From an uncultured Eubacteriales bacterium (GTDB lineage Bacteria > Acidobacteriota > Aminicenantia > Aminicenantales > UBA8522): a stretch of DNA of 64,000 nt. Of the stretch, positions 1 to 64,000 are shown one piece after another (the first letter of the stretch is position 1; each line of letters opens with the position of its first letter). The DNA is taken from positions 14,824 through 78,823 of the forward strand of contig CAZOKP010000004.1 in the NCBI GenBank assembly GCA_964580435.1, written 5' to 3'. The notes beneath the pieces were generated by a model, which saw only the letters and a list, made by a program, of their open reading frames with translations, did not search any database and was not told the DNA's origin. A program made the translations under genes and the position numbers.

Positions 1-987
1 TCACCGCCCGGACATGAAAGACTCTTGCAGTCCTCTTTGTTCAAGGCCCGCTTCGGAGGAGGGGAGGCTAACGTAGCCGTTGCTCTCGCCTTTCTTGGCC
101 ACGCCGCGAGGTATATTTCCGTTATTCCGCCAAATGATATCGGCGACGCCGCAGTGGCAGAGTTGCGAAGATGGGGCGTAGAAACGGGGTTTATCCTGCG
201 GCAAGGGAAAAGGCTGGGTCTGTATTTTGCTGAGACCGGGGCCAATCAACGGCCCTCAAAAATTATCTATGACAGGGAGCATTCGGCTATGGCCGAAACA
301 AGGAAACGAGATATCAAATGGGACAAGGCTTTGAGCGGTGTGGAGTGGTTCCACACGACAGGGATCACACCGGCTCTAAGTTCATCGGCCGCTGATTTGA
401 CTCTCGAGGCGGTTAGAAAAGCAAAAGAAAACGGCCTGGTCGTCTCTGTCGATCTTAATTTTAGGGAAAAGCTCTGGAAATATGGGAAAGCGGCGCCTGA
501 AGTAATGCGGGAGGTCGTCAGATTTGCCGATGTCGTTATGGGGAACGAAGAGGACTGCCAGAGATCCCTGGGTCTCAATACTGAGGCTGACATCATGGGA
601 GGAAAATTGAACCTGGCCGTCTATGAAAAACTAACGGCTGATGTTTTCAAAATGTTCCCCAACCTCAACAAGCTGGCCATCACGCTGCGGGAAAGCCATT
701 CTGCCGATCACAACAGCTGGTCTGCCGTCCTTAGAACCGGGCAGAAATTCATCGTCGGGTCCAAGTATGAAATCACCCATGTTGTCGATAGAATCGGCGC
801 GGGCGATGCCTTTGCCGCCGGCTTGATTCACGGCCTCGATCTTTTCGGCGATGATGCGAAAGCCCTGGAATTTGCTATCGCTTCCTCCTGCCTTAAGCAT
901 TCCATCCCGGGCGACTTCAACCTCGTTTCGGAAAAAGAGGTCTTGGCTCTGATGCATGGCAATAGTTCAGGAAGGGTCCAAAGGTGA
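1..987 (+). CDS. kdgK: 2-dehydro-3-deoxygluconokinase (PfkB family), 5' end truncated by the window edge
   Basis: The reading frame is open from nt 1 (SPPGHERLLQSSLF... precedes the listed Met). PfkB signature GAGDAFAAGLIHGL lies near the C-terminus. KDG-kinase-like N-terminal GGGEANVAVALA. Confidence 0.8.
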   Translation, partial: SPPGHERLLQSSLFKARFGGGEANVAVALAFLGHAARYISVIPPNDIGDAAVAELRRWGVETGFILRQGKRLGLYFAETGANQRPSKIIYDREHSAMAETRKRDIKWDKALSGVEWFHTTGITPALSSSAADLTLEAVRKAKENGLVVSVDLNFREKLWKYGKAAPEVMREVVRFADVVMGNEEDCQRSLGLNTEADIMGGKLNLAVYEKLTADVFKMFPNLNKLAITLRESHSADHNSWSAVLRTGQKFIVGSKYEITHVVDRIGAGDAFAAGLIHGLDLFGDDAKALEFAIASSCLKHSIPGDFNLVSEKEVLALMHGNSSGRVQR

Positions 988-1008
988 AGAAGCCCCGCGG
1001 AGGCAGAA

Positions 1009-1641
1009 ATGACGAAGAATGAAGTTCTCGAGATCATTTTATCCAGCAAGGTCATAGCGGTGATCCGGATGGCGGAAACCGAGAGGCTGAGCAAGGCTGT
1101 GGAAGCGATTAGGAAGGGAGGCGTGAAAGCGATAGAGATCACTATGACCACGCCTAACGCCCTTGATATCATCGCGGCGCTGTCCAGGAAGAAACCCCCG
1201 GATTCTCTTGTCGGGGCGGGTACTGTCCTCGACCCGAAGACTGCCGCGCAGGCGATCCAGGCCGGGGCGGATTTCGTCGTCTCGCCGATAACGAATTTCG
1301 AAGTGATCAATGTCTGCCGCAAGCATAACATGTTTGTTGCTCCCGGTGCCTTCACTCCAACAGAAATCGTCGCTGCCTGGGAAGCGGGGGCGGATGTGGT
1401 CAAGGTTTTTCCGGCGACATCCGTGGGACCAAAATATTTCAAGGATCTCAAAGGGCCTCTACCTCAGATCCGCATGATGCCGACCGGCGGCGTCAATATT
1501 GAGAACGCGCGCGAATTTATCGATAATGGGGCGTGCTGCATCGCCATGGGGACCGCGCTCCTGGACAAAAAGGCAATCGAGAGCGAAAACTGGGCTGTCT
1601 TGACCCAAAAGGCAAGTGTGCTTGTGGATTCCTTGCGTTAA
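1009..1641 (+). CDS. eda: 2-keto-3-deoxy-6-phosphogluconate / 4-hydroxy-2-oxoglutarate aldolase
   Basis: About 210 aa with the KDPG-aldolase pattern VIAVIR...GGVKAIEITMTTPNAL...GADFVVSP...GAFTPTEI...VKVFPA. Directly follows kdgK. Confidence 0.8.
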   Translation: MTKNEVLEIILSSKVIAVIRMAETERLSKAVEAIRKGGVKAIEITMTTPNALDIIAALSRKKPPDSLVGAGTVLDPKTAAQAIQAGADFVVSPITNFEVINVCRKHNMFVAPGAFTPTEIVAAWEAGADVVKVFPATSVGPKYFKDLKGPLPQIRMMPTGGVNIENAREFIDNGACCIAMGTALLDKKAIESENWAVLTQKASVLVDSLR

Positions 1642-1653
1642 GGGAGAAAGACC

Positions 1654-4014
1654 ATGAAATGTCCAAAGTGTCAATTTGAAAATACCGAGGATTCGTTTTT
1701 CTGCAAGGAGTGCGGGACCAAACTGCCTCTTTCCGATGGAGTTCTTTATTCCCAGACTAAGACTATTCAAGCCTCTCCGGAAATCCTTGATCCAGGGAGC
1801 CCCGTTGCCGGAAAGTACAAAATCATTTCTGAGATTGGCAGTGGCGGAATGGGCATTGTGTATAAAGCAGAGGACACAAAACTCCGGCGGACTGTCGCCC
1901 TGAAGTTTCTGCCGCCCGAGCTCAGCCGCCATCCCGAAGCTAAGGAACGATTTATGCGGGAGGCGCACACCGTTGCTGCGCTCGATCATCCCCATATCTG
2001 CACGATTTTTGAAGTGGGAGAGTACGAGGACACAGCTTTTATTGCGATGGCCTATGTCGAGGGCCAGAGTCTCAGAGAAAAGGTGGCCAAGCAGCCGCTC
2101 GCTTTTGGGGAGGCGGTGGACATCGCTATTCAGGCAGCGGAAGGCTTGGAAGAAGCCCATAACAAAGGAATTATCCATCGTGATGTCAAGAGCGCGAATA
2201 TCATGATAACGGACAAGGGCCAGGCGAAGATCATGGATTTTGGCTTAGCCAAGGTCATCGGAGAATCGCTGATTACCAAAGAAGCCAAGACCATGGGGAC
2301 AGTGGCCTATATGTCACCGGAGCAGGCCAGAGGTGAGGTTGTTGACCAGCGCTCGGATATTTGGTCCCTGGGGGTCGTCCTCTACGAGATGCTGGCCGGC
2401 CGGCTCCCCTTTCGAGGAGACCACGACCAGTCCGTCATCTTCTCCATCCTTCATCAAGAACCGGAGCCCCTGGCTAAAGCCCGACCCGGCACTGCACCCG
2501 AACTGGAGCATGTCGTCGGACATGCGCTATCCAAGAAGATGGCCGACCGCTACCAGAGCATGGACGAGTTCCGGGAAGACCTCTCCGCCATCGCCGAGGG
2601 CCTTAAACCGCTCAAAGCCAAGGCCAGGCCCGCCGCGATCAAGCTGGCCGTGCTTCCGTTCGCCAACCTGACCGGCAATCCCGAGGAGGATTACCTGAGC
2701 GACGGCCTGACCCAGGAGATGATCGCCCGACTTGGGCGGCTTCATCCCCAGAGTCTCAGCGTCATCGCCCGAACGTCGGTCATGCGCTACAAGAAGACCG
2801 AAGCGCCCGTCGACCAGATCGGCCGCGAGCTCGGCGTGGACTATGTCCTCGAGGGGAGCGCCCAGCGGGAAGGGGGCCGGGTTCGCATCATCGCCGAGCT
2901 CATCCAGGTCCGGGACCAGATCCAGCTCTGGGCGGACATTATCGAGCGGGAGATGTCCGGCATCCTGGCCCTGCAAAACGACGTGGCGGAGAAAGTGGCC
3001 AAGGCCCTGGCCCTGAAGCTCCTCCCGGCCGAGCAGGCGCGTCCGGTCAATCCCGAAGCCTACGAGGCCTATCTCAAAGGCCTTCAGCACAGCTATAAAC
3101 TCCTTCCGGCCGATCTGGACACGGCGCTTCAGTATTTTGAACGGGCCCTTCAGAAGGACCCGGACTACGCGCTGGCCTACTCAGGCATCTCCTTTGTTTG
3201 GGGATGCCGTCAACAGATGGGGCTTACGCCACCGAAAGAGGCCACGCCCAAAGCTAAGGCGGCGGCACAGAGGGCCTTGGCCCTGGATGATACCGTCGCG
3301 GCAGCGCATTACGCGCTGGCGGTCATCATGGCTTGGGGCGATTGGGATTGGACCGGCGCCGAGACGGAGTTCAAGCGCGCCATCGAGCTCGATCCGAACT
3401 TCCCTGACGCGCGGATCTACTACTCGCACGTGTTGAGCATTACGGGGCGGCCTGAGGACGCACTGGCGGAGGTGGAGCGGGCCCTGGAACTGGACCCCTT
3501 CAATTCTCTCTTTCAGAGTCTCGCAGCCGCGGTCTTCCTCTTGGCGCACCGGTACGACGAAGCCATTGCTTATGCCCGCAGCGCGCAGCGAACGAACGCG
3601 GACGATCCCGTCGCTCACAACATCCTCCAGGTATGCTTTTTCATGAAAGGAATGTACGAAGAGGCGTTCGAGGAATGGAAAGCCATGTGGAACACTCCCT
3701 TATACGGCAATCGTGACGTCGCAGAAGCCCTCGATCGGGGGTACGCGGAAGCAGGCTTTGCGGGCGCCATGAGGCAGGCAACGGAGGCGTGGGCCAAAGT
3801 GGTCTATGAACGGGGTGAGCCATGGTACCTCGCGCTGGCTTATGTCATGGCCGAGGACAAGGAGCGCGCCCTGGAGTGGTTAGAGAAAGGCTTCGAGCTG
3901 CACGATGCGAACATGGCTTATCTCGGTTTTCCGGGTTTTGACAGCGTGTGCTCCGAGCCGCGCTTCCAGGAACTGCGGCGCCGGATGAATCTGCCTACAG
4001 AAGAAAAGAAATAA
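1654..4014 (+). CDS. Ser/Thr protein kinase with N-terminal zinc ribbon, TolB-N-like domain and C-terminal TPR repeats
   Basis: CPKCQFEN...CKECG zinc ribbon. Hanks kinase motifs GSGGMGIVYKA, VALKFL, HRDVKSANIM, DFGLAK, SPEQ. The AVLPFANLTGNPEEDYLSDGLTQEMI segment is a TolB-N-like module. The C-terminal part is rich in TPR-like repeats. RBS GGGAGAAAG upstream. Confidence 0.85.
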   Translation: MKCPKCQFENTEDSFFCKECGTKLPLSDGVLYSQTKTIQASPEILDPGSPVAGKYKIISEIGSGGMGIVYKAEDTKLRRTVALKFLPPELSRHPEAKERFMREAHTVAALDHPHICTIFEVGEYEDTAFIAMAYVEGQSLREKVAKQPLAFGEAVDIAIQAAEGLEEAHNKGIIHRDVKSANIMITDKGQAKIMDFGLAKVIGESLITKEAKTMGTVAYMSPEQARGEVVDQRSDIWSLGVVLYEMLAGRLPFRGDHDQSVIFSILHQEPEPLAKARPGTAPELEHVVGHALSKKMADRYQSMDEFREDLSAIAEGLKPLKAKARPAAIKLAVLPFANLTGNPEEDYLSDGLTQEMIARLGRLHPQSLSVIARTSVMRYKKTEAPVDQIGRELGVDYVLEGSAQREGGRVRIIAELIQVRDQIQLWADIIEREMSGILALQNDVAEKVAKALALKLLPAEQARPVNPEAYEAYLKGLQHSYKLLPADLDTALQYFERALQKDPDYALAYSGISFVWGCRQQMGLTPPKEATPKAKAAAQRALALDDTVAAAHYALAVIMAWGDWDWTGAETEFKRAIELDPNFPDARIYYSHVLSITGRPEDALAEVERALELDPFNSLFQSLAAAVFLLAHRYDEAIAYARSAQRTNADDPVAHNILQVCFFMKGMYEEAFEEWKAMWNTPLYGNRDVAEALDRGYAEAGFAGAMRQATEAWAKVVYERGEPWYLALAYVMAEDKERALEWLEKGFELHDANMAYLGFPGFDSVCSEPRFQELRRRMNLPTEEKK

Positions 4015-4027
4015 CAGGAGACGGGCG

Positions 4028-7000
4028 ATGAAGTGTCCCAAATGCCATTCCGATAATCCCGATACGTCCCGGTTTTGCGGAAATTGTGCGGCCCTGCTTG
4101 CACAGGAAGGGCAGCTTTTCGATTCCCTGACGAAGACATTGGCGACGCCTCTTCCTGTCTTATCGAAAGGCAGCCTCATTGCCGGAAAATACCGGATCCT
4201 TGAGGAAATCGGCCAGGGCGGGATGGGGATCGTCTATAAGGCCGAGGATCTGAAGCTCAAGCGCTATGTGGCCCTAAAGTTCCTTCCTCCCCATCTCATG
4301 AACTTGCCCGAGCTCAAGGATAGGTTCCTGATCGAGGCCCAGGCGGCCGCAGCCCTTTCCCACCCGAATATCTGCGTCATCCACGAAGTAAGAGAAAGCG
4401 ACGAAGATCCTTACATTGCGATGGAGTACGTGGAAGGGGAAACGCTCCGGGATAAGATTATGAAAGGGCCCCTAAAGACTGAGGAGGCCCTGACAATCGC
4501 GAGCCAGGTCGCCGCCGGGCTTGGCGAGGCCCACCGCAAGGGCATCATCCACCGGGACATCAAGAGCGCCAACATCATGGTTACTGATAAAGGCCAGGCC
4601 AAGGTCATGGACTTCGGGCTGGCCAAGCTCCGGGGCGGGTCGTCGCTGACGAAGAGCCAGACGACGCTGGGCACGGTCGCCTACATGTCGCCGGAGCAGG
4701 CCCAGGGCGAGGAGGTCGACGGCCGGACGGACCTCTGGTCGCTCGGCGTCGTCCTCTACGAGATGCTTACGGGCGAACTCCCGTTCAAAGGCGACCGGGA
4801 CCTCTCGATCATCCATTCCATCATCCACGAAGATCCGAAGCCGATCAAGGTCCGCAAGCCGCCGGTGCCCGAGGAGTTGCAACTGGTTATCGCCCGGACG
4901 CTCAAGAAGAACCGCAATTCGCGTTACGGCTCTGCCCAGGAAATCCTGAAGGACTTGAGGAAATACGAAGAGGCGGTCCGGGCAGAGGCGGCCGGTGTGT
5001 TTAACCTGCGATCGCTCTTGAAGCGCCTGCGCCGGCCGGTGGTGGCGATTCCCGCAGCCCTGACGTTGGTTGCGATTGCGGCCGCGGCCGTCTGGTTCTT
5101 CAAGCATCAGGCCAAGGTCCGCTGGGCCAGGGAGATCGCCATCCCGGAGATCGAGCGGATGATCGAGGAGAACGACGTGTGGCGGAATCTTGTCGCGCCC
5201 TACCGGCTCGCGGAAAAAGCCGAGGCCATCATCCCGCGCGACGCCAGGCTGGCCGAGCTCTTTTCGAAATGCTCTCTGAACATCAATGTTAAGACAGAGC
5301 CTCCAGGTGCGAAGATTTACATTAAGGATTACGACGCGCCGGAAAGTGAATGGTCCTATCTCGGCGTCTCGCCGATCGAAAAGATCAGACTGCCCATCGG
5401 AGTCTTCAGATGGAAAATTGAAAAAGACGGCTACGAGACCGTTCTGGCCGCATCGTCCAGCTGGGATACGGGAGGTCGTATCGGCAAGCCCGGTTTCGTC
5501 ATTCCCTATGACCTCGTAAGAGTCCTTGATAAGACCGGAAGCGTTCCACCGGGAATGGTGCGGGTCCAAGGTGCAGAAACGGCCATCGGGAAACTGGGTG
5601 ATTTCTACATCGACAGGTATGAGGTCACCAACAGGCAATTCAAGGAGTTCATCGACAAGGGCGGCTATAGAAACAAGGAGTACTGGAAACTCAGTTTCAC
5701 CAAAAGCGGAAAAGATCTGACCTGGGAAGAAGGAATCAAAGAGTTCGTCGATCCGACGGGTCAATCCGGCCCTTCCATATGGCTGGCGGGGGATTATCCC
5801 GAGGGCGGGGGCGATTATCCAGTTTCAGGCATCAGCTGGTACGAGGCCGCGGCGTATGCGGAATGGGCCGGAAAGAGCCTGCCGACGATGGTTCACTGGG
5901 AGATAGCCAGAGGCCAGTACACTCCGATGGTGCGCGTTTTCCAATTGGGGGGCCTCGCCATCTTTGCGCCTTTCAGTAATTTCTCCGGCAATGGCCCCGT
6001 TGCGGTGGGAAGCCTTCCGGGCATTACGCCCTTCGGGGTCTTTGACATGGCGGGGAATGTACGGGAATGGTGCTTGAATGAGACCCCGATGGGTAGACTC
6101 GTCCGAGGCGGCGCCTGGGACGACAATACATACGAATTCGGGAATCGGCGGCAGGCTCCTCCCATGGATCGCTCCGCTAAGAACGGATTTCGGTGTGCTC
6201 TTTATCCCAAGCGAGAGGAGATCCCCGCAGCGGCGTTTCAACTTGAAAAACTCGCGGTGTTCAGGGATTTTTACAAAGAAACGCCGGTTCCGGACCCTGT
6301 TTTTCAGGTTTACAAGGAGCAGTTTTCCTACGACAAGACAGACTTGAGGGCACGCGTCGAATCGCAGCAGGAAAGCCCCGGAGGCTGGATTCGGGAGAAG
6401 ATCACCTTCGACGCCGCCTATGGCGGCGAGCGGGTCATGGCCTATCTCTTTCTTCCCGGCAACGCCTCGCCTCCGTATCAAACTGTGATCTATTTCCCCG
6501 GCAGCGCCTCTCTAACAACAAAATCGAGCGAAGACCTCGAGAACTATTATGAATTCCCGATGTTCCTTTCTTTTATCGTTAAAAACGGCCGGGCTGCCCT
6601 TTATCCTGTCTATAAGGGAACATTCGAGCGCGGAAATCCTGCCTTGATCCCTATCCATATTGGTACCGATACTCATGCCTATACCGAATTCCTGATTCAA
6701 ATCGTCCAAGATTTCAGGAGATGCATCGACTACCTGGAAACGCGGACGGACATCGACAGAAACAGGATTGCCTATTACGGCATGAGTTGGGGCGGGAGAC
6801 TCGGCGCGATCATCCCGGCCGTGGAGGACCGCATCAAAGCAAGTGTCTTAGTGGGAGGCGGCATGGGAGGGCGAGCGAGCCGCCCTGAATCCTCTGTGCT
6901 CAACTATGTGACCCGAGTGAAAATACCGACCCTGATGTTGAACGGCAGGTACGATGCCGGTCTCGAGATAGGCATCAAGCCTATGTTCGACCTGCTTGGA

Positions 7001-7120
7001 ACTCCCGCAGAGCACAAACAATTCAAGTTATACGACACCGACCACATCCCCCCGAGGACCGAGTACATCAAGGAAACCCTGGCCTGGCTGGACAAGTACC
7101 TGGGGCCGGTGAAGAGATAA
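4028..7120 (+). CDS. multidomain Ser/Thr protein kinase: zinc ribbon, kinase, TM helix, PEGA, FGE-sulfatase-like (SUMF1/DUF323) and alpha/beta-hydrolase domains
   Basis: CPKCHSDN...CGNC zinc ribbon. Kinase motifs GQGGMGIVYKAED, HRDIKSANIM, DFGLAK. Hydrophobic segment VVAIPAALTLVAIAAAAVWFF. PEGA-like NINVKTEPPGAKIYIKDYD. FGE-like GISWYEAAAYAEWAGKSLPT...GNVREWC...RGGAW...FRCA. C-terminal GMSWGG nucleophile elbow. Confidence 0.8.
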   Translation: MKCPKCHSDNPDTSRFCGNCAALLAQEGQLFDSLTKTLATPLPVLSKGSLIAGKYRILEEIGQGGMGIVYKAEDLKLKRYVALKFLPPHLMNLPELKDRFLIEAQAAAALSHPNICVIHEVRESDEDPYIAMEYVEGETLRDKIMKGPLKTEEALTIASQVAAGLGEAHRKGIIHRDIKSANIMVTDKGQAKVMDFGLAKLRGGSSLTKSQTTLGTVAYMSPEQAQGEEVDGRTDLWSLGVVLYEMLTGELPFKGDRDLSIIHSIIHEDPKPIKVRKPPVPEELQLVIARTLKKNRNSRYGSAQEILKDLRKYEEAVRAEAAGVFNLRSLLKRLRRPVVAIPAALTLVAIAAAAVWFFKHQAKVRWAREIAIPEIERMIEENDVWRNLVAPYRLAEKAEAIIPRDARLAELFSKCSLNINVKTEPPGAKIYIKDYDAPESEWSYLGVSPIEKIRLPIGVFRWKIEKDGYETVLAASSSWDTGGRIGKPGFVIPYDLVRVLDKTGSVPPGMVRVQGAETAIGKLGDFYIDRYEVTNRQFKEFIDKGGYRNKEYWKLSFTKSGKDLTWEEGIKEFVDPTGQSGPSIWLAGDYPEGGGDYPVSGISWYEAAAYAEWAGKSLPTMVHWEIARGQYTPMVRVFQLGGLAIFAPFSNFSGNGPVAVGSLPGITPFGVFDMAGNVREWCLNETPMGRLVRGGAWDDNTYEFGNRRQAPPMDRSAKNGFRCALYPKREEIPAAAFQLEKLAVFRDFYKETPVPDPVFQVYKEQFSYDKTDLRARVESQQESPGGWIREKITFDAAYGGERVMAYLFLPGNASPPYQTVIYFPGSASLTTKSSEDLENYYEFPMFLSFIVKNGRAALYPVYKGTFERGNPALIPIHIGTDTHAYTEFLIQIVQDFRRCIDYLETRTDIDRNRIAYYGMSWGGRLGAIIPAVEDRIKASVLVGGGMGGRASRPESSVLNYVTRVKIPTLMLNGRYDAGLEIGIKPMFDLLGTPAEHKQFKLYDTDHIPPRTEYIKETLAWLDKYLGPVKR

Positions 7121-7131
7121 AGGCGGGAGCC

Positions 7132-10100
7132 ATGTCCGTAGAGTGTCCGAAATGCCATTCTGAGAATAACGATAACTCGCGGTTCTGCAGCAACTGCGCC
7201 ACGCCGTTGAGCAAGGCGGGGCTGGAAGGAGTGTCCCTAACCAGAACTCTGGAGACGCCGCTTCAAATCATTTCGAAAGACAGCCTCATTGCCGGAAAAT
7301 ACCGGATCCTTGAGGAAATCGGCCAGGGGGGAATGGGAGTCGTTTACAAAGCCGAGGACATCAAGCTTAAACGTTCGGTGGCTCTGAAATTCCTCCCGCC
7401 GCACCTGATGAACTTGCCCGAGCTCAAGGAGCGGTTCCTGATCGAGGCCCAGGCGGCCGCCGCCCTCTCCCACCCGAATATCTGCGTCATCCATGAGGTC
7501 GGGGAGGCCGAGGACAGGTCCTTTATCGTCATGGAGTACGTGGAGGGGGAGACCCTTCGGGATAAGATCAAAAAAGGGCCCCTAAAGACCGAGGTCGCCC
7601 TCGACATCACGATCCAGATCGCAGCCGGCCTGGGCGAGGCCCACCGCAAGGGCATCATCCACCGGGACATCAAGAGCGCAAACATCATGGTGACGGACAA
7701 AGGCCAGGCCAAGGTCATGGACTTCGGGCTGGCCAAGCTGCGGGGCGGGAGCTCGCTTACCAAGAGCCAGACGACGCTGGGCACGGTGGCCTACATGTCT
7801 CCGGAACAGGCGCAGGGGGGAGAAATCGACCAACGCACCGACATCTGGTCCCTGGGCGTCGTGCTCTACGAGATGCTCATGGGTGAGCTTCCGTTTAAAG
7901 GTGACCGTGACGTCTCGATCATCTACTCGATCGTCCATGAGGAGCCAAAGTCGCTCAAGATCCGGAAGCCTCCCGTCCCTGTGGAGCTGCAGCAGGTCAT
8001 CGCCCGGGCCCTCAAGAAGAACCGGGAAGCCCGCTATGGCTCCGCCGACGAAATGCTGAGAGACCTAAGGGCTTACCAATCCTCCGCACAGCTCGCAGAG
8101 TCCGGGGTCCTGAGCCTAAAGATGATCGGTCGCCGCCTCAGGAAGCCGCGGGTCGCCATTCCCACGGTCGTCGCACTTATTGCCCTGGCTTTTCTCGGCA
8201 CCATGTTTTTCAAGCACCAGGCCCAGGTCCGCTGGGCCAGGCAGGTGGCTCTTCCGGAGATTCAGAGGCTTATCGAGGGAAATGACTGTTGGCGCAATCT
8301 CATACCCGTCTATAAACTCGCGGAAAAGGCGGAAGCTTACATTCCGCACGATCCCAAGCTGGCCGGGCTTTTTTCGAAATGCTCCTTGAAGGTCAACATC
8401 AAAACCGAACCTCCCGGCGCCAAGATCTTTATGAAAGAATACATGGCCCCGGAGAGCGATTGGACGTATCTCGGAGTTTCGCCGATCGAAAAGATCCGGC
8501 TGCCCATCGGGGTTTTCAGATGGAAAATCGAAAAAGACGGCTATGAGACGGTTCTGGCGGCCGCTTCCACCTGGAATGGAGATATTGTGAGTCCTGAGAT
8601 TATTGTTCCCTATGATATTGTGAGAATCCTGGACAATAAGGAAAACATTCCGCCGGGCATGGTGCGGGTCACGGGAGCGGAAACGGCTGACGGCAAGCTG
8701 GATGATTTTCTTATCGATACTTATGAAGTGACGAATAAGCAATATAAGGAATTCGTCAACGGCAGCGGATACAGGAACAAGAAATACTGGACGCAGAAAT
8801 TCGTCAAGGACGGAAGAGAGCTGACCTGGGAGGACGCGGTCAAGGGATTCGTCGACCAAACGGGGCTTCCCGGCCCGGCCGGATGGCAGGCAGGAGATTA
8901 TCCCGAAGGACAGGCAGATTATCCGGTGTCGGGAATCAGTTGGTACGAGGCGGCGGCCTATGCGGAATTCTCCGGGAAAAGCCTGCCGACGGGAAATCAT
9001 TGGGGGATCGCGAGGGGCGAATATACGCCGATGATTCAATATCCGCAGCTCGGGGGTTTCGCCCTTTTAGCTCCTTTCAGCAATTTTCTGGGGAAGGGCC
9101 CGGTTGCCGTAGGGAGTCTCCCGGGGGTAACGGCCTACGGGGCTTTTGACATGGCCGGGAACGTGAGGGAATGGTGCTGGAACAAAACTCCGAAAGGACG
9201 TGTCATCAGGGGCGGCGCCTGGGGAGAGAACACCTACATGTTCGACAATATGAGTCAAGCGCCGGCCATGGACCGTTCCGCCAAGAACGGGTTCCGTTGC
9301 GCCCTTTATTTTGAGCCGGAGAAAATCCCAGGGTCGGCGTTTCAAATGGTCAAGTCCTTGGGCCTTCCCCTGATAGGTGAAACGGAAGATTTCGCCAAGC
9401 AAGAACCGGTCCCCGATTCCATTTTTCAGGTCTACAAAGAACAGTTTTCGTACGATAAAACCGATTTGAAGGCCCGCGTGGAATCGAAGAAGGAAAGCCC
9501 CGAATGGACTCTGGAAAAGATCAGTTTTGAGGCCGCCTACGGCGGCGAACGGATCATGGCCTATCTTTTTCTTCCCAAGAACGCTGTGCCGCCCTATCAG
9601 TCCGTCATCTATATGGGCGGCGACGCTCCCGTGTTTCAGCGGTCGAGCCAGGACATCGAGACCTATTATGAAGTCCCCATGTTCTTTTCTTTTCTCGTCA
9701 AAAACGGACGGGCGGTCCTCTATCCCGTCTATAAGGGATTCTTCGAGCGCGGGAATGATGCCTTGATTTCTATCATCGAGGGCAGCTGGGCTTCCGTGCA
9801 GTGGAAAGAAGTCTTCATTCAACAGGTCAAGGACCTCAGAAGAGGCATCGACTATCTAGAAACCCGCCCGGATATCGACAGCCGGAAGCTCGCCTTTGAG
9901 GGAATGAGCTACGGATCGGGACTCGCGCCCGTCATCCTGGCCGTGGAGGAGCGCCTCAAGGTCGACGTTCTTTTGGCCGGAGGCTTCGGCCTCATGGGAG
10001 AGGGACGCCCCGAAGTGAATCAAATCAACTATGTCACCCGGGTGAAAACACCCACCCTGATGTTGAACGGCAAATACGACTCGTTTTTTCCGCCCGAGAC

Positions 10101-10248
10101 ATCATCAAAACCGATGTTCGATCTCTTGGGGACTCCGGCCAAAGACAAGGATCAGAAATTTTACGAAACCGACCATATCCCACCCATGAACGAATACGTC
10201 AAAGAAACCTTGCGCTGGCTGGATAAATACCTGGGGCCGGTGAAATAA
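7132..10248 (+). CDS. multidomain Ser/Thr protein kinase, tandem paralog of the preceding gene (zinc ribbon, kinase, TM, PEGA, FGE-like, alpha/beta hydrolase)
   Basis: Same architecture and long identical peptide stretches as 4028-7120 (for example LIAGKYRILEEIGQGGMG, VALKFLPPHLMNLPELK). Some nucleotide segments are identical. GMSYGSG nucleophile elbow at the C-terminus. Confidence 0.8.
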   Translation: MSVECPKCHSENNDNSRFCSNCATPLSKAGLEGVSLTRTLETPLQIISKDSLIAGKYRILEEIGQGGMGVVYKAEDIKLKRSVALKFLPPHLMNLPELKERFLIEAQAAAALSHPNICVIHEVGEAEDRSFIVMEYVEGETLRDKIKKGPLKTEVALDITIQIAAGLGEAHRKGIIHRDIKSANIMVTDKGQAKVMDFGLAKLRGGSSLTKSQTTLGTVAYMSPEQAQGGEIDQRTDIWSLGVVLYEMLMGELPFKGDRDVSIIYSIVHEEPKSLKIRKPPVPVELQQVIARALKKNREARYGSADEMLRDLRAYQSSAQLAESGVLSLKMIGRRLRKPRVAIPTVVALIALAFLGTMFFKHQAQVRWARQVALPEIQRLIEGNDCWRNLIPVYKLAEKAEAYIPHDPKLAGLFSKCSLKVNIKTEPPGAKIFMKEYMAPESDWTYLGVSPIEKIRLPIGVFRWKIEKDGYETVLAAASTWNGDIVSPEIIVPYDIVRILDNKENIPPGMVRVTGAETADGKLDDFLIDTYEVTNKQYKEFVNGSGYRNKKYWTQKFVKDGRELTWEDAVKGFVDQTGLPGPAGWQAGDYPEGQADYPVSGISWYEAAAYAEFSGKSLPTGNHWGIARGEYTPMIQYPQLGGFALLAPFSNFLGKGPVAVGSLPGVTAYGAFDMAGNVREWCWNKTPKGRVIRGGAWGENTYMFDNMSQAPAMDRSAKNGFRCALYFEPEKIPGSAFQMVKSLGLPLIGETEDFAKQEPVPDSIFQVYKEQFSYDKTDLKARVESKKESPEWTLEKISFEAAYGGERIMAYLFLPKNAVPPYQSVIYMGGDAPVFQRSSQDIETYYEVPMFFSFLVKNGRAVLYPVYKGFFERGNDALISIIEGSWASVQWKEVFIQQVKDLRRGIDYLETRPDIDSRKLAFEGMSYGSGLAPVILAVEERLKVDVLLAGGFGLMGEGRPEVNQINYVTRVKTPTLMLNGKYDSFFPPETSSKPMFDLLGTPAKDKDQKFYETDHIPPMNEYVKETLRWLDKYLGPVK

Positions 10249-10256
10249 AAAGGAAA

Positions 10257-12344
10257 ATGAATCCGAGAAAATGCGGCCTTTATTTCTTGTTTCTCTTAGT
10301 CCCTCTGCTATGTTTGCAAATTGGAGCGAGTCCAATGGCCATTCCCGTGACGCCAGAGGACGTTTCGCAGCTAGTCTATGAGTTCAAAATCGAGACGTCC
10401 TGGCTCACAATGAAGGATGGGGTGAAGCTTTCCGCAACATTCTATAAGCCGGTTCCGCGCTCTCCAGACGAAAAATTCCCGGTCATTTTTGAATTCCTGC
10501 CCTACCGCAAAGATGATGGTGGTTATATCGGCACATATTCTCTGTACACCTATTTTGTCCAGCGCGGGTTTATCATGGCCAGAGTGGACATCCGCGGCAC
10601 CGGCTCATCTGAAGGAATTTTCCCTCTCCGCGAATATTCAGAGCAAGAGCTCGACGATGCCGTTGAGATTATCGGCCAGCTTTCCAGGATGCCCGGCTCC
10701 AACGGAAACGTCGGCATGTGGGGGATTTCCTGGGGAGGCTTCAATGCGATCCAGGTGGCCATGCGTCAGCCTCCCGCCCTGAAGGCGATCCTCGCTGCCA
10801 TGGCGACCGATGACCTCTATCACGACGACATTCATTATATTGACGGGGCTTTTCATATGGACGAGTGGGCCTTTTGGTTCGACCACTCCAAGGCCATTCC
10901 GCAGTCGCCCGACTACCCCCTGGATGAAGCCTATTTCAAAGAGCGTTTTGATTCTTATCCGGGGCTTCTGACCTATCTCAAGCAGCAGAAAGACGGCGAA
11001 TTCTGGCGCAAGAATTCCTTACGCTGGCAATACGACAAGATCCGCATCCCCTGCTATCTTATCGGCGGCCTTCTCGACGGGTACCGCGACAGCATCCCGC
11101 GCATGCTTGAGAACATGAAAGTCCCGGTCAAAGCCGAAATCGGCCCTTGGAACCACGCTTGGCCGGACGACGGAACCCCGGGACCGAACTATGAATGGCG
11201 TTATGAAGCGGTCCGCTGGTGGGACCAATGGCTTAAAGGAAAGAACACGGGCGTGCTCAACGACCCCCGCCTTACTGTTTTCCTGCGGGAAGGACATGGC
11301 CCCGATTCGTCGCTCCAAATGGCACCGGGCCGCTGGATCTGCGAGGATTGGCCTATACCCGGGACAACATGGAAGAAGTTTTTCCCAAGAGAAAATCGTT
11401 ACCTAGGTCAAGAAGTGGGGGTGCAGTCAGCGGAATCATTGCGTTATGTCCCCACTTACGGCATAAACACAGGCCTGTGGTGGGGAGAGGCGACCGACGA
11501 CATGCGGCCTGATGATGCCGGGAGTCTGGTCTTTGATAGCGCGCCGGTTGAAAAAGAATTCGAGATCGTCGGCTTTCCGCAGGTGCATCTCCGGGTTTCT
11601 GCGGACGCGCCGTTGGCCCACTGGGTGGCCCGGCTTGAGGATGTTTTCCCGGACGGCACCGTGTCTCTGGTCGCCGGGGCGCTTCTCAACGGCTCCCAGC
11701 GGCGTTCACGCCTTGAGCCGGAGGCGCTCGTGCCGGGCCAGGTTTATGACCTGGATTTTGAAATGCATTTTACCACCTGGACCTTTAAGCCAGGCCACCG
11801 CATCCGGCTCGCAGTCGCGAATTCCCTTTTTCCGATGATCTGGCCGACGCCATATCCTATAACAACGAAGCTCTTTGTTGGCGACGAGAATACACGGCTG
11901 GAATTGCCCGTGATCCCGACGAAACGGCGGCCGGCGCCTTCCTTCAAGACGCCCGAAAAAAGAGAAGTGCGCCTAGATGCCCGCGACATCGTGAGCGAAG
12001 TCTGGCCGCAGGGCTTCTACGAATGGCGGCGGGACCTTTGGAAAGGAATCGTGGGTGTGGAATGGAAAGGGAAAAGCAGCTGGGAAATTCGGGACCGGCG
12101 CTATCATTCGACCGAGAAAAACTATTATGAAACTAATGAGAAAAACCCTGCCCAATCGCGTTTTCTCGGTGAAGACAGCGACCGGATTGAGCTTCCCGGC
12201 CGGAATATTTATTTGCTCACAAACGTCGAGATCCTGTCCAACGATAAGAACTTCTTTGTCACGTTCCTTCGGCAGGTCTTCGAAAATGATAAGCTCATCC
12301 GCCGCCGGGAGTGGAAAGAGACAATCCCGAGAATGTTCAATTAA
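10257..12344 (+). CDS. CocE/NonD family alpha/beta hydrolase (X-Pro dipeptidyl-peptidase S15-like), secreted
   Basis: Signal-peptide-like N-terminus. FPVIFEFLPYRKDD, VDIRGTGSSEG, and GMWGISWGG (GxSYxG-type nucleophile), characteristic of CocE/NonD hydrolases. About 695 aa. Confidence 0.75.
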   Translation: MNPRKCGLYFLFLLVPLLCLQIGASPMAIPVTPEDVSQLVYEFKIETSWLTMKDGVKLSATFYKPVPRSPDEKFPVIFEFLPYRKDDGGYIGTYSLYTYFVQRGFIMARVDIRGTGSSEGIFPLREYSEQELDDAVEIIGQLSRMPGSNGNVGMWGISWGGFNAIQVAMRQPPALKAILAAMATDDLYHDDIHYIDGAFHMDEWAFWFDHSKAIPQSPDYPLDEAYFKERFDSYPGLLTYLKQQKDGEFWRKNSLRWQYDKIRIPCYLIGGLLDGYRDSIPRMLENMKVPVKAEIGPWNHAWPDDGTPGPNYEWRYEAVRWWDQWLKGKNTGVLNDPRLTVFLREGHGPDSSLQMAPGRWICEDWPIPGTTWKKFFPRENRYLGQEVGVQSAESLRYVPTYGINTGLWWGEATDDMRPDDAGSLVFDSAPVEKEFEIVGFPQVHLRVSADAPLAHWVARLEDVFPDGTVSLVAGALLNGSQRRSRLEPEALVPGQVYDLDFEMHFTTWTFKPGHRIRLAVANSLFPMIWPTPYPITTKLFVGDENTRLELPVIPTKRRPAPSFKTPEKREVRLDARDIVSEVWPQGFYEWRRDLWKGIVGVEWKGKSSWEIRDRRYHSTEKNYYETNEKNPAQSRFLGEDSDRIELPGRNIYLLTNVEILSNDKNFFVTFLRQVFENDKLIRRREWKETIPRMFN

Positions 12345-12383
12345 ACATCGGGCCCCGGCTTCTGTATTGGATCATCACGGATT

Positions 12384-13559
12384 ATGAGCCAACAAGATAG
12401 CTTCTGGAACAGGAATTTTCTTCTGGCCCTGCTCGGCTACTTTTTCCTGTTTATGAGCGTCAGCCTGTTCTTCATTTTCCCGCTCTTTTTGAAGCAGTTT
12501 AATCCGTCCGAGAGCCGCGTCGGTCTGATCATGGGGATTTTCAGCTTGATGGCCATATTTATCCGCCCCTTTTTTGGACGATTGATTGATGTCCGTGGCA
12601 GAAAACAGGTCTCGCTCCTCGGCATCGGGCTGATGTTCCTCGTTTTGCCGCTCTTCCATTTTATCAAGGACGCCGGCCTCTATCCGATCATTCTGAGGGC
12701 CCTCGCCGGTCTCGGTTGGGGAATCAGCATGACCGCTACGATTACCATCTGTTCAGATCTCGCACCGGTCGAGAAACTGGCCCATTCGATGGGCATTGTG
12801 GGAGTGGCCGGCCTCATATCCAGCGCTTTAGGTCCGGTGATTGCTGAAGAAATTGTGAACCGGTTTGGCTTCCCGGGCCTTTTTCTGGCGAGTTCGGTCT
12901 TTCTCGCGGCGGCATTCTTATGCATCCTGGCGACAAGAGAAGCGGCCAGGCCTTGTCTCCCTGAAGAAAAATCCAAGGTTGATGTTCTTAAGAGCCTTTC
13001 CCTGTTTACTCTTTTGCTCATCGGTTCCCTTCCAGTTTTTCACGGCGCCGTGAGGAGCGCGGTTGTCTATTTCATCGCTTTGTTCGCGCGGTCCATTTCA
13101 ATACATAGAATCGGCCCGTTTTTTGTGACTTTTTCTGCCGCCGCCATCATGACGCGCCTATGGATAGGGGACATCTCCGACCGCTACGGCCGCAAACAGG
13201 TCATCTTCCCTTCGGCAATAATCATCAGCCTGAATTGCGTCTTGATCTCCCAGGTCCGCAACCCCTGGATGTTTCTTCTGGCAGGGTTTATCGGCGGGTT
13301 CGGGCAGGGGTTGATTTTTCCTGCGCTCAGCACTTATATCATCGATATCCTCGGCCGCGAGAACAAGGGCTTCGCCCTCAGCCTCTACCTTTCCCTTTTT
13401 GACGTGGGCATGGGCTTGGGATCGCCTTTCTTCGGCTGGATATCCGACCTTTTCGGCTACCGCAGGATGTATCTCTTTGCCGGGGCATTCCTCTTTCTCT
13501 TCAGCATTCTCTTCACCCTCAAAGCACCCGCTCTGAAGGGCGCTCAGACTCCCAAATAG
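12384..13559 (+). CDS. MFS transporter
   Basis: 391 aa, about 12 hydrophobic segments. MFS loop motif GRLIDVRGRKQV between TM2 and TM3, with a repeat in the second half (DRYGRKQV). Confidence 0.75.
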   Translation: MSQQDSFWNRNFLLALLGYFFLFMSVSLFFIFPLFLKQFNPSESRVGLIMGIFSLMAIFIRPFFGRLIDVRGRKQVSLLGIGLMFLVLPLFHFIKDAGLYPIILRALAGLGWGISMTATITICSDLAPVEKLAHSMGIVGVAGLISSALGPVIAEEIVNRFGFPGLFLASSVFLAAAFLCILATREAARPCLPEEKSKVDVLKSLSLFTLLLIGSLPVFHGAVRSAVVYFIALFARSISIHRIGPFFVTFSAAAIMTRLWIGDISDRYGRKQVIFPSAIIISLNCVLISQVRNPWMFLLAGFIGGFGQGLIFPALSTYIIDILGRENKGFALSLYLSLFDVGMGLGSPFFGWISDLFGYRRMYLFAGAFLFLFSILFTLKAPALKGAQTPK

Positions 13560-13612
13560 AAGTTATGTCTGCGGGATGTTTGCTGGAGGGGCCCAGAGAA
13601 AATACTGATCCT

Positions 13613-16339
13613 TTAGAAAATCAGCCTGATTCCGACTCTGGCCTGGCGCGGATTAACCAGGCTGTAGAGCTCATGCCCATCTGTGGAGGGATAAGCCCCC
13701 GGGATCCAGTCGTAGCCGATGAGCGTGCCCCAGCTGGTTATGGTGTTGTCATTGAAGACGTTGAAGACGTCGACGAGCAAACCGAGATGGTACTTGTTAG
13801 CCAGGGTGAAAACCTTCTCCAGCCTGAGGTCAAGAAGATTCGCCATCTGGTAATGATTGGAACCCCTGGGCTCTGTGAAGAAAGTGACCGTTCCCTGGTT
13901 GAGTCTCTCTGTCCTGTATCGTGTCGTCCAGGTATTTCCCGAAATCCCGTGGTAATAGGCGCTGAGGGAGATGCCAAACGGCAAGACGTAGGTGCCCTGA
14001 ATTTTAATCTGGCTGGTGGGGTCATAGGTCGGGTGGCCGTCGGCGTTGATCCAAAAGTTTGGGTCGGAAGTATTGAGGTCGTCGCGGCCGTTCCAGCCGA
14101 TATCATTAGCAAACTGGTTATCCATAGTCCCACTGGCCTGGGAATAAACGTAGGATAGGATCAGCTGCCATTTGTTGGAGAAGCGCTTGTTGAAGAGGAA
14201 TTCAATGGCCCAGTACTTGCGGTAAGGATTGTCGAGGATATAGGGCTGCTCCTTTTTGAGGTTGGCGATGATGTATTCATGGGTGTCGACAGTCGCGAAT
14301 GTCCGTTGATAAACCTCGTAAGTTTTCTCCAAGTCGGGGACGTCAACGGAGTAAGGCTCGTAGTCGGCCCGGAGGTCATACAGGCCGATGATATCATTCC
14401 ATTCTCGGTTGATGTAGGTGATTCCCAAAGAGGCATCCTTAAACAGCTCTCTTTCGATCCCGATCATGAATTGGGTCATGTAGGGCAGCTTGATATCATA
14501 GGCCAGCTGGTAAAGGCCTTGGGGCGTGGTGCGTGTGAATTCGATATACTCCTGCAATTCGCTATCCCAATAGTAGCCAATGTAGTCACTGAATGCCGCG
14601 GGAGGATTCAGCCTGTCAAATAGAGTGGTATACATGCCTTCCGCATACTGGCCGTAATGAGCTTTGAGGACCGTGCTCTTGTCGCCGAGGAGGTCGACCG
14701 TGAAACCTATGCGTGGGTCCAGCCGGAATGTGTTAAAGACCGCGCCATCGACTTCCTGGACCTTACCCCAGTTCTGGCTGAGCCGGAGTCCGGCGTTGAT
14801 GTTGAACCGTGGGGTGATCTGCCAGGAATCTTGGGCAAAGGCATCGACCCGCGTGAAGGAGGAGTTGAGGTCGTAGCCGACATACTGGTAGGCGAGATAC
14901 GGCTCGTTGTAATAATCAAAATAATAGATATTCGCGGGGCCGGTATAGCCAAATTGGTTTCTGACAGAGGCGTGTTCGATCTCCACGCCAAATTTGAAAT
15001 CGTGATCGCCGGCGATGAAATCCTCGGCATAATGGCTGAAGGAGGCATTGGCCTGGAGCCGGCTCCGGTCATTATTACTGAAATACCCGGCGCTCTCCGT
15101 CAGCTCATTTGTGCCGTAATCAAAATGGCCGGAGACGTTTCCGGCTTTCGGTTCGAGGTGAAGATATCCCCAGAAGTAGGCGAGTTGGAGGTTGAAGAAG
15201 CTCTCGGAGCTGAACATATGAGTCAGACTGAAATTCCCGATCACCTCGGGGGCTTTTTGGTCGAGGGTCGCCATGGGCGAGATGGCCGCGCCGGCCCCCC
15301 GGTTCGTCCCGTTGATGGCGTCAGCCTCGAGTGAGACGTTCATGCTGGTGTTGGGCGAAAACTGTGCGGTGAGCTTTCCAAAGAACCTGGGCTGAACATA
15401 GTTGATGGGCTCCGGAAAATCTGTGGGATAATCCCAATCTTCATTCCACTGCAGCCCGGAATAGAACCACAGCTTGTCCGTTTTTAAGGGGCCACCGATT
15501 TGGGCGTTGATGTCGACCGATTGGGTCATGGGAGAGGTGAGCCCCGGAAAATCATCGAAATAAGCGGCCTGGTTCGTTGTTCGCCAAAAGCCCTTCGGTT
15601 TCCCTTGAAAATCAAACTCGACCTGACCGTGGTATTCGTTCCCACCGGATTTGGTAATGAGGTTGAAGACGACGCCGGTGAAATTCCCGTATTCAGCCGG
15701 CAAGCCGACGCCCATAACCTTGGCTTCTCCGATGATATTATGATCTAGGTAGACCCAGACCGCTCCGGAATCCGGGTCGGATACATTGGCCCCGTCCAGC
15801 ATCCAGGCGATTCCGGTTTCGCTCGATGCTCCGTAGGCCGTTCCGTCATTGACGCCGGGGGCCAGGTTGACGATGTCCGGAGTGAGCTGACTGTAGGGAA
15901 TGTTCCTCAGGAACTCGTTCGGGAGAGTAATGGAGGCGGTTTCCGTGGACGCCGTGTCGATCGTGGGCGGCCGGGAAATGACGGTTGTTTCTTCCTTGGC
16001 AGTCTTGAGTTTCATGCCGAAATCGACCGTCAGCCGCGCGGTCGTGGTCAAGCGGATATTTTCCCAGATGACCGTGGCAAAATCCTGGTGTTCGGCCTTA
16101 ACCGTGTATTGACCCGGAGGAAGAGCGGAGAATCTGTAGGAGCCGTCGCCTCCGGAGACGACGGTGCGGACGCCCATCAGACTGGGACTTGATACTGTAA
16201 TGGTCACGCCCCGAAGAGCGTTTCCTTGCGGGTTGTAAACCGTGCCGCCGATGGCGCCCGTTTCCTTGGACTGGGAGTAGAGGGCCGGTGAAAATATAAG
16301 AAGCCATACCAGAAATGTCAGAATGGACCGCGTTTTCAT
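13613..16339 (-). CDS. TonB-dependent receptor-like outer membrane protein with N-terminal carboxypeptidase-regulatory-like domain
   Basis: Probable start at MKTRSILTF (ATG 16339, preceded by GGAGGA); the listed ORF carries a 32-aa upstream extension. Signal peptide. CarbopepD_reg-like GTVYNPQGNALRGVTITVSS...GSYRFSALPPGQYTV. Large beta-rich body ending in a C-terminal aromatic residue (...GIRLIF), typical of outer membrane barrels. Confidence 0.7.
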   Translation of the reverse strand: MKTRSILTFLVWLLIFSPALYSQSKETGAIGGTVYNPQGNALRGVTITVSSPSLMGVRTVVSGGDGSYRFSALPPGQYTVKAEHQDFATVIWENIRLTTTARLTVDFGMKLKTAKEETTVISRPPTIDTASTETASITLPNEFLRNIPYSQLTPDIVNLAPGVNDGTAYGASSETGIAWMLDGANVSDPDSGAVWVYLDHNIIGEAKVMGVGLPAEYGNFTGVVFNLITKSGGNEYHGQVEFDFQGKPKGFWRTTNQAAYFDDFPGLTSPMTQSVDINAQIGGPLKTDKLWFYSGLQWNEDWDYPTDFPEPINYVQPRFFGKLTAQFSPNTSMNVSLEADAINGTNRGAGAAISPMATLDQKAPEVIGNFSLTHMFSSESFFNLQLAYFWGYLHLEPKAGNVSGHFDYGTNELTESAGYFSNNDRSRLQANASFSHYAEDFIAGDHDFKFGVEIEHASVRNQFGYTGPANIYYFDYYNEPYLAYQYVGYDLNSSFTRVDAFAQDSWQITPRFNINAGLRLSQNWGKVQEVDGAVFNTFRLDPRIGFTVDLLGDKSTVLKAHYGQYAEGMYTTLFDRLNPPAAFSDYIGYYWDSELQEYIEFTRTTPQGLYQLAYDIKLPYMTQFMIGIERELFKDASLGITYINREWNDIIGLYDLRADYEPYSVDVPDLEKTYEVYQRTFATVDTHEYIIANLKKEQPYILDNPYRKYWAIEFLFNKRFSNKWQLILSYVYSQASGTMDNQFANDIGWNGRDDLNTSDPNFWINADGHPTYDPTSQIKIQGTYVLPFGISLSAYYHGISGNTWTTRYRTERLNQGTVTFFTEPRGSNHYQMANLLDLRLEKVFTLANKYHLGLLVDVFNVFNDNTITSWGTLIGYDWIPGAYPSTDGHELYSLVNPRQARVGIRLIF

Positions 16340-16482
16340 TTTTCCTCCACGACCAGGTTTTCTGCACACCCTAATGTTCTGGATCAATCTCTTTGGCTGG
16401 CGCAAAATTATAGTCAATAAAAAAGGATTTTGCAATCCTTGGCCGACATGATAGAATGCCCAACTTAGGGAAGGGAAAGAGT

Positions 16483-17484
16483 ATGAACAAGAAATATAAT
16501 TCCCCTATCAAGCGCCGCGATTTTATCAAGACTTCGGTGACCGGGCTAGCTGTGTTGCCCGCGCTGCGGATCGGTCGGCTCGGGCCGGAGAGTGCGGAGA
16601 ACAAAACCAGGGTCGCGCTCGTCAAGACGCAAGGCCGAAAAACTGGCGTAAAAGAGGTCCTGCGGCTTCTGGACATTCCCCCGATGACAGGCAAAAAAAT
16701 ATTCATCAAACCAAACTTTAATACGGCTGAGCCTTTTCCTGCCTCAACCCATAACGACACTCTCGCTGCGCTGGTCCAGGGAATCAAGGACGGCGGAGCA
16801 GCCGCCATAACGGTCGGGGAGAGGAGCGGCCCGCCCCCCACGATTAAAGTCCTTGAGGAAAAAGGGATCTCGGATCTGGCCAAAGAACTCGGGTTTGAGA
16901 TCATAAATTTTGAGGACCTTAAGGACTCAGACTGGGTTCATTGCAACCCTCCGGGGAATCACTGGTCGGAGGGTTTCTATATCCCCAGGCCTGTCGCCGA
17001 GGCAGAATACCTTATTTCCACATGCTGTTTGAAGACCCACCAATATGGCGGAGTCTTCACTCTCTCGCTTAAATTGTCTGTCGGCGTGACGCCCAAAAAG
17101 CTGATGGGCGAGCTCCACCGTTCGCCAAACCAGAGAAAAATGATCGCTGAGATCAATGCCGCCTATACGCCCCGGTTAATCGTTATGGATGGACTCGAGG
17201 CTTTTGTCGACGGCGGCCCCTCTGCGGGCAAGAAGGCTCAGGCTGACGTTTTCATCGGCGGCACCGACCGCATCGCTGTTGATGCTGTGGGCGTGGCCAT
17301 CCTGAAAGAGCTCGGCTCGAATGACGCCATCATGAACACGAGGATTTTCGACCAGGAGCAAATTAAAAGAGCGGTTGAGCTCGGGCTGGGAATATCAGGT
17401 CCGCAGGGGATCGAGTTCGTTGCTCCCGACGCGCCCAGCCGGATGTATGCCGAAAAGCTGAAGTCGATCCTGGCCGAAGGTTAA
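16483..17484 (+). CDS. DUF362 domain protein with twin-arginine (TAT) signal
   Basis: Probable start MNKKYNSPIKRRDFIKTSVTGLAVLPAL (RRDFIK TAT motif), RBS AAGGGAAAG upstream. The body (KIFIKPNFN...AITVGERSG...) resembles DUF362 proteins. Confidence 0.5.
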   Translation: MNKKYNSPIKRRDFIKTSVTGLAVLPALRIGRLGPESAENKTRVALVKTQGRKTGVKEVLRLLDIPPMTGKKIFIKPNFNTAEPFPASTHNDTLAALVQGIKDGGAAAITVGERSGPPPTIKVLEEKGISDLAKELGFEIINFEDLKDSDWVHCNPPGNHWSEGFYIPRPVAEAEYLISTCCLKTHQYGGVFTLSLKLSVGVTPKKLMGELHRSPNQRKMIAEINAAYTPRLIVMDGLEAFVDGGPSAGKKAQADVFIGGTDRIAVDAVGVAILKELGSNDAIMNTRIFDQEQIKRAVELGLGISGPQGIEFVAPDAPSRMYAEKLKSILAEG

Positions 17485-17489
17485 TTCTC

Positions 17490-18065
17490 GTGGATTTTTA
17501 TGACATCATCCTGACACGGCGGACCATCCGTCAATTCAAACCTCTTCCTGTCGCTCCGTCTCTTCTCGAAAAACTGGTCAACGCGGCCAGACTCGCTCCC
17601 TCCGCCGGAAATCTGCAGCCTCTGGAGTTTGTGATCGTTGATGACGGGGAGGTCCGGAAAAGGGTCTTCTCCTGCCTACGCTGGGCCGGTTATATTGCCC
17701 CGGACGGAAACCCTCAACCCGGGAATGAACCCATGGCCTATATTGTGACCTTGGTCAACACAACCGTGAAGAAAAAAGGCTCTGAATATGACGTTGGGGC
17801 CGCCATGGAAAACATGATTCTGGCTGCATGGAAAGAAGGATTGGGGAGCTGCTGGATTATCTCGGTCCAGAAGGAAAAAATTGCCGAAATCTTGAGGATT
17901 CCCGAAGGTTATAAAGTGGATTCTGTCCTTGCCCTCGGCTATCCCGCTGAGAATCCCGTGGTTGAAGAGCTAAAAGACTCGGTAAGATATTGGAAAGACA
18001 AGGAGGCCGTCCTTCACGTTCCCAAGCGAAATCTCAAAGACATCATTCACCTCAATAAGTTTTAG
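17490..18065 (+). CDS. nitroreductase family protein (GTG start)
   Basis: 191 aa with the typical nitroreductase N-terminus ILTRRTIRQFKPLPV and the ...AGNLQP... motif. GTG initiation codon at 17490. Confidence 0.7.
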   Translation: MDFYDIILTRRTIRQFKPLPVAPSLLEKLVNAARLAPSAGNLQPLEFVIVDDGEVRKRVFSCLRWAGYIAPDGNPQPGNEPMAYIVTLVNTTVKKKGSEYDVGAAMENMILAAWKEGLGSCWIISVQKEKIAEILRIPEGYKVDSVLALGYPAENPVVEELKDSVRYWKDKEAVLHVPKRNLKDIIHLNKF

Positions 18066-18068
18066 GCG

Positions 18069-19415
18069 TCATTCTCCGGCAACGGTAAGCTCTCCTATCT
18101 TGATCGTGGGACCGCAGACAGGTCCGCGAAACTCGAGGTCATTCCCGACCATCTCGACCTGGTTCAGGATTTTTTCCAGGTTTCCGGATATGGTGACCTC
18201 GGAGACAGGATAGGCGACCTCGCCGTCCTCGATCCATAATCCAAAAGCCCCCCGCGAGATATCCCCGTTCACGGAATTGAGACCGTGGCCGATCGTCCGG
18301 ATAAGGACGAAGCCTTTCTTGGTCGAGGAGATGATGTCTTGAGGAGGCGATGAGCCGCGGACAAGATAGAAGTTGTTCGGGCTGACGCCGGTGCCGTCCG
18401 CGTTTCCCGTGGACTGAAGCTTCAGCTTGCGGGCGGCATAAGTGTTGCAGACGTAGCTTCGGAGCACGCCTTTCTCGACGATCGTGGTTCTCCGGCAGGG
18501 CACGCCTTCACTGTCGAACGGTCTCGAGCCGAGCTTTCCAGGCATCAGGCCATCGTCAATGACCGTGATTTTATCATTCCCGATCCTCTGACCAAGCCTG
18601 TCGGCGAGAAAAGAGACTTTTTGGTAGACGGCCACGCCCGAGGCACAGGCGAACAAGAAGCCCAAAAGCCAAGCTGTCATGGGCGGCTCAAAGATGACGG
18701 GCACCGTCTGGGTTTGGATCTTCCGCGGGTTGAGCTGCCGGACCGTCCTCTCGACCGCCTTTTTTGCGATCGTCTCCGGGGATTCCAGGTTGTTAAAGAA
18801 CCTTTCCGTGGAAAACCAATAATCCTCGACTTTATCGTCTGTGCCGCCGGCCTGGAGCCCGACGCTCAGACTGCAGAACGTTTGGTCATAGGACCCGCTC
18901 AACCCCTTGGAATTGGCCAGGATCGTCGTGAACTCGTTCGTCACAAAACTTGCGCCATGCGAGTTAGTGATCCTTTTATCCGCGAGGGCAATCCGCTCTG
19001 TCTCGAGGGCAAGAGAGATTTTTTTGGCGGCCTCGAGCTCTTTTATTCTGGGGTCAAAGAGGTTCAGGGACGAGATATCGATGCCTTCTGTTGTTGGGGG
19101 AGGAAGACCGGCGCACACATCGCGGCTGCCGAACGCCGCCCTCTGGATGGCGCTCCGGACCAAATGCCTGAGCGTTTCTTTGGTGAGGTCGGAAGAGCTC
19201 GCGTAGGCCGTTTTCATGTCTTTTATAACTTTAAGGCCAAGATGTCTTGAGCCGGCTTCGACAAGGTTTTCGATCTTGCCGAGCCTGATATCAACGCCGA
19301 ATTCGGAGCCGTCGCCGATCGTGATTTCAGCTTCATCCGCTCCGCTTGACCTGGCGAAGACGACAAGACTTTCCGCCAGCCCACGGAGCTCAGCCGCCTG
19401 AGGATTTCCTTTCAT
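18069..19415 (-). CDS. pmbA: TldE/PmbA family metalloprotease
   Basis: 448 aa, TldD/PmbA fold pattern. Overlaps the upstream tldD by 4 nt, consistent with the usual tldD-pmbA pairing. Confidence 0.75.
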   Translation of the reverse strand: MKGNPQAAELRGLAESLVVFARSSGADEAEITIGDGSEFGVDIRLGKIENLVEAGSRHLGLKVIKDMKTAYASSSDLTKETLRHLVRSAIQRAAFGSRDVCAGLPPPTTEGIDISSLNLFDPRIKELEAAKKISLALETERIALADKRITNSHGASFVTNEFTTILANSKGLSGSYDQTFCSLSVGLQAGGTDDKVEDYWFSTERFFNNLESPETIAKKAVERTVRQLNPRKIQTQTVPVIFEPPMTAWLLGFLFACASGVAVYQKVSFLADRLGQRIGNDKITVIDDGLMPGKLGSRPFDSEGVPCRRTTIVEKGVLRSYVCNTYAARKLKLQSTGNADGTGVSPNNFYLVRGSSPPQDIISSTKKGFVLIRTIGHGLNSVNGDISRGAFGLWIEDGEVAYPVSEVTISGNLEKILNQVEMVGNDLEFRGPVCGPTIKIGELTVAGE

Positions 19416-20827
19416 GCCCGGCCTCCCACCGTCATCAGCGAAATCTTGATCGTCGGACAGCCGTCTGACACCGGGACTTCTTGTCCTTCCTTGCCGCAGG
19501 TCCCTGTCTGCAGGCCGAAGGCGAGGTCAGACCCAACCATCTCAATCTTACGGAGGATGTCGATGTTCGACCCGATGAGGGTGGCCTGTTTTATGGGAGC
19601 CGTCAGCCGGCCGCCTTCGATGAGGTAGCCGGAGCTTATGGTGAAAGTGAATTTTCCCGAGTCTTCGACCTGCCCGCCCTCGAATTGCTCCGTATAGATT
19701 CCTTTGCGCACGGACTTGAGGATCTCCTCGGGGTCGCTCTGACCTCTTTCGACATAGGTGTTGGACATCCGCGGAATGGGAGGACAGCTGTAATCCTGAC
19801 GCCGGCCATGTCCGGTCAAAGGCAGGTTCATCAGCCGAGCCGATAGCCTGTCCTGGAGATAGGAGGTCACGACGCCCCTGTCGACGAGGAGTGTCCTTTG
19901 GGGAACGGTGCCTTCATCATCGATGTTGTAGGAGCCCCGGAATGAGGGAATGGTTGGGTCGTCATAGATGGTCACGAGCGGAGCCCCGACTTTTTTACCC
20001 ATCTTGTCCCAAAAGATCGAGGTCTTTTTCCGGTTGAAGTCGGCTTCGAGGAGATGGCCGACAGCTTCATGGACGAGGACGCCGCTGTGCCCCGGCGCAA
20101 GGACGACGGGCATTTCTCCTGCGGGCGGGTCGACCGCTTCGAGAAGCTTCAAGGCTTCCTCAGCTGCCTCCTGGCCTATCTGCTTGGGCGGACGGACTTG
20201 ACTGAAGTATTCGAGACCGATCCTTCCGCCTCCTCCAGAAAAACCGAATTCCTTTCGGTTTTTCTTTTCGGCGACGGCATAACAGGCCAGCTTCGCCTGA
20301 GGCCTGGCATCCTCGGCGACTAGGCCTTCGGAGTTTATGATGGAAACATATTGGACCTGGTCCTGGAACAAGGCCTTAACCTTTTTGATTTTGGGATCGC
20401 TGCGCTGGCAGGCGAGGTAGGCCTCTTGGACGAGGTCGATCTTTTTTCTCAACTCCGTCAGATGGAGCGGGGCATCTGCCGTATAAACGCTCGCCTTTGG
20501 CTGAACTCTTTTGAATCGAGGGAGATTTCCCGCGGCCTTCCCTGAAGCGATAGTTGCAGCAGAGCGGGCGGCCTTCTTGATTTTTTCGAGGGAGAGGTCG
20601 TTGGTATATCCGTATCCCGTCATGTCGCCGGAAAGAACACGGATTCCCAGCCCGAGGCCGATGCTTTCCGCGGTCTCTTTGATGATGTCCTCCTCCATGT
20701 TGATGAAGCTGTAGATCCTGTATTCAAGATAGGCCTCGGCGAAATCTCCTCCCCTGGACAGTGCGACATTGAGGATTTTCTTGAGTTCTGCTCGCGAGAG
20801 GTGGAAGTGGTCTTCAAAGGCGATCAT
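19412..20827 (-). CDS. tldD: TldD family metalloprotease
   Basis: 471 aa. Zinc-binding HEAVGHLLEADF motif characteristic of TldD. Confidence 0.8.
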   Translation of the reverse strand: MIAFEDHFHLSRAELKKILNVALSRGGDFAEAYLEYRIYSFINMEEDIIKETAESIGLGLGIRVLSGDMTGYGYTNDLSLEKIKKAARSAATIASGKAAGNLPRFKRVQPKASVYTADAPLHLTELRKKIDLVQEAYLACQRSDPKIKKVKALFQDQVQYVSIINSEGLVAEDARPQAKLACYAVAEKKNRKEFGFSGGGGRIGLEYFSQVRPPKQIGQEAAEEALKLLEAVDPPAGEMPVVLAPGHSGVLVHEAVGHLLEADFNRKKTSIFWDKMGKKVGAPLVTIYDDPTIPSFRGSYNIDDEGTVPQRTLLVDRGVVTSYLQDRLSARLMNLPLTGHGRRQDYSCPPIPRMSNTYVERGQSDPEEILKSVRKGIYTEQFEGGQVEDSGKFTFTISSGYLIEGGRLTAPIKQATLIGSNIDILRKIEMVGSDLAFGLQTGTCGKEGQEVPVSDGCPTIKISLMTVGGRA

Positions 20828-21914
20828 TTTTATCTCGCGATTTTTTTAGGTAGGGCCAGGCCAGGATCAGGATGCTGGCGATCCCCAGCGAATATTCGAA
20901 GGTGTTGGTCAGGAGATGAACGCCAATGCCCGAGACTATAGCCAGGCGGGGGTCGAAATTCATAAGCCCGAACGTCAGGGCCCAGGCCGACTCCCATGTC
21001 CCGAATCCGGCCAGTCCTTTGACCGGCAGGGCCGAGGTCAGCTCCGCCCCGCTTATGCCCAGGATGAATTTCCAGAAGCTCAGCGCCTCAAGGGTGAAAC
21101 CGTGGCTCCGGAGGAGGGAGAAGAACAGGGCATAAACAGAGATATACTTGGCCAGGCGGATGAAAAGAGAGAGAAGAAAAATCGGAAAATAGATCTTTCT
21201 TTGATGGATCTCGGAGAGGGCGTCAATGGTCAACTGGAATTTCTCCACCGAGAGCCGGGCGAATTTTTTATGTTCGCTCTTCAACGCTATCAAAGCGCGC
21301 CTGTAGATCTTCAGAACCCATCGGGAAAGAGGAATGATCTTCCAGACGATGGCGAAAGTAAGCACAAAAAAGGCGAGAGAAATCAGGAGCAGCGCGGGTG
21401 TAGATATGCTTGTCGTTCCTAAACCGACGACGATCACAGCCGTGATCAAGAACGGGCTCAAAGTCAGGAAGTCGAAAAAGAACGCCAGGACAAAACTGGA
21501 CGTGGCGGTCTCGAAAGGAAAACCTAGCCTCTTGTTAAGGACGTAGATATAGGAGAGCGAACCGAGCCGGGCAGGGAGGAGGTCAATAAGGCTGTTCCTA
21601 ATAAATGTCACCAAAAACATGTTCCCCCAGCTTATGGGCCGAGGTCGAAGGAGCATCTTGTAGCGCCAGGCGCGAAGCCAAGCTCCGATGAGGGCAATGC
21701 CCATGTATGCGAGTAGTGCCGGGACGTAAATTCGTTGGAGCGTCCGGACGACATCTTCTGTTTTGATTTGAGAGAATAAGAGCCAAAGCAGGACAACGGA
21801 GATCGCCGCGGAGAGGAATATATAGATGATCTTGTTCTTAAACATCCGGGTATATTCTAGTTCTCCCCGGCCGATTGTCAAATTCATCATAATGGATCCT
21901 GTCGATGCGTCCAT
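20814..21914 (-). CDS. flippase-like / lysylphosphatidylglycerol-synthase-TM-domain (UPF0104) family integral membrane protein
   Basis: About 8 hydrophobic helices, size and topology of UPF0104 proteins. 14-nt overlap with tldD. Start uncertain (possibly MFKNKIIYIFL). Confidence 0.45.
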   Translation of the reverse strand: MDASTGSIMMNLTIGRGELEYTRMFKNKIIYIFLSAAISVVLLWLLFSQIKTEDVVRTLQRIYVPALLAYMGIALIGAWLRAWRYKMLLRPRPISWGNMFLVTFIRNSLIDLLPARLGSLSYIYVLNKRLGFPFETATSSFVLAFFFDFLTLSPFLITAVIVVGLGTTSISTPALLLISLAFFVLTFAIVWKIIPLSRWVLKIYRRALIALKSEHKKFARLSVEKFQLTIDALSEIHQRKIYFPIFLLSLFIRLAKYISVYALFFSLLRSHGFTLEALSFWKFILGISGAELTSALPVKGLAGFGTWESAWALTFGLMNFDPRLAIVSGIGVHLLTNTFEYSLGIASILILAWPYLKKSRDKNDRL

Positions 21915-21992
21915 TTCATTTAGTTCGCTTTAAACATGCTCCCGGGTTCTGATAGAATAAGCGGACAGAGATTTCTTATCAAGGAGGACTGC

Positions 21993-24653
21993 ATGATTCC
22001 CTCTCTCCGTTTTCGGTTGCTGGTTTTTGCTGCTTTGTTTACTTTGGGTCTCGGTTTCGCCGTCAGCCTGGAGGAGGCGCAAGGTCTTCTGGCGCCTTCC
22101 GAGCTGCGCTGCGAATACCTAAGGAATCCGGCAGGAGTTGACGTGCTGAAGCCGCGATTCTCCTGGGTCCTCGAACACAGCGGCCGGGGTCAAGCGCAGT
22201 CGGCCTTTGAGATCATTGTGTCAACGCAGGCAAGCGCAGAGAAAGGGGACATGTGGGAAAGCGGGAAAGTCAACACAGGAGAATCCACACAAGTGGTTTA
22301 TGAGGGGAAGCCTCTCGCAAGCGGATGCACTTATTACTGGAAGGTCCGCTGCTGGGATAAAGGTGGCCAGGCCAGCCCTTTTAGCCAGGCCGCCCGGTTT
22401 GACACGGGGCTCTTTTCCCGCGCTGACTGGAAAGGAAGTTGGGTCAGCGGCAAAAACCAGGTCCGCAAAGAGTTCAACCTCGACAAAAAAATCACACGAG
22501 CGAGGGCCTATATTTGCGGCCTCGGCTATTACGAGCTGAGGCTGAACGGCCGCAAGGTCGGCCGGAACGTCCTCGATCCGGGTTGGACGACTTACGATAA
22601 ACGGGTCCTCTATGTCACTTATGATGTCACTGAATATCTGCTCCAGGGGGCCAACGCTGTGGCCGTGATGCTTGGCCAGGGCTGGTACAAGTCCACCGTC
22701 CTTCTTCTGCAGATGAATATCGAGCTCGAAGACGGACGGAAGATTGAAATCATTACGGACTCCTCCTGGAAGACAATGGCTGGACCCGTTATCAAAGATA
22801 GCATTTATAATGGGGAAACATACGATGCCCGGCTTGAGACTCCCGGCTGGGATCGTCCCGGATTCGATGACAGCGGCTGGAGCAGTGCCAATGTTGTGGC
22901 CGGTCCCAAAGGAGAGCTCTCCTCTCAAATGATGCCGCCGATTCAGGTTGTCGATACCCTTGTCCCCTTGAAAATGACCAGCCCGATGGCCGGAGTTTAT
23001 GTCTTTGACATGGGACAGAATTCGAGCGGCTGGGCCCAGCTCCGGGTGTGGGGACCGCGCGGTGCTGTGGTCAAAATGCGTTTTTCCGAACTTCTCTATG
23101 AGAACGGGATGATCAACCAGGAAAACCTGCGCGGAGCGAGGGCCGAAGATGTTTATATCCTGAAGGGAGAAGGAGAAGAGGTCTGGCAGCCCCGCTTCAC
23201 CTACCACGGCTTCCGTTATGTCGAATTGACCGGATTTCCCGGTGTCCCTGGGGTCAACACGATCAGAGGCCGTGTCGTACATACCGCCGTCGAGGCTAGA
23301 GGCAGCTTTTCCTGCTCCAAGCCCGTCCTGAACAGCCTCCAGCGGATCATCGTTTGGGGCCAGAAGTCGAACCTCCATAGCATCCCCACGGATTGCTGCC
23401 AGCGCGACGAGAGGATGGGGTGGATGGGCGATGCCCAGGGCACAGCCGAGGAAGCCATGCACAATTTTGACATGGCCGCGTTCTACACAAATTTCGTCCG
23501 GGATATTAGGGATGTCCAGGATGCGGCAGGGTCGATCACTGACACGGTCCCGCACATCTGGGGCTCGCGGCCAGCGGACCCAGCCTGGGGGACAGCCTAC
23601 CCGCTCATCTGTTGGTACATGTATCAGTATTACGGCGACAGGCGCATTCTCGAGGAGCACTATGAAGGGGTGAAGAAATATGTGGAATACCTGCGATCGC
23701 GGGCAGAGAATGGCCTGGTCAAATTCAGCTATTACGGAGACTGGGTGGCCGTGGAAAAGACTCCAGGAAGCATCGTCTCCTCCTTCTACTATTTTTATGA
23801 TATCAAAGTTCTCGCGGAAATAGCCGGCGTCCTGGGAAAAGAGCAGGATGCCGAGATGTACAGTGTCCTCGCGGACGCGGTCAAAACGGCTTTTCACAAA
23901 GAGTACTTTGACCCGAAAACAAACAGCTATGCCAACGGCACCCAGACGGCGAATACCCTTCCGCTCTTCCTGGACCTGGTTCCGCAATCCCTGCGCGGCG
24001 CGGTCTGGGGCAGCCTTTTTGACAATGTCGTTTATGAGAATAACTCTCATCTGACGACAGGGATCATTGGGACAAAATACATTATGGAGCTTTTGACGGC
24101 CATGAACGCTTCGGACCTGGCCTATGACATCGCCACCCAGACGACTTACCCGAGCTGGGGATACATGATTGAAAATGGCGCAACGACTCTCTGGGAACTC
24201 TGGCAATTGCGGCAGGGGCCGTCGATGAATTCGCATAATCACCCGATGTTCGGGAGCGTCGGGGCCTGGCTTTATAAGGCCCTGGCAGGAATTAATATGG
24301 CGCCGGGCTCGGTCGGATATAGAAAGATACGCATTGCTCCCCAGATGGTGAGAGACCTGCGTTACGCCGCCGGCTCCGTGCGCACGTTGAGGGGAGTCGT
24401 CTCCTCCTCCTGGTCTCGCGACGATCGCAGCGTCCGACTTGAAGTGACTATCCCAGTGGGCAGTCAGGCTGAAATCCTGCTCCCTAAATTCAACCTAATG
24501 AACATCGTTATCAGGGAAGGAGGGCAGGTCCTCTGGGACGGCCAGGGATTTCATGCCGGGGTTGAGGGTATTGATAAGATCGAGGAGGGCGCGGCCGGCT
24601 TTCAGGTCAGGGTCGGCTCAGGCCGGTACGTCTTCGAACTGACAGGACAATAA
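21993..24653 (+). CDS. alpha-L-rhamnosidase, glycoside hydrolase family 78
   Basis: Probable start MIPSLRF (ATG 21993 after AAGGAGG) with a signal peptide. Contains the GH78 catalytic-region signature CCQRDERMGWMGDAQ and the typical bacterial rhamnosidase N-terminal domain. Confidence 0.8.
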   Translation: MIPSLRFRLLVFAALFTLGLGFAVSLEEAQGLLAPSELRCEYLRNPAGVDVLKPRFSWVLEHSGRGQAQSAFEIIVSTQASAEKGDMWESGKVNTGESTQVVYEGKPLASGCTYYWKVRCWDKGGQASPFSQAARFDTGLFSRADWKGSWVSGKNQVRKEFNLDKKITRARAYICGLGYYELRLNGRKVGRNVLDPGWTTYDKRVLYVTYDVTEYLLQGANAVAVMLGQGWYKSTVLLLQMNIELEDGRKIEIITDSSWKTMAGPVIKDSIYNGETYDARLETPGWDRPGFDDSGWSSANVVAGPKGELSSQMMPPIQVVDTLVPLKMTSPMAGVYVFDMGQNSSGWAQLRVWGPRGAVVKMRFSELLYENGMINQENLRGARAEDVYILKGEGEEVWQPRFTYHGFRYVELTGFPGVPGVNTIRGRVVHTAVEARGSFSCSKPVLNSLQRIIVWGQKSNLHSIPTDCCQRDERMGWMGDAQGTAEEAMHNFDMAAFYTNFVRDIRDVQDAAGSITDTVPHIWGSRPADPAWGTAYPLICWYMYQYYGDRRILEEHYEGVKKYVEYLRSRAENGLVKFSYYGDWVAVEKTPGSIVSSFYYFYDIKVLAEIAGVLGKEQDAEMYSVLADAVKTAFHKEYFDPKTNSYANGTQTANTLPLFLDLVPQSLRGAVWGSLFDNVVYENNSHLTTGIIGTKYIMELLTAMNASDLAYDIATQTTYPSWGYMIENGATTLWELWQLRQGPSMNSHNHPMFGSVGAWLYKALAGINMAPGSVGYRKIRIAPQMVRDLRYAAGSVRTLRGVVSSSWSRDDRSVRLEVTIPVGSQAEILLPKFNLMNIVIREGGQVLWDGQGFHAGVEGIDKIEEGAAGFQVRVGSGRYVFELTGQ

Positions 24654-24710
24654 GGCGCGGCCTTCGTTACGGAATTCGCTTCCGGTCTCGTTCAGGCTGA
24701 GCCGGGGGTG

Positions 24711-24750
24711 TTGACTTACTTGCTGTCTACTATTATTATAGGAATAGTAG
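24711..24750 (+). promoter_or_regulatory. putative sigma70-type promoter of the pirin gene, with an overlapping palindromic operator
   Basis: TTGACT (24711-24716), 17 nt spacer, TATTAT (24734-24739). Inverted repeat CTACTATT-n8-AATAGTAG (24727-24750) overlaps the -10. RBS GGAGGGA before ATG 24768. Confidence 0.35.
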
Positions 24751-24767
24751 GATAAATCGGAGGGACC

Positions 24768-25619
24768 ATGAAATCCATCAGGTTGATCAAGAAGATCACC
24801 CGCAGCCGGCCCACCCTCGAGGGAGCCGGGGTTCATCTGGGCCGGGCTTTCGGGAACGCCGACGTTCCGCTCTACGACCCCTTTCTGATGCTTGATGACT
24901 TTCATTCAGATAAACCCGAGAATTATATCGCCGGGTTTCCCTGGCACCCTCATCGGGGGATCGAGACAGTGACGTACATGCTCTCCGGGACGGTCAAGCA
25001 CGGCGACAGCATGGGCAATGCGGGAGCCATCCACTCGGGCGACGTGCAGTGGATGACGGCCGGGAGCGGCATTATCCATCAGGAGATGCCGCAGAAGCAG
25101 AAGAAAACTTTGTGGGGGTTCCAGCTCTGGGTAAATCTCCCTGGCAAGGACAAAATGATGAAACCGAGATATCGCGATGTCAAGGCTCAGGAGCTCGCAG
25201 AACATAAGTTAGAGTCAGGGGCCCGCGTCAGAGTGATCGCGGGAAAACTCAAGGGAATTGCCGGACCGGTCAAGGATATCATCTCCGACCCGGAATATCT
25301 GGATATCACCGTGCCCGAAGGTGTGACTTTTGAGCATTTTATAAAAAGCGGCCATACAGTTTTCGCGTATGTCTTTGAGGGCGGGGGCTTTTTTGACCCG
25401 AGCCGTCAGAGAACGATCTCGGCCGAGCATGTTGTTCTTTTCGGCGATGGAGAAAACGTTGTGATAACCGCGCAGAACGAACCCTTGCGATTCTTGCTGA
25501 TCTCAGGAAAGCCTATCGGAGAGCGTGTCGCCTGGTACGGTCCGATTGTCATGAATACCGAAGAAGAGCTGGCGCTGGCTTTTGAAGAGTACCGGAACGG
25601 GACTTTCATAAAAAGCTGA
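24768..25619 (+). CDS. pirin family protein (cupin, quercetinase-like)
   Basis: GFPWHPHRGIETVTYML, the pirin N-terminal metal-binding signature. 283 aa. Confidence 0.8.
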   Translation: MKSIRLIKKITRSRPTLEGAGVHLGRAFGNADVPLYDPFLMLDDFHSDKPENYIAGFPWHPHRGIETVTYMLSGTVKHGDSMGNAGAIHSGDVQWMTAGSGIIHQEMPQKQKKTLWGFQLWVNLPGKDKMMKPRYRDVKAQELAEHKLESGARVRVIAGKLKGIAGPVKDIISDPEYLDITVPEGVTFEHFIKSGHTVFAYVFEGGGFFDPSRQRTISAEHVVLFGDGENVVITAQNEPLRFLLISGKPIGERVAWYGPIVMNTEEELALAFEEYRNGTFIKS

Positions 25620-25622
25620 CGG

Positions 25623-25802
25623 TCACGCCTTTTTCGTCTTTCGGGCCCAAAGAGTCGCGAAGACGAACCATCCGATTGAGGCGATAATGAAGAGGACCTG
25701 ATAGTTTTTTTCGGAGACGTTTCCCAGGAAATGGAAAACGGCGGACAGAAGACAGACACAGAGGCTCACCAGCGATAGTACGGCCAAGACTATTTTCCGC
25801 AT
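25623..25802 (-). CDS. small two-helix membrane protein (hypothetical)
   Basis: Probable start MRKIVLAVLSL (ATG 25802), 1 nt after the permease stop. Two hydrophobic helices and a basic C-terminus. Confidence 0.35.
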   Translation of the reverse strand: MRKIVLAVLSLVSLCVCLLSAVFHFLGNVSEKNYQVLFIIASIGWFVFATLWARKTKKA

Positions 25803-25803
25803 C

Positions 25804-27165
25804 CTATTTTCTCCCCACGGCCTGTAAAACGACATAGGCAATAAGAGCTATAAAGTACCCGGGAAGCCAGCGAAAGTAGAGGTGAACCGGCATGAAGAAA
25901 CAGATCAATAGCGTTCCGGCCCATACTATCAAGGCTCTCCAGTTGAAAAGCCAGCCGTATTTTTCGGCCCGATATTGTTCGATTTTGAGGAGAGGAAAGA
26001 GCCAGTGCTCGGCAAAGACGACAGCGCCGATAGGCATGAGCACGAGCCCATAAATGGCGACGTAGTCAAGCAGCTTCATGAAGAAGACCGGAAAACAACT
26101 GAGGATCGTGGTAACAACACCTGCCACCAGCGTGATTTTCCAGCGGGGCCAGTTGGGGCTGATCGCTTGAAGAGCTAGGCCGGCCCGATAAAGAGTCGGG
26201 TTGGCCGTTGTCCAGCCCGCCAAGAGAAGACCGGCCACTCCGGCCAGCCCGACCGCCTCATAGGCCATCAGACCGGGATTCATTTCCCGGCCAATGGCCG
26301 CGACCATAATCCCGGAGCACATCCAGGCAAGCATGTGGCCCGGATACATTCCAAAAGCCGTAAAAAAACCGTAAGTCCATTTTTTGGCGTACCGAAAAAT
26401 AGCCATATCGGAGAGGCCGACGTGCATGGCCAGGTTGCAGAACCAGGCGAAAAACATAACATGCCCAAGGCCGAATTTATCCTGCCCAGCCAGAGGAATC
26501 CCGTTCCAGACCTTGGTCTCGGCGATCTCCCAGAGGTTGTCGAGCTGAGGATTCACCCCTAGACGCGGGAGAACAGCGACGGCACCGGCGATAAAAACAA
26601 CGAAGATCCAGGGGGAGCAGACTTCGGCAAACCGGCTGAGCTTTTCAAACCCCAAAATAGCCAGGGTGACGAATAGGGCGCCAATAGCAAACGTTAGTAG
26701 AACCCAGCCAAGACTGTTGGGAAAGACCGCGTCGAGGGAAGGAACCTCGATGCGGAAGGCCAATCCGATGGCCGTGGCTGATACCGAAATCATAGCACCG
26801 GCCAGGATGCAGTAAAGAACGGCGTTGGCAAGGTTATAAATGAAGGTCAAACCCGGTCCGGCGATTTTTCTGAGGTACCAGTAAAGCGTCAGACGCGTCC
26901 GGATAGCGATCGGCGCACAAATGAAAGTCCAGGAGAGCACGGCCAGAAGATTCCCCGCGAAAAGACCGATGAGGAGGTCTTTTGCCGTCACTCCGTGGAG
27001 GACAAAGAAGGCGCCGATCACAAACTCGGTCGCAGCCACGTGCTCACCGGCAAAAAGACCGGCGAATTTTCCACCTGTCTGGAGTTTGTCTGGAGAGACA
27101 GGCTCCCGGTCGAATTCGTAGAGCTTGTCCATCTGGGAGGTTATTGAAGCCCGACGAAGACTCAT
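25804..27165 (-). CDS. nucleobase:cation symporter-like permease (NCS1/purine-cytosine permease-like)
   Basis: Probable start MSLRRASITSQMDKLYEF (ATG 27165, GAGGA 7 nt upstream); the listed ORF carries a long upstream extension. About 12 TM helices. N-terminal GEHVAATEFVIG-type pattern seen in cytosine/purine permeases. Confidence 0.5.
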   Translation of the reverse strand: MSLRRASITSQMDKLYEFDREPVSPDKLQTGGKFAGLFAGEHVAATEFVIGAFFVLHGVTAKDLLIGLFAGNLLAVLSWTFICAPIAIRTRLTLYWYLRKIAGPGLTFIYNLANAVLYCILAGAMISVSATAIGLAFRIEVPSLDAVFPNSLGWVLLTFAIGALFVTLAILGFEKLSRFAEVCSPWIFVVFIAGAVAVLPRLGVNPQLDNLWEIAETKVWNGIPLAGQDKFGLGHVMFFAWFCNLAMHVGLSDMAIFRYAKKWTYGFFTAFGMYPGHMLAWMCSGIMVAAIGREMNPGLMAYEAVGLAGVAGLLLAGWTTANPTLYRAGLALQAISPNWPRWKITLVAGVVTTILSCFPVFFMKLLDYVAIYGLVLMPIGAVVFAEHWLFPLLKIEQYRAEKYGWLFNWRALIVWAGTLLICFFMPVHLYFRWLPGYFIALIAYVVLQAVGRK

Positions 27166-27242
27166 AGTTCTATCCTCAATTCGCCGTAAATATACACAAG
27201 GAGTGACGGTCTGACAAGCATAAAAATGCGACCCGCAATCAT

Positions 27243-27272
27243 TTCCAAAACTCTCAGAAATTATGCTATAAT
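27243..27272 (+). promoter_or_regulatory. putative serS promoter giving a leaderless or near-leaderless mRNA
   Basis: TATAAT at 27267-27272 lies only 8 nt before the serS ATG (27281). A possible -35, TTCCAA, lies 18 nt upstream. There is no Shine-Dalgarno sequence between them. Confidence 0.35.
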
Positions 27273-27280
27273 CAGCCCCA

Positions 27281-28552
27281 ATGTTAGACCTAAAATTTGT
27301 CCTCGAAAACAGGGAATATGTTCTCAAGAAAATAGCCAGCCGCGGCCTCCGCCTTGACCTTGAGGGATTGATCAAGGCGGCGGAAGGCCGCAAAAAAGCC
27401 TTAAAGCGCGTGGAAGACCTCCGCGCAGAAAAGAACAGGGCTTCAGAGCTTATCGCCAAGGCTAAACGGGAAGGGAAGGAGTCGGAGGCTTTGATTACTG
27501 CGATGAAAAAGGTCGGGGAGGAGATCGACCGCCTTGAGGTTGAGCTGAAAGAGCTTGATGACAACTTGCGCAATATCCTTCTCCGCATTCCCAACCTGCC
27601 TCATGAATCCGTGCCCGTGGGCAAGAGCTCTGAAGACAATGTTGAGTTGCGCCGGTTTGGCGAAATGCCCGAGTTTGCCTTTCCCGTGCTTCCCCATTGG
27701 GAGATTGGCCGGAGGCTCGGCATCCTGGATTTTGAGAGAGCGTCCAAGATCACCGGCTCGCGTTTTGCTGTCTATCTGGGTGCCGGGGCGCGGCTTGAGA
27801 GAGCCCTGATAAACTTTATGCTTGATCTCCAAACCAAGGAGAAAGGCTATCGGGAAGTCATCCCGCCCTTTATCGCCAACGCGGAGAGCCTGACGGCTAC
27901 AGGAAATCTGCCCAAGTTCGAGAAGGACTTATTCAAACTCAGGGGCAGGCACTGGTATCTTATCCCTACCGCCGAGGTTCCCCTGACCAATCTCTACCGG
28001 GACGAGATCCTGGAAGCGGCTGTGCTGCCGCAAAGGTTTGTTGCCTACACCCCCTGCTTCCGCAGCGAGGCGGGCTCTTATGGTAAAGATATTCGGGGCC
28101 TCATCCGGCAGCATCAGTTCAACAAGGTTGAGCTGATGGTTTTTTCAGCGCCTGAACGCTCCTTTGAAGAGCTGGAAAAAATGACTACGGACGCCGAAGA
28201 AGTCCTGAAAAGACTGGAGCTCCACTATCGAGTTGTTGCGCTGTGCACCGCGGATTTGGGTTTTGCCGGGGCGAAGACGTATGACCTTGAGATCTGGCTG
28301 CCGTTCCAGAAAAAGTTCAGGGAGATTTCCTCGGTGACAAACTGCACAGATTTTCAGGCCAGGAGAGGCAACATCCGCTTCCGCCCCCAGCCCAAAGCGA
28401 AACCGGAATTCGTCCATACATTGAACGGCTCCGGAGTGGCCGTCGGCCGGACGGTGAGCGCCCTTCTTGAGGCCCATCAGCAGCAAGATGGTTCTGTCAT
28501 CATTCCTGAAGCCCTGCGTCCCTACATGGACGGGCTCGAGAAAATAACCTGA
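27281..28552 (+). CDS. serS: serine--tRNA ligase
   Basis: 423 aa. N-terminal coiled-coil arm ([14 protein letters not shown]...), class II motifs, [26 protein letters not shown]-terminal [15 protein letters not shown]. Confidence 0.9.
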
Positions 28553-28559
28553 CCTTGCG

Positions 28560-28648
28560 GAGGGATGGCCGAGTGGCTGAAGGCGGCGGTCTTGAAAACC
28601 GCTTTCCGGTTCTCCGGAACGGGGGTTCGAATCCCTCTCCCTCCGCCA
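28560..28648 (+). tRNA. tRNA-Ser (anticodon UGA), long variable arm
   Basis: Acceptor stem GGAGGGA/TCCCTCC, U8, D-arm GCC...GGC, anticodon stem GCGGT/ACCGC with loop CTTGAAA (anticodon TGA), long variable arm, T-loop GGTTCGAATCC, discriminator G, encoded CCA. 7 nt after the serS stop. Confidence 0.85.
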
Positions 28649-28728
28649 GCCCATATTTCCTTGTCCGCTTTTAGGCTTTGAAGTCCAATCGAAACATGCT
28701 AAAATAGGCCCGCTTGTCAGGCGTTTGC

Positions 28729-28823
<95 letters not shown>

Positions 28824-28905
28824 TCTTAATCCCCTAAACGGGTCTTGTTTATTTCCGTTCGATGTTTTTGGAAGAACAAAGATCATTTTCAGGAGGGAGA
28901 GTGCC

Positions 28906-31900
28906 ATGAAGAAAGCCTTCGCTTTGAGCCCGGCTCTCATTTTGATCTGCCTGTTCTCTTTTCATTGCCAAGAAAAAAGGGCGGCCGGCGATACCTATGC
29001 TGATGTCCTTAAAGCTTTCGCCGACCCGCCGGCTGAATTCCGGAGCGCGCCCCTCTGGGTTTGGAATGACCGCATCACCAAGGAACAGATAGAGACACAG
29101 CTCGCTGATTTCAAAGCCCATGGCATCGGAGGCGTTTTCATCCATCCGCGGCCTGGATTAATAACGCCTTATCTCAGCGAAGAGTGGCTCGCTTCTTGCC
29201 GGCATGCCGTCGCTGTGGGGAAACGCCTCGGCATGAAAGTCTGGATCTATGATGAGAACTCCTATCCCTCAGGATTTGCAGGAGGCCACGTCCCGGCGGA
29301 CATGCCCGATTCCGTCGGGCTCGGCCTGAAAATGACCAAAGCCGTGGCAATTCCGGCTTTATTCAAAGAGAAGCCGATCGTCGTTCTCAAAGGAATCAGG
29401 TCTGAATTTGAGAACATCAGCGAGAAGGCCATTCAGCCGGGGGTCAGCGCATCTCTGGGGGTGGGTGATTATTTTCTTTTCGAAATCCAGAAGGCGAGTC
29501 CTTCTCCGTGGTTTGGCGGGTTTACCTATATCGATCTGATGCGCCGGGACGTCACGGACAAATTTCTCGATATCACCCTTAACGCGTATAAGCAAACGAT
29601 TGGCGAAGAATTCGGCGCTACGGTTCCCGGAAGCTTCCAGGATGAGGCGAACAATGGTCCCGTGTTGGCCGAGGACATCGTCAACTTCACACCCGGGCTC
29701 TTCGAGAAATTCCAAACAAAATGGGGCTATGACCTGCGGCTTCATCTTCCCTCGCTTTTCGAAGAAATCAGCGATTGGCAGACCGTCAGGCACAATTATT
29801 ACGCTACTTTATCTGACCTCTTCATCGAGAACTGGGCCAAGCCTTATTATGATTATTGCGCTGCCAACAACCTTTGGCTGACCGGCCATTACCTAGAGCA
29901 CGAGTGGCCCGCGCCGAGCCTCACTCCGGATTATCTGGCCGTAGCCGCCTATGCTCACATGCCGGGGATCGACTGCCTGATGAACCAGTGGGATACTGGC
30001 CCGCATGCCCAGTTTGGAAATGCCCGGGCACCCAAAGAGATCCGGAGCATTGCTAACCAGCTCGGCCGGAGCCGGACAATGTCGGAAACCTATGGCGCAG
30101 CGGGGTGGGACTTGACCTTCTTCGACCAGAAAAGGATTGCCGACTGGGAATTCGCCCTCGGAGTCAATTTCATCAACCAGCATCTTTCCTACGTCACCAT
30201 CATGGGCGCCCGCAAGCGTGACCATCCTCAGTCGTTTTCCTATCATGAACCGTGGTGGCATGCCTATAAGATCATGGGCGATTATTTGGGACGGCTTTCC
30301 GTTGTCATGAGCAAGGGCGAACAGCGGAACCGGATCCTTGTCCTTGAGCCGACGACAACCGCCTGGATGTATTATTCTCCGGCGGCTCAGTCTGACCGTC
30401 TGAAAGCCACTGGAGACCAATTCACGAATTTCATAAACCGGCTGGAGGCGGAACAGATCGAATACGACCTGGGGAGCGAGGATGTCCTCCGCAACCACGG
30501 CCGGGCGGAACAGAAGGCCATGATCGTTGGCGCGCGACGTTACGATGCTGTCGTCTTTCCGCCAGGCCTGGAAAACCTGGACCAGTCGACCCTGGAGCTT
30601 CTCTCAGGCTATATGAAGAGTGGAGGCCGGGTCCTCTCCTGCGCAGGGGTGCCGCGCTTCGTCGACGGAAAAGAGTCAGAGCAGCCGGGGAAAATCGCCG
30701 GGGCCGATCCTCAGCATTGGATCGCCCGGTCTGCCGACGAAACAATCAGCGCTCTGGCTGAGATATGCGCCGGGGAGATTCAGTTCATGGAGTTGAACGG
30801 CGACAAGACCATGTTCTTCCACCAGCGTCGGAAGCTCGCCGATGCGGAGCTCGTCTTTCTGGCAAACATCAGTCCTCGAGAGCGAGTGAGCGGGACATTT
30901 TCTGCCCCAGGGAAATCCGTGGAACGCTGGGATCCATTCAATGGGATTGCGAGCCCCTATCCTTCCAGGAGCCGGAAGGGCCAGGTTCATGTGGAGTTCA
31001 ATATAGCGCCTGGAGGCAGTCTGCTTCTTGGCCTCCGCAAGGAGAAGGTTGGGAAAGCACCTCAGGAGAAATTCAGCTGGCGAGAGATTACACCCGCAGG
31101 TGATTCGGAAATCCGAGCGGAATCGCCTAACGTCCTGACCATCGACTACTGTGATCTTGGCCTGGGAAACAAAGAAGAGCGGGACCTTTATTTCTATGAC
31201 GCCCAGCGCAAAGTTTTCGGGCACTTCGGCCTTGGCCGGAATCCCTGGGACAGCGCTGTCCAGTACAAAACGAATATTCTTGACCTGAACAAGTTTCCGC
31301 CGAACTCAGCATTTGAGGCAACTTTCTGGTTCACGTCCGGCCCGGGCGTCGACCTATCATCGCTCCGTCTCGTGGCCGAACGGCCGGCGTTTTATCAGAT
31401 CTCTATCAATGGCAGCAAGGTTGAAGCGGCCCCCGACCAATGGTGGCTCGACATGGGCTTCGGGATTTTTAACATTGGAAAGTTCTCCCGAGCAGGGAAG
31501 AACAGAATCAGTCTTAAAGCAGAACCTTTCACCCTCTTCAGCGAGCTTGAGTCGGTTTATCTTCTTGGAAATTTCGGACTAGAGAGCCAAGAGAAAGGGT
31601 TCAAGCTTATCCCGAGCGCAAGGCTTCAACTGGGTCCCTGGTCGGAGCAAGGGATGCCTTTATATGCCGGCGGGGTGAGCTACAGCAAGATATTAGACCT
31701 GGATTCCCTGGATGCAGACAAAGGACGTTATTTTGTGAGGCTTGGCCGTTGGCTCGGGTCCGTGGTTGAAGTCCGTGTCGGGGAGAAGACGGCGGGTTTC
31801 ATCGCCTTCGAGCCATTTGAGCTCGACATCACCGACCAATTGAGCGCCGCTGCGAACAAAGTGAGCGTCATCGTCTATGGCACTTTGAAAAATACGCTCG

Positions 31901-32052
31901 GGCCTCACCATGACAACCCTCGGCTCGGCATGGCCTGGCCTAGCATGTTCCAGAAGGGCGCCGACGGCGGATATCCGCCCGGCACCAAGTACTCCGTGGT
32001 CGGCTACGGCCTGTTCGACGACTTCAAAATTTTGTTGAGAATTAAGGCCTAA
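28906..32052 (+). CDS. large secreted glycoside hydrolase, GH106-like (putative alpha-L-rhamnosidase family)
   Basis: Probable start MKKAFALSPALILICLF (ATG 28906 after AGGAGGGA); the listed ORF begins inside the tRNA. Signal peptide. N-terminal AEFRSAPLWVWND motif characteristic of the GH106 group. About 1050 aa, typical for this family. Family assignment is from memory of the N-terminal motif only. Confidence 0.5.
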   Translation: MKKAFALSPALILICLFSFHCQEKRAAGDTYADVLKAFADPPAEFRSAPLWVWNDRITKEQIETQLADFKAHGIGGVFIHPRPGLITPYLSEEWLASCRHAVAVGKRLGMKVWIYDENSYPSGFAGGHVPADMPDSVGLGLKMTKAVAIPALFKEKPIVVLKGIRSEFENISEKAIQPGVSASLGVGDYFLFEIQKASPSPWFGGFTYIDLMRRDVTDKFLDITLNAYKQTIGEEFGATVPGSFQDEANNGPVLAEDIVNFTPGLFEKFQTKWGYDLRLHLPSLFEEISDWQTVRHNYYATLSDLFIENWAKPYYDYCAANNLWLTGHYLEHEWPAPSLTPDYLAVAAYAHMPGIDCLMNQWDTGPHAQFGNARAPKEIRSIANQLGRSRTMSETYGAAGWDLTFFDQKRIADWEFALGVNFINQHLSYVTIMGARKRDHPQSFSYHEPWWHAYKIMGDYLGRLSVVMSKGEQRNRILVLEPTTTAWMYYSPAAQSDRLKATGDQFTNFINRLEAEQIEYDLGSEDVLRNHGRAEQKAMIVGARRYDAVVFPPGLENLDQSTLELLSGYMKSGGRVLSCAGVPRFVDGKESEQPGKIAGADPQHWIARSADETISALAEICAGEIQFMELNGDKTMFFHQRRKLADAELVFLANISPRERVSGTFSAPGKSVERWDPFNGIASPYPSRSRKGQVHVEFNIAPGGSLLLGLRKEKVGKAPQEKFSWREITPAGDSEIRAESPNVLTIDYCDLGLGNKEERDLYFYDAQRKVFGHFGLGRNPWDSAVQYKTNILDLNKFPPNSAFEATFWFTSGPGVDLSSLRLVAERPAFYQISINGSKVEAAPDQWWLDMGFGIFNIGKFSRAGKNRISLKAEPFTLFSELESVYLLGNFGLESQEKGFKLIPSARLQLGPWSEQGMPLYAGGVSYSKILDLDSLDADKGRYFVRLGRWLGSVVEVRVGEKTAGFIAFEPFELDITDQLSAAANKVSVIVYGTLKNTLGPHHDNPRLGMAWPSMFQKGADGGYPPGTKYSVVGYGLFDDFKILLRIKA

Positions 32053-32061
32053 CCAAAACTC

Positions 32062-32694
32062 ATGAATCTGATGCTGTCGCTTTTGGTCATCGGCATCTCA
32101 GCTATTTTCGCCATCTATGGCAAATATAAAAAGCAGAAGTTCATCCATTACGCCTTTAAGCCGTTGACGATGATCATGATCATCTCGCTGGCCTGGGAGA
32201 GGATGACGGCCTTCCCCTCCACGTATTCTTACTTGATCCTTTCCGGGCTGTGCTTTTCTTTTTTGGGAGACATTCTTGTCATGCTGCCCGGGACAAAATT
32301 CATCAAACCGGGCCTTTTAGCCTTCCTAGCCGGCTATTTTCTTTATATTTCGGCCATCAGCCGGGGCATCAAGATCATTTCCTTCCTGCCTCTTCTGCTG
32401 ATATTGGCGCTGGGATCCGTCGTTTATCTTTACCTTTATGGCAAGCTCGACAAAATGCGCTTTCCCGTCCTCATCTATGTTTTTGTTGTTTCTGCCTTGG
32501 TCTGGCTGGGGGTCAACAGATATCTCAGCCTTCTTGATCAGAAGAGCCTTTTCGTCATGGTCAGCGGCATCTTGCTCCTCTTCTCTGAATCGACCTGGGC
32601 CGTCAACAAATTCCGGAAACAATTCTGGCTGGCGGAGATATTCATCCTGGGGACTTACTTCCCGGCTCAGCTCCTGTTCGCCCTTTCTATCTGA
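32062..32694 (+). CDS. YhhN/lysoplasmalogenase family integral membrane protein
   Basis: 210 aa, 6-8 hydrophobic helices, size and composition of the YhhN (TMEM86-like) family. Confidence 0.45.
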   Translation: MNLMLSLLVIGISAIFAIYGKYKKQKFIHYAFKPLTMIMIISLAWERMTAFPSTYSYLILSGLCFSFLGDILVMLPGTKFIKPGLLAFLAGYFLYISAISRGIKIISFLPLLLILALGSVVYLYLYGKLDKMRFPVLIYVFVVSALVWLGVNRYLSLLDQKSLFVMVSGILLLFSESTWAVNKFRKQFWLAEIFILGTYFPAQLLFALSI

Positions 32695-32695
32695 T

Positions 32696-33406
32696 TCAGA
32701 CGATTTGCGTTCTTGTGCTGAGGGCGACAAGCCATTTATGAAGGGGTGCCGCGGCCTTGAACTTTTGAAAGCAGAAATCCACGAGCATCGGCTTAAAAAA
32801 TTCTTTGGGGATGGCGCCTTCCCAGCCCGCATGCAGGCCGTTATGGAGGAGCAGTTCGGCGTTCGGATGCGAGGGATCAAACCCGGGAGGCACCCTCTTG
32901 TAATGTCTGCCGCCCAGTTCAAATTCTCCCGTTCTTAGAAGATCCTTGATGATGCGGCGCAGCTCTTGGCCATACTTTGGGTGAACGACAGCTCTTCTAT
33001 AGTGCTCCAGCACGCGGTCCGGGAACATATAGTATCCTGTACCCAGGATCAATTTCGGGGGCTCAACATGAAAATAGAAGCCCGATGCCTGCATCCGCGA
33101 GGGGCTCCCCTCCCAGAAATAGATCCCCAGGTTGGTCTTGTAAGGGGACTGGTCAAAACTGAAGCGTGTGTCCCTATTGATCCGGAACAACGATTTGTTT
33201 ATTTTCGGGACGGCAATGATATTGGGGGATATCGTTCTCAACCGCGCGCCCATGGCCGTCACAAAAGCCTTGGCGGGTTCCAGCACCTGAGTCTCATAAA
33301 TCATCCTGTGCCGCTCGAACCATTCTTTGTTATTGTTTCTTTTAAGGGTGTTGAAAAAACGGATCGTTTCCCTGGTAAATCCTTTGAAAACCTGTTCTTC
33401 CGGCAT
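32696..33406 (-). CDS. DUF2461 (TIGR02453) family conserved hypothetical protein
   Basis: N-terminus FKGFTRETIRFFNTLKRNNNKEWFERHRMIYETQVLEP matches the DUF2461 hallmark (FL..L..NN.REWF..H...YE). Confidence 0.7.
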   Translation of the reverse strand: MPEEQVFKGFTRETIRFFNTLKRNNNKEWFERHRMIYETQVLEPAKAFVTAMGARLRTISPNIIAVPKINKSLFRINRDTRFSFDQSPYKTNLGIYFWEGSPSRMQASGFYFHVEPPKLILGTGYYMFPDRVLEHYRRAVVHPKYGQELRRIIKDLLRTGEFELGGRHYKRVPPGFDPSHPNAELLLHNGLHAGWEGAIPKEFFKPMLVDFCFQKFKAAAPLHKWLVALSTRTQIV

Positions 33407-33473
33407 CGTTATTTCCTGATTTTCTTATTATTCTACATAAATAGCAAAACATCATACAAGGGGCCCTATGACG

Positions 33474-33626
33474 AAAAGTGGGGGGACAGTTTTAGACCGA
33501 GATCATGATCAGCCGCAATCGGCCGCAGCGACCACTGAAGGAACGGCGTGAAAAACCTGAATGGGAGCGAGGCGGATTGCGGCTGATCATATTCCCTTCC
33601 TCGCCTTTTCGTTTTACCCCACTTTT
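33474..33626. repeat. nested inverted-repeat structure
   Basis: Outer 10-bp repeat AAAAGTGGGG (33474-33483) / CCCCACTTTT (33617-33626). Inner perfect 16-bp repeat ATGATCAGCCGCAATC (33505-33520) / GATTGCGGCTGATCAT (33575-33590), separated by 54 nt. Lies in the divergent intergenic region between the DUF2461 and DUF1846 genes. Confidence 0.8.
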
Positions 33627-33701
33627 TGCGATCGAGCAGGTACACGGTTGACAGAGCCATGCGCCTGCGATATAAAACTCTTCCCTGAAAGGAAAAGACG
33701 C

Positions 33702-35219
33702 GTGACCGGGAAAATCGGTTTTGACAACGAGCGCTATTTAGCTGCGCAGACGGAGGCTATCCTCCAAAGGGAACGAAGATCACATAACAAGCTCTACCTC
33801 GAATTCGGCGGCAAGCTTTTCTATGACTATCATGCCGCTCGAGTCCTGCCCGGCTATGACCCAAACGTGAAGATGCGGCTGATCCAAAAGCTGAAAAACC
33901 AGGCCGATGTCCTGCTCTGCATCTATGCCGGCGACATTGAAAAGAGAAAGGTGCGGGCGGATTTCGGCATAACCTATGATGTCGATGCGCTTAAGCTCAT
34001 CGATGACCTAGCCGAGTGGGGGATCGGGATTCTGGGAGTGGTAATTACCCGGTTTGACAATCAGGCTTCGGCCAAGGTGTTCAAGAACAAACTGGAGCGG
34101 CGGGGGATTCGAGTCTATACCCACAGCTACACCAAGGGATATCCGACAGATATCGACCTGATCGTCAGCGATGAAGGCTACGGCGCCAACGAATACATCG
34201 AGACGAAAAATCCCCTGGTCATCGTGACCGGGCCCGGCCCTGGAAGCGGCAAATTGGCCACCTGCTTGTCGCAGCTCTACCATGACCACAAGCGGGGCAT
34301 CGAATCGGGTTTTGCCAAATTCGAGACTTTTCCCATCTGGAACCTGCCGCTCAAGCACCCGGTCAACATCGCCTATGAAGCAGCGACGGCAGATATCGGC
34401 GATTTCAACCTGGTGGATCCCTACCACCTGGAAGCCTATGCGGTCTCGGCAGTGAACTACAACCGCGACGTCGAGGTTTACCCCGTGCTCAAGAGAATAT
34501 TGGAGCGGATAACAGGAGAGGCGTCGCTCTACAAATCTCCTACAGAAATGGGCGTCAATTGCGCCGGTAACGCGATCACTGATGATGGGGTCGTTCGGGA
34601 AGCCTCCAAGCAGGAATTGATCAGAAGGTTTTTCCGCTACAGATGCGAGTATGCTATGGGCTTCGTTGATCGAGAAACCGTGCAGAGGGCAGAACTTCTG
34701 ATGAAAGAACTCGGAGTCAAACCCGAGGACCGCAATGTGGTTGAGCCGGCGAGGCGTGCCGCCGACGAAGCCCGGGAAACGGGGAAGGGGAACAAGGGCG
34801 TCTTTTGTGGGGCCGCCATCGAGCTCAAGGACGGCACCATCGTCGCCGGAAAGAACTCTCCGCTCATGCACGCGGCCTCGAGCCTGATCCTTAACGCAGT
34901 CAAAAAATTGGCTGATATCCCGGACAAGATCCATCTTTTGTCCCCCGCCATCATCAATTCGGTGGGGAACCTCAAAGAAAACATCCTCGGCGCCAAGACG
35001 GTCAGCCTGGACGTCGCCGAGGTTTTGATCAGCCTGAGCATCAACGCCTCGAGCAATCCTTCAGCCCAGCTGGCGCTGGAAAAACTGAATGAGCTCCGGA
35101 ACTGCGAAGTCCATCTGACACATATTCCCACTCCGGGAGATGAGGCCGGACTGCGCAGGCTGGGAGTCAACCTGACCTCCGAGCCCAGTTTTTCGGGCAA
35201 AAATCTTTTTGTGATTTGA
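33702..35219 (+). CDS. DUF1846 (UPF0371) family protein
   Basis: Probable GTG start at 33702 (VTGKIGFDNERYLAAQ...), preceded by GAAAGGAAAAG. N-terminus IGFDNERYL...KLYLEFGGKLFYDYHAARVLPGYDPN is typical of UPF0371/DUF1846 proteins. About 505 aa. Confidence 0.55.
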   Translation: MTGKIGFDNERYLAAQTEAILQRERRSHNKLYLEFGGKLFYDYHAARVLPGYDPNVKMRLIQKLKNQADVLLCIYAGDIEKRKVRADFGITYDVDALKLIDDLAEWGIGILGVVITRFDNQASAKVFKNKLERRGIRVYTHSYTKGYPTDIDLIVSDEGYGANEYIETKNPLVIVTGPGPGSGKLATCLSQLYHDHKRGIESGFAKFETFPIWNLPLKHPVNIAYEAATADIGDFNLVDPYHLEAYAVSAVNYNRDVEVYPVLKRILERITGEASLYKSPTEMGVNCAGNAITDDGVVREASKQELIRRFFRYRCEYAMGFVDRETVQRAELLMKELGVKPEDRNVVEPARRAADEARETGKGNKGVFCGAAIELKDGTIVAGKNSPLMHAASSLILNAVKKLADIPDKIHLLSPAIINSVGNLKENILGAKTVSLDVAEVLISLSINASSNPSAQLALEKLNELRNCEVHLTHIPTPGDEAGLRRLGVNLTSEPSFSGKNLFVI

Positions 35220-35249
35220 GTCCAGCTTTCTTTTGAGGAGGACGATGCC

Positions 35250-37010
35250 ATGAACCACAAACGCAGTAGGAATATTCTGACCTGGGCCTTTTCCCTCAGC
35301 TTGATCTTCTTGGGATTCACGGGACCGTCGGTCTTCGGCGAGCCAGGGGAAGGCGGATTGCGTGTAGGGGTGTCTTTTCCCGAACAGCGGTCAAAGCAGC
35401 CTCTTGATGGCCGAATGCTGCTGCTGATTTCTGCGGACGGGACCGCAGAGCCGCGCTTTCAGATTAGCGACGGCCCGAACACGCAGCTTGTCTTCGGAAT
35501 CGATGTGGACGGGCTCAAACCTCAGCAGGCCGCCGTCTTTGATAAAAGTGTCTTTGGCTATCCCGTAAATAGCATCGCCGATATCCCGGCCGGCGAATAC
35601 TGGGTTCAGGTGCTCCTGAACCGGTACGAGACGTTTCGTCGCGCCGACGGGCATACCGTCAAGCTCCCCATGGATAGGGGGGAAGGACAGCAGTGGAACC
35701 AGAAGCCGGGAAATCTTTACAGTGCGCCCCAGAAAATCTTCCTTGATCCCCAAAAAGACGAGCTGATCAAAGTTATACTGGACCAGGAGATTCCGGTCAT
35801 ACCAGAACCGAAAGACACAAAATATATCAAGCATATCAGGATTCAGAGCAAGCTCTTGAGTCAGTTCTGGGGCCAGCCATGGTATCTCGGTGCCAATGTG
35901 CTTTTGCCAGAGGGGTTTGAGGCGCATCCGGAGGCGCGCTATCCGCTCATCATCTTTCACGGCCATTTTCCTTACACCTTCAGCGGATTCCGCGAGACAC
36001 CGCCCGACCCCAACCTCAAGCCTGAGTACAGCGAAAGATTCAGGCTCGAGGGATATAACAAGATTGTCGAGCAATCTGCCTATGAGTTTTATAAATACTG
36101 GATCGCGCCGGACACACCTCGCTTCCTCATCATCGAGATCCAGCACGCCAACCCCTATTATGACGATTCCTATGCCGTCAATTCCGCCAATCTGGGCCCT
36201 TACGGTGACGCCATCACGTACGAACTTATCCCGTATATCGAGAAGAAATTTCGTGGCATCGGCGAGGGCTGGGCCCGTTTTCTCTACGGCGGGTCTACGG
36301 GCGGCTGGGAGGCTCTGGCGGCTCAGGTTTTCTATCCCGAAGAATATAACGGCTGCTGGGCGGCCTGTCCTGACCCGATCGATTTCCGAGCTTACACTTC
36401 GGTTAATGTATACCAACATAAGAACGCCTATTTTATTGACAGCCGATGGAAAAAGACACAGCGGCCGAGCGAGAGAAATTATCTTGGTGAGGTGATTTGT
36501 GCGCTCGAGGAATCAAATCATCGCGAGCTCGTCCTGGGGACAAATTCCCGGTCCGGAGACCAGTATGACATCTGGCAAGCCGTTTTTTCGCCCGTCGCCG
36601 AGGACGGCTATCCCAAGCCCATCTGGGACAGGATGACGGGCGAAATTGACCGGTCGGTGGCGGAATACTGGCGGGAACATTATGATCTTCGCTACATCCT
36701 TGAGCGGGACTGGAAAACCCTCGGCCCCAAGCTCAACGGGAAGATTCATATCTACTGCGGCGACATGGACAGTTTTTATCTCAATAACGCCGTCTATCTG
36801 ATGGAGGATTTCCTGAAAAGAACAAAAGACCCTTACTATGATGGCGAAGTGGACTACGGAGACAGGGCCGAGCATTGCTGGAACGGCGACCATACCCGGC
36901 CGAATGCTATCTCCAGGCTGAGATATCACCAGATGCATATCCCTAAGATCATGGAGAGGATCCAGAAGTCGGCCCCGTCGAACGCCGATTTGACAAGCTG
37001 GCGGTATTGA
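35250..37010 (+). CDS. secreted hypothetical protein, possible alpha/beta-hydrolase (esterase-like)
   Basis: Signal peptide (MNHKRSRNILTWAFSLSLIFLGFTGPSVFG). GGSTGGWEAL nucleophile-elbow-like motif and PLIIFHGHFPY. No confident family assignment. Confidence 0.4.
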   Translation: MNHKRSRNILTWAFSLSLIFLGFTGPSVFGEPGEGGLRVGVSFPEQRSKQPLDGRMLLLISADGTAEPRFQISDGPNTQLVFGIDVDGLKPQQAAVFDKSVFGYPVNSIADIPAGEYWVQVLLNRYETFRRADGHTVKLPMDRGEGQQWNQKPGNLYSAPQKIFLDPQKDELIKVILDQEIPVIPEPKDTKYIKHIRIQSKLLSQFWGQPWYLGANVLLPEGFEAHPEARYPLIIFHGHFPYTFSGFRETPPDPNLKPEYSERFRLEGYNKIVEQSAYEFYKYWIAPDTPRFLIIEIQHANPYYDDSYAVNSANLGPYGDAITYELIPYIEKKFRGIGEGWARFLYGGSTGGWEALAAQVFYPEEYNGCWAACPDPIDFRAYTSVNVYQHKNAYFIDSRWKKTQRPSERNYLGEVICALEESNHRELVLGTNSRSGDQYDIWQAVFSPVAEDGYPKPIWDRMTGEIDRSVAEYWREHYDLRYILERDWKTLGPKLNGKIHIYCGDMDSFYLNNAVYLMEDFLKRTKDPYYDGEVDYGDRAEHCWNGDHTRPNAISRLRYHQMHIPKIMERIQKSAPSNADLTSWRY

Positions 37011-37076
37011 TTCAGAAGTCTCTTGGTTTTAATATTGAGATGGGGAAGAGGCTCCGGCCCTTTCCCACAAATATAA

Positions 37077-37589
37077 GTGAAGAAGCGGATGAGGAACAAA
37101 AAAAGCCGCAGGGCGCCAGCGCAATCCAGGGCCTACTATCATTCTCCGATAGGAACGATCGAGATAGTGGGCACAGAACAGGGAGTTGCCCTGTTAAACT
37201 TTGTCGAATGTCAGCCGGTCAAAGTCTCTCAGGCTCCTTCATATTTGAAAGAGGCCGTCAAGCAGGTCGACGAGTATTTTCGAGGCAAAAGAAAGGAATT
37301 TTCCCTACGCCTGATTCTTGAAGGCACGGAGTTCCAGAAGAAGGTCTGGCGTGAGTTGCTGAAAATCCCTTATGGAAGTACTGCTTCATATGGAGACGTC
37401 GCTGCAGCGATCGGGAGGGGAAAAGCGTTCCGGGCCGTGGGGAATGCCAACCGCCTTAACAATATCTCCATCATCATTCCCTGCCATCGGGTGATCGGAA
37501 GTGACGGCGACCTGGTCGGCTACGGGGGATCTCTTTGGCGCAAAAAGTGGCTCTTAGAGCATGAGCGAAAATTCAAAACCATATATTAG
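37077..37589 (+). CDS. ogt: methylated-DNA--protein-cysteine methyltransferase (O6-alkylguanine-DNA alkyltransferase)
   Basis: Active-site IIIPCHRVIGSDGDLVGYGGSLWRKKWLLEHE (PCHR motif) and a helix-turn-helix YGSTASYGDVAAAIG. Lys-rich N-terminus; start may instead be at 37089. Confidence 0.8.
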   Translation: MKKRMRNKKSRRAPAQSRAYYHSPIGTIEIVGTEQGVALLNFVECQPVKVSQAPSYLKEAVKQVDEYFRGKRKEFSLRLILEGTEFQKKVWRELLKIPYGSTASYGDVAAAIGRGKAFRAVGNANRLNNISIIIPCHRVIGSDGDLVGYGGSLWRKKWLLEHERKFKTIY

Positions 37590-37598
37590 GCCTGGGAT

Positions 37599-38138
37599 TT
37601 GAAATCATGGAGGGCTGATGTGAAGACCAAAACTCAGAGCAGGCTATCCTGGCAGGAAAAATTGGCCGATGATAAAGGCCTTCCCAGAGTGGAGAAGATC
37701 ACCGAGAAAATGAGCCAAAGGTGGGGGACGGGAACCGTGGTCATTCCCGCTCCCCGAGAGGTCGATGAGATCATGAGAAAAGTCCCGCGGGGCAAAGTTA
37801 TCACGATCAACGAAATTCGGAAGATCCTGGCTCAAAAGCACGGCGCATCTATGGGCTGCCCTATCACCACCGGCATTTTCGCCTGGATCGCGGCGAATGC
37901 CGCCGAAGAAGCTTCGAAAGAGGGCATCAGAGAGACTACCCCTTACTGGCGGACGTTGAAATCAGGCGGCGAGATCAACGCGAAGTATCCCGGCGGCGCA
38001 GAAGCGCAACTGAGGCTTCTCGAAAAGGAGGGCCATAGGATCATCGCCAAACGGAGGAGGCTGGCGGTCGCTGATTTTGAAAAGTCACTCGCTCAAATAT
38101 CAGTCAGCCAGAAGCCTCCTTCGGCCCCAAAGAGATAG
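37599..38138 (+). CDS. hypothetical protein with MGMT/ATL-like DNA-binding segment
   Basis: VPRGKVITINEIRKILAQKHGAS resembles the VP(K/R)GKVTTYG(D/E)IA helix-turn-helix of alkyltransferase-like proteins, but there is no PCHR active site. Sits adjacent to ogt. Weak assignment. Confidence 0.3.
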   Translation: MKSWRADVKTKTQSRLSWQEKLADDKGLPRVEKITEKMSQRWGTGTVVIPAPREVDEIMRKVPRGKVITINEIRKILAQKHGASMGCPITTGIFAWIAANAAEEASKEGIRETTPYWRTLKSGGEINAKYPGGAEAQLRLLEKEGHRIIAKRRRLAVADFEKSLAQISVSQKPPSAPKR

Positions 38139-38147
38139 AAACAAAAC

Positions 38148-38522
38148 ATGGTGAAAAAAGCAGGCCATTATCTAGGCACTGAGATCGATGAAAAGTGGTG
38201 GAAACGGTACCGAAAGGAGGGCTTTTTTGCCCGAGGCAACGGAGAGTATTGGTTGGATGAGAAAGGGTTCTATTTTTTAAGATATCTGACCAGGGAACTT
38301 CTTTTTATCCCCTTTGAGTCCATTGAGCAGCTAAAGTCGGGGAAGTGGCACTCGGGGAGATGGGCGGCGGGAGCGGATATTCTCAAGATTATCTGGCATA
38401 AAGAGGGCAAGCGTCTGAGCTCTGGATTTTCTGTTCCCGGAAAAAGGGAAGAATCAGAATGGCTGAAAGAAAGTATGATTGAGAAAATAAAATCTCAAGA
38501 AGATAGGAGGCAAGATCAATGA
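38148..38522 (+). CDS. hypothetical protein
   Basis: 124 aa, W/K-rich, no recognised motif. Its stop overlaps the start of the next gene (translational coupling). Confidence 0.4.
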   Translation: MVKKAGHYLGTEIDEKWWKRYRKEGFFARGNGEYWLDEKGFYFLRYLTRELLFIPFESIEQLKSGKWHSGRWAAGADILKIIWHKEGKRLSSGFSVPGKREESEWLKESMIEKIKSQEDRRQDQ

Positions 38523-39040
38523 ACAAGAGAAGATGGCCGGTTTGGGCAGGTGTTTTAATAATGGTCTTGATAGCAGGATGTTGCAAGCTGTCCCGAAAAG
38601 ACATCGTGCTCAAAGCGTTTCCTCTTGACAGTCTTGAGGGCTTGATCACCCGATCGGGAGTCGAGATCGACTCTCAAACAAAAAAGGAGGGCCAGGGCTC
38701 ACTCCGGATCACGGTGGCGCAGCCGGAAGTGGTCCGGCTTTTTGAAGTCGACGATATCGATATTGAGGATGCTGTCTTGATCTATCAGGCCAGGCTCCGG
38801 ACAGAAAACGCCGAGGGCAATGTTTACCTGGAGATGTGGTGCTATTTCGACGGCAGAGGAGAATTCTTCTCCCGAGGTCTTCAAGCTCCGCTCAGGGGGA
38901 CAACGGATTGGGTGACTGAGGAGATCCCCTTCTTTCTCAAGAAGGGGGATAAACCCGGTCTTGTGAAGCTCAATGTGGTCAGCGAAGGTCCGGCGACGAT
39001 CTGGATAGACGATATCCGACTTCTTAAAAGGGCACAATAA
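38519..39040 (+). CDS. lipoprotein (hypothetical)
   Basis: Signal peptide with lipobox LIAGC. 173 aa, beta-rich. Confidence 0.45.
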   Translation: MNKRRWPVWAGVLIMVLIAGCCKLSRKDIVLKAFPLDSLEGLITRSGVEIDSQTKKEGQGSLRITVAQPEVVRLFEVDDIDIEDAVLIYQARLRTENAEGNVYLEMWCYFDGRGEFFSRGLQAPLRGTTDWVTEEIPFFLKKGDKPGLVKLNVVSEGPATIWIDDIRLLKRAQ

Positions 39041-39048
39041 ATCAAATC

Positions 39049-40056
39049 ATGGATTGGAAGACGGTCCTTAAGGCTGACCCTCTGCCTTGGCTTTTGGAAA
39101 AAGAGAATCCCTCCGTTCAATTTTTTACTTATGTTGACCTCTTAGGGCTGCCACACCAGGATGAGAGATGCCTCAAAGCCAAGAAGGAAATCATGAAGAG
39201 AGGAGTAGTGCCAAAGATTTTAGCCAAGCAAAAAAAAGGCGGTTACTGGGAAAAGAGCGAGGATTTTTATATCCGGACAAAATACAAAGGAACAGTCTGG
39301 CAGCTAATCATCCTGGCCGAGCTTGGTGCCAATGGGAACGATGAGAGGATAAAAAAAACCTGCGAATTTGTTCTCCGTATCTCTCAGGATCGTCAAAGCG
39401 GCGGATTTTCTTATCTCGGAAATCAGAAATCTGGAGGCTACCACAGTTGCGTGCTTCCCTGTCTCACTGGAAATATGGTCTGGAGCCTGATCCGGATGGG
39501 TTACCTCCAAGATCCCAGGGTCGAACGGGGGATTGATTGGATTACGACATTTCAGCGTTTTGATGATGGAACCTCTCGGGCCCCCAGAGGCTGGCCGTAT
39601 GAGAAAAGAGACGTTTGCTGGGGCAAGCACACTTGCCATATGGGTGTAGTGAAAGCCTTAAAGGCTCTAGAAGAAATCCCTGAACGGAAACGTTCTTCAG
39701 CGATGAAAAGCACAATTGAGGAGGCTGCTGAATATCTCCTTCAGCACCATATCTATAAAAGGAGCCATGACCTGACGAAAGTGGCCAAGCCAAAATGGCT
39801 CAAATTCGGTTTCCCGGCGATCTGGGATTTAGATGTCCTCGAAACTCTGACTCTGTTGACCCGGCTGGGGTTCAAAGACCCTCGCATGCGGGAAGCCATG
39901 GACCTGGTGCTGGCCAAGCAGGATGAGCGAGGCCGCTGGAAGCTTGAAAATTCCTTCAATGGACGATTCCAGGTGGACATCGAGAAAAAGGGAAAGCCGA
40001 GCAAATGGATCACTGTGAATGCCCTCAAGGCCCTAAAAGGATTCTTCTCCGGATGA
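39049..40056 (+). CDS. hypothetical protein with prenyltransferase/terpene-cyclase-like alpha-alpha toroid repeats
   Basis: Repeated Q...GG(F/W) motifs (KKGGYWEK, QDRQSGGFSY) and a Cys/His-rich segment VCWGKHTCHMG. Its stop overlaps the next start (ATGA). Confidence 0.35.
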   Translation: MDWKTVLKADPLPWLLEKENPSVQFFTYVDLLGLPHQDERCLKAKKEIMKRGVVPKILAKQKKGGYWEKSEDFYIRTKYKGTVWQLIILAELGANGNDERIKKTCEFVLRISQDRQSGGFSYLGNQKSGGYHSCVLPCLTGNMVWSLIRMGYLQDPRVERGIDWITTFQRFDDGTSRAPRGWPYEKRDVCWGKHTCHMGVVKALKALEEIPERKRSSAMKSTIEEAAEYLLQHHIYKRSHDLTKVAKPKWLKFGFPAIWDLDVLETLTLLTRLGFKDPRMREAMDLVLAKQDERGRWKLENSFNGRFQVDIEKKGKPSKWITVNALKALKGFFSG

Positions 40057-40556
40057 AAACGGCTGAATATTGGACCCAGAAATTGCGCTTGGCCAGACAC
40101 CCCGAAGGGGGCTACTACAGAGAAATCTATCGTTCAGCGGAAAGCATTTCAAAAGAAGCTTTGCCGGACCGATATGAAGGGTCGAGAGTTTTTTCGACAT
40201 CTATTTATTATTTGCTGCCTGGGCATGAGGTCTCCTATTTTCACCGGTTGAAATCTGACGAGGTCTGGCACTTCTACCAAGGGAGCCCCGTTTCTCTTTA
40301 TGTGATCAGCCCGGCCGGCGATTTCAATGAAACACGGCTCGGCCCTGATTTTGACGCGGGTCAAGTTCTTCAAGCTGTTATCCCATCCGGCCATTGGCTC
40401 GGCGCCGCTGTAAGTACAGTGAATTCTTATTCGCTTGTGGGCTGCACTGTCGCTCCGGGTTTTGACTTCCGTGATTTCGAGGTCGGCCTAAGACAAGAGC
40501 TGCTGGCCCTTTTTCCGCAACATCAAGCAATCATCATAAACCTGACCAGAGCATAG
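40053..40556 (+). CDS. cupin-fold DUF985 family protein
   Basis: Probable start MKTAEYWTQKL (ATG 40053). EGGYYREIYRS...WHFYQG matches DUF985 (YML079-like cupin). Confidence 0.6.
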   Translation: MKTAEYWTQKLRLARHPEGGYYREIYRSAESISKEALPDRYEGSRVFSTSIYYLLPGHEVSYFHRLKSDEVWHFYQGSPVSLYVISPAGDFNETRLGPDFDAGQVLQAVIPSGHWLGAAVSTVNSYSLVGCTVAPGFDFRDFEVGLRQELLALFPQHQAIIINLTRA

Positions 40557-40612
40557 AGCCTATTTGATGAAGTCCCGCTTAGAGCTATAATGAAGAGGTT
40601 GGCTGAAAAGAG

Positions 40613-41527
40613 ATGACCAACTTTGATTTCTGTTTGGCCTGGAACTGGGAATACGACGCCGATTTTGTCGCCATCCTTGAACAAGCCTGCTTGGCGCGCG
40701 GACTGAAATTTCTCCAGGTCACGCCCGGGAATCTCTTTCCTATCACTGAGGCCCTGGAAAAAAACGAGATCGGTTTTTCGGCTTTCCTTGACCGGGCTTC
40801 GGAAGCCGATCCACGCTTTTTGCCTCTTGTCCGCTGGGCTGCCGGGCACGGCGTTTACCGGATCAATCCCTATGGCCGGGCTGTCCACGCTATGAACAAG
40901 GCCACCATGCATCTGGAATTCATCACCGCCGGCATTCATACACCCTATACCATCATTCTGCCTCCTTACGATGAGCAAGCGGAGCTCCCGTCTTTAAACC
41001 TCTGCCCTCTTGGAGAGAAGTTCACCATCAAGCCGGCTCACGGTGGAGGCGGGGAAGGAGTGATTATCGAAGCGACGTCGGTTGAACAAGTGCAACAGGC
41101 CAGGCTGCAGTATCCCGCCGATTATTACCTTCTCCAGGCGCATATCGTGCCGGCCCGGCTGGGAGACCGAGCGGCCTGGTTCCGCGTTATTTCCTGCGCC
41201 GATGATATCTATCCCTGCTGGTGGGACGTAAATACGCACGTTTATGTTCTCGTCAGCGAGGAGGAGCAGCAGGCTTGCGGGCTTGCTCCTTTATATTCGA
41301 CCACACAGCTTATTGCCCATGTCTCGAACCTCGACATCTTCAGCACCGAGATCGCTTTGACTCCTGTCGGAGTCTTTGTCGCCGTGGATTATGTCAATGA
41401 CCAGATTGACCTGCGTCTGAAATCCAAAGCCTTTGACGGAGTTCCGGATGAGATCGTCCATAGCATTGCCGGGCGCCTCGTCGAACTTGTATTGAGTCAT
41501 GCTCGAGCTCAAGCGGAATTACCTTGA
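40613..41527 (+). CDS. hypothetical protein, possible ATP-grasp-like fold
   Basis: 304 aa. KPAHGGGGEGVIIEATSVEQV is a glycine-rich loop reminiscent of ATP-grasp enzymes. Weak assignment. Confidence 0.3.
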   Translation: MTNFDFCLAWNWEYDADFVAILEQACLARGLKFLQVTPGNLFPITEALEKNEIGFSAFLDRASEADPRFLPLVRWAAGHGVYRINPYGRAVHAMNKATMHLEFITAGIHTPYTIILPPYDEQAELPSLNLCPLGEKFTIKPAHGGGGEGVIIEATSVEQVQQARLQYPADYYLLQAHIVPARLGDRAAWFRVISCADDIYPCWWDVNTHVYVLVSEEEQQACGLAPLYSTTQLIAHVSNLDIFSTEIALTPVGVFVAVDYVNDQIDLRLKSKAFDGVPDEIVHSIAGRLVELVLSHARAQAELP

Positions 41528-41651
41528 TGAGTTTTCATTGTTAATAAGATACTTACCGCTCAGTCGAATCCCAAGATCACCAAAAAAAATTATTGCTATC
41601 GATAGGTAAGGTATTTTCAAAAGGTAAGCACTAATCAGAGCATCAGCCAAT

Positions 41652-41780
41652 GGGTGGCGCGGCTGGGGGGCCCCCCGACGCCCGGAGCGTTTGATGCCTC
41701 CGGAATTTCTGTTGTGTAATCAACAGAATAGGCCGCGAGGATGTCGGGGGGATGCCGCGACAGGACCCGTTGGCGCGCCC
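41652..41780 (+). other. conserved GC-rich upstream element, copy A (candidate cis-regulatory DNA site or structured leader RNA)
   Basis: GGGTGGCGCGGCTGGGGGGCCCCCCGACGCCCGGAGCGTTTGATGCC...CCGCGAGGATGTCGGGGGGATGCCGCGACAGGACCCG aligns block-by-block with 62813-62940. Begins 216 nt before the ATG at 41868. A TTGACT at 41806 with TAGCAT 17 nt downstream follows the element. Confidence 0.5.
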
Positions 41781-41867
41781 TATTGGCAATCTTAGACCGA
41801 ATCGTTTGACTATCCCGCTCAATCATACTAGCATTATCGGGTGCGAAAACTTGTGTGAGGAATTTCC

Positions 41868-43835
41868 ATGAGAACAAAAAAAACGATTTTGGGGGCTTTT
41901 ATTATGCTGCTCCCATTGACCGTCCTGTTTCCCCAGGCAACGGAGGACATCAAACCCATTCTCGCAGAGATCCAGCAGGCAGGCGGACTCAAAGAGCATC
42001 CGGACGCCCACGCTTTGATCATCTTCGAGGACACTAACGTTGTTTTCCAGGACAGCGGCGAATTCACTGCCACCGAGCATTCGCTCGTTAAAATTTTGAC
42101 GGACAAGGGTAAACAGATTTTTGCCGCCAAGAAAGTGCCCTATCACCGGAGATATTCGGCAGTCAATATCGTTCTTGCCCGGGTGATCAAGCCGGATGGA
42201 AGGGTCGTCCCTGTGCCTAAAGAGGCGATGAAAGACGGAACGATGGAAGAGACCCAGCAGATGAATATCCTGGAGGAGAATTTCCGCAGGATAAGCATCA
42301 CCTTTCCCGGTGTCGAACTGAACGACTCCATCGAGACTCTCGTGGAGACAAAATCCAAGCCGTTGATCAAGGGGCATTATAACGACCTCATCGTCTTCCA
42401 GTATTTTGAGCCGATCCTGAGGAAGCGGTACACGATTGAAGGCCCGGCCTCGTTGCCCTTGAATTGCGTGGTGAAAAACGGCAGCCTTGAATTTTCCAGG
42501 CAGGAAAGAGGAAACCGGGTTGTCTATAACTGGAAGGTTTTCAATTCCCCGAAAATCGAACAGGAACTCGGCATGGTTCCTATCCCCGACGTGGCTCTCA
42601 AGGTTATCGCCAGCACGTTCAAGAATTGGGCCGAGCTTTCCAGATACGGAGACAGCCTCAACGCCGGGAAGGTGGACTCAAATGAAGCCTTGAAGGCAAA
42701 GGTCGCGGAATTGACCAAGGACTGCAAAACAGAGGAAGAAAAGATCATGGCCATTTTTCGCTATGTCTCCCGCAAGATCCGCTACATGGGTTCTTCGATG
42801 GACTTGGGAGCATTCATCGAGCCGCACCAGGCGACATACACCTTTGAGAAACAGTATGGTGTCTGTCGGGACAAGTCCATCTTGATGATGGCCCTGCTCA
42901 ATGAAATCGGAGTCAAAGCGTATGATGCCATAATCAATATATCCCGGCAAACAGATCCGGAGATCCCGATTATTTTTTTCGAGCATGCGATCTGCGGAGT
43001 CATTCTTAAAGATGGCAGGATTGTGTACATGGACCCGACGCTCGAGCTGAGCTCGGGTTTCGGAGAGACCTATGTGGGCGGCCGCTATGTGCTCCTTCTG
43101 GACAAAGAGGGCAAGGACCTGATCAAGCTCCCTCCCATTCCCGCTGAAAAGAGCCTCGGCCTCATCAGAGGAGAGACAAGTTTGCTTCCTGACGGCAGCA
43201 TCGAAGGGAAAGTCAATATCTCTGGGAAAGGATTCTACGATCTTATTTTACGGAGCGTTGCTAAACAGGTCCCCAGTTTTCAGTTGCCCATGATCTGGTC
43301 ACAGCTTGGCCAAAACCTAGCGACAACGATAAAAATTGAAAACTTGAAGGCCGGAGATTTCGCTGACCTGGCTGTGCCCTTCGATATCGCCTTCAACTAT
43401 AGAGCCAAGGATTATGCTGTCGATGTCGGCCGGCTCACGATGTTCAAGATCCCTTTTTCCACCCAGGCCTTTGACCTGACCTCGCTCAGCATCTTCCAGA
43501 TCCTTGCCGGCAGGGAGGAGAGGAAATATCCCATGTCACTGCCTTCGACCTTGGGCTGTCGTGAGGAGGAAGTGATTACGATTCCACCAGGCTATAGAGT
43601 TCGGGCGGTTCCCGATCCAATCCAGACCAGGGAAGGCCCGGTGTCTTTGATCCTGACCACGTCGACTGAGGGAGACAAGATTTTCTTTTCCAGCGACTTC
43701 CGCATCGAAGAGCCAATGCTTGATTCAAAAGGATACCAGAGTCTCAGAAAAGTCGTCAAAGGGCTGAGAAGGTTCCAGAAAGCCATGATCATCCTGGAAA
43801 AGACCGAGGGAGAGAGAAGAGGAGGGCGGCCATGA
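41868..43835 (+). CDS. secreted DUF3857 / transglutaminase-like domain protein (catalytic Cys present)
   Basis: Signal peptide. Transglutaminase-like core QYGVCRDKSILMMALLNEIGVKAYDAI contains the nucleophilic Cys. Overall DUF3857-TGase-DUF3858-like layout of about 650 aa. Confidence 0.6.
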   Translation: MRTKKTILGAFIMLLPLTVLFPQATEDIKPILAEIQQAGGLKEHPDAHALIIFEDTNVVFQDSGEFTATEHSLVKILTDKGKQIFAAKKVPYHRRYSAVNIVLARVIKPDGRVVPVPKEAMKDGTMEETQQMNILEENFRRISITFPGVELNDSIETLVETKSKPLIKGHYNDLIVFQYFEPILRKRYTIEGPASLPLNCVVKNGSLEFSRQERGNRVVYNWKVFNSPKIEQELGMVPIPDVALKVIASTFKNWAELSRYGDSLNAGKVDSNEALKAKVAELTKDCKTEEEKIMAIFRYVSRKIRYMGSSMDLGAFIEPHQATYTFEKQYGVCRDKSILMMALLNEIGVKAYDAIINISRQTDPEIPIIFFEHAICGVILKDGRIVYMDPTLELSSGFGETYVGGRYVLLLDKEGKDLIKLPPIPAEKSLGLIRGETSLLPDGSIEGKVNISGKGFYDLILRSVAKQVPSFQLPMIWSQLGQNLATTIKIENLKAGDFADLAVPFDIAFNYRAKDYAVDVGRLTMFKIPFSTQAFDLTSLSIFQILAGREERKYPMSLPSTLGCREEEVITIPPGYRVRAVPDPIQTREGPVSLILTTSTEGDKIFFSSDFRIEEPMLDSKGYQSLRKVVKGLRRFQKAMIILEKTEGERRGGRP

Positions 43836-45742
43836 AAAAAATCAAAGTTTTGAGTGCCGTTTTATTGCTTTTCTTCCTTTCCCCGCTAATAGCTCAGGAG
43901 AATATCGAGGATATCGTCAAGAGCGCGCCGTCACGGGCGAAATATCCTGACTCGAGCGCTGTCGTCATTCGGGCCGCCCAGACATTTGCTCTGGACCAGA
44001 CTGGAAAAAGAACCGAGGACTATTTCCGCGCTTTAGAGATATTCAACCTGACGGGAAGAGAAAAATTCAGCGATTTCCGCATCCCGTACGATCGGAATGA
44101 GGATAAGGTTACCGTCCTCGTGGCCAAGACATTCAAGCCTGATTCCTCCTCGATGGACGTGGAACAAAAGGCCATCAACGATGTCAATCCGCCGGAGCTG
44201 GCCGAGGCTGATATGTATGCCAATATCCTGCACCGCGTTCTCTCCTTCCCTTCAGTCGATCCCGGCTCAGTCTTGGTTGTTCATTATCAAAAGGAAAAAG
44301 AAAGGGCCGGAAATTTAGACGGGCGCGTTCATTTCCAGCTGGATGAGCCGATGGTCAAGAAAGAGTTGAAAGTCATAATCCCCCAGGACCAAGTCCTGAA
44401 ATACAGGATCAAGGGATTGGAAACGGATTTCAAGGAGGAAATAATCGGCGGCCAGAAGATCTTCACTCTCGTGGCCGCGGATTGCCCGCAGATAAAACCA
44501 GAAGAATACATGCCTTCCTTGGGAGAGCTCGCCTCCCGGGTTGTTTTCACAACTTTCAAGGAATGGGAGGAAGCCGCTCGAGTTTTTTCTGAATCGTTCT
44601 TTAAAGCAGCGACTCCTTCGGAGGAGGTCAAAAAAACAACAGAAAATATCGTGAAAAACGCCTCCTCACAGGAAGAAAAACTAAGAAAAATTTTCTTTTT
44701 CGTGGTTTGGGAAATCAGGAGCATTCGCTTCGATTTCGGAGAGGGAGGCTATGATGTTCACGATGCTGAGACCGTGTTGAAAAACAGGTACGGGGACTGG
44801 AAAGACAAGAGCGCGCTTCTCGTTTCCATGTTGCAGGCAGCCGGAATTCCTGCTTATCCGGTGCTCGTCAATTCTCAGTCTATTTCGCCAGAAGAAGATA
44901 TCCCCACGCTCAAGCAATTTGACGCCATCCTTGTTGGTGTCGTTGGAGCCCGAAAAGACGGCGAGCTCTTCTTGAACCCTTTTGCTAATGATTCCATCTT
45001 TGGGTACTTCCTGGAAGGAAGAGAATCCCGGGGGCTGAAAGTGAAACCCGATGGCGTCGAGTTTGTGACCGTTCGCTGCCTTTCAGAGGCGGAGAGCATC
45101 CTCAAAAACGAGATTTCTGCCGAAATTGACGGGTCGGGCGGTATCAAGGGGAGAATGTCCTCAGAGCTATCCGGGCTTTTTGACAAGAGGGCCAGAGGTG
45201 AGCTCAAGGATAAGACAGGGAAAGAATTGGACGTGTTTTATTCGGAGTCCGTCAATAGGATCTGTGAGGATGGGAAAGCTTTGAAGAACCAGCTGACCGA
45301 CCCCAAGGACCTGTCGCAGAAGGTGAGGATCGCCCAGGAGTTCAGCGGCAAGAACTACGGTATCTTTCAGGGAAACATCATGCTCATCACGATTCCTCAG
45401 GTTCCCTATGCATTTTCTGACCTGCCCGCAACCCCCAGCCTGGCCAAACGCCTGTATCCTTTCCGCATGGCCGGGGAATCAGAGGTCCTCTCGACGGTGA
45501 CCGTCAAGATCCCGGCCGACTTCAAGCCGTTCTATTTCCCTGAATCCTATTCTTTCCAGCAGGACTATGGAGATTTTTCCTTCTCCTCGGCTTATGATGC
45601 CGGTCAATCTTCGGTCGTCATCAAGAAAACGTTTCGTTTCCGCAAAAAAGAGATTCCGGTCAGCCAGTATGAGGAGTTCAAAAAGATTATTGATTCCTTT
45701 GGCCTGCCCAAGAACACGCTTCTTCTGCTGGAGAAAAAATAG
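43832..45742 (+). CDS. secreted DUF3857 / transglutaminase-like domain protein, paralog lacking the catalytic Cys
   Basis: Signal peptide. Homologous core NRYGDWKDKSALLVSMLQAAGIPAYPVLV has Trp where the TGase Cys is expected. Overlaps the upstream paralog by 4 nt. Confidence 0.55.
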   Translation: MKKIKVLSAVLLLFFLSPLIAQENIEDIVKSAPSRAKYPDSSAVVIRAAQTFALDQTGKRTEDYFRALEIFNLTGREKFSDFRIPYDRNEDKVTVLVAKTFKPDSSSMDVEQKAINDVNPPELAEADMYANILHRVLSFPSVDPGSVLVVHYQKEKERAGNLDGRVHFQLDEPMVKKELKVIIPQDQVLKYRIKGLETDFKEEIIGGQKIFTLVAADCPQIKPEEYMPSLGELASRVVFTTFKEWEEAARVFSESFFKAATPSEEVKKTTENIVKNASSQEEKLRKIFFFVVWEIRSIRFDFGEGGYDVHDAETVLKNRYGDWKDKSALLVSMLQAAGIPAYPVLVNSQSISPEEDIPTLKQFDAILVGVVGARKDGELFLNPFANDSIFGYFLEGRESRGLKVKPDGVEFVTVRCLSEAESILKNEISAEIDGSGGIKGRMSSELSGLFDKRARGELKDKTGKELDVFYSESVNRICEDGKALKNQLTDPKDLSQKVRIAQEFSGKNYGIFQGNIMLITIPQVPYAFSDLPATPSLAKRLYPFRMAGESEVLSTVTVKIPADFKPFYFPESYSFQQDYGDFSFSSAYDAGQSSVVIKKTFRFRKKEIPVSQYEEFKKIIDSFGLPKNTLLLLEKK

Positions 45743-45754
45743 GCCCAAGAAAAT

Positions 45755-46786
45755 TCAGATGTCCTGGTCAAGACTCCGGCTGAACTCCTGGAGGAGCTCT
45801 ACGATCTCCTGTTGGCTGAGGAGAGTGCCGTCTTGAGGAGAGTCGATAATCCTGTAGTTAAAGAAAGGGCAGTTTCCGTCGTACCAAGAGAAGAGGAAGG
45901 AGCGACCTGAAGCTTGCCTTTTTCGGGATTCCTCGCGATTGAGAAGGCCGCCGAGGCCTTTGAGATGAACGCCTTTTTCCGGGTCCACCCCGAGAATATA
46001 CTTCTGATTTCCAAAGTTCGTTAGCAGAAAGGAAAAGCCTTCTCCGAGAGAGGGCTGGTTCATATCCCGGCGGGCCCATTCTTTGAGGAGGAAGCTGGAC
46101 GGGTTTTTAACGATGAGCCCATCCACCATTCTTTTTCCTTTTTTTTGGGATAGAGGGAGGTCCAGAATGAGCCTCTGAGACCGGCTGACATCATCAAGGT
46201 AATGGAAATAATCGGCCTCGATTTTTCTCATCGCTCTCTCATAGCGTTCGATGCCGGAGAACAGCACCCGGTTCTCCTCGATTTCATACCCTTCTTGCGC
46301 TTTAGCGTGGAGAAATCTCATGAATTTACTGCCCTCGGCCGTCCTTTCCCTGTTGATTTCGCTTTCCTCCTTTTTGGCCCCAGAGAAGAGAGCCCTGAGG
46401 ATGGAATAGGGGGTGGCGGCGAGGTCAATGTTTTTGGGGAGGGAAGCGGAATCCACCATCTTGGCGTAGCGGGCGATCTTTTGCATTGCGGCATCGACTT
46501 TGCCGATTTCCAGAAGCTTGAGGGTCAGGAAGATCGAAGAGAGAGAATCAAAATCAGGCAAACGGTGGGTGATGAGGCGGAGGTTTTCTGGCGCCTTGAC
46601 GTGGTCGAGGACGAGCTCAGGATACTTGGCGATGAGAGAGGCGGTGCATTCGGCCTCGGCGTCGGGATGGTGATGGTCGATGACACCCGGGACGGTCTTC
46701 ATCCCGACATCCAAGACGACGGTATCAGGCTGTGGCTCGAATTTTTCTCCATAAGCGACAAAATCGAAGGTTACTTCCATCCGCAA
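45755..46786 (-). CDS. hypothetical protein (possible degenerate DHH-like phosphoesterase N-terminus)
   Basis: 343 aa. Contains DVGMKTVPGVIDHHHPD, which resembles DHH motif III. Immediately downstream of and contiguous with mutY (stop and start adjacent). Confidence 0.35.
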   Translation of the reverse strand: MRMEVTFDFVAYGEKFEPQPDTVVLDVGMKTVPGVIDHHHPDAEAECTASLIAKYPELVLDHVKAPENLRLITHRLPDFDSLSSIFLTLKLLEIGKVDAAMQKIARYAKMVDSASLPKNIDLAATPYSILRALFSGAKKEESEINRERTAEGSKFMRFLHAKAQEGYEIEENRVLFSGIERYERAMRKIEADYFHYLDDVSRSQRLILDLPLSQKKGKRMVDGLIVKNPSSFLLKEWARRDMNQPSLGEGFSFLLTNFGNQKYILGVDPEKGVHLKGLGGLLNREESRKRQASGRSFLFSWYDGNCPFFNYRIIDSPQDGTLLSQQEIVELLQEFSRSLDQDI

Positions 46787-47902
46787 TCAGACCTTTTTCC
46801 GGACGCGTCCCGGGTTGCGCTCATCTCTTTCCTCCAAGAAACGGACAATCTTAGCACTTCCCGAGGGGAAAGGGTACCGTTTCAAGGCCTCGGATATCAC
46901 CCACCGATGGGAATCCCTTCTGAGTCGAGGCTTACGGCGAAGCACGCATTCGTAGGCATAAAGAGACACTTGAAATTGGGTATAAGCATGCTGGATCTTG
47001 AGAAGGAATTTCTCCTCTTTGACTTCTGCTCCAACCTCCTCCCTGAGCTCGCGGCGCAGCGCTCCTTCTCGAGTCTCGCCCTTCTTTCTTTTCCCTCCCG
47101 GGAACTCCCAAAGTCCGGCCAGCAGTCCTGTTGAAGGGCGTTTCTGGATCAAATACTTGCCGGATTCCTCGATGATGCCGACGACGGTCTCGATCTTTCT
47201 GTAGGTCCGCTTCTTGGGTGCCGGAATGACCTCCTGCTTGCCCTCCTTATAAGCCAGGCAGAATCGCTGCAAAGGACAAAGGAGACAGGAGGGGTTTTTT
47301 GGCCTGCAGACTAGGGCACCGAGTTCCATCATGGCTTGATTGAACTCGCCCGGACGGGTTTCTTGCATTAGGGTCGCCAAGTCACGCAGAAAATGTTTTT
47401 CCATTCTTGAATCAGGTTCCCTCCTGATGCAGGACAATCTCAGCAGTACCCGCCGTACATTGGCATCCAGGACGGGGTAAGGCTTGCCATAGGCGATGCT
47501 GACGACGGCTGCAGCTATATACGGGCCAAAACCAGGCAGGCTTAGGAGATCCTCGTATGTTTGGGGAACAGAGCCGGCATGCTTCTTGCTGATGACCTCG
47601 GCGGCCGTACGCAAATTTCTGGCGCGCTGGTAATAACCCAGACCTTCCCAAGCTTTGAGGACTTTTTGTAGAGGAGCCCGGGCCAGCGCCTGGACGTCGG
47701 GAAAAAGCTTGAACCAGTTGGGGTAATGTGAGAGGACAGCAGGGACCGTGGTCTGCTGGAGCATGACCTCTGATATCCAGATCCGATAGGGGTCGCTCGT
47801 CTCCCTCCAGGGGAGTTTGCGGTGATGGGCCCCGTACCAGCAGATAAGCTCTCTTGTGAGGCGTCTGTTTTTTCTATGATCTTTCACTTTGTGACAGCAC
47901 AA
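46787..47902 (-). CDS. mutY: A/G-specific adenine DNA glycosylase with C-terminal NUDIX domain
   Basis: N-terminal LICWYGAHHRKLPWR, HhH-GPD core, 4Fe-4S Cys cluster (CRPKNPSCLLCPLQRFC), C-terminal NUDIX box GLWEFPGG...REGALRRELREEVG. Confidence 0.85.
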   Translation of the reverse strand: MCCHKVKDHRKNRRLTRELICWYGAHHRKLPWRETSDPYRIWISEVMLQQTTVPAVLSHYPNWFKLFPDVQALARAPLQKVLKAWEGLGYYQRARNLRTAAEVISKKHAGSVPQTYEDLLSLPGFGPYIAAAVVSIAYGKPYPVLDANVRRVLLRLSCIRREPDSRMEKHFLRDLATLMQETRPGEFNQAMMELGALVCRPKNPSCLLCPLQRFCLAYKEGKQEVIPAPKKRTYRKIETVVGIIEESGKYLIQKRPSTGLLAGLWEFPGGKRKKGETREGALRRELREEVGAEVKEEKFLLKIQHAYTQFQVSLYAYECVLRRKPRLRRDSHRWVISEALKRYPFPSGSAKIVRFLEERDERNPGRVRKKV

Positions 47903-47920
47903 CAGGACCCATTAAAAAAT

Positions 47921-49291
47921 CTATTTCTTTTCCTCCTTCTTTTCTTGGGGTATCTGCGCCTTCCAGTCTTTTGCGTCTTTGGGGAATTCGGCCAGAAATG
48001 AGGAGTCCACGAGAAAGAGGTATGCCAGGTTCGGGTTCTTCACAACGACCTGCTTTTTCTCTTTGACCTCAAGCCCGACGAGGAGTTGGGTCTGTTTCTC
48101 CTTTTCGTTTTCTTTTGTCCAAATCGTAACCTCGGCTTGAGGCTGGGCCAGACCGTATTCCTGAAGACTCTTCGGAGAATCTATGAATTCGGCGGCTTCC
48201 AAGCTTTCTATTTTGCGGAGAAATGTCTCGATCCTTGGTTTGTCTGCTTCTTCTTTTAGCGCCTCACCCAAGAACCATTTTTCATCCTTGCCCTTAATGG
48301 CCGTGAGAGCGAGAGGGCCGGCTCTGAGCTGGAGCTTTTGGGCCTCCCAGCTGTTGAAAGCCACGACCTGCTTGTCTCTCACATCCCCCTCCTTTTTCTC
48401 GATGCTGGCGAGGACTTGTCCGTCCACGGCGATGATTTTTGAAGAAAGAGAGGTTGTGGCATAGACATTGTCCCCGTCCTTATGGAGAAAGAAAATGATC
48501 TCCTGGTTCTTGGAGGCCAGAGTGAGCGAGATGAGATACTCAGGGTCCTTGAGCCCGCATTTTTTGATATCCTCATCGTGCTTCTGTTCCGAGACGAACT
48601 CTTTGGCCCTGAGCTCGGCCAGCGTCCGCAGGATATCCTCAATCTGGCTCTTCTTGGCCAGAGCGTTTAGGGGCTTTTGGAAGAACCAGTCCATTTCTTT
48701 CTTCTGAGCTTCCCAGATGATGTCCTGTGCTCGCAGTTTGATGGCGTTGACATCGGCCGGCTCGAACCTGAAGATGTCCTTCTGGCGAAAATCAAAAGTC
48801 TTCTTGTCGAGCAGGCTCTTGAAGGAGCTGGAGATGAGGACGATCCTGGGGTCATCTTCTTTTTTGGCAAAAAGGGCGTTATCAAGCGGATTCTCCATGC
48901 CGATGAGTATCTTCACAGGTTGTGGCTTGTTTTTATACCAAAGGGTCAGCTCTTTCTTAGGAATTTCGTACTTGGTCATGTCCCCGCCCTCTTTTTCGAC
49001 GACCCGTTCGATCCTGAGGCTTGAAAAATCCTCGGCCAGGCGGTTGACCTCGGTGGAATCCGCTTTTGCTTCCAAGGGTTCGGTGATGAGCCAATCCTCG
49101 CCGCTATCCTTTTTGAAAGCGATAGTTCCGTCCTCTTTTTTCAGGGTGATCTTTTCGACGTCCGCAGAGGAAAGGTCCACGAGCTTCTCTTCGCCCTCCT
49201 TTTTTTCCTGGGTTTTCGATTCGAAGAAGATAACAAAGGCCAGGAGTGCCGCAAACACAACCAGGAGGATAAGGGTGGTCTTGATTTTCAT
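47921..49291 (-). CDS. DUF4340 domain protein (accessory protein of GldG-type ABC systems)
   Basis: Probable start MKIKTTLILLVV (ATG 49291, ATGA overlap with the gldG-like stop). N-terminal TM anchor, then a long charged or beta-rich periplasmic region, as in DUF4340 proteins that follow GldG homologs. Confidence 0.5.
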   Translation of the reverse strand: MKIKTTLILLVVFAALLAFVIFFESKTQEKKEGEEKLVDLSSADVEKITLKKEDGTIAFKKDSGEDWLITEPLEAKADSTEVNRLAEDFSSLRIERVVEKEGGDMTKYEIPKKELTLWYKNKPQPVKILIGMENPLDNALFAKKEDDPRIVLISSSFKSLLDKKTFDFRQKDIFRFEPADVNAIKLRAQDIIWEAQKKEMDWFFQKPLNALAKKSQIEDILRTLAELRAKEFVSEQKHDEDIKKCGLKDPEYLISLTLASKNQEIIFFLHKDGDNVYATTSLSSKIIAVDGQVLASIEKKEGDVRDKQVVAFNSWEAQKLQLRAGPLALTAIKGKDEKWFLGEALKEEADKPRIETFLRKIESLEAAEFIDSPKSLQEYGLAQPQAEVTIWTKENEKEKQTQLLVGLEVKEKKQVVVKNPNLAYLFLVDSSFLAEFPKDAKDWKAQIPQEKKEEKK

Positions 49292-50856
49292 AGCGATCTT
49301 CTCCTGATCCAAACGGAAATGCCCAGGACAAGAATAACAAGAGGCAGGATGATGACGGACATGAAGAAAATCAGCCTCCCTTGCGAGGGTGTGAGCTGGA
49401 TCGTACGAGGCGTGGTGGTCTTGGGCTGGATGGAGATCAGGTCCGCCTCCTGGGTCAGCCAGTTGACCGTGTTGAGGAAGAGGTTTCCATTTCCGGAAAA
49501 GTTATAGTACCTGTTGGAGGCAAAATCTGAATCCCCGAAAACAGCCAGCCTTGCCTCCGGCTTCTTTTCTTCTCTCTCTTTTTTTTCTTCGGGCTTTTCC
49601 ACCGCTTCTTTCTTCTCTTCCATCGACTTGACCGTAACAACCGCGGCGAGCGGAATCGGACCTTGTATATCTTTATCTTTGTCGAATGCCGCCGTCTTTT
49701 GGTCGAGCTGCCTCTCCGACCAGGAGTTCGGGCTCGTTTTGCCAATGATGTTGACATTCACTCCCTCAGGTTTTGGCTCCGCGACATTCACCGAGCGGGC
49801 ATAGGGAAAGAACGTGGCGTAGCGAAAGTTGGCGGTGATTTCCTGAGGTTCATACTCTGTGATGACGGGCATGAAATAGTCGCCCCCAAAAAGCCGGGAC
49901 ACCGTGTCCACGACCACGTCGTTTTCGAGCTTCACTCCATAGCCCAGGAGGAAGGGGGTAAGCCCGGGTGCCGTCTCCGGGTCGACCATGAAGAACACCC
50001 TGCCCCCCCGGCCGATATAGCTCTTTATGGTTTCCAGTTCGTTTGGCAGAAGGTCTTTCTTGGGTCCGGGAATGATGAGGAGCGCGCAGTCTTGAGGAAA
50101 CGTCTCCGATAACGCCAGGGTGAGTTTCTTAACCTCATAGCCGAGCTTTTGGAGCTCGTCCTTGGCCGCAGAAAAGCCGCTGTCCTCGGTGACTTCGATG
50201 CTGCCTTCACCGTGGCCTTCAAGAAAATAGATCATCTTTTTCTTCTCTCTCGAGATCTTGATGAGCGCGTTGGTGATATCTTCTTCGGTCGTCGTGGTGA
50301 TTCTGTTTTCTTTATCGCTGCTTTCGAAAATCGTGGTTCCGTCCTGGGTCACGCCGTACCGTTTGACGATTCCAGGATTCTTGTCCGGGTCGATGAACTC
50401 AGGCTTGATCTTGTTGGAATGATAGGCATAGATCTTGAGCAGGGCCTCCATTCTGGCCCGGCCCGCGTTGCCTTCCCGGAAAAAGGCTTTGATCAAGACG
50501 TCTTGTTTCAGGTTCTTCAAAACCTTGATGGACTGGTCGGCAAGGCTGTGGATCTTGGCTTCAGTAAAATCAGTCCGGTAGTGGTGCCGGGCGAGAAAGT
50601 AATTCGCCAGGACAAGAATCGCGAGAACGAGGACAACGACCAGCAGCAGGTTGCTGGAATAGAGAAACGATCTGCGGCTGAAGCCGCGTTTCAACGAGGA
50701 CAGGTTGAGGATTGTATAGACTATGAGCGAAACGAATCCAAGCATGAGGATGGCCAGGTCCGTTGTTTTTCGCTGGGGCCATATGATCAGGGAAATCAAA
50801 CCCGCAAGAACCAAGGTCAGGCCGATGTAATTCAGGTATTTCTTCATGGTTTCCAT
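49288..50856 (-). CDS. GldG-like ABC-transporter auxiliary component
   Basis: 522 aa with N- and C-terminal TM segments flanking a large periplasmic domain. Positioned after an ABC-2 permease and ATPase, the classic gldA-gldF-gldG order. Confidence 0.6.
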   Translation of the reverse strand: METMKKYLNYIGLTLVLAGLISLIIWPQRKTTDLAILMLGFVSLIVYTILNLSSLKRGFSRRSFLYSSNLLLVVVLVLAILVLANYFLARHHYRTDFTEAKIHSLADQSIKVLKNLKQDVLIKAFFREGNAGRARMEALLKIYAYHSNKIKPEFIDPDKNPGIVKRYGVTQDGTTIFESSDKENRITTTTEEDITNALIKISREKKKMIYFLEGHGEGSIEVTEDSGFSAAKDELQKLGYEVKKLTLALSETFPQDCALLIIPGPKKDLLPNELETIKSYIGRGGRVFFMVDPETAPGLTPFLLGYGVKLENDVVVDTVSRLFGGDYFMPVITEYEPQEITANFRYATFFPYARSVNVAEPKPEGVNVNIIGKTSPNSWSERQLDQKTAAFDKDKDIQGPIPLAAVVTVKSMEEKKEAVEKPEEKKEREEKKPEARLAVFGDSDFASNRYYNFSGNGNLFLNTVNWLTQEADLISIQPKTTTPRTIQLTPSQGRLIFFMSVIILPLVILVLGISVWIRRRSL

Positions 50857-50859
50857 GGC

Positions 50860-51627
50860 CTACCTCCAACGTCTCGACTGGATCACAGAATGAGTCAGGA
50901 AGAGGGCGAAAAAGGAGAAACTGAGATAATAAACGACATCCGTGGTGTCGAGGATGCCACTTGTCATGCCGTCAAAATGCTGGAATATAGAAAGATAGTT
51001 GAGCACGTCTCTCCATATCCCTGTCGCCGAGTAGGACGCCCAGTTTAGAATCCAGAAAAGGAGGAGAGCGCCGAAGGTCAAGATCGCCGACACGATTTGG
51101 TTCTTTGTGAGAGAAGAGAAAAAGACGCCGGCAGCGATAAAAGCCGCGCCCATCAGGAAGAGGCCCAGATAGCCGTTAAGGATCTGGACAAACTCAGGAT
51201 TTCCCCAGAGAAACGTGAAAATGGAAAGAAGACCGGTCAGCGCCAGCATGGCGGCCAGAACCACCAGGGCGGCCACATATTTTCCCAGGAGGACCTGAAG
51301 AACATGGACCGGAGAAGTGAAAAGGAGCTCTTCCGTTCCAGTCTTCTTCTCTTCTGAAAAGAGGCGCATGGTCAGTAGGGGCAACATCAAAAGGAGGATG
51401 ATACTCATATTGTGGAAAAGCGGGGAATAGACCATCTGGTTGATATCGATCTGCTGATAATAATAAGGATTCTGGGCCATCTGCATGGACTGGGAATTGA
51501 ACCACCAGATGGCGCTGTAGAAAAAGAAACCGACCAGGACAAGGAAAACACATATAACCACATAAGCGATGGGCGAGGTAAAGTACGTTTTGACCTCTTT
51601 TCTGGCGATAATCCCTATGTTTCTCAT
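50860..51627 (-). CDS. ABC-2 family transporter permease (GldF-like)
   Basis: Probable start MRNIGIIARKEVKTYFTSPIAYVVI (ATG 51627, ATGA overlap with the ATPase stop). 6 TM helices. Confidence 0.6.
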   Translation of the reverse strand: MRNIGIIARKEVKTYFTSPIAYVVICVFLVLVGFFFYSAIWWFNSQSMQMAQNPYYYQQIDINQMVYSPLFHNMSIILLLMLPLLTMRLFSEEKKTGTEELLFTSPVHVLQVLLGKYVAALVVLAAMLALTGLLSIFTFLWGNPEFVQILNGYLGLFLMGAAFIAAGVFFSSLTKNQIVSAILTFGALLLFWILNWASYSATGIWRDVLNYLSIFQHFDGMTSGILDTTDVVYYLSFSFFALFLTHSVIQSRRWR

Positions 51628-52550
51628 TGTTCCGTACCTCCCGAGACGATACGCAGGTAAAGGTCCTCGATGTCCATGGCCACAGGCTTCATCTCCAGGA
51701 GACCCCAGCCTTTCTCCACCGCCAGCTTTGAGACAGCTTCGCGGAGGTCTTTTCCGGGGACCCACTCGATAGTAAATTCGCCATCCTGCCGGGATACCCG
51801 GTCAACTCCAGGGATCGCTTGCAAAAAAGAAACGGCTTCCTCGTGGCCCTTTTTAAGCTTAAGGACGACGCCTTCTTTCTCTCCGAAAGAAGTTGTCAAT
51901 TCCTCCAACGAGCCTGAAGCCATGAGCCTGCCTTCATTGATGATAACCACTCCATCGCATGTTTGTGTGACTTCGGCCAGGATGTGAGTCGAGAGCATAA
52001 TGGTATGCTCGCCTTTGAGGGATTTGATGAGCTCTCTGATCTCCTTGATCTGAGCCGGGTCGAGACCGATGGTCGGCTCGTCAAGGATCAGGATCTGCGG
52101 GTCATGGATGAGGGCCTGGGCGATTCCGACACGCTGCTTATACCCCCGGGATATGTTTTCGATGAGCCTGTTTTTGACCGCTTCGAGGCCGCTGACTTCA
52201 AGCGCCTTGCCCAGGGCCTGTTTCCGCTTTGAGGATGGGACCTGCTTAATCGCCGCCACAAAAGTCAGGTAGTCGGAGACGGTCATTTCGGTATAAAGGG
52301 GGACTACTTCAGGAAGATAGCCAGTGATCTTTTTGACCTCGTTGGGCTGCTCAAAGACGTCAAACCCGGCGACGCAAGCTTTGCCCTTGGTCGCAGGCAA
52401 AAACCCGGTCAGGATCCTCATGGTGGTTGTTTTGCCGGCGGCATTGGGGCCGAGCAGTCCCCAAATGTCGCCTTTTTCCACCTTGAAACTCAGGTCGCTG
52501 ACGGCCATAAGGTCGCCATATTTTTTGGTCAGGTGTTCAACTTCGATCAT
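51624..52550 (-). CDS. ABC transporter ATP-binding protein (GldA-like)
   Basis: Probable start MIEVEHLTKKYGD (ATG 52550 after AAAGGAG). Walker A GPNAAGKTT, Q-loop, signature LSTGYKQRVGIAQAL-type, Walker B ILILDEPT, H-loop. Confidence 0.85.
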   Translation of the reverse strand: MIEVEHLTKKYGDLMAVSDLSFKVEKGDIWGLLGPNAAGKTTTMRILTGFLPATKGKACVAGFDVFEQPNEVKKITGYLPEVVPLYTEMTVSDYLTFVAAIKQVPSSKRKQALGKALEVSGLEAVKNRLIENISRGYKQRVGIAQALIHDPQILILDEPTIGLDPAQIKEIRELIKSLKGEHTIMLSTHILAEVTQTCDGVVIINEGRLMASGSLEELTTSFGEKEGVVLKLKKGHEEAVSFLQAIPGVDRVSRQDGEFTIEWVPGKDLREAVSKLAVEKGWGLLEMKPVAMDIEDLYLRIVSGGTEQ

Positions 52551-52594
52551 GCTTTGACTCCTTTCTTTTAAGAAACTGGCTCGGTTCCCTCTTC

Positions 52595-54532
52595 TTACAT
52601 TTTTTCGGGCCGGGGAATGCCCATAAGAAAGAGGGCCTTTTTGAGAACTTCCTTGATGTAAAAAATGGCCAGTATGCGCACTTTTTTTAGGTCCTTGTTT
52701 TCTTCGCTCAGGATGGGATAGAGATGATAATAAGCGTTGGTCTTTTGGCACAGATTGAAGGCGAACTTGGCCAGATGGGAAAACTCGAGGGAGAGGATGG
52801 AATTGGGGACCTGCTCCTCGAACTGAGATGCGTAGAAAACCAGGTCCCAAAAATCCCGGGCCTCATCTTTCGCCAGAAGATCAAGCGGGAGCTTATCCCG
52901 CTTAAGGAGATTTTCCATCTCTTTCTCGCCGAAATCCTCTCTCTCCGCGAGCTTTCTAAAGATGCTGTTCAGCCGGACAAAGGTGTACTGGAGATAAGGG
53001 CCGGTTTCTCCCTCGAAGCTCAGCGCCTCCTCGAAGTCAAAAATGATCAAAGAATTCCTGGCGAATTTGAGCATGAAATAACGCAGGGCTCCTGTAGCGA
53101 TCTGCCGGGCGACAGAAACCTGGAGGTCGGGGCCGAGCTCAGGGTTTCTTTTCTCGACTTCCGCCAGGGCCTTTTCCTCCAACCTGTCGAGAAGGTCGTC
53201 CGCCTTGACCCCGAGGCCTTTCCTTCCCGAAACTTCAAGGAAGCTGCGTTCCTTATCTTCCTCGCGGATGTCATAGGCCAGCTCTTTGAGGCTTTTCGGC
53301 GAAAGGGCGACCATCTCGTAGGAGAAATGGATGGATTTTTCGGCTTGAGTGATGTAATTCAGAGATCTCAAACCTTGGACGACGATCTTTTGAAGATAGG
53401 ATTGCCGAGTATCAATGACGTTGTAGACTTTGGTGGCCCGGCCGAAAGACGCACTGTTCCGGTTGGGCAAAGACGTGGTGATCCAGATGGTCCTGTCGCC
53501 TTCTTGCACAAAAGGCTCATAATAGAAATCTTTATCCAGAAGGCCGAATTTCCAGAGCTGGTAGGCAATATCCTTGCCGACATAGGTCACAGTCCCATCC
53601 GAGCGGACAATGACTTTCTCCCTCTCTGCCTCATCTTTGAGCCTCATGACCCAGCAGCCGGCATTCGCTCCTTCGTCCGAAAGAAAGATGGCCTTTTTGT
53701 CTCGCAGGAGTGAAAAAGCCTTTTCCCAGAATCTGAGCCCTAAGATGCTGCTTTCGCAAGGAAGTACATCATAGGTGACATCGATGCGCTTCATGGTCTC
53801 GAGGTGCGCTTGCAGAATGCGGCGAGAAACGGCGTGACCCAGGGCTGCCTCCGGGTTTTCCCCCAGTTCGATTTTTTTAAGGATTTCCCCCCGCCTGGGC
53901 TGAGCGTCAGGGTTGGCTTCGAGATAGCTGGAGGTGCGTGCATAAAGGTCCCAGCAATAGTAATCGAATTTATCTTTGATTGTGTCAAAGTCGGCAAGGG
54001 TCTTTTTCTCCAGGTCCATTAATCCAAAGACGACATCTACTACCTGCACTCCGGTATCGTCGATATAGTTCTGGACTTCGACATTCTCGCCTTTGTACCT
54101 GAGGCAGCGGGCCAGGGTGTCGCCCAGGCAAGCATTGCGCAAATGTCCGATGTGCGCGGCTTTGTTCGGGTTGATATTGGTGTGCTCGATGGTGATTTTT
54201 TTCTCTTCAGGAAAGAGGGACGACGACGTCAGAGCCGCAAGTTCGGCCTGGAAAAACGATGTCCGGTCGAGAAAAAGATTGATATACCCCGGTCCGGCCA
54301 CTTCGGCCTTGGCCACTCCGCTGAGCCCCGAAAAAGAGGGGAGAAGGTCTTGGGCCAGCAGGCGCGGGTTCGTTTTCAAGCGCTTGCCCAGCTTGAACGG
54401 AAAGGTCAGGCTGAGATCCCCGAAGTCCTGCTGCGGAGTGGAGGTTATCTCGATCTCCGACTCGGCAAGCGGGTGTTTGTCCCGAATCCTAGCTAGAATT
54501 TCCTGCTTGAGCTTAGCCTTGAGCTTGATCAT
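52595..54532 (-). CDS. argS: arginine--tRNA ligase
   Basis: Class I HIGH motif (ANPNKAAHIGHLRNACLGD), N-terminal Arg-tRNA-binding add-on domain, C-terminal DALR anticodon-binding region (QYTFVRLNSIFRK). Confidence 0.85.
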   Translation of the reverse strand: MIKLKAKLKQEILARIRDKHPLAESEIEITSTPQQDFGDLSLTFPFKLGKRLKTNPRLLAQDLLPSFSGLSGVAKAEVAGPGYINLFLDRTSFFQAELAALTSSSLFPEEKKITIEHTNINPNKAAHIGHLRNACLGDTLARCLRYKGENVEVQNYIDDTGVQVVDVVFGLMDLEKKTLADFDTIKDKFDYYCWDLYARTSSYLEANPDAQPRRGEILKKIELGENPEAALGHAVSRRILQAHLETMKRIDVTYDVLPCESSILGLRFWEKAFSLLRDKKAIFLSDEGANAGCWVMRLKDEAEREKVIVRSDGTVTYVGKDIAYQLWKFGLLDKDFYYEPFVQEGDRTIWITTSLPNRNSASFGRATKVYNVIDTRQSYLQKIVVQGLRSLNYITQAEKSIHFSYEMVALSPKSLKELAYDIREEDKERSFLEVSGRKGLGVKADDLLDRLEEKALAEVEKRNPELGPDLQVSVARQIATGALRYFMLKFARNSLIIFDFEEALSFEGETGPYLQYTFVRLNSIFRKLAEREDFGEKEMENLLKRDKLPLDLLAKDEARDFWDLVFYASQFEEQVPNSILSLEFSHLAKFAFNLCQKTNAYYHLYPILSEENKDLKKVRILAIFYIKEVLKKALFLMGIPRPEKM

Positions 54533-54643
54533 ATTAATTTAACTATTATAGCAAAATTCCCTGCGCTTGTCTGATCCCACTTTTTCCTTGCCAGGCGGAT
54601 GCTTCTATGGTAGTAAATAACTTTCCCATAGAGGTGGAACACT

Positions 54644-55741
54644 ATGAAAAAAACCCGATTTTATGAGTGCCATAAAAGCCTTGGGGCGCGCATGATTGAG
54701 TTCTTTGGCTGGGAGATGCCCGTCGAATACAAAGGGATCATCGAGGAGCACATGGCCGTCCGTGAACACGCCGGGCTGTTCGATGTCAGTCATATGGGCG
54801 AAATAATCATCAAGGGAAAGGACGCTCTCGCTTTTGTTCAGCATCTCACTCCCAATGACGCCGGCCGGCTGGCCGTTAACCAGGTCCAATACACGGCCCT
54901 AACGACGCCGGAGGGGACCTTCGTTGATGATATGCTGGTCTACTGTCTCGGTCCTGAAGAATACCTTCTGGTTGTCAATGCAGCCAACACAGACAAAGAT
55001 TACGCCTGGGTCGTGGCTCATAAACCGGCCTTTGATGTCGTAACCGAAAACGCCAGCGATCGGTATTCCCAGCTGGCTCTCCAGGGTCCCGAGGCTGCAA
55101 CAATACTTCAGCCGCTGACGGACGTCAATTTGGCGGAGATGAAGTCATTCTGGGCCGCGAAAGGAAAGGTCGCGGGAGTTGAAGCCCTTGTTTCGCGCAC
55201 GGGCTACACCGGAGAAGACGGGTTCGAGATTTACACTGTTTCTCCCGAGCCGGCGGTCGTCTGGGATAAGATTTTGGAGCAGGGGAAGGGACATGGGATC
55301 CATCCCATCGGGTTAGGTGCCAGGGACACTCTGCGGCTCGAAGCCAAGCTGATGCTTTACGGGAACGATATCGATGAAACGACCACAGTCCTGGAAGCTG
55401 ACCTCAAGTGGATCGTCAAGTTCAAAAAAGGCGATTTTCTCGGCCGCGATGTCCTGTCCAAGCAGCTCGAGGACGGGGTGAGGACAAAGATCGTCGGGTT
55501 CGAACTTCTGGAGCGAGGCATCGCGCGGCCTCACTATCCCGTGTTCCTCAAAGGCCAGAACGTGAGTCATGTGACTTCAGGCACCTTTTCGCCATACTTG
55601 AAAAAGAGCATCGGACTGTCCTATCTGCTTGTCGAAGACACGGGGATCGGTGCTGAAATCGAGATCGGCATAAGAGATAAACGGGTGAAAGCCAGAGTCG
55701 TCCCGACACCATTTTATAAGCGAGGTGAAAAGTCCGCATGA
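54644..55741 (+). CDS. gcvT: glycine cleavage system aminomethyltransferase T protein
   Basis: 365 aa with the typical N-terminus KKTRFYECHKSLGARMIEFFGWEMPVEYKGIIEEHMAVREHAGLFDVSHMGE. Confidence 0.9.
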   Translation: MKKTRFYECHKSLGARMIEFFGWEMPVEYKGIIEEHMAVREHAGLFDVSHMGEIIIKGKDALAFVQHLTPNDAGRLAVNQVQYTALTTPEGTFVDDMLVYCLGPEEYLLVVNAANTDKDYAWVVAHKPAFDVVTENASDRYSQLALQGPEAATILQPLTDVNLAEMKSFWAAKGKVAGVEALVSRTGYTGEDGFEIYTVSPEPAVVWDKILEQGKGHGIHPIGLGARDTLRLEAKLMLYGNDIDETTTVLEADLKWIVKFKKGDFLGRDVLSKQLEDGVRTKIVGFELLERGIARPHYPVFLKGQNVSHVTSGTFSPYLKKSIGLSYLLVEDTGIGAEIEIGIRDKRVKARVVPTPFYKRGEKSA

Positions 55742-55920
55742 GGTATATATTTTGAATACGAGAATGGACGCCTAACCGACAGGTCGCTTCTCCATGGCTT
55801 GTTGCTATCATAATTGCTCGATTTGTTGTAAAATTATGGACCTAGTTCCTCTCGCGGGAAACATCATTTCTGGGAGGCGGATCACGCTTCTGGCGTTCAA
55901 TTTTGTCTGAGGAGGAAGAA

Positions 55921-56307
55921 ATGTATCCAAAAGATTTCTATTACAGCAAAGACCATGAATGGGTGAAAATCGAAGGCGATAACGCGACCGTCGGAATCAC
56001 CGATTTCGCTCAGAAGCATTTGGGCGATGTCGTTTACATCGAGCTTCCAGCGATCGGAACCAGGCTGGATGTCCACCAGACCATCGGCGTTGTCGAATCT
56101 GTCAAGGCCGTGTCCGATGTTTACTCGCCAATATCGGGTGAGGTCATCGCCGTCAATGACGGGCTGAATGATTCGCCGGAAATGATGAACCAGGACCCGC
56201 ACGGCAAGGGCTGGATCATCCGGATGAAGGTCAAGGACAAAACGGACCAAGAAAAACTCATGAACTCGGTTGATTACGAAAAATATCTTGAAGGAATCGA
56301 ATCCTGA
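55921..56307 (+). CDS. gcvH: glycine cleavage system H protein (lipoyl carrier)
   Basis: Start MYPKDFYYSKDHEWVK (ATG 55921 after GAGGAGG). Lipoyl-lysine context ESVKAVSDVYSPISGEV. Confidence 0.9.
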   Translation: MYPKDFYYSKDHEWVKIEGDNATVGITDFAQKHLGDVVYIELPAIGTRLDVHQTIGVVESVKAVSDVYSPISGEVIAVNDGLNDSPEMMNQDPHGKGWIIRMKVKDKTDQEKLMNSVDYEKYLEGIES

Positions 56308-56331
56308 GGAGCGGGCAGCAGAAGGCTGAAC

Positions 56332-57678
56332 ATGAGCTATATTTCTTTGAGCAATGAAGATAGGAAGAAGATGCTGGCGGCCATCGGCGTCTCTTCGCTG
56401 GAAGAGCTCTTTTGCTGTATTCCGGATGAGATCAGGCTGAAAAAGAACCTCGACCTACCCGCCCCGCTGGCTGAGCCTGAACTGATCCATTATTTTGAGG
56501 AGCTCGGACGAAAGAACCGCGAATCTGGCTATCTTTCTTTTTTAGGCGCCGGGGCTTATCGGCACTTTATTCCTTACGTGGTGGATTACCTGAGCTCGCG
56601 GGGCGAGTTCATCAGCCCTTATACTCCCTACCAGCCCGAAGTCAGCCAGGGCACTCTCCAGGTCATTTTCGAGTATCAAACCTTGATTTGTCAGCTCACG
56701 GCGATGGAGATCGCCAATGCTTCTCTTTACGACGGGGCATCAGCCGCGGCAGAAGCCGTCCTAATGGCCCATCGGCTCAGAGGAAACCCAAAAATACTGG
56801 TCGCCAGGACCCTCCATCCTCAGTACAAGAGCGTCCTCCAGACGTATGTGAAAAATCTGGACATTGATATTAAAGAAGTCAATTGCACGGAGCGGGGAGA
56901 GGTTGACCTCGATGATCTGAGCCGGAAGATAGACGCGGAAACGAGCGCTGTCGTCTGCCAGTCCCCAAATTTCATCGGGGTCGTTGAGAACCTTGACCGA
57001 ATAGGCAAATTGACTCACAAACAGCAAGCGCTCTTCATCGTGACCATTGCAGAAGCAGCCTCCCTGGGCGTTTTAAAGCCGCCCGGCGCCGTCGGAGCAG
57101 ATATCGTGGCAGGAGAAGGCCAGTCCTTCGGATTGCCGTTGAGTTTTGGGGGGCCTTATCTCGGATTCATGGCCTGCAAAAAGGATTTTATCCGCCAGTT
57201 TCCGGGGCGCATCTCCGGCGAGGCAAAAGATGTGGACGGTCGAAGGGGGTTCGTCCTCACTCTCTCGACAAGAGAACAACACATCCGGCGGGAAAAGGCC
57301 ACCTCGAATATCTGCACCAACCAGGCCTGGTGCGCCCTTCGGGCGACGGTTTTCCTGGAGACACTGGGCCGGGAAGGAATGCGCGAGCTGGCTTATCAGA
57401 ATATCCAGAAAACTCACTATGCCCTAGAAAAGCTCTCCAGAATCAAAGGCGTCAAGCGGAAGTTCGGCGGAGCGGTCTTCAATGAATTTGTTCTTGAATT
57501 CGCGGCCGGCTGGTCAACGGTGGAAGACTATCTGCGTCGGAACGGAGTCCTTGGAGGCCTGAACCTCGAGCCGTTTTTCCCTGAGCTCAAGGATTGCGCT
57601 CTCTTTTGCGTAACAGAGGTGCATAAAAAAGACGACATCGACACATTGGTCCGCCTTGTGGGCGAGGTGCTCGGATGA
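56332..57678 (+). CDS. gcvPA: glycine dehydrogenase (decarboxylating) subunit 1
   Basis: 448 aa with the N-terminal half of P-protein. Start/stop overlap with gcvPB. Confidence 0.9.
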   Translation: MSYISLSNEDRKKMLAAIGVSSLEELFCCIPDEIRLKKNLDLPAPLAEPELIHYFEELGRKNRESGYLSFLGAGAYRHFIPYVVDYLSSRGEFISPYTPYQPEVSQGTLQVIFEYQTLICQLTAMEIANASLYDGASAAAEAVLMAHRLRGNPKILVARTLHPQYKSVLQTYVKNLDIDIKEVNCTERGEVDLDDLSRKIDAETSAVVCQSPNFIGVVENLDRIGKLTHKQQALFIVTIAEAASLGVLKPPGAVGADIVAGEGQSFGLPLSFGGPYLGFMACKKDFIRQFPGRISGEAKDVDGRRGFVLTLSTREQHIRREKATSNICTNQAWCALRATVFLETLGREGMRELAYQNIQKTHYALEKLSRIKGVKRKFGGAVFNEFVLEFAAGWSTVEDYLRRNGVLGGLNLEPFFPELKDCALFCVTEVHKKDDIDTLVRLVGEVLG

Positions 57679-59138
57679 ACCGCGAGCCGCTGATCTTTGA
57701 AATCAGTGCCGAAGGCAAGAGAGCTTTTTGTCTACCTAAGCTCGATGTGCCGGAAGACAAGGAGATTCTGAATAACTTCGCTCTTCGCCGGGACATCGCG
57801 GGCTTTCCCCAGGTCTCCGAGATTGAGGTGGTTCGCCATTTTACCCGCCTCTCTCAGGCCAATTTTTGCATTGACACGGCATTTTATCCATTGGGATCGT
57901 GCACGATGAAGTACAACCCCAAGGTCAACGAGAAAATCGCTCAGATCGGGAGTTTCTTGTTTTCCCATCCCTGCGCGCCTGAAGATTTGGTCCAGGGAAA
58001 TCTCGAAATCCTGAAGACCATGGAAAGCTGGCTATGCGAGATCACCGGGATGGAGGCCTTCACCCTTCAGCCCAGCGCCGGAGCACAGGGCGAGCTCGTG
58101 GGTATGATGCTCATCCATGCTCACCTCCAGGATAAAGGAAATCCCCGAAAGATCGTCCTTATTCCTGATTCGGCCCACGGGACCAATCCTTCGAGCGCGC
58201 ATATCTGCGGCTATCGTGTCCAGGAGATCAAATCGAATGAAAGGGGAACGATCGACCTGGCCGGCCTTGCTCAGCAGATGACAGAGGATGTCGCCGCCCT
58301 GATGATCACGAACCCGAACACGCTCGGCGTCTTTGAATCTGACATCCTCAAGATTGCGGAAATCGTCCACACCAAGGGCGGCCTGGTTTATATGGACGGG
58401 GCAAACATGAACGCCCTGGTGGGGAAATTCAGGCCGGGCGATATGGGCGTTGACGTCATCCACCTCAACCTGCACAAGACATTCTCGACGCCCCATGGCG
58501 GCGGCGGGCCGGGGTCCGGACCCGTCGGCGTTAAAAGGCACCTGGCACCTTATCTTCCCGTTCCGGTGGTGGAGAAAGGCGCTGACGGATACATTTTTGA
58601 TTATTACCGGCCCAAAAGCATCGGCCGCGTCCACAGCTTCTTCGGGAATTTTCTGGTGGTCATCAAAGCCCTGGCCTATATCCGTTCTCTGGGAGCAGAA
58701 GGCTTGAGGGAAATCGCCGAAATCTCCGTCCTGAATTCCAATTATATCCGCGCCGGCTTGGAGGGTGTCTACCATCTCAAGTATTCTGCGCCGACTCTCC
58801 ACGAATGCGTCTTTTCGGACAAGCTCCAGAAGGAGCACGGCGTTCAGAATATCGACATCGCCAAAAGGCTCATCGATTACGGCCTCCATCCGCCGACGAT
58901 GTCCTTCCCGCTGATCGTGCCTGGGGCCTTGATGGTGGAGCCCACCGAGACTGAAACAAAGAAAGACCTAGATGCATTCATCGAGGCCATGAAGAGAATC
59001 GCCCAGGAGGCCAGCGAGGCTCCGGACGTCGTCAAGTCCGCTCCTCAGGGCTCCTATGTCAGAAGATTGGACGAGACAGCGGCGGCGCGAAATCCCGTCT
59101 TAAGATGGGAAGTCGATGAAGAGCGCAAAGAAAAATAA
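57675..59138 (+). CDS. gcvPB: glycine dehydrogenase (decarboxylating) subunit 2
   Basis: 487 aa. PLP-lysine region NLHKTFSTPHGGGGPG. Confidence 0.9.
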   Translation: MNREPLIFEISAEGKRAFCLPKLDVPEDKEILNNFALRRDIAGFPQVSEIEVVRHFTRLSQANFCIDTAFYPLGSCTMKYNPKVNEKIAQIGSFLFSHPCAPEDLVQGNLEILKTMESWLCEITGMEAFTLQPSAGAQGELVGMMLIHAHLQDKGNPRKIVLIPDSAHGTNPSSAHICGYRVQEIKSNERGTIDLAGLAQQMTEDVAALMITNPNTLGVFESDILKIAEIVHTKGGLVYMDGANMNALVGKFRPGDMGVDVIHLNLHKTFSTPHGGGGPGSGPVGVKRHLAPYLPVPVVEKGADGYIFDYYRPKSIGRVHSFFGNFLVVIKALAYIRSLGAEGLREIAEISVLNSNYIRAGLEGVYHLKYSAPTLHECVFSDKLQKEHGVQNIDIAKRLIDYGLHPPTMSFPLIVPGALMVEPTETETKKDLDAFIEAMKRIAQEASEAPDVVKSAPQGSYVRRLDETAAARNPVLRWEVDEERKEK

Positions 59139-59139
59139 A

Positions 59140-59988
59140 ATGTCTCTTCAAAACCTGGTCATGAACTTACAGAAATTCTGGGCCGGCAGAGGCTGCTATC
59201 TGGCCCAGCCATACGACGTCGAAGTGGGCGCCGGGACGATGACGCCGGACACATTTTTCCGTGTCCTCGACCGCAGACCCTGGCGGGTGGCTTATGTTCA
59301 GCCTTCCCGCAGGCCAACGGACGGAAGATACGGAGAGAATCCGCATCGGGTCCAAAAACATTATCAATACCAGGTCATTATCAAGCCGTCCCCTTCGGAT
59401 ATCCAACAGATCTATATCGACAGCCTAGTTTCGTTAGGGGTCAAACTTTCCGAGCATGACCTGCGCTTTGATGAGGATGACTGGGAATCGCCGACGATCG
59501 GGGCCTGGGGCGTCGGCTGGCAGGTGCTGCTCGATGGCCTGGAAATTACCCAGTTTACCTACTTCCAACAGGCCGGCGGGCTTGAGATCTTCCCCGTCCC
59601 CGTAGAGATCACCTATGGGCTGGAACGGCTGGAAATGTTTCTCGAGAGAAAAGACAATTTTTATGATTTGCAGTGGTCCGAGGATGTCTCTTACAGGGAC
59701 CTACGGCTTCGGGAGGAAAAGGAATTTTCTGAATACAACTTTAACCTGGCCGATATTGAGAGGCTGCAAAAATCGTTCGTGTTGGCCGAGCAGGAAGCCG
59801 CTTTCCTTATCGAAAAGAATCTTCTGCTCCCGGCTTACGATATGTGCCTGAAGTGCTCCCATCTGTTTAATCTTTTGGATGCCAGAGGAGCAATCAGCGT
59901 GACCGAAAGGGTCAAGTTGATCGGGCAGATCCGGGCGCTGGTGAATCAAATCGCCCAGAAATATTGCGGCCGCGAGGTTATACCCTGA
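59140..59988 (+). CDS. glyQ: glycine--tRNA ligase alpha subunit
   Basis: Start MSLQNLVMNLQKFWA (ATG 59140, 1 nt after the gcvPB stop). Highly conserved GlyQ sequence (QPSRRPTDGRYGENPHR, EITQFTYFQQ). Confidence 0.9.
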   Translation: MSLQNLVMNLQKFWAGRGCYLAQPYDVEVGAGTMTPDTFFRVLDRRPWRVAYVQPSRRPTDGRYGENPHRVQKHYQYQVIIKPSPSDIQQIYIDSLVSLGVKLSEHDLRFDEDDWESPTIGAWGVGWQVLLDGLEITQFTYFQQAGGLEIFPVPVEITYGLERLEMFLERKDNFYDLQWSEDVSYRDLRLREEKEFSEYNFNLADIERLQKSFVLAEQEAAFLIEKNLLLPAYDMCLKCSHLFNLLDARGAISVTERVKLIGQIRALVNQIAQKYCGREVIP

Positions 59989-62057
59989 TGGAATTTCTTC
60001 TTGAGATCTGCACCGAAGAGATGCCTTCTTCCCATGTCAAAGCAGGACTCGACCAAGTCAAAGAAAAGCTGAACGCTGAACTTTTGGATTCACATGTTGC
60101 CTTCGCCTCGCTTGAAACGTACGGGACGAGCCGCAGAATTGTCGTCGTCGGAGATTTCGCCCCCAACCAGGAGGATAAAGAGCAGATGATCGTGGGGCCT
60201 CCCAAGGCCGTCTCTTTCGGGCCGGATGGTGCTCCTACGGCCGCGGCCAAAGGGTTTGCCAAGGCCCAAAATGTCGAGGTGGAAAAACTCCAGGTCGTCC
60301 AAACGGCCAAAGGAGAATACCTGGGTCTAAGGAGGGTCATCAAAGGAAAACCGACCCGGAAGATTCTGGCAGGAACCCTTCCGTTTATCATTACTTCGCT
60401 CTCTTTTCCCAAGATGATGAGGTGGGGCGAGTCGAATCTTCGTTTCTCGCGTCCGCTAAAATCGATCCTTTGTCTTTTCGGGGGGAAAACTCTTCCGTTC
60501 TCGGTTGGCGAGATCAAATCCAGTGATTTCACGATGGGGCATAAGATCCACTCGCCCCGGAAATTCAAGGTCAGGTCTTTCCGCGAATATAAGGCGCTTT
60601 TAAAGAAAAACAAAGTGATCATCTCGCCGGAAGAGAGGAGGGACCTGATCCTGACACAGATGGAAAAAAAGCTGAACCCGCTCAAGGCAAAACTTTATCT
60701 TGACGAGGAACTTCTGGACAAGCTCGTTCATGATGTTGAGTATCCCTATGTCTTCCTCGGGACATTTCCCCACGAGTACCTCAAGCTGCCCATAGAAGTG
60801 CTCAGCGTGGCGATGAGGGAGGGGCAGAAGCTCTTTTCTGTGGTTCATGACAATATCCAGCTGGCCCACTTTTTGGGAGTGGCAGACACGCCCGGAGACC
60901 CCAAATCCCTGATCCGCAAGGGCAATGAAAGAGTCCTCAAGGCCAGGCTTGAAGACGCAAAGTTTTTCTGGGAGCAGGACTTAAAGATTCCTTTGACCGT
61001 GAGGGCCTCCGGCCTCAGGCAGGTTGTCTTCCAGGAAAAATTAGGGAGCTATGAAGCCAAGACGGCCCGCCTGAAAAGCATCGTCAGCTACCTTTGCGAC
61101 AAGATTGATGAGAACAAGTTAAAAAAGGACGCGGTCCAGGCTGCGGAGCTGTGCAAGGTTGATCTCCTGACGGAAATGGTCAGGGAATTTCCTTCGCTTC
61201 AGGGCAAGGTAGGCGGCCTCTATGCCAAGGCAGAAGGATATCCCGCCGGGGTCGCTCAGGCCATCTACGAGCACTACCAGCCGGTCAGCTTGGAGGATGC
61301 TTCGCCCATCTCTCTGGGCGGGGCGCTAGTCTCTCTCGCCGATAAGATCGATTCTGTTGTCGGGGCCCTGGGCATCGGCCTTCAGGTTTCTGGCTCGAGC
61401 GATCCTTTTAGTCTTCGCCGGAACGCCAACGCGATCTGCAAAATCATCCTTGACAAGAAGCTGGTTTTTTCCCTCGGCCATCTTGTCGAAAAGGCTGTTT
61501 GCGCTTACCAAGACAACCTCAAGAGGCCAAAAGACGATATCGTCGCTTCATGCCGGGCCTTCTTTGAACAGCGGATTCGCTTTATTTTCGAAACCCAGGG
61601 ATACCGTTATGACCTGATCAATGCCGCCCTCGGTGCAGGGATGGATAATGTCTATTATTCAGGGCTCCGGCTGAAAGCCCTTGACAGCCTCAAGAAAAGC
61701 CCCCATTTCGAGCCGCTTATTCTCATGGCCAAAAGGGTCAACAACATCCTGCGGGAATTGCCTCCGTACCAAATCAATGCTGACCTTTTCTCGGAAAAAG
61801 AGGAAAAGGAGATCTTTTCCACTTTTACGATTATCAAAGAGAACGGTTTGCCCTTGATCGAAGGAGGGGACTTTGCCAAAGTGCAAAACATGATCTTTAA
61901 GATGCAGGCTCCTCTGGCGAGTTTCTTCGACCGGGTCCTGGTGATGGCCGAGGATAAGAACACGAGACAGAACCGCCTGGCCCTTCTTCAGGCGATTAGC
62001 GAGCTCCTGCTTCAAGTGGCCGATTATTCTCAGGTTGTCGTCGAAGGGGAGAAGTGA
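59988..62057 (+). CDS. glyS: glycine--tRNA ligase beta subunit
   Basis: Start MEFLLEICTEEMPS (ATG 59988, overlaps the glyQ TGA by 1 nt). 690 aa with typical GlyS N-terminus and C-terminal DALR-like region. Confidence 0.85.
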   Translation: MEFLLEICTEEMPSSHVKAGLDQVKEKLNAELLDSHVAFASLETYGTSRRIVVVGDFAPNQEDKEQMIVGPPKAVSFGPDGAPTAAAKGFAKAQNVEVEKLQVVQTAKGEYLGLRRVIKGKPTRKILAGTLPFIITSLSFPKMMRWGESNLRFSRPLKSILCLFGGKTLPFSVGEIKSSDFTMGHKIHSPRKFKVRSFREYKALLKKNKVIISPEERRDLILTQMEKKLNPLKAKLYLDEELLDKLVHDVEYPYVFLGTFPHEYLKLPIEVLSVAMREGQKLFSVVHDNIQLAHFLGVADTPGDPKSLIRKGNERVLKARLEDAKFFWEQDLKIPLTVRASGLRQVVFQEKLGSYEAKTARLKSIVSYLCDKIDENKLKKDAVQAAELCKVDLLTEMVREFPSLQGKVGGLYAKAEGYPAGVAQAIYEHYQPVSLEDASPISLGGALVSLADKIDSVVGALGIGLQVSGSSDPFSLRRNANAICKIILDKKLVFSLGHLVEKAVCAYQDNLKRPKDDIVASCRAFFEQRIRFIFETQGYRYDLINAALGAGMDNVYYSGLRLKALDSLKKSPHFEPLILMAKRVNNILRELPPYQINADLFSEKEEKEIFSTFTIIKENGLPLIEGGDFAKVQNMIFKMQAPLASFFDRVLVMAEDKNTRQNRLALLQAISELLLQVADYSQVVVEGEK

Positions 62058-62058
62058 C

Positions 62059-62505
62059 CTAGATCTGAAACTCGTCTTTATCCGAGCCGGACGGCTCGCC
62101 GCCCTCATCCTTGTTGTTTTCCAAGAATTTTTGTTCCAGAGCGATGATCTTGACTAGGTTTCCCGGCTGGTTCTGGTCCTTCTTTTCGCCATAGGGGTTG
62201 AATTGGACACCAACTTGATATTTATAGCTTTTCCCTTCGCTCAGGGAGGACCATTTGACGACCCCTTTCATGGTAAAGGGAATTTTTTCACCCGGGACGG
62301 AGATCTTCAAGGAAACATCGGTTGTGGGCCTTAAAGCGTTCTGGGAGAGGAAACGGATACCTCCGCGGCTAATGTCCAAAACGGGGCAGAATTCTTCGAT
62401 AAATCCCGGCTTGGTAAAAAGGATGGATTTCTTTTGATAGTTAACCGTTGCTCCCGGTATCTTAAAGCGCAGGCATGAGCGTTTTTCGATTTCATTTTCG
62501 TTCAT
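62059..62505 (-). CDS. PilZ domain protein (putative c-di-GMP receptor)
   Basis: 148 aa. RxxxR (KRSCLR) and DxSxGG (DISRGGIRF) PilZ motifs. RBS GGGAGGAAAAG before the ATG. Confidence 0.6.
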   Translation of the reverse strand: MNENEIEKRSCLRFKIPGATVNYQKKSILFTKPGFIEEFCPVLDISRGGIRFLSQNALRPTTDVSLKISVPGEKIPFTMKGVVKWSSLSEGKSYKYQVGVQFNPYGEKKDQNQPGNLVKIIALEQKFLENNKDEGGEPSGSDKDEFQI

Positions 62506-62812
62506 GCTTTTCCTCCCTTAAGAATATTTCCGGCTCTGATCCTGGTGCCGTTATCTCTGGTCAAGCCCGCTGCTTTGATCATTCTTCGATTTAAGCATAT
62601 ATATAACAGATTAGGTCAAAAAGTCAAAGCGATTCACCTCCTTTTCGTATCCTATTTAGTCGCTCCTGACTTCCAGGTTTCCTGCGGCTCTCTGGATGAG
62701 GATGGGCGCAGGGGGCAGATGACGTAACAGCCCAGGATCTTTCCTGTTTTTTTCTCGACGATGATCGGAAGCATTTCCAATTCCGTGATAGTCCTATGCT
62801 GATAGAAGGGGA

Positions 62813-62940
62813 GGGTGGCGTGGTTCGGGGCCCCCCGCCACCCCGAGCGTTTGACGCCCCGGCCTTTGGCTCTGGAAACAACATGATTGACCGCAAGGGC
62901 GCCGGGGGTGAACCGCGACAGGACCCGCTCCCATCGCGGA
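62813..62940 (+). other. conserved GC-rich upstream element, copy B
   Basis: GGGTGGCGTGGTTCGGGGCCCCCCGCCACCCCGAGCGTTTGACGCC...CCGCAAGGGCGCCGGGGGTGAACCGCGACAGGACCCG. Begins 214 nt before the ATG at 63027. Followed by TTGACA (62973), a 17-nt spacer, then TAAGAT (62996). Confidence 0.5.
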
Positions 62941-63026
62941 AATAAAGGTGCAATCATGATGATCTCGACGAATTGACATAAATATGAACTTTTTTTAAGA
63001 TTTGGCATCGACAAAGGAGGATGATC

Positions 63027-64000
63027 ATGTTATGCCGGCACAACCAATTTAGGTCAGGCGCCCTTATGGGAATCTTGAGTATGGCTGCTTTTATCCTTGT
63101 CACCTCACTTGCGGCTCAGAAGACAGCGCTGCCAAAGCGGGTTCAATCGACTGACTCTGCCTTAAGGATTAAAGGTTATGAAACACAGCTGGAGATGCTG
63201 AAGAATTCGCCGTTTAACAAGCTCGAATGGAGTCATCTCGGGCCGATTAATGTCAGTGGAAGGTCAATTGACATCGCTGTCGTCGGCCCCAAAGGCAAGA
63301 ACTACACAATTTATGTAGCGACGGCATCAGGCGGGCTCTGGAAGACAGTCAATGAAGGTACGACCTGGGAACCCGTCTTCGACCGAGCGCCGTCCACAGC
63401 GATCGGCGACGTGACCATCGCTCCTTCCAATCCTGAGATCGTCTGGATCGGGACCGGCGAGGCCAATATCTTCAGGAGTTCACAGGCCGGGTGCGGCGTT
63501 TACAAATCCGTGGATGGAGGCAAGACTTGGCAGCATATGGGATTGACCGACACCTATACCATTCCGCGTATTGTTATAAACCCGGAAAATCCCGATATCG
63601 TCTACGTGGCTGCTTCCGGGCATGAATGGACGGATAATCCCGAGCGCGGCATTTATAAAACCACAGACGGCGGGACAACTTGGGCCAAGGTTCTGTTTAT
63701 CGATGAAAAGACAGGCGCCGTTGACTTGATCATGGACCCGTCCAATAGCAATACGCTCTATGCAGCGACGTGGCAGAGGATGCGGCTGAAGTGGAATGAT
63801 CCACGCAATTTCCCCGGCTATTCGAAGAGCGGTATATACAAAACAACAGACGGTGGAAAGACCTGGAAGCTCATTGTTGCCGGGCTTCCGGAGGCGCGAT
63901 ACAGAGGCCGGATCGGAATCGATGTCTGTCGGAAGAACCCGAATGTCCTCTATGCCTTTGTCGATAACTATGAAGCATCGGCGCAACCTAAACGGGAAGA
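63027..64000 (+). CDS. secreted BNR/Asp-box repeat protein (sortilin/Ycf48-like beta-propeller), 3' end beyond the window
   Basis: My own translation of the open frame (not in the ORF track because no stop lies within the window): MLCRHNQFRSGALMGILSMAAFILVTSLAAQ... with repeated S/T-x-D-G-G-x-T-W Asp-box motifs (YKSVDGGKTWQ, YKTTDGGTTWA, YKTTDGGKTWK). RBS AAGGAGG 6 nt before the ATG. Confidence 0.65.
   Translation, partial: MLCRHNQFRSGALMGILSMAAFILVTSLAAQKTALPKRVQSTDSALRIKGYETQLEMLKNSPFNKLEWSHLGPINVSGRSIDIAVVGPKGKNYTIYVATASGGLWKTVNEGTTWEPVFDRAPSTAIGDVTIAPSNPEIVWIGTGEANIFRSSQAGCGVYKSVDGGKTWQHMGLTDTYTIPRIVINPENPDIVYVAASGHEWTDNPERGIYKTTDGGTTWAKVLFIDEKTGAVDLIMDPSNSNTLYAATWQRMRLKWNDPRNFPGYSKSGIYKTTDGGKTWKLIVAGLPEARYRGRIGIDVCRKNPNVLYAFVDNYEASAQPKRE

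Follow-up and report, generated by a model that had tools for sequence, protein, structure and literature searches.

Organization of the locus

Three Hanks-type kinase genes, denoted K1, K2 and K3, lie in tandem on the plus strand of the window (the whole stretch of 64,000 nucleotides that was analysed), 3' of kdgK and eda, which encode a KDG-kinase-like sugar kinase and KDPG/KHG aldolase, and 5' of a gene for a CocE/NonD family hydrolase (Table 1). The sugar kinase also matches the NCBIfam KDG/KDGal kinase models, below the model cut-offs; its listed TTG start is mechanical because the window edge cuts the 5' end of the gene, and the orthologue in locus L001, the nearest relative found, is a protein of 342 aa. 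The CocE/NonD hydrolase starts with a hydrophobic segment (aa 6-24). Sugar-acid genes and rhamnosidases are also present within the window.

The intergenic gaps are 12 nt (eda/K1), 13 nt (K1/K2), 11 nt (K2/K3) and 8 nt (K3/CocE), each containing a purine-rich segment that resembles a Shine-Dalgarno sequence, and the gene junctions of the run are free of terminator-like sites. The spacing, the ribosome-binding sites and the lack of such terminators make co-transcription of kdgK-eda-K1-K2-K3 plausible. The gene order, the operon-like spacing of the kinase array (11-13 nt) and the secreted serine hydrolase directly downstream, all given in the preliminary description of this DNA, are borne out by the ORFs and the Pfam and NCBIfam matches.

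Table 1. Genes, domains and catalytic residues of the kinase locus (nucleotide positions counted from the first letter of the window)
Feature	Position (nt)	Strand	Residues	Evidence or remark
PfkB-family sugar kinase (KDG-kinase-like)	25..987	+		Pfam PfkB E 2.1e-30
KDPG/KHG aldolase (eda)	1009..1641	+		Pfam Aldolase PF01081 E 1.1e-49
K1, soluble kinase	1654..4014	+	786 aa	
K1 zinc ribbon	1660-1713	+	aa 3-20	
K1 kinase domain	1816-2556	+	aa 55-301	
K1 FlgO/TolB-N-like module	about 2638-2973	+		from LAVLPF motif at aa 331
K1 TPR region	about 3046-4011	+		
K2, single-pass receptor kinase, whole gene	4028..7120	+	1030 aa	
K2 zinc ribbon	4034..4087	+		CPKC-x10-CGNC; Pfam Zn_Ribbon_1 25.7 bits, cut-off 25
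K2 Hanks kinase domain	4190..4951	+		Pkinase E 1.7e-53; all catalytic motifs
K2 transmembrane helix	5039..5095	+	aa 338-356	KD19 2.35; sole such segment in K2
K2 juxtamembrane helical bundle and PEGA-like beta-sandwich	5108..5467	+	aa 361-480	PEGA E 0.002, under Pfam cut-off
K2 FGE-sulfatase-like domain	5591..6199	+	aa 522-724	PF03781 E 7.5e-28
K2 alpha/beta-hydrolase domain	6395..7117	+		family profile vs PDB
K2 catalytic triad	6785-6787; 6953-6955; 7043-7045	+	S920; D976; H1006	
K3, K2 paralogue, same architecture	7132..10248	+	1038 aa	
K3 zinc ribbon	7144-7197	+		Zn_Ribbon_1 27.8 bits, cut-off 25
K3 kinase domain	7300-8058	+		
K3 transmembrane helix	8152-8208	+	aa 341-359	
K3 FGE-like domain	8689-9303	+		PF03781 E 1.4e-25
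K3 hydrolase domain	about 9514-10245	+		triad S926, D983, H1015
CocE/NonD (Peptidase_S15) hydrolase	10257..12344	+		TIGR00976 E 1.4e-62; PF02129 E 3.2e-47; signal-like N-terminus
MFS transporter	12384..13559	+		MFS_1 E 2.9e-51; closes co-directional run
Outer-membrane protein gene	13613-16435	-		convergent, next after MFS

Kinase domains and membrane topology

All three proteins begin with a C-x2-C-x10-C-x2-C motif followed by a Hanks-type kinase domain (Pkinase E 5e-52 to 5e-54) in which the G-loop, VALK, the alphaC Glu, HRDxKxxN, DFG and SPE are intact, in agreement with the three zinc-ribbon kinase heads described previously. The motif is present in 55 of the 57 complete close homologues; the ribbon of K1 scores 25.7 bits against the DZR family, under the cut-off of 27.3. 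The closest model to the kinase domains is that of the PASTA kinases (PknB/Stk1/PrkC; NF033483, 350-360 bits), which have the same single-pass topology as K2 and K3. This score, however, is under the 450-bit cut-off, the match is confined to the kinase part of the model (positions 2-279 of 563), and PASTA repeats are absent here, so that K1-K3 fall outside this family. The 'DLHK' kinases of an atlas of bacterial Ser/Thr kinases (STK), a name that seemed to denote dienelactone-hydrolase kinases, form an unrelated family of pseudokinases in which catalytic residues are substituted; the motifs of K1-K3, in contrast, are intact.

The topologies given here are those predicted from hydropathy. In K2 and K3, one transmembrane helix follows a kinase domain that needs ATP, so that the zinc ribbon and kinase are predicted to be cytoplasmic and the tail of about 670 residues to lie outside the cytoplasmic membrane.

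In K1, no transmembrane helix is detected by hydropathy (maximum KD19 1.40), a feature that the preliminary description did not mention. The helix is likewise absent in 48 of the 94 scorable homologues, all with a constant spacing of about 156 residues, which rules out K1 as a one-off TM-deletion mutant; K1 belongs to a conserved subfamily of soluble kinases. Its tail had been described as a TolB-N-like module with TPR repeats. The TPR repeats are found, and in profile comparison the module (aa about 329-470) gives weak matches to FlgO (6.7e-5), LpoB (0.058) and TolB (0.12); Pfam TolB_N gives no match at E <= 0.01, and homologues carry the JGI name 'TolB-like protein'. The region of aa 323-672 also aligns to the C-terminal module of HilA/EilA, at model positions 116-461 (E 7.6e-25), albeit with a score far under the cut-off (87 vs 589 bits), and where these proteins have an OmpR-type DNA-binding domain, K1 has the kinase.

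The extracytoplasmic region of K2 and K3

The previously proposed succession of a transmembrane helix, PEGA, FGE-like and hydrolase domains is confirmed in both tails, although the PEGA match is weak in K3 as well as in K2. In the AF2 model of the ectodomain, confidence is highest for the K2 segment that comprises the helical bundle and the PEGA-like sandwich (block pLDDT mostly 84-94, mean of the entire model 65); a model of the hydrolase alone (14 sequences, pLDDT 38.5) was discarded.

The FGE-like domains of both proteins score above the PF03781 gathering threshold, and that of K2 matches EgtB (2.4e-13) and FGE (3e-10) in the PDB. The catalytic, copper-binding cysteine pair of the FGE CxxxxC segment is, however, missing: there is no Cys at this place in K2 or K3. 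In the alignment with the FGE of T. curvata (5nxl), GGSFLCHESYCNRY is opposite GGAW-----DDNTY of K2, with the gap at the LCHESYC cysteines, and the family consensus in this segment is GGAWxDPxY. The domain is therefore best described as a probably non-catalytic, FGE/C-type-lectin-like one.

The C-terminal domains contain a nucleophile elbow of the form GMSWG or GMSYG. The profile of the hydrolase family matches dienelactone-hydrolase/PETase-like serine hydrolases in the PDB (8b4u, 2.8e-8; an MHETase, 1.2e-7; also 9pjb, PETases and cutinases), with the elbow, Asp and His regions and the Ser, Asp and His residues aligned, which identifies an alpha/beta-hydrolase whose fold is supported by a model of moderate confidence. 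In a Foldseek search with this model, the top matches are CE7 esterases, the acetyl xylan esterases/cephalosporin C deacetylases (best E 1.4e-10; 3fvr and 1odt at about 1e-10, target TM-score about 0.63), a resemblance that is tentative because the structure models are weak. The signature motifs of CE7 are RGQ, GxSQG and HE; K2 and K3 have FERGN and GMSWG/GMSYG instead, and Ile rather than Glu comes after the catalytic His (DH-I), which places them outside CE7. Pfam hydrolase families match under their gathering cut-offs (AXE1, 17.2 vs 21 bits; dienelactone hydrolase PF01738, 19.7 bits in K2 and 16.3 in K3, cut-off 21), and many homologues of the K2 tail have precomputed matches to PF01738, PF12740 or PF00326. 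In K2, K3 and 150 cluster representatives, which are 40-57% identical to K2 except for one partial-length match, the triad is retained almost throughout (Ser 147/147, Asp 140/145, His 144/145). Thus, the hydrolase domain is apparently a working, catalytically competent one. A plain membrane-anchored enzyme would be expected to conserve its triad equally.

Abundance and output domains of the ectodomain family

The preliminary description considered the combination of kinase, FGE-like and hydrolase domains unusual, but it is not rare: the K2 tail matches 7,730 database proteins, and 1,791 representatives of 50%-identity clusters at E <= 1e-30. The best 120 of the 7,730 matches are 67-100% identical with full coverage; the best ones come mainly from Aminicenantes/Acidobacteriota MAGs, and the nearest named MAGs are Aminicenantes/Aminicenantales. 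Several copies of the family occur within single MAGs. These bacteria are abundant in soils and sediments and mostly uncultured; to our knowledge, little has been reported on the way in which they perceive their environment, and no experimental work on this architecture was found in the searchable literature.

In nearly all of the 150 representatives, the full 670-aa ectodomain aligns as one stretch. Their N-termini, classified by local phmmer, are kinases in 95 cases, class III cyclases in 14, HTH domains in 6, winged helix domains in 3 and a TIR-like group in 4; SARP/BTAD, AraC-type and small multi-TM forms are found as well. Fusion of the same ectodomain to kinases, cyclases, DNA-binding and TIR-like domains points to a portable sensor module that would serve many output domains.

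A possible signalling mechanism and its alternatives

We consider it fairly probable that K2 and K3 are long-lived paralogous, single-pass Hanks receptor kinases with an enzyme-containing periplasmic sensor. The ectodomain, with its predicted helical stalk, PEGA-like sandwich, non-catalytic FGE-like domain and catalytically competent hydrolase, would bind an extracytoplasmic ester or amide compound, with the FGE-like domain aiding recognition; the compound would probably undergo turnover or covalent trapping at Ser920 (Ser926 in K3). A resulting change of the ectodomain or of the oligomeric state could be relayed through the stalk and the transmembrane helix and lead to autophosphorylation of the activation loop and phosphorylation of cytoplasmic targets. 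K1 would be a soluble member of a sister family, derived from the same lineage-specific kinase expansion, and may work in parallel with K2 and K3 or downstream of them. The anatomy, the topological logic, purifying selection, triad conservation, output swapping, the age of the duplication and recombination in L001 are directly supported.

Alternatively, the tails could be primarily enzymes, namely membrane-anchored periplasmic esterases or peptidases for nutrient processing, with the kinase tuning or reporting their activity or with no sensing role at all. The strict conservation of the triad, the modelled resemblance to carbohydrate esterases, the sugar-acid and rhamnosidase genes in the window and the adjoining secreted CocE/NonD hydrolase are all compatible with such a role. 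Nevertheless, this appears unlikely given that the ectodomain occurs in fusions with at least seven unrelated outputs for cytoplasmic signalling or DNA binding, a pattern typical of sensors rather than metabolic enzymes, and that a comparison of 61 loci shows no conserved carbohydrate-gene context.

Clustering of all ORFs of these 61 loci also bears on the possibility that K1-K3 make up one functional operon together with kdgK-eda, CocE and MFS, in which the kinases would control the catabolism of 2-keto-3-deoxygluconate or uronate. The short gaps (8-39 nt), the ribosome-binding sites 5' of the kinase and CocE genes, the lack of terminators and the same gene order in L001 would fit this scenario, but the kdgK-eda context is common only to L001, where it is explained by shared ancestry because the kinase genes are about 80% identical at the nucleotide level, and L001 has lost the body of K1. 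The neighbours differ at the other loci, including L021 (86% identity) and L040 (85%), whose K3-type tails are the closest ones found, and no recurrent phosphatase, FHA or other partner genes, apart from further kinases, were found across the 61 loci. A functional tie to kdgK-eda is therefore unsupported, and such an operon seems quite unlikely.

It is also improbable, to a still higher degree, that the hydrolase domain is a pseudo-enzyme used for binding only, as in neuroligin-type domains: the family-level Pfam scores are low and the adjoining FGE-like domain already lacks catalysis, but the triad and the GxSxG elbow are near-invariant despite an overall identity of 40-57%. An anti-phage defence role (PD-T4-6, MADS or PglW-like) is hardly credible. 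PADLOC PD-T4-6 models do match, with E down to 1e-100, as do the NCBIfam MAD6 and PglW models; these matches are rejected because they are confined to the generic kinase domain (about aa 48-330). Moreover, the NCBIfam scores are far under the cut-offs (170 vs 460; 73 vs 990), and the neighbours are housekeeping genes, with no other defence components present.

Relationship to known sensors

The receptor mechanism favoured here for K2 and K3 has partial counterparts. Hanks kinases with an FGE-sulfatase ectodomain are listed in the 'Proteo1' family of the STK atlas, which also includes forms with only a TM segment (preprint 10.1101/2025.01.12.632604). In these kinases, the FGE-sulfatase domain is C-terminal to the kinase as in K2 and K3, which differ by the additional zinc ribbon, the PEGA-like domain and the C-terminal hydrolase with an intact triad, and whose relatives are Aminicenantes/Acidobacteriota. 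RsbQ-PAS of the Bacillus subtilis RsbQ/RsbP system is a sensing unit, connected to diverse outputs, that consists of an alpha/beta-hydrolase with a catalytic triad and a small second domain (PMC3183031). RsbQ, however, is a protein of its own that resides in the cytoplasm and pairs with PAS, whereas the hydrolase of K2 and K3 is fused, extracytoplasmic and paired with an FGE-like domain. D14 and KAI2 are related plant receptors with hydrolase-receptor chemistry. No RsbQ, D14 or KAI2 chains are among the PDB matches of the hydrolase family profile at E <= 0.01, so that these proteins are analogues rather than members of the same family. The beta-lactam sensors BlaR1 and MecR1 are single polypeptides with a serine-enzyme-like domain that lies outside the cytoplasm, reacts with the ligand and signals across the membrane; they combine a class D beta-lactamase-like fold with a zinc-protease output, as opposed to the hydrolase fold and kinase output of K2 and K3, and they are not known to be related in sequence to K2 and K3.

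Thousands of sequences make up the very large receptor family represented at this locus, and the sensor of the family includes a serine hydrolase that is apparently active. Should hydrolysis contribute to sensing, the RsbQ/D14/KAI2 principle would have an equivalent in the periplasm, and this would open a way to the ligand; cyclase fusions that occur naturally could act as ready-made cAMP reporters in ligand screens. For this window, the message is modest: the locus encodes ordinary family members that are not recent duplicates, and the link to sugar-acid metabolism is unproven. More broadly, and only as a tentative possibility, the PEGA/FGE-like/hydrolase ectodomain might stand for a large class of 'enzyme-receptor' modules of the periplasm, as yet undescribed, whose signal would be the hydrolysis of an environmental ester or amide, or its covalent capture by the conserved serine, in the manner of D14/KAI2/RsbQ or BlaR1. 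Such modules would be wired to at least seven outputs, including Ser/Thr kinase, adenylate cyclase, several DNA-binding and TIR-like ones, and tandem arrays would diversify by recombination in the kinase domain, as suggested by the chimeric gene of L001.

Age of the K2/K3 pair

The preliminary description inferred a recent tandem duplication or gene conversion from high nucleotide identity and proposed a check by pairwise identity and dN/dS. The two genes are 72.5% identical at the nucleotide level and 70.5% at the amino-acid level, with dS 1.19 and dN/dS 0.17 (NG86), which is at odds with that claim. Purifying selection is seen in every domain (dN/dS 0.07-0.41 in paralogue and orthologue pairs). 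The four-gene comparison with L001 yields 224 informative sites in favour of orthology (K2 with gene A, K3 with gene B), compared to 49 and 54 for the alternatives, the 49 being those with the concerted-evolution pattern. The duplication is thus old and precedes the split from L001. Even with the same length and architecture and the head-to-tail arrangement, a recent duplication or an assembly artefact can be practically dismissed given the divergence (the repeat segments found are 70-89% identical) and the presence of the same, orthologous pair in the independent assembly of L001.

The kinase domain alone (alignment columns 41-240) is without orthology signal (6/20/14), a pattern that may stem from local conversion or from nothing more than strong constraint. 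The first kinase of L001 is a chimera of a K1 head and a K2 body, which indicates that tandem kinase genes of this family can swap heads and tails by recombination.

Domain organization of the kinases

The three consecutive zinc-ribbon Ser/Thr kinases K1, K2 and K3 all contain an N-terminal C-x2-C-x10-C-x2-C motif (3 of 3) and a full Hanks catalytic core (GxGxxG, VALK, RFxxE, HRDxKSAN, DFG, a Thr-rich activation loop and SPE), so that all three should be active kinases rather than pseudokinases. The array itself is real, and the domain assignments of the preliminary description proved largely right, as judged from Pfam and NCBIfam matches, motifs and structure matches.

K2 and K3 each possess one strongly hydrophobic segment (amino acids 338-356 and 341-359, respectively; KD19 about 2.3). 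Given that the N-terminal kinase must be cytoplasmic, the hydropathy profile suggests that the C-terminal approximately 670 residues are extracytoplasmic. This tail consists, in order, of a helical stalk with a PEGA-like sandwich, an FGE-sulfatase domain and an alpha/beta-hydrolase domain. The stalk and the sandwich (Pfam E-value 0.002, below the cut-off) are the highest-confidence portion of the AF2 model of the ectodomain, which has only moderate confidence overall (mean pLDDT 65). The FGE-sulfatase domain is well over the Pfam threshold (E-values 7.5e-28 and 1.4e-25) and, in comparison with structures, matches EgtB and FGE at 2e-13 to 4e-10. The active-site Cys-pair segment of the Thermomonospora curvata FGE is deleted or replaced in the aligned domain (GGSFLCHESYC vs GGAW-----DD), so that, by the alignment, this FGE-like domain cannot be a formylglycine-generating enzyme.

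The alpha/beta-hydrolase comprises the last 240-280 residues of the tail. A family profile of 14 members matches solved structures, namely 8b4u (2.8e-8), an MHETase (1.2e-7), PETases and cutinases, with the nucleophile elbow, the acid and the His all aligned; the triad is S920/D976/H1006 in K2 and S926/D983/H1015 in K3. In Foldseek, the ectodomain model, itself of only moderate confidence, comes closest to acetyl-xylan esterases and cephalosporin-C deacetylases of the CE7 family (E about 1e-10, target TM-score about 0.63). Assignment of the hydrolase to CE7 was rejected given that the signature motifs of this family are absent from the domain.

The ectodomain as a probable sensor module

The triad is conserved across K2, K3 and the 150 best 50%-identity cluster representatives that match the K2 ectodomain (Ser in 147 of the 147 aligned, Asp in 140 of 145, His in 144 of 145), which implies that the hydrolase chemistry matters. 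In nearly all these representatives (mostly 40-57% identity), the alignment is a single stretch over most or all of the 670-residue ectodomain. The N-terminal part is a Hanks kinase in 95 representatives (one of these also with a cyclase domain), a class III adenylate/guanylate cyclase in 14, an HTH domain in six, an OmpR/CadC-like winged helix in three and a TIR-like domain (P0166 type) in four. The 16 unclassified N-termini include single SARP/BTAD, AraC-type HTH and clearer TIR forms as well as small multi-TM forms; in 13 more representatives, which may be fragments, the N-terminus is shorter than 60 aa. The TIR-like, AraC-type HTH and SARP/BTAD N-termini (P0166, P0206, P0200, P0163/P0216/P0236) were assigned by reading the sequences; a Pfam scan of the P0166 N-terminus gave no match.

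The joining of a single extracytoplasmic unit to many outputs is a hallmark of sensor domains, which would make the ectodomain of K2 and K3 a sensor module. In this predicted periplasmic sensor, a serine hydrolase that is apparently active is joined to an FGE-like domain without catalytic function; beyond this anatomy, the mechanism is what we infer. BlaR1 and the hydrolase receptors D14/KAI2 are analogues of the ectodomain. Functionally, the nearest precedent is RsbQ-PAS, a bipartite module in which an alpha/beta-hydrolase and a small domain are coupled to outputs of the phosphatase, histidine kinase or diguanylate cyclase type (PMC3183031). Neither RsbQ nor D14 is matched in the PDB by the hydrolase family profile, so the likeness of K2 and K3 to these proteins is one of analogy, not of membership.

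Distribution of the architecture

The preliminary description considered this architecture unusual, a view that does not hold. With the 631-residue K2 tail as the query and 8,000 candidates scored, at least 7,730 proteins match at E <= 1e-3. Among the representatives of 50%-identity clusters, which were searched exhaustively, 38,385 reach E <= 1e-3 and 1,791 reach E <= 1e-30. The best 120 matches of the K2 tail show 67-100% identity over essentially its full length; most of them are about 1,030 aa long and contain Pkinase, FGE-sulfatase and, often, DLH, PETase or S9 matches, and the JGI name for the best matches is 'serine/threonine protein kinase/dienelactone hydrolase'. The 61 homologous loci identified in a scan of GTDB species, several of which share one MAG, come mostly from Aminicenantes, Terriglobia and Thermoanaerobaculia, with a smaller share from Gemmatimonadota, Caldithrix, Ignavibacteriales and Bacteroidota. 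A literature search found no experimental paper on the kinase/FGE-like/hydrolase architecture; the combination of a kinase with FGE-sulfatase is one of those listed for the 'Proteo1' family in an STK atlas preprint (10.1101/2025.01.12.632604). The receptor-kinase family to which K2 and K3 belong is very large and unstudied; compared with known receptor kinases, the two represent a variant rather than a separate kind of system.

'Uncultured Eubacteriales bacterium' is the title of many MAG records with the closest homologs (L001, L003, L005 and others), apparently as a placeholder or a taxonomic error; close relatives that carry a name belong to Aminicenantes/Aminicenantales. The archaeal labels of one match in a 'Micrarchaeota archaeon' MAG (L042) and of one protein assigned to Helarchaeota (P0104) likely reflect binning contamination.

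Age of the K2/K3 duplication

K2 and K3 had been described as recent duplicates with high nucleotide identity. Pairwise comparison gives 72.5% identical nucleotides and 70.5% identical amino acids, with dN of 0.20, dS of 1.19 and dN/dS of 0.17 by NG86. An assembly artefact, with collapsed or expanded repeats, is ruled out, since the identity of the repeat segments identified in the K2/K3 comparison is 70-89%. Purifying selection is detectable in every domain (dN/dS 0.07-0.41), with the peak in the juxtamembrane/TM segment. In the nearest relative found (L001; 83% identity in the tail), the gene order is kdgK-eda-A-B-CocE-MFS, where A and B are the first and second kinase genes. In the codon alignment of the four genes, 224 informative sites pair A with K2 and B with K3, compared with 49 that pair the paralogs within each genome and 54 that back the third arrangement, so the duplication predates the split of the two genomes, between which orthologs show dS of 0.77-1.0. 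The identity, the dS value and these site counts refute a recent duplication; by the same comparisons, K2 and K3 are old, selectively maintained family members.

The orthology signal is absent only in the kinase domain (columns 41-240, 6/20/14 sites; window 4150-4750 and 7250-7850), and in the FGE-like columns 521-560 (40 codons), nine sites versus one favor pairing of A with K3 and B with K2. Local exchange or gene conversion between the copies is possible in both regions; strong constraint could equally produce these patterns.

L001 holds two kinases versus three in the window. The first approximately 45 residues of its first kinase (L001:2183-5278) share 88% identity with K1 and 42% with K2, and from about residue 80 the protein is K2-like (82-97% identity through the remaining kinase domain). 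The simplest reading is a 2.4-kb deletion via crossover between the kinase domains of K1 and K2, which would have taken out the body of K1 and the head of K2; the reverse, an insertion in the lineage of the window, is less parsimonious. Arrays of 2-5 tandem kinases that mix K1-type and K2-type tails are present in other Aminicenantes loci (L018, L022, L028, L044, L057 and L058).

K1, a soluble kinase

K1 is a soluble member of a family that is sister to the K2/K3 family, and no TM helix was found in its sequence (maximum KD19 1.40). For its tail, the matches comprise TPR families, 'TPR_END_plus' and, at E 7.6e-25 but with a score far short of the cut-off set for the family, the C-terminal part of the HilA/EilA model. 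Searched as a profile, the LAVLPF module yields a match to FlgO (6.7e-5) and weak ones to LpoB and TolB, which makes the previously proposed 'TolB-N-like' label plausible at the fold-class level. In many K1 relatives, a TM helix is present between the kinase and this module, and at aa 322-333 of K1 (window 2617-2650), a TM-containing segment of about 45 residues is missing in comparison with the sister kinases L058:2692-5217, L020:6213-8789 and P0288. A one-off deletion in K1 was rejected, since the helix is absent, at a fixed spacing of approximately 156 residues, in 48 of the 94 scorable K1 homologs among the best database matches and present in the other 46; all the full-length closest homologs (74-88% identity, 786-794 aa) are among the 48. 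K1 thus belongs to a conserved soluble subfamily, and the module that is periplasmic in the relatives would be cytoplasmic in K1.

Gene organization and genomic context

Features of the kinase locus and its surroundings (window coordinates)
Feature	Position	Strand	Length (aa)	Remarks
PfkB sugar kinase	25-987	+	320 (listed)	5' end cut by window edge
KDPG/KHG aldolase (eda)	1009-1641	+	210	
K1	1654-4014	+	786	
K2	4028-7120	+	1030	
K3	7132-10248	+	1038	
CocE/NonD hydrolase	10257-12344	+	695	
MFS transporter	12384-13559	+	391	
ORF 3' of MFS gene	13565-14158	+	197	No family match
Outer-membrane protein	13613-16435	-	940	CarboxypepD_reg + beta-barrel
PmbA/TldD-family metallopeptidases	18069-20827	-	448 + 471	Tandem paralog pair
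Alpha-L-rhamnosidase, GH78-type	21936-24653	+		E 8.5e-108
ORF	25804-27594	-	596	No Pfam match at E <= 1e-3
Seryl-tRNA synthetase	27281-28552	+		
Alpha-L-rhamnosidase, GH106-type	28780-32052	+		E 3.9e-21
DUF3857 + transglutaminase-core proteins	41868-45742	+	655 + 636	Tandem paralog pair

The seven genes from PfkB to MFS are co-directional, with gaps of 21, 12, 13, 11, 8 and 39 nt, in this order; the gene identities named previously are borne out by Pfam and NCBIfam. GGAG/AGGA-like stretches are present in the gaps upstream of eda, K1, K2, K3 and CocE, and no terminator-like site was located at a junction of the run; the tight spacing makes co-transcription plausible. The window begins within the PfkB/KDG-kinase-like gene, the TTG at 25 being merely the first start codon inside its edge; the L001 ortholog is 342 aa long. 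The best NCBIfam match of this gene is the kinase half of the 'KHG/KDPG aldolase/sugar kinase fusion protein' model (E 3.7e-132, below the cut-off). The 197-aa ORF lies almost wholly within the convergent outer-membrane protein gene and is probably spurious, so that the co-directional run stops at the MFS gene.

Clustering of all ORFs in the 61 loci reveals no recurrent neighbor except for K1-type kinases (12 loci). CocE/NonD is found in four of the 61 loci, and kdgK, eda and MFS recur in L001 only; in L021 (86% identity) and L040 (85%), whose K3-type tails are the closest, there is no match to kdgK, eda, CocE or MFS. A functional tie of the kinases to KDG metabolism is not supported by the locus comparison. 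The two rhamnosidase genes, given as less than 20 kb from kdgK-eda, hint at the utilization of pectin or rhamnogalacturonan. Neither a PP2C phosphatase gene nor an FHA gene was seen in the window, and a defense system (PADLOC 'PD-T4-6') was rejected, the matches being confined to the kinase domain. The rest of the window is ordinary chromosome, with genes for tRNA synthetases, the glycine cleavage system, PmbA/TldD, rhamnosidases and ABC transporters. About 300 nt at the 5' end of the 596-aa ORF lie within the seryl-tRNA synthetase gene, and the true start of the ORF is thus probably located further downstream.

Follow-up and report, generated by a model that had tools for sequence, protein, structure and literature searches.

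What does a GC-rich segment of about 120 nucleotides (nt) represent when it occurs twice, in the same orientation, upstream of two genes for secreted proteins? The question arises from the 64,000-nt stretch of DNA analysed here (the window), which belongs to an uncultured bacterium. A sequence-only reading had singled out two intergenic segments in it, at 41652-41780 (copy A) and 62813-62940 (copy B), and had seen in their conserved sequence, spacing and orientation the signs of a shared regulatory device, be it the binding region of a dimeric protein, a structured 5′ leader or a small RNA. The answer we arrived at is a different one: with a probability of roughly 0.85, the GC-rich segment is the interior of a small, non-autonomous MITE-like element, specific to Candidatus Aminicenantes.

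Two copies of a longer repeat in one window

Both segments are present at these positions and on the same strand. Their alignment, with 76% column identity over about 250 columns, consists of two conserved blocks flanking a variable hairpin, the first of them reading GGGTGGCGYGGYT..GGGGCCCCCCG..GAGCGTTTGAYGCC and the second CCGCRAGG..CGGGGG..CCGCGACAGGACCCG. The G6C6 palindrome that had been attributed to block 1 is found in copy A, but copy B carries only G4C6. That the resemblance is not due to chance is indicated by a pattern search in which each exact block was found at just two places in the 64-kb window, and by the recurrence of the blocks in related genomes. A covariance model also retrieved copies A and B only from the window. 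It matched copy A at 41643-41777 (126.5 bits), around a core at 41652..41768 on the plus strand that reads GGGTGGCG...GAGCGTTTGATGCC, then the variable hairpin, then CCGCGAGG...CCGCGACAGGACCC, and copy B at 62804-62935 (110.5 bits), around a core at 62813..62926, likewise on the plus strand.

The limits drawn at first therefore have to be corrected, since the cores end at 41768 and 62926, pairing extends outside the original interval, and a longer repeat encloses the core. In copy A, the outermost helix (P0) is formed by GCCAA at 41646..41650 and TTGGC at 41770..41774, both on the plus strand, a pairing that appears in the sequence, in the RNAalifold consensus and in the covariation. The two strands of P0 read CACCCGA/TCGGGTG in most copies of the family, GCCAA/TTGGC in copy A, GGGAG/CTCCC in copy B and GAGGC/GCCTC in locus L025.

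The whole element of copy A, representing one subtype, spans 41570..41792 (plus strand); its left bound is approximate, and its right bound is set by comparison with the empty orthologous site L158. Its left arm, CCCAAGATCACC..ATTGCTATCGATAGG, is degenerate, and its right arm reads CCTATTGGCAATCT. To the left lies a diverged target-site duplication, CAGTCGAAT, at 41561..41569, and to the right its counterpart TAGACCGAAT, at 41793..41802, where the comparison with L158 places the restart of the native sequence; the empty locus holds a single TAGACCGAAT. Further downstream, and still on the plus strand, come a sigma-70-like promoter (TTGACT-17-TAGCAT, 41806..41834), which is kept in L158, and, outside the element, a gene at 41868..43835 with DUF3857 and transglutaminase-core domains (PF12969, PF01841), whose product has its named relatives among the Aminicenantes, which places the window in that phylum.

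The whole element of copy B, representing another subtype, was delimited by subtype alignment at 62767..62955 (plus strand). Its arms, GGAAGCATTTCCAATTCCGTGATAG... on the left and ...ATCGCGGAAATAAAGGTGCAATC on the right, are imperfect inverted repeats whose pairing includes G-U on the plus strand. The same alignment gives a 9-bp target-site duplication, with ACGATGATC at 62758..62766 on the left and ATGATGATC at 62956..62964 on the right, identical at 8 of the 9 positions. At 62973..63001, again on the plus strand, lies the sigma-70-like promoter (TTGACA-17-TAAGAT) of a gene of the BNR/Sortilin-repeat family (PF02012, PF15902).

The distances to the start codons, 216 nt for copy A and 214 nt for copy B, are as had been reported, and neither TTGAC hexamer (41806, 62973) is an isolated motif, each being part of a full -35/-10 match. 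Their positions, described earlier as equivalent, are similar but not identical, as they lie 37 nt (copy A) and 46 nt (copy B) past the core.

A family of MITE-like elements in Candidatus Aminicenantes

The sequence-only reading had advised a search for further copies. Carried out with an exact pattern, GAGCGTTTGA followed after 42-72 nt by GCGACAGGACCC, it yielded 37 loci in the genome collection, distributed over about 10 MAGs that are mostly labelled Candidatus Aminicenantes and hold about 3-7 exact-pattern copies each, and more than 120 loci in metagenomes. Altogether, and once loci with the same flanks had been merged, the family amounts to at least 164 copies at approximately 140 distinct sites or more, essentially all of them from Candidatus Aminicenantes MAGs and sediment metagenomes.

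When longer flanks were compared, conservation was seen to reach well past the interval first described. Thirty complete elements, once aligned, most often carry the arms CCCAAAATTGCCGATAG...CTATCGGCAATTTTGGG, the right arm being the reverse complement of the left. From left to right, the commonest layout is made up of CCCAAAATTGCCGATAG, a moderately conserved stretch of about 75 nt that includes a hairpin, CACCCGA, one variable nucleotide, the core (GGGTGGCG...GGACCC), a G, TCGGGTG, about 4 nt and the right arm CTATCGGCAATTTTGGG. Whole elements measure about 190-230 bp, and the core about 117 nt. Copies A and B represent two rarer subtypes, whose arms are diverged yet recognisably related to the commonest ones; those of subtype B read GGAAGCATYTCCAATTCCGTGAT and ATCACGGAAATAGAGATGCAATC. 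The elements are thus bounded, as MITEs are, by terminal inverted repeats, degenerate in the case of copy A. Coding capacity is absent: the reading frame is not kept across cores of 115-119 nt, and the open frames are an artefact of GC content. This, together with the small size, agrees with the non-coding nature of MITEs. Furthermore, several variants share the same arms and differ in what lies between them: L104 has no core, an element of L009 (2826-3035) has a different interior, L085 has a core devoid of the inner domain, and the core of L069 carries insertions of about 400 nt.

Short direct repeats flank the elements, with a sequence that changes from one site to another, as is expected of target-site duplications. 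On average, the two flanks of an element share a longest word of 5.7 nt, compared with 3.8 nt when flanks are mismatched, and none of 5000 permutations reached the observed value, a result that was repeated on 52 sites. A diagonal analysis, comparing the flanks position by position, located a duplication of about 6 bp directly abutting the CCC/GGG tips. Subtype B copies (L120, L099, L071, L092, L081, L159 and copy B) show duplications of 9 bp. The length is then not uniform (about 6 bp in the commonest subtype, 9 and about 10 bp in the two of the window), and in the commonest subtype the G/C-rich tips blur its limits.

Sites without the element constitute a second layer of evidence. Locus L158 contains an ortholog of the copy A gene, 85% identical, preceded by the same upstream gene, with a spacer of just 72 nt in which the covariance model finds no copy of the element; it carries the single TAGACCGAAT and, after it, the same promoter, TTGACT-17-TAGCAT. 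The element is also absent from L160, where the ortholog is 74% identical. In a third locus, L159 (83%), there is a subtype B copy scoring 113.9 bits, with a 9-bp duplication of its own, CTCCG(A/G)TCT, that ends 6 nt from the same -35 box as in the copy A promoter. Consequently, the same promoter was struck independently by two subtypes. Further pairs of occupied and empty loci are L095/L123 and L053/L122, the promoter being already present in the empty locus; counting copy A, it pre-exists in the empty site at three such pairs. A comparison of L079 with L040 was discarded, since it proved to involve a larger deletion rather than a cleanly empty site, and the orthologs of the copy B gene were left aside, the BNR/Sortilin family being too rich in paralogs for safe orthology. 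The genes neighbouring the elements are unrelated, including those for GcvH, GcvT, SMC, an aminoacyl-tRNA synthetase, UppP, TatA and an ABC ATPase, among others. Many unrelated sites, along with empty orthologous loci (L158, L160, L123 and L122), correspond to the presence/absence pattern of MITEs.

In this scheme, the element would be mobilised in trans by a transposase recognising its arms, as we presume. About 1.1 Mb of collected loci yielded neither such a transposase nor an autonomous partner bearing these arms, and contained no lone long arm pairs; the open reading frames near the lone arms of L121 and L136 gave nothing. No recurrent neighbouring protein family resembling a transposase was seen around the element sites, and an arm scan of viral contigs returned chance matches only.

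Correia elements (CREE/NEMIS) of Neisseria, ERIC, RUP and MITEAba12 are bacterial MITEs, small, non-coding and located near promoters. The Aminicenantes element resembles them in size (about 100-300 bp), in the lack of coding capacity, in its inverted repeats and target duplications, in occupying several unrelated intergenic sites, often adjacent to promoters and variably present, and in being foldable into long hairpins if transcribed. It differs from them, on the basis of their descriptions, in having an interior that is more conserved than the arms and adopts a branched, covarying fold, in inserting at a fixed distance upstream of the -35 box and not at a short word such as TA, and in its low copy number (the 3-7 exact-pattern copies per MAG given above). 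REP/BIME/REPIN sequences are of another kind: these are palindromes of 20-40 nt, usually at the 3′ ends of genes and in high copy number. The present unit, in contrast, is 190-230 bp long, has few copies and lies mostly upstream of promoters.

Position relative to promoters

Representatives of these 140 sites were scanned for promoters with the same criteria as those of the promoter tool used on the window. Among the 45 promoter matches on the right side, 27 have a -35 box starting 20-21 nt past the arm sequence GGCAA, and the left side is the mirror image. Of 85 right flanks, 19 carry an exact TTGAC at offsets 20-21; at other offsets the figure is about 0.09 per offset. With both sides pooled, 58 of 162 flanks, no more than about 36%, show TTGNC or TTGAN at offsets 19-22, and TAnnnT comes 17 nt later, often with an extended-10 G; the presence of a -10 box at this distance makes these hexamers look like real promoters. 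Copy B fits the family geometry, with 8 nt from the duplication to the -35 box, and the -35 box of copy A is 4-5 nt closer than usual because its right arm does not have the usual terminal TGGG. From these distances we infer that insertion would be strongly position-specific, placing the joint upstream of a TTGAC(A) -35 box, at a distance of a few bp.

Inverted-repeat arms, target duplications and the empty L158 together imply that the spacing of the element to TTGAC and to the start codon, interpreted at first as a regulatory sign, reflects the site of insertion; in L158 the promoter is maintained with no element beside it. What remains to be weighed, then, is whether the core could still serve the adjacent genes. 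One way would be as the upstream binding region of a dimeric regulator, with the secreted-protein genes as its regulon. The constant position upstream of the -35 box would suit such a site, as would two GC palindromes of the core, GGGGGCCCCCC and GGCGCC. Orientation is also suggestive: among the 80 sites with both neighbouring genes called, the element stands between divergent genes in 28, in tandem and co-oriented in 31, in tandem and opposite in 15, and between convergent genes in 6, which represents a bias of about 2:1 toward the promoter in tandem contexts (31 vs 15), a statistic that overstates independence, as the copies are related. However, the genes found downstream at the 140 or so sites are unrelated in function and include housekeeping ones, which deprives the idea of a device common to secreted-protein genes of its foundation; the L158 ortholog has the same promoter without the element; and opposite and convergent placements do occur. 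Moreover, coreless elements are found at the same distance, which assigns the spacing to the arms and not to the core. The regulon reading is largely refuted and we regard it as very unlikely; nothing points to a role of the core as an upstream protein-binding region.

Another way would be for the element to act in cis, as a riboswitch or some other 5′ leader of the downstream mRNA. In favour of this are the conserved fold, described below, and a strand that mostly coincides with that of the downstream gene. Nevertheless, a leader has to lie between the start of transcription and the start codon, and the predicted sigma-70-like promoters are located past the element, not only in both window copies but family-wide, leaving predicted 5′ untranslated regions of just 20-30 nt or so. 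Added to this are the absence of a match to any Rfam family, the unrelated downstream genes, which do not form a coherent set, and the orthologs L158 and L160, devoid of the element. This is the least probable of the explanations considered, and we give it hardly any weight.

A more general objection concerns the spacing itself. Random insertions might simply last only where they are neutral, in the narrow space left between a preceding terminator or gene and the -35 box, in such a way that the fixed distance would be a product of survivorship. Intergenic gaps are in fact short (that of copy B, before insertion, measured about 18 nt from a terminator-like hairpin to the -35 box) and insertions within genes would be purged. 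Survivorship would, however, be expected to generate a boundary with a tail, and the observed distances form a spike covering two neighbouring offsets (20-21 nt; the 27 of 45 matches mentioned above). The same offset is found on either side of the element, and even toward the arm of a neighbouring element in tandems; in addition, one promoter was hit by two subtypes independently. The spike is too sharp for survivorship alone, and we consider this explanation improbable.

The tandem arrangements provide a clue as to how position-specific insertion might be achieved. In L151, the sequence runs ...GGCAATTTTGGG, AACGAC, CCCGAAATTGCC...GGG, AACGAC, so that the single 6-nt spacer is the duplication; L121 resembles it, and in L051 the next arm starts about 15 nt past the tip. 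The TTGCC of the neighbouring copy stands, in both L151 and L121, at the same offset as the TTGAC of promoters, which suggests that targets are chosen through a half-site. The transposase would thus select its targets, judging from this geometry, by a TTG(A/C)C half-site resembling that of its own arm. A two-sided palindromic target, TGTCAA-N20-TTGACA, was also considered and rejected in view of the TTGAC counts, which are mostly one-sided (8 left only, 9 right only and 1 on both sides). Pooled flanks gave no signal of arm mimicry beyond TTGAC (ATAG after the hexamer). As to which part of the element would be responsible, the coreless L104 and the element of L009 keep the usual 13-nt spacing to TTGAC, the L085 copy not being an exact fit; accordingly, the targeting would belong to the arms, and the core is cargo.

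Insertion guided by pre-existing features has precedents. IS30 and elements of the IS911/IS3 type target inverted repeats, sequences like their own ends; other insertion sequences target REP sequences; and Ty3 and Ty1 insert upstream of Pol III genes, the latter two groups using fixed genomic features. The Aminicenantes element has in common with these a fixed distance from a short motif, head-to-tail tandems spaced by the duplication (L151) and a logic of safe sites, as insertion just outside the promoter spares the genes. It is distinguished from them by a target motif that coincides with the sigma-70 -35 box; here the mechanism is deduced from the geometry of the sequences. A literature search found no described bacterial element with a preference for the -35 box.

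The conserved core as a candidate RNA

The question of what the core is remains to be addressed. At the gathering threshold, Rfam recognises two tRNAs only in the whole window, and with relaxed limits (E≤10 or E≤1) copies A and B, a canonical copy, an insertion variant and the giant variant gave noise only. This bears out the earlier remark that the element could not be matched to a known riboswitch or housekeeping RNA consensus. The consensus obtained with RNAalifold from 31 copies is a nested fold composed of an outer helix (P0/P1), an internal loop (GG/ACAGG), a helix P2 (CGYGGUUC/GAACCGCG) and a GC-rich rod (CCCCCC.../...GGGGG) capped by an apical hairpin.

Compensatory changes speak for this fold. 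In 106 model-aligned copies, pairing is maintained in 94.9% of the cells against 90.1% in shuffles, and double changes are found in 129 cells against 33, values that were not reached in any of 500 shuffles, with the reservation that these statistics overstate independence, the copies being related and the alignment fitted to the model. Changes on both sides affect ten pairs, seven in P0/P1 and three in P2; for instance, U-A becomes C-G in 14 rows and G-C becomes A-U in 3. The inner helices (3-5) are invariant and never covary, and are uninformative on the fold. It should be added that the complementarity of P0 could be inherited from inverted-repeat DNA instead of being the result of selection on an RNA. 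Besides, CCCGAGCG pairs with CGCGAGGG through a tandem G.A/A.G, which is replaced by the Watson-Crick version CGCTCGGG in 5 of the 31 genome copies (L005, L006, L017, L027 and L036).

Other features concern the strand. In the cells of P1-P3 there are 108 G-U against 9 A-C, and at one P2 pair 67 of 105 rows have U.G; in turn, the plus strand folds more stably than the minus strand in 93 of 134 copies, with a mean advantage of 2.7 kcal/mol. If a single-stranded fold matters, then it is the plus strand that would matter. Furthermore, optional helical insertions appear at fixed points (L001, L010, L012, L031 and L069), the unpaired stretches GAGCGUUUGA and ACAGG are invariant, and conservation is higher in the core than in the arms, whether subtypes or same-site pairs (89% vs 77% identity) are compared.

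Our best guess for the core is a role as a structured RNA, which would be made from the plus strand. Expressed more fully, it would be a small RNA gene or domain carried by the mobile arms and acting in trans, for the element or for its host. This would account for the compensatory changes in P0/P1 and P2, which keep alive the structured-RNA option of the first reading, for the five copies in which the tandem G.A/A.G has turned into Watson-Crick pairs, for the excess of G-U over A-C and the stability of the plus strand, for helical domains inserted at fixed points, as in many large RNAs, and for a core kept across subtypes whose arms have diverged, as well as in same-site pairs. Against it, a scan confined to sigma-70-like sites revealed no consistent promoter in the left arm, nor was a terminator-like site found after the core, as a gene of this type would be expected to have. 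At many sites, those between divergent genes, the neighbours would not transcribe the plus strand either. To this must be added that helices 3-5 are devoid of covariation, that coreless elements exist and that one copy lacks the inner domain. On balance, we put forward the small RNA as a plausible but tentative reading, somewhat short of an even chance.

Several more specific identities were examined and abandoned. An HDV-like double-pseudoknot ribozyme, in which GGGTGGCG would pair with CGCC(G)ACCC past a G/C-rich hairpin, is contradicted by the alignment: the A/C variation of the partner goes uncompensated, a J4/2 segment is missing, and covariation is seen in the competing P0/P1 pairing. 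A kink-turn at the internal loop GG/ACAGG has the tandem G.A signature in the wrong place. A protein-coding core was rejected on account of lengths that vary by 1-4 nt. Two candidate promoters were likewise dismissed: an internal one, TTGATG-N18-GATAAT, occurs in 12 of the 39 copies scanned first, but subtype B has GGAAAC in place of its -10-like hexamer, and it is therefore no feature of the family; another in the left arm, TTGNNN-17-GATAGG, is missing the -7 T and went undetected in the scan.

A conserved, structured, non-coding module within a mobile element recalls the bridge or seek RNAs of IS110/IS1111, the omega RNAs of IS200/IS605 and the IStrons. These RNAs adjoin a recombinase, TnpB or IS gene, and their guide loops vary with the target, whereas the element described here has no recurrent neighbouring protein and its core is nearly invariant across different targets. 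In addition, the elements that bear such RNAs do not have the classical inverted-repeat arms and 6-9-bp duplications, both of which are present in the Aminicenantes element.

Taken one step further, the evidence can be assembled into a more ambitious proposal, namely that the family homes to about -45 to -50 of sigma-70 promoters by way of a -35 TTGAC(A) mimicking the TTGCC of its arms, and that it also carries an uncatalogued structured RNA of about 120 nt with a new function, as a cofactor or regulator of transposition or directed at the host. In this complete form, the proposal is possible, but we consider it doubtful.

There is a lesson here for annotation, as the conservation of about 120 nt upstream of two secreted-protein genes is to be taken as that of a lineage-specific mobile repeat and not of a common regulator. 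Very probably, we are dealing with a new MITE family that combines two unusual properties: a sharp position just upstream of -35 boxes, on either side and also toward neighbouring copies, and an interior that is better conserved than the ends, with a branched fold kept by compensatory changes. Targeting by mimicry of the -35 box, if true, would be a safe-site strategy that has not been described for bacterial DNA transposons; it would constitute a bacterial counterpart of promoter-proximal safe-haven integration and a possible route by which promoters gain upstream sequence. The core, if it is indeed an RNA, would represent a new RNA class from an uncultured phylum.

Signals within and around the copies in the window

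In the window, Rfam matched only two tRNA genes, both with a long variable arm and both on the plus strand (28559-28645 and 28729-28819). Within the GC-rich core of copy A, a promoter-like arrangement occupies positions 41691-41730. In about a third of the copies it consists of TTGATG (from GCGTTTGATGCC) followed 18 nt further on by GATAAT, a position at which copy A carries TGTAAT. As the arrangement is absent in subtype B, the type of copy B, this resemblance to a promoter is probably incidental. A hairpin and T-run resembling a terminator (CAGGATCTTTCCTG TTTTTTTCTC; 62733-62756) lie on the plus strand just upstream of copy B, and the gap between this hairpin and the -35 box measured only about 18 nt before the insertion.

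Versions of the element with altered interiors or flanks

A subfamily of cores carries about 107 nt in place of CCCCGCCGAC, as seen at the genomic or metagenomic loci L001 (about 4300-4420), L010 (about 930-1040), L012 and L031; low-scoring matches to the covariance model of the core fall in this subfamily as well (L056, L065, L111, L112 and L116). A 9-bp stem, CGAGACGCT...AGCGTCTCG, closes this extra block, and inside it lies a hairpin, CCCCTCTTA...TAAGAGGGG. This insertion variant recurs at different loci in different metagenome-assembled genomes, and thus the variant itself has spread. An element of about 530 bp with the usual arms (L069, 153-684) combines this same insertion with a greatly enlarged apical region of the core. 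Rfam searches of the insertion variant and of this giant form gave no match.

The usual arms can also enclose other or much reduced interiors. At L009 (2826-3035) the interior is composed of a palindromic repeat of the GTCATCGCGAGGAGCGAAGCGACGTGGCGATC type, and a core-carrying copy immediately adjoins this element. Two elements are minimal: at L104 (2758-2873) CGGGCCC alone replaces the 117-nt core while the arms, the left-arm sequence and the P0 stem are kept, and at L085 (10879-11026) helices P1 and P2 are retained and all the sequence between the two GGGGG runs is gone. These minimal forms may represent progenitors, or they may have arisen by deletion. In a further subtype, found at L021 (about 2640-3000) and L034 (about 1090-1400), the core is flanked by direct repeats (GGGGGATRAGRCGAG...GCAGAAGGCCGTCCGGAGGCGGAGCGGGCAC), imperfect and about 55 nt long, which take the place of the usual inverted arms.

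Same-site comparisons and clustering of copies

A canonical copy in one genome (L035, 7141-7406) and the insertion variant in others (L056 and L126) share one insertion site. The right flanks of L035 and of the other two loci are 95% identical, the left flanks align poorly (about 50%), and the cores reach only 78% identity, a pattern suggestive of replacement, of conversion between copies or of insertion more than once. An occupied site (L079, about 8270-8560) has an "empty" counterpart (L040, about 4200-4320), which lacks the element together with both TTGAC boxes that flank it at L079; the element was apparently lost at L040 through a deletion between A-runs, and the two divergent promoters that remain there have extended -10 motifs (TGnTATAAT).

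Two or three copies occur within single loci of 8-14 kb (L082, L077, L042, L085, L118, L136 and L121), whereas a genome with about 3-7 copies would be expected to hold fewer in so short a stretch. This clustering suggests local hopping or preferred regions.
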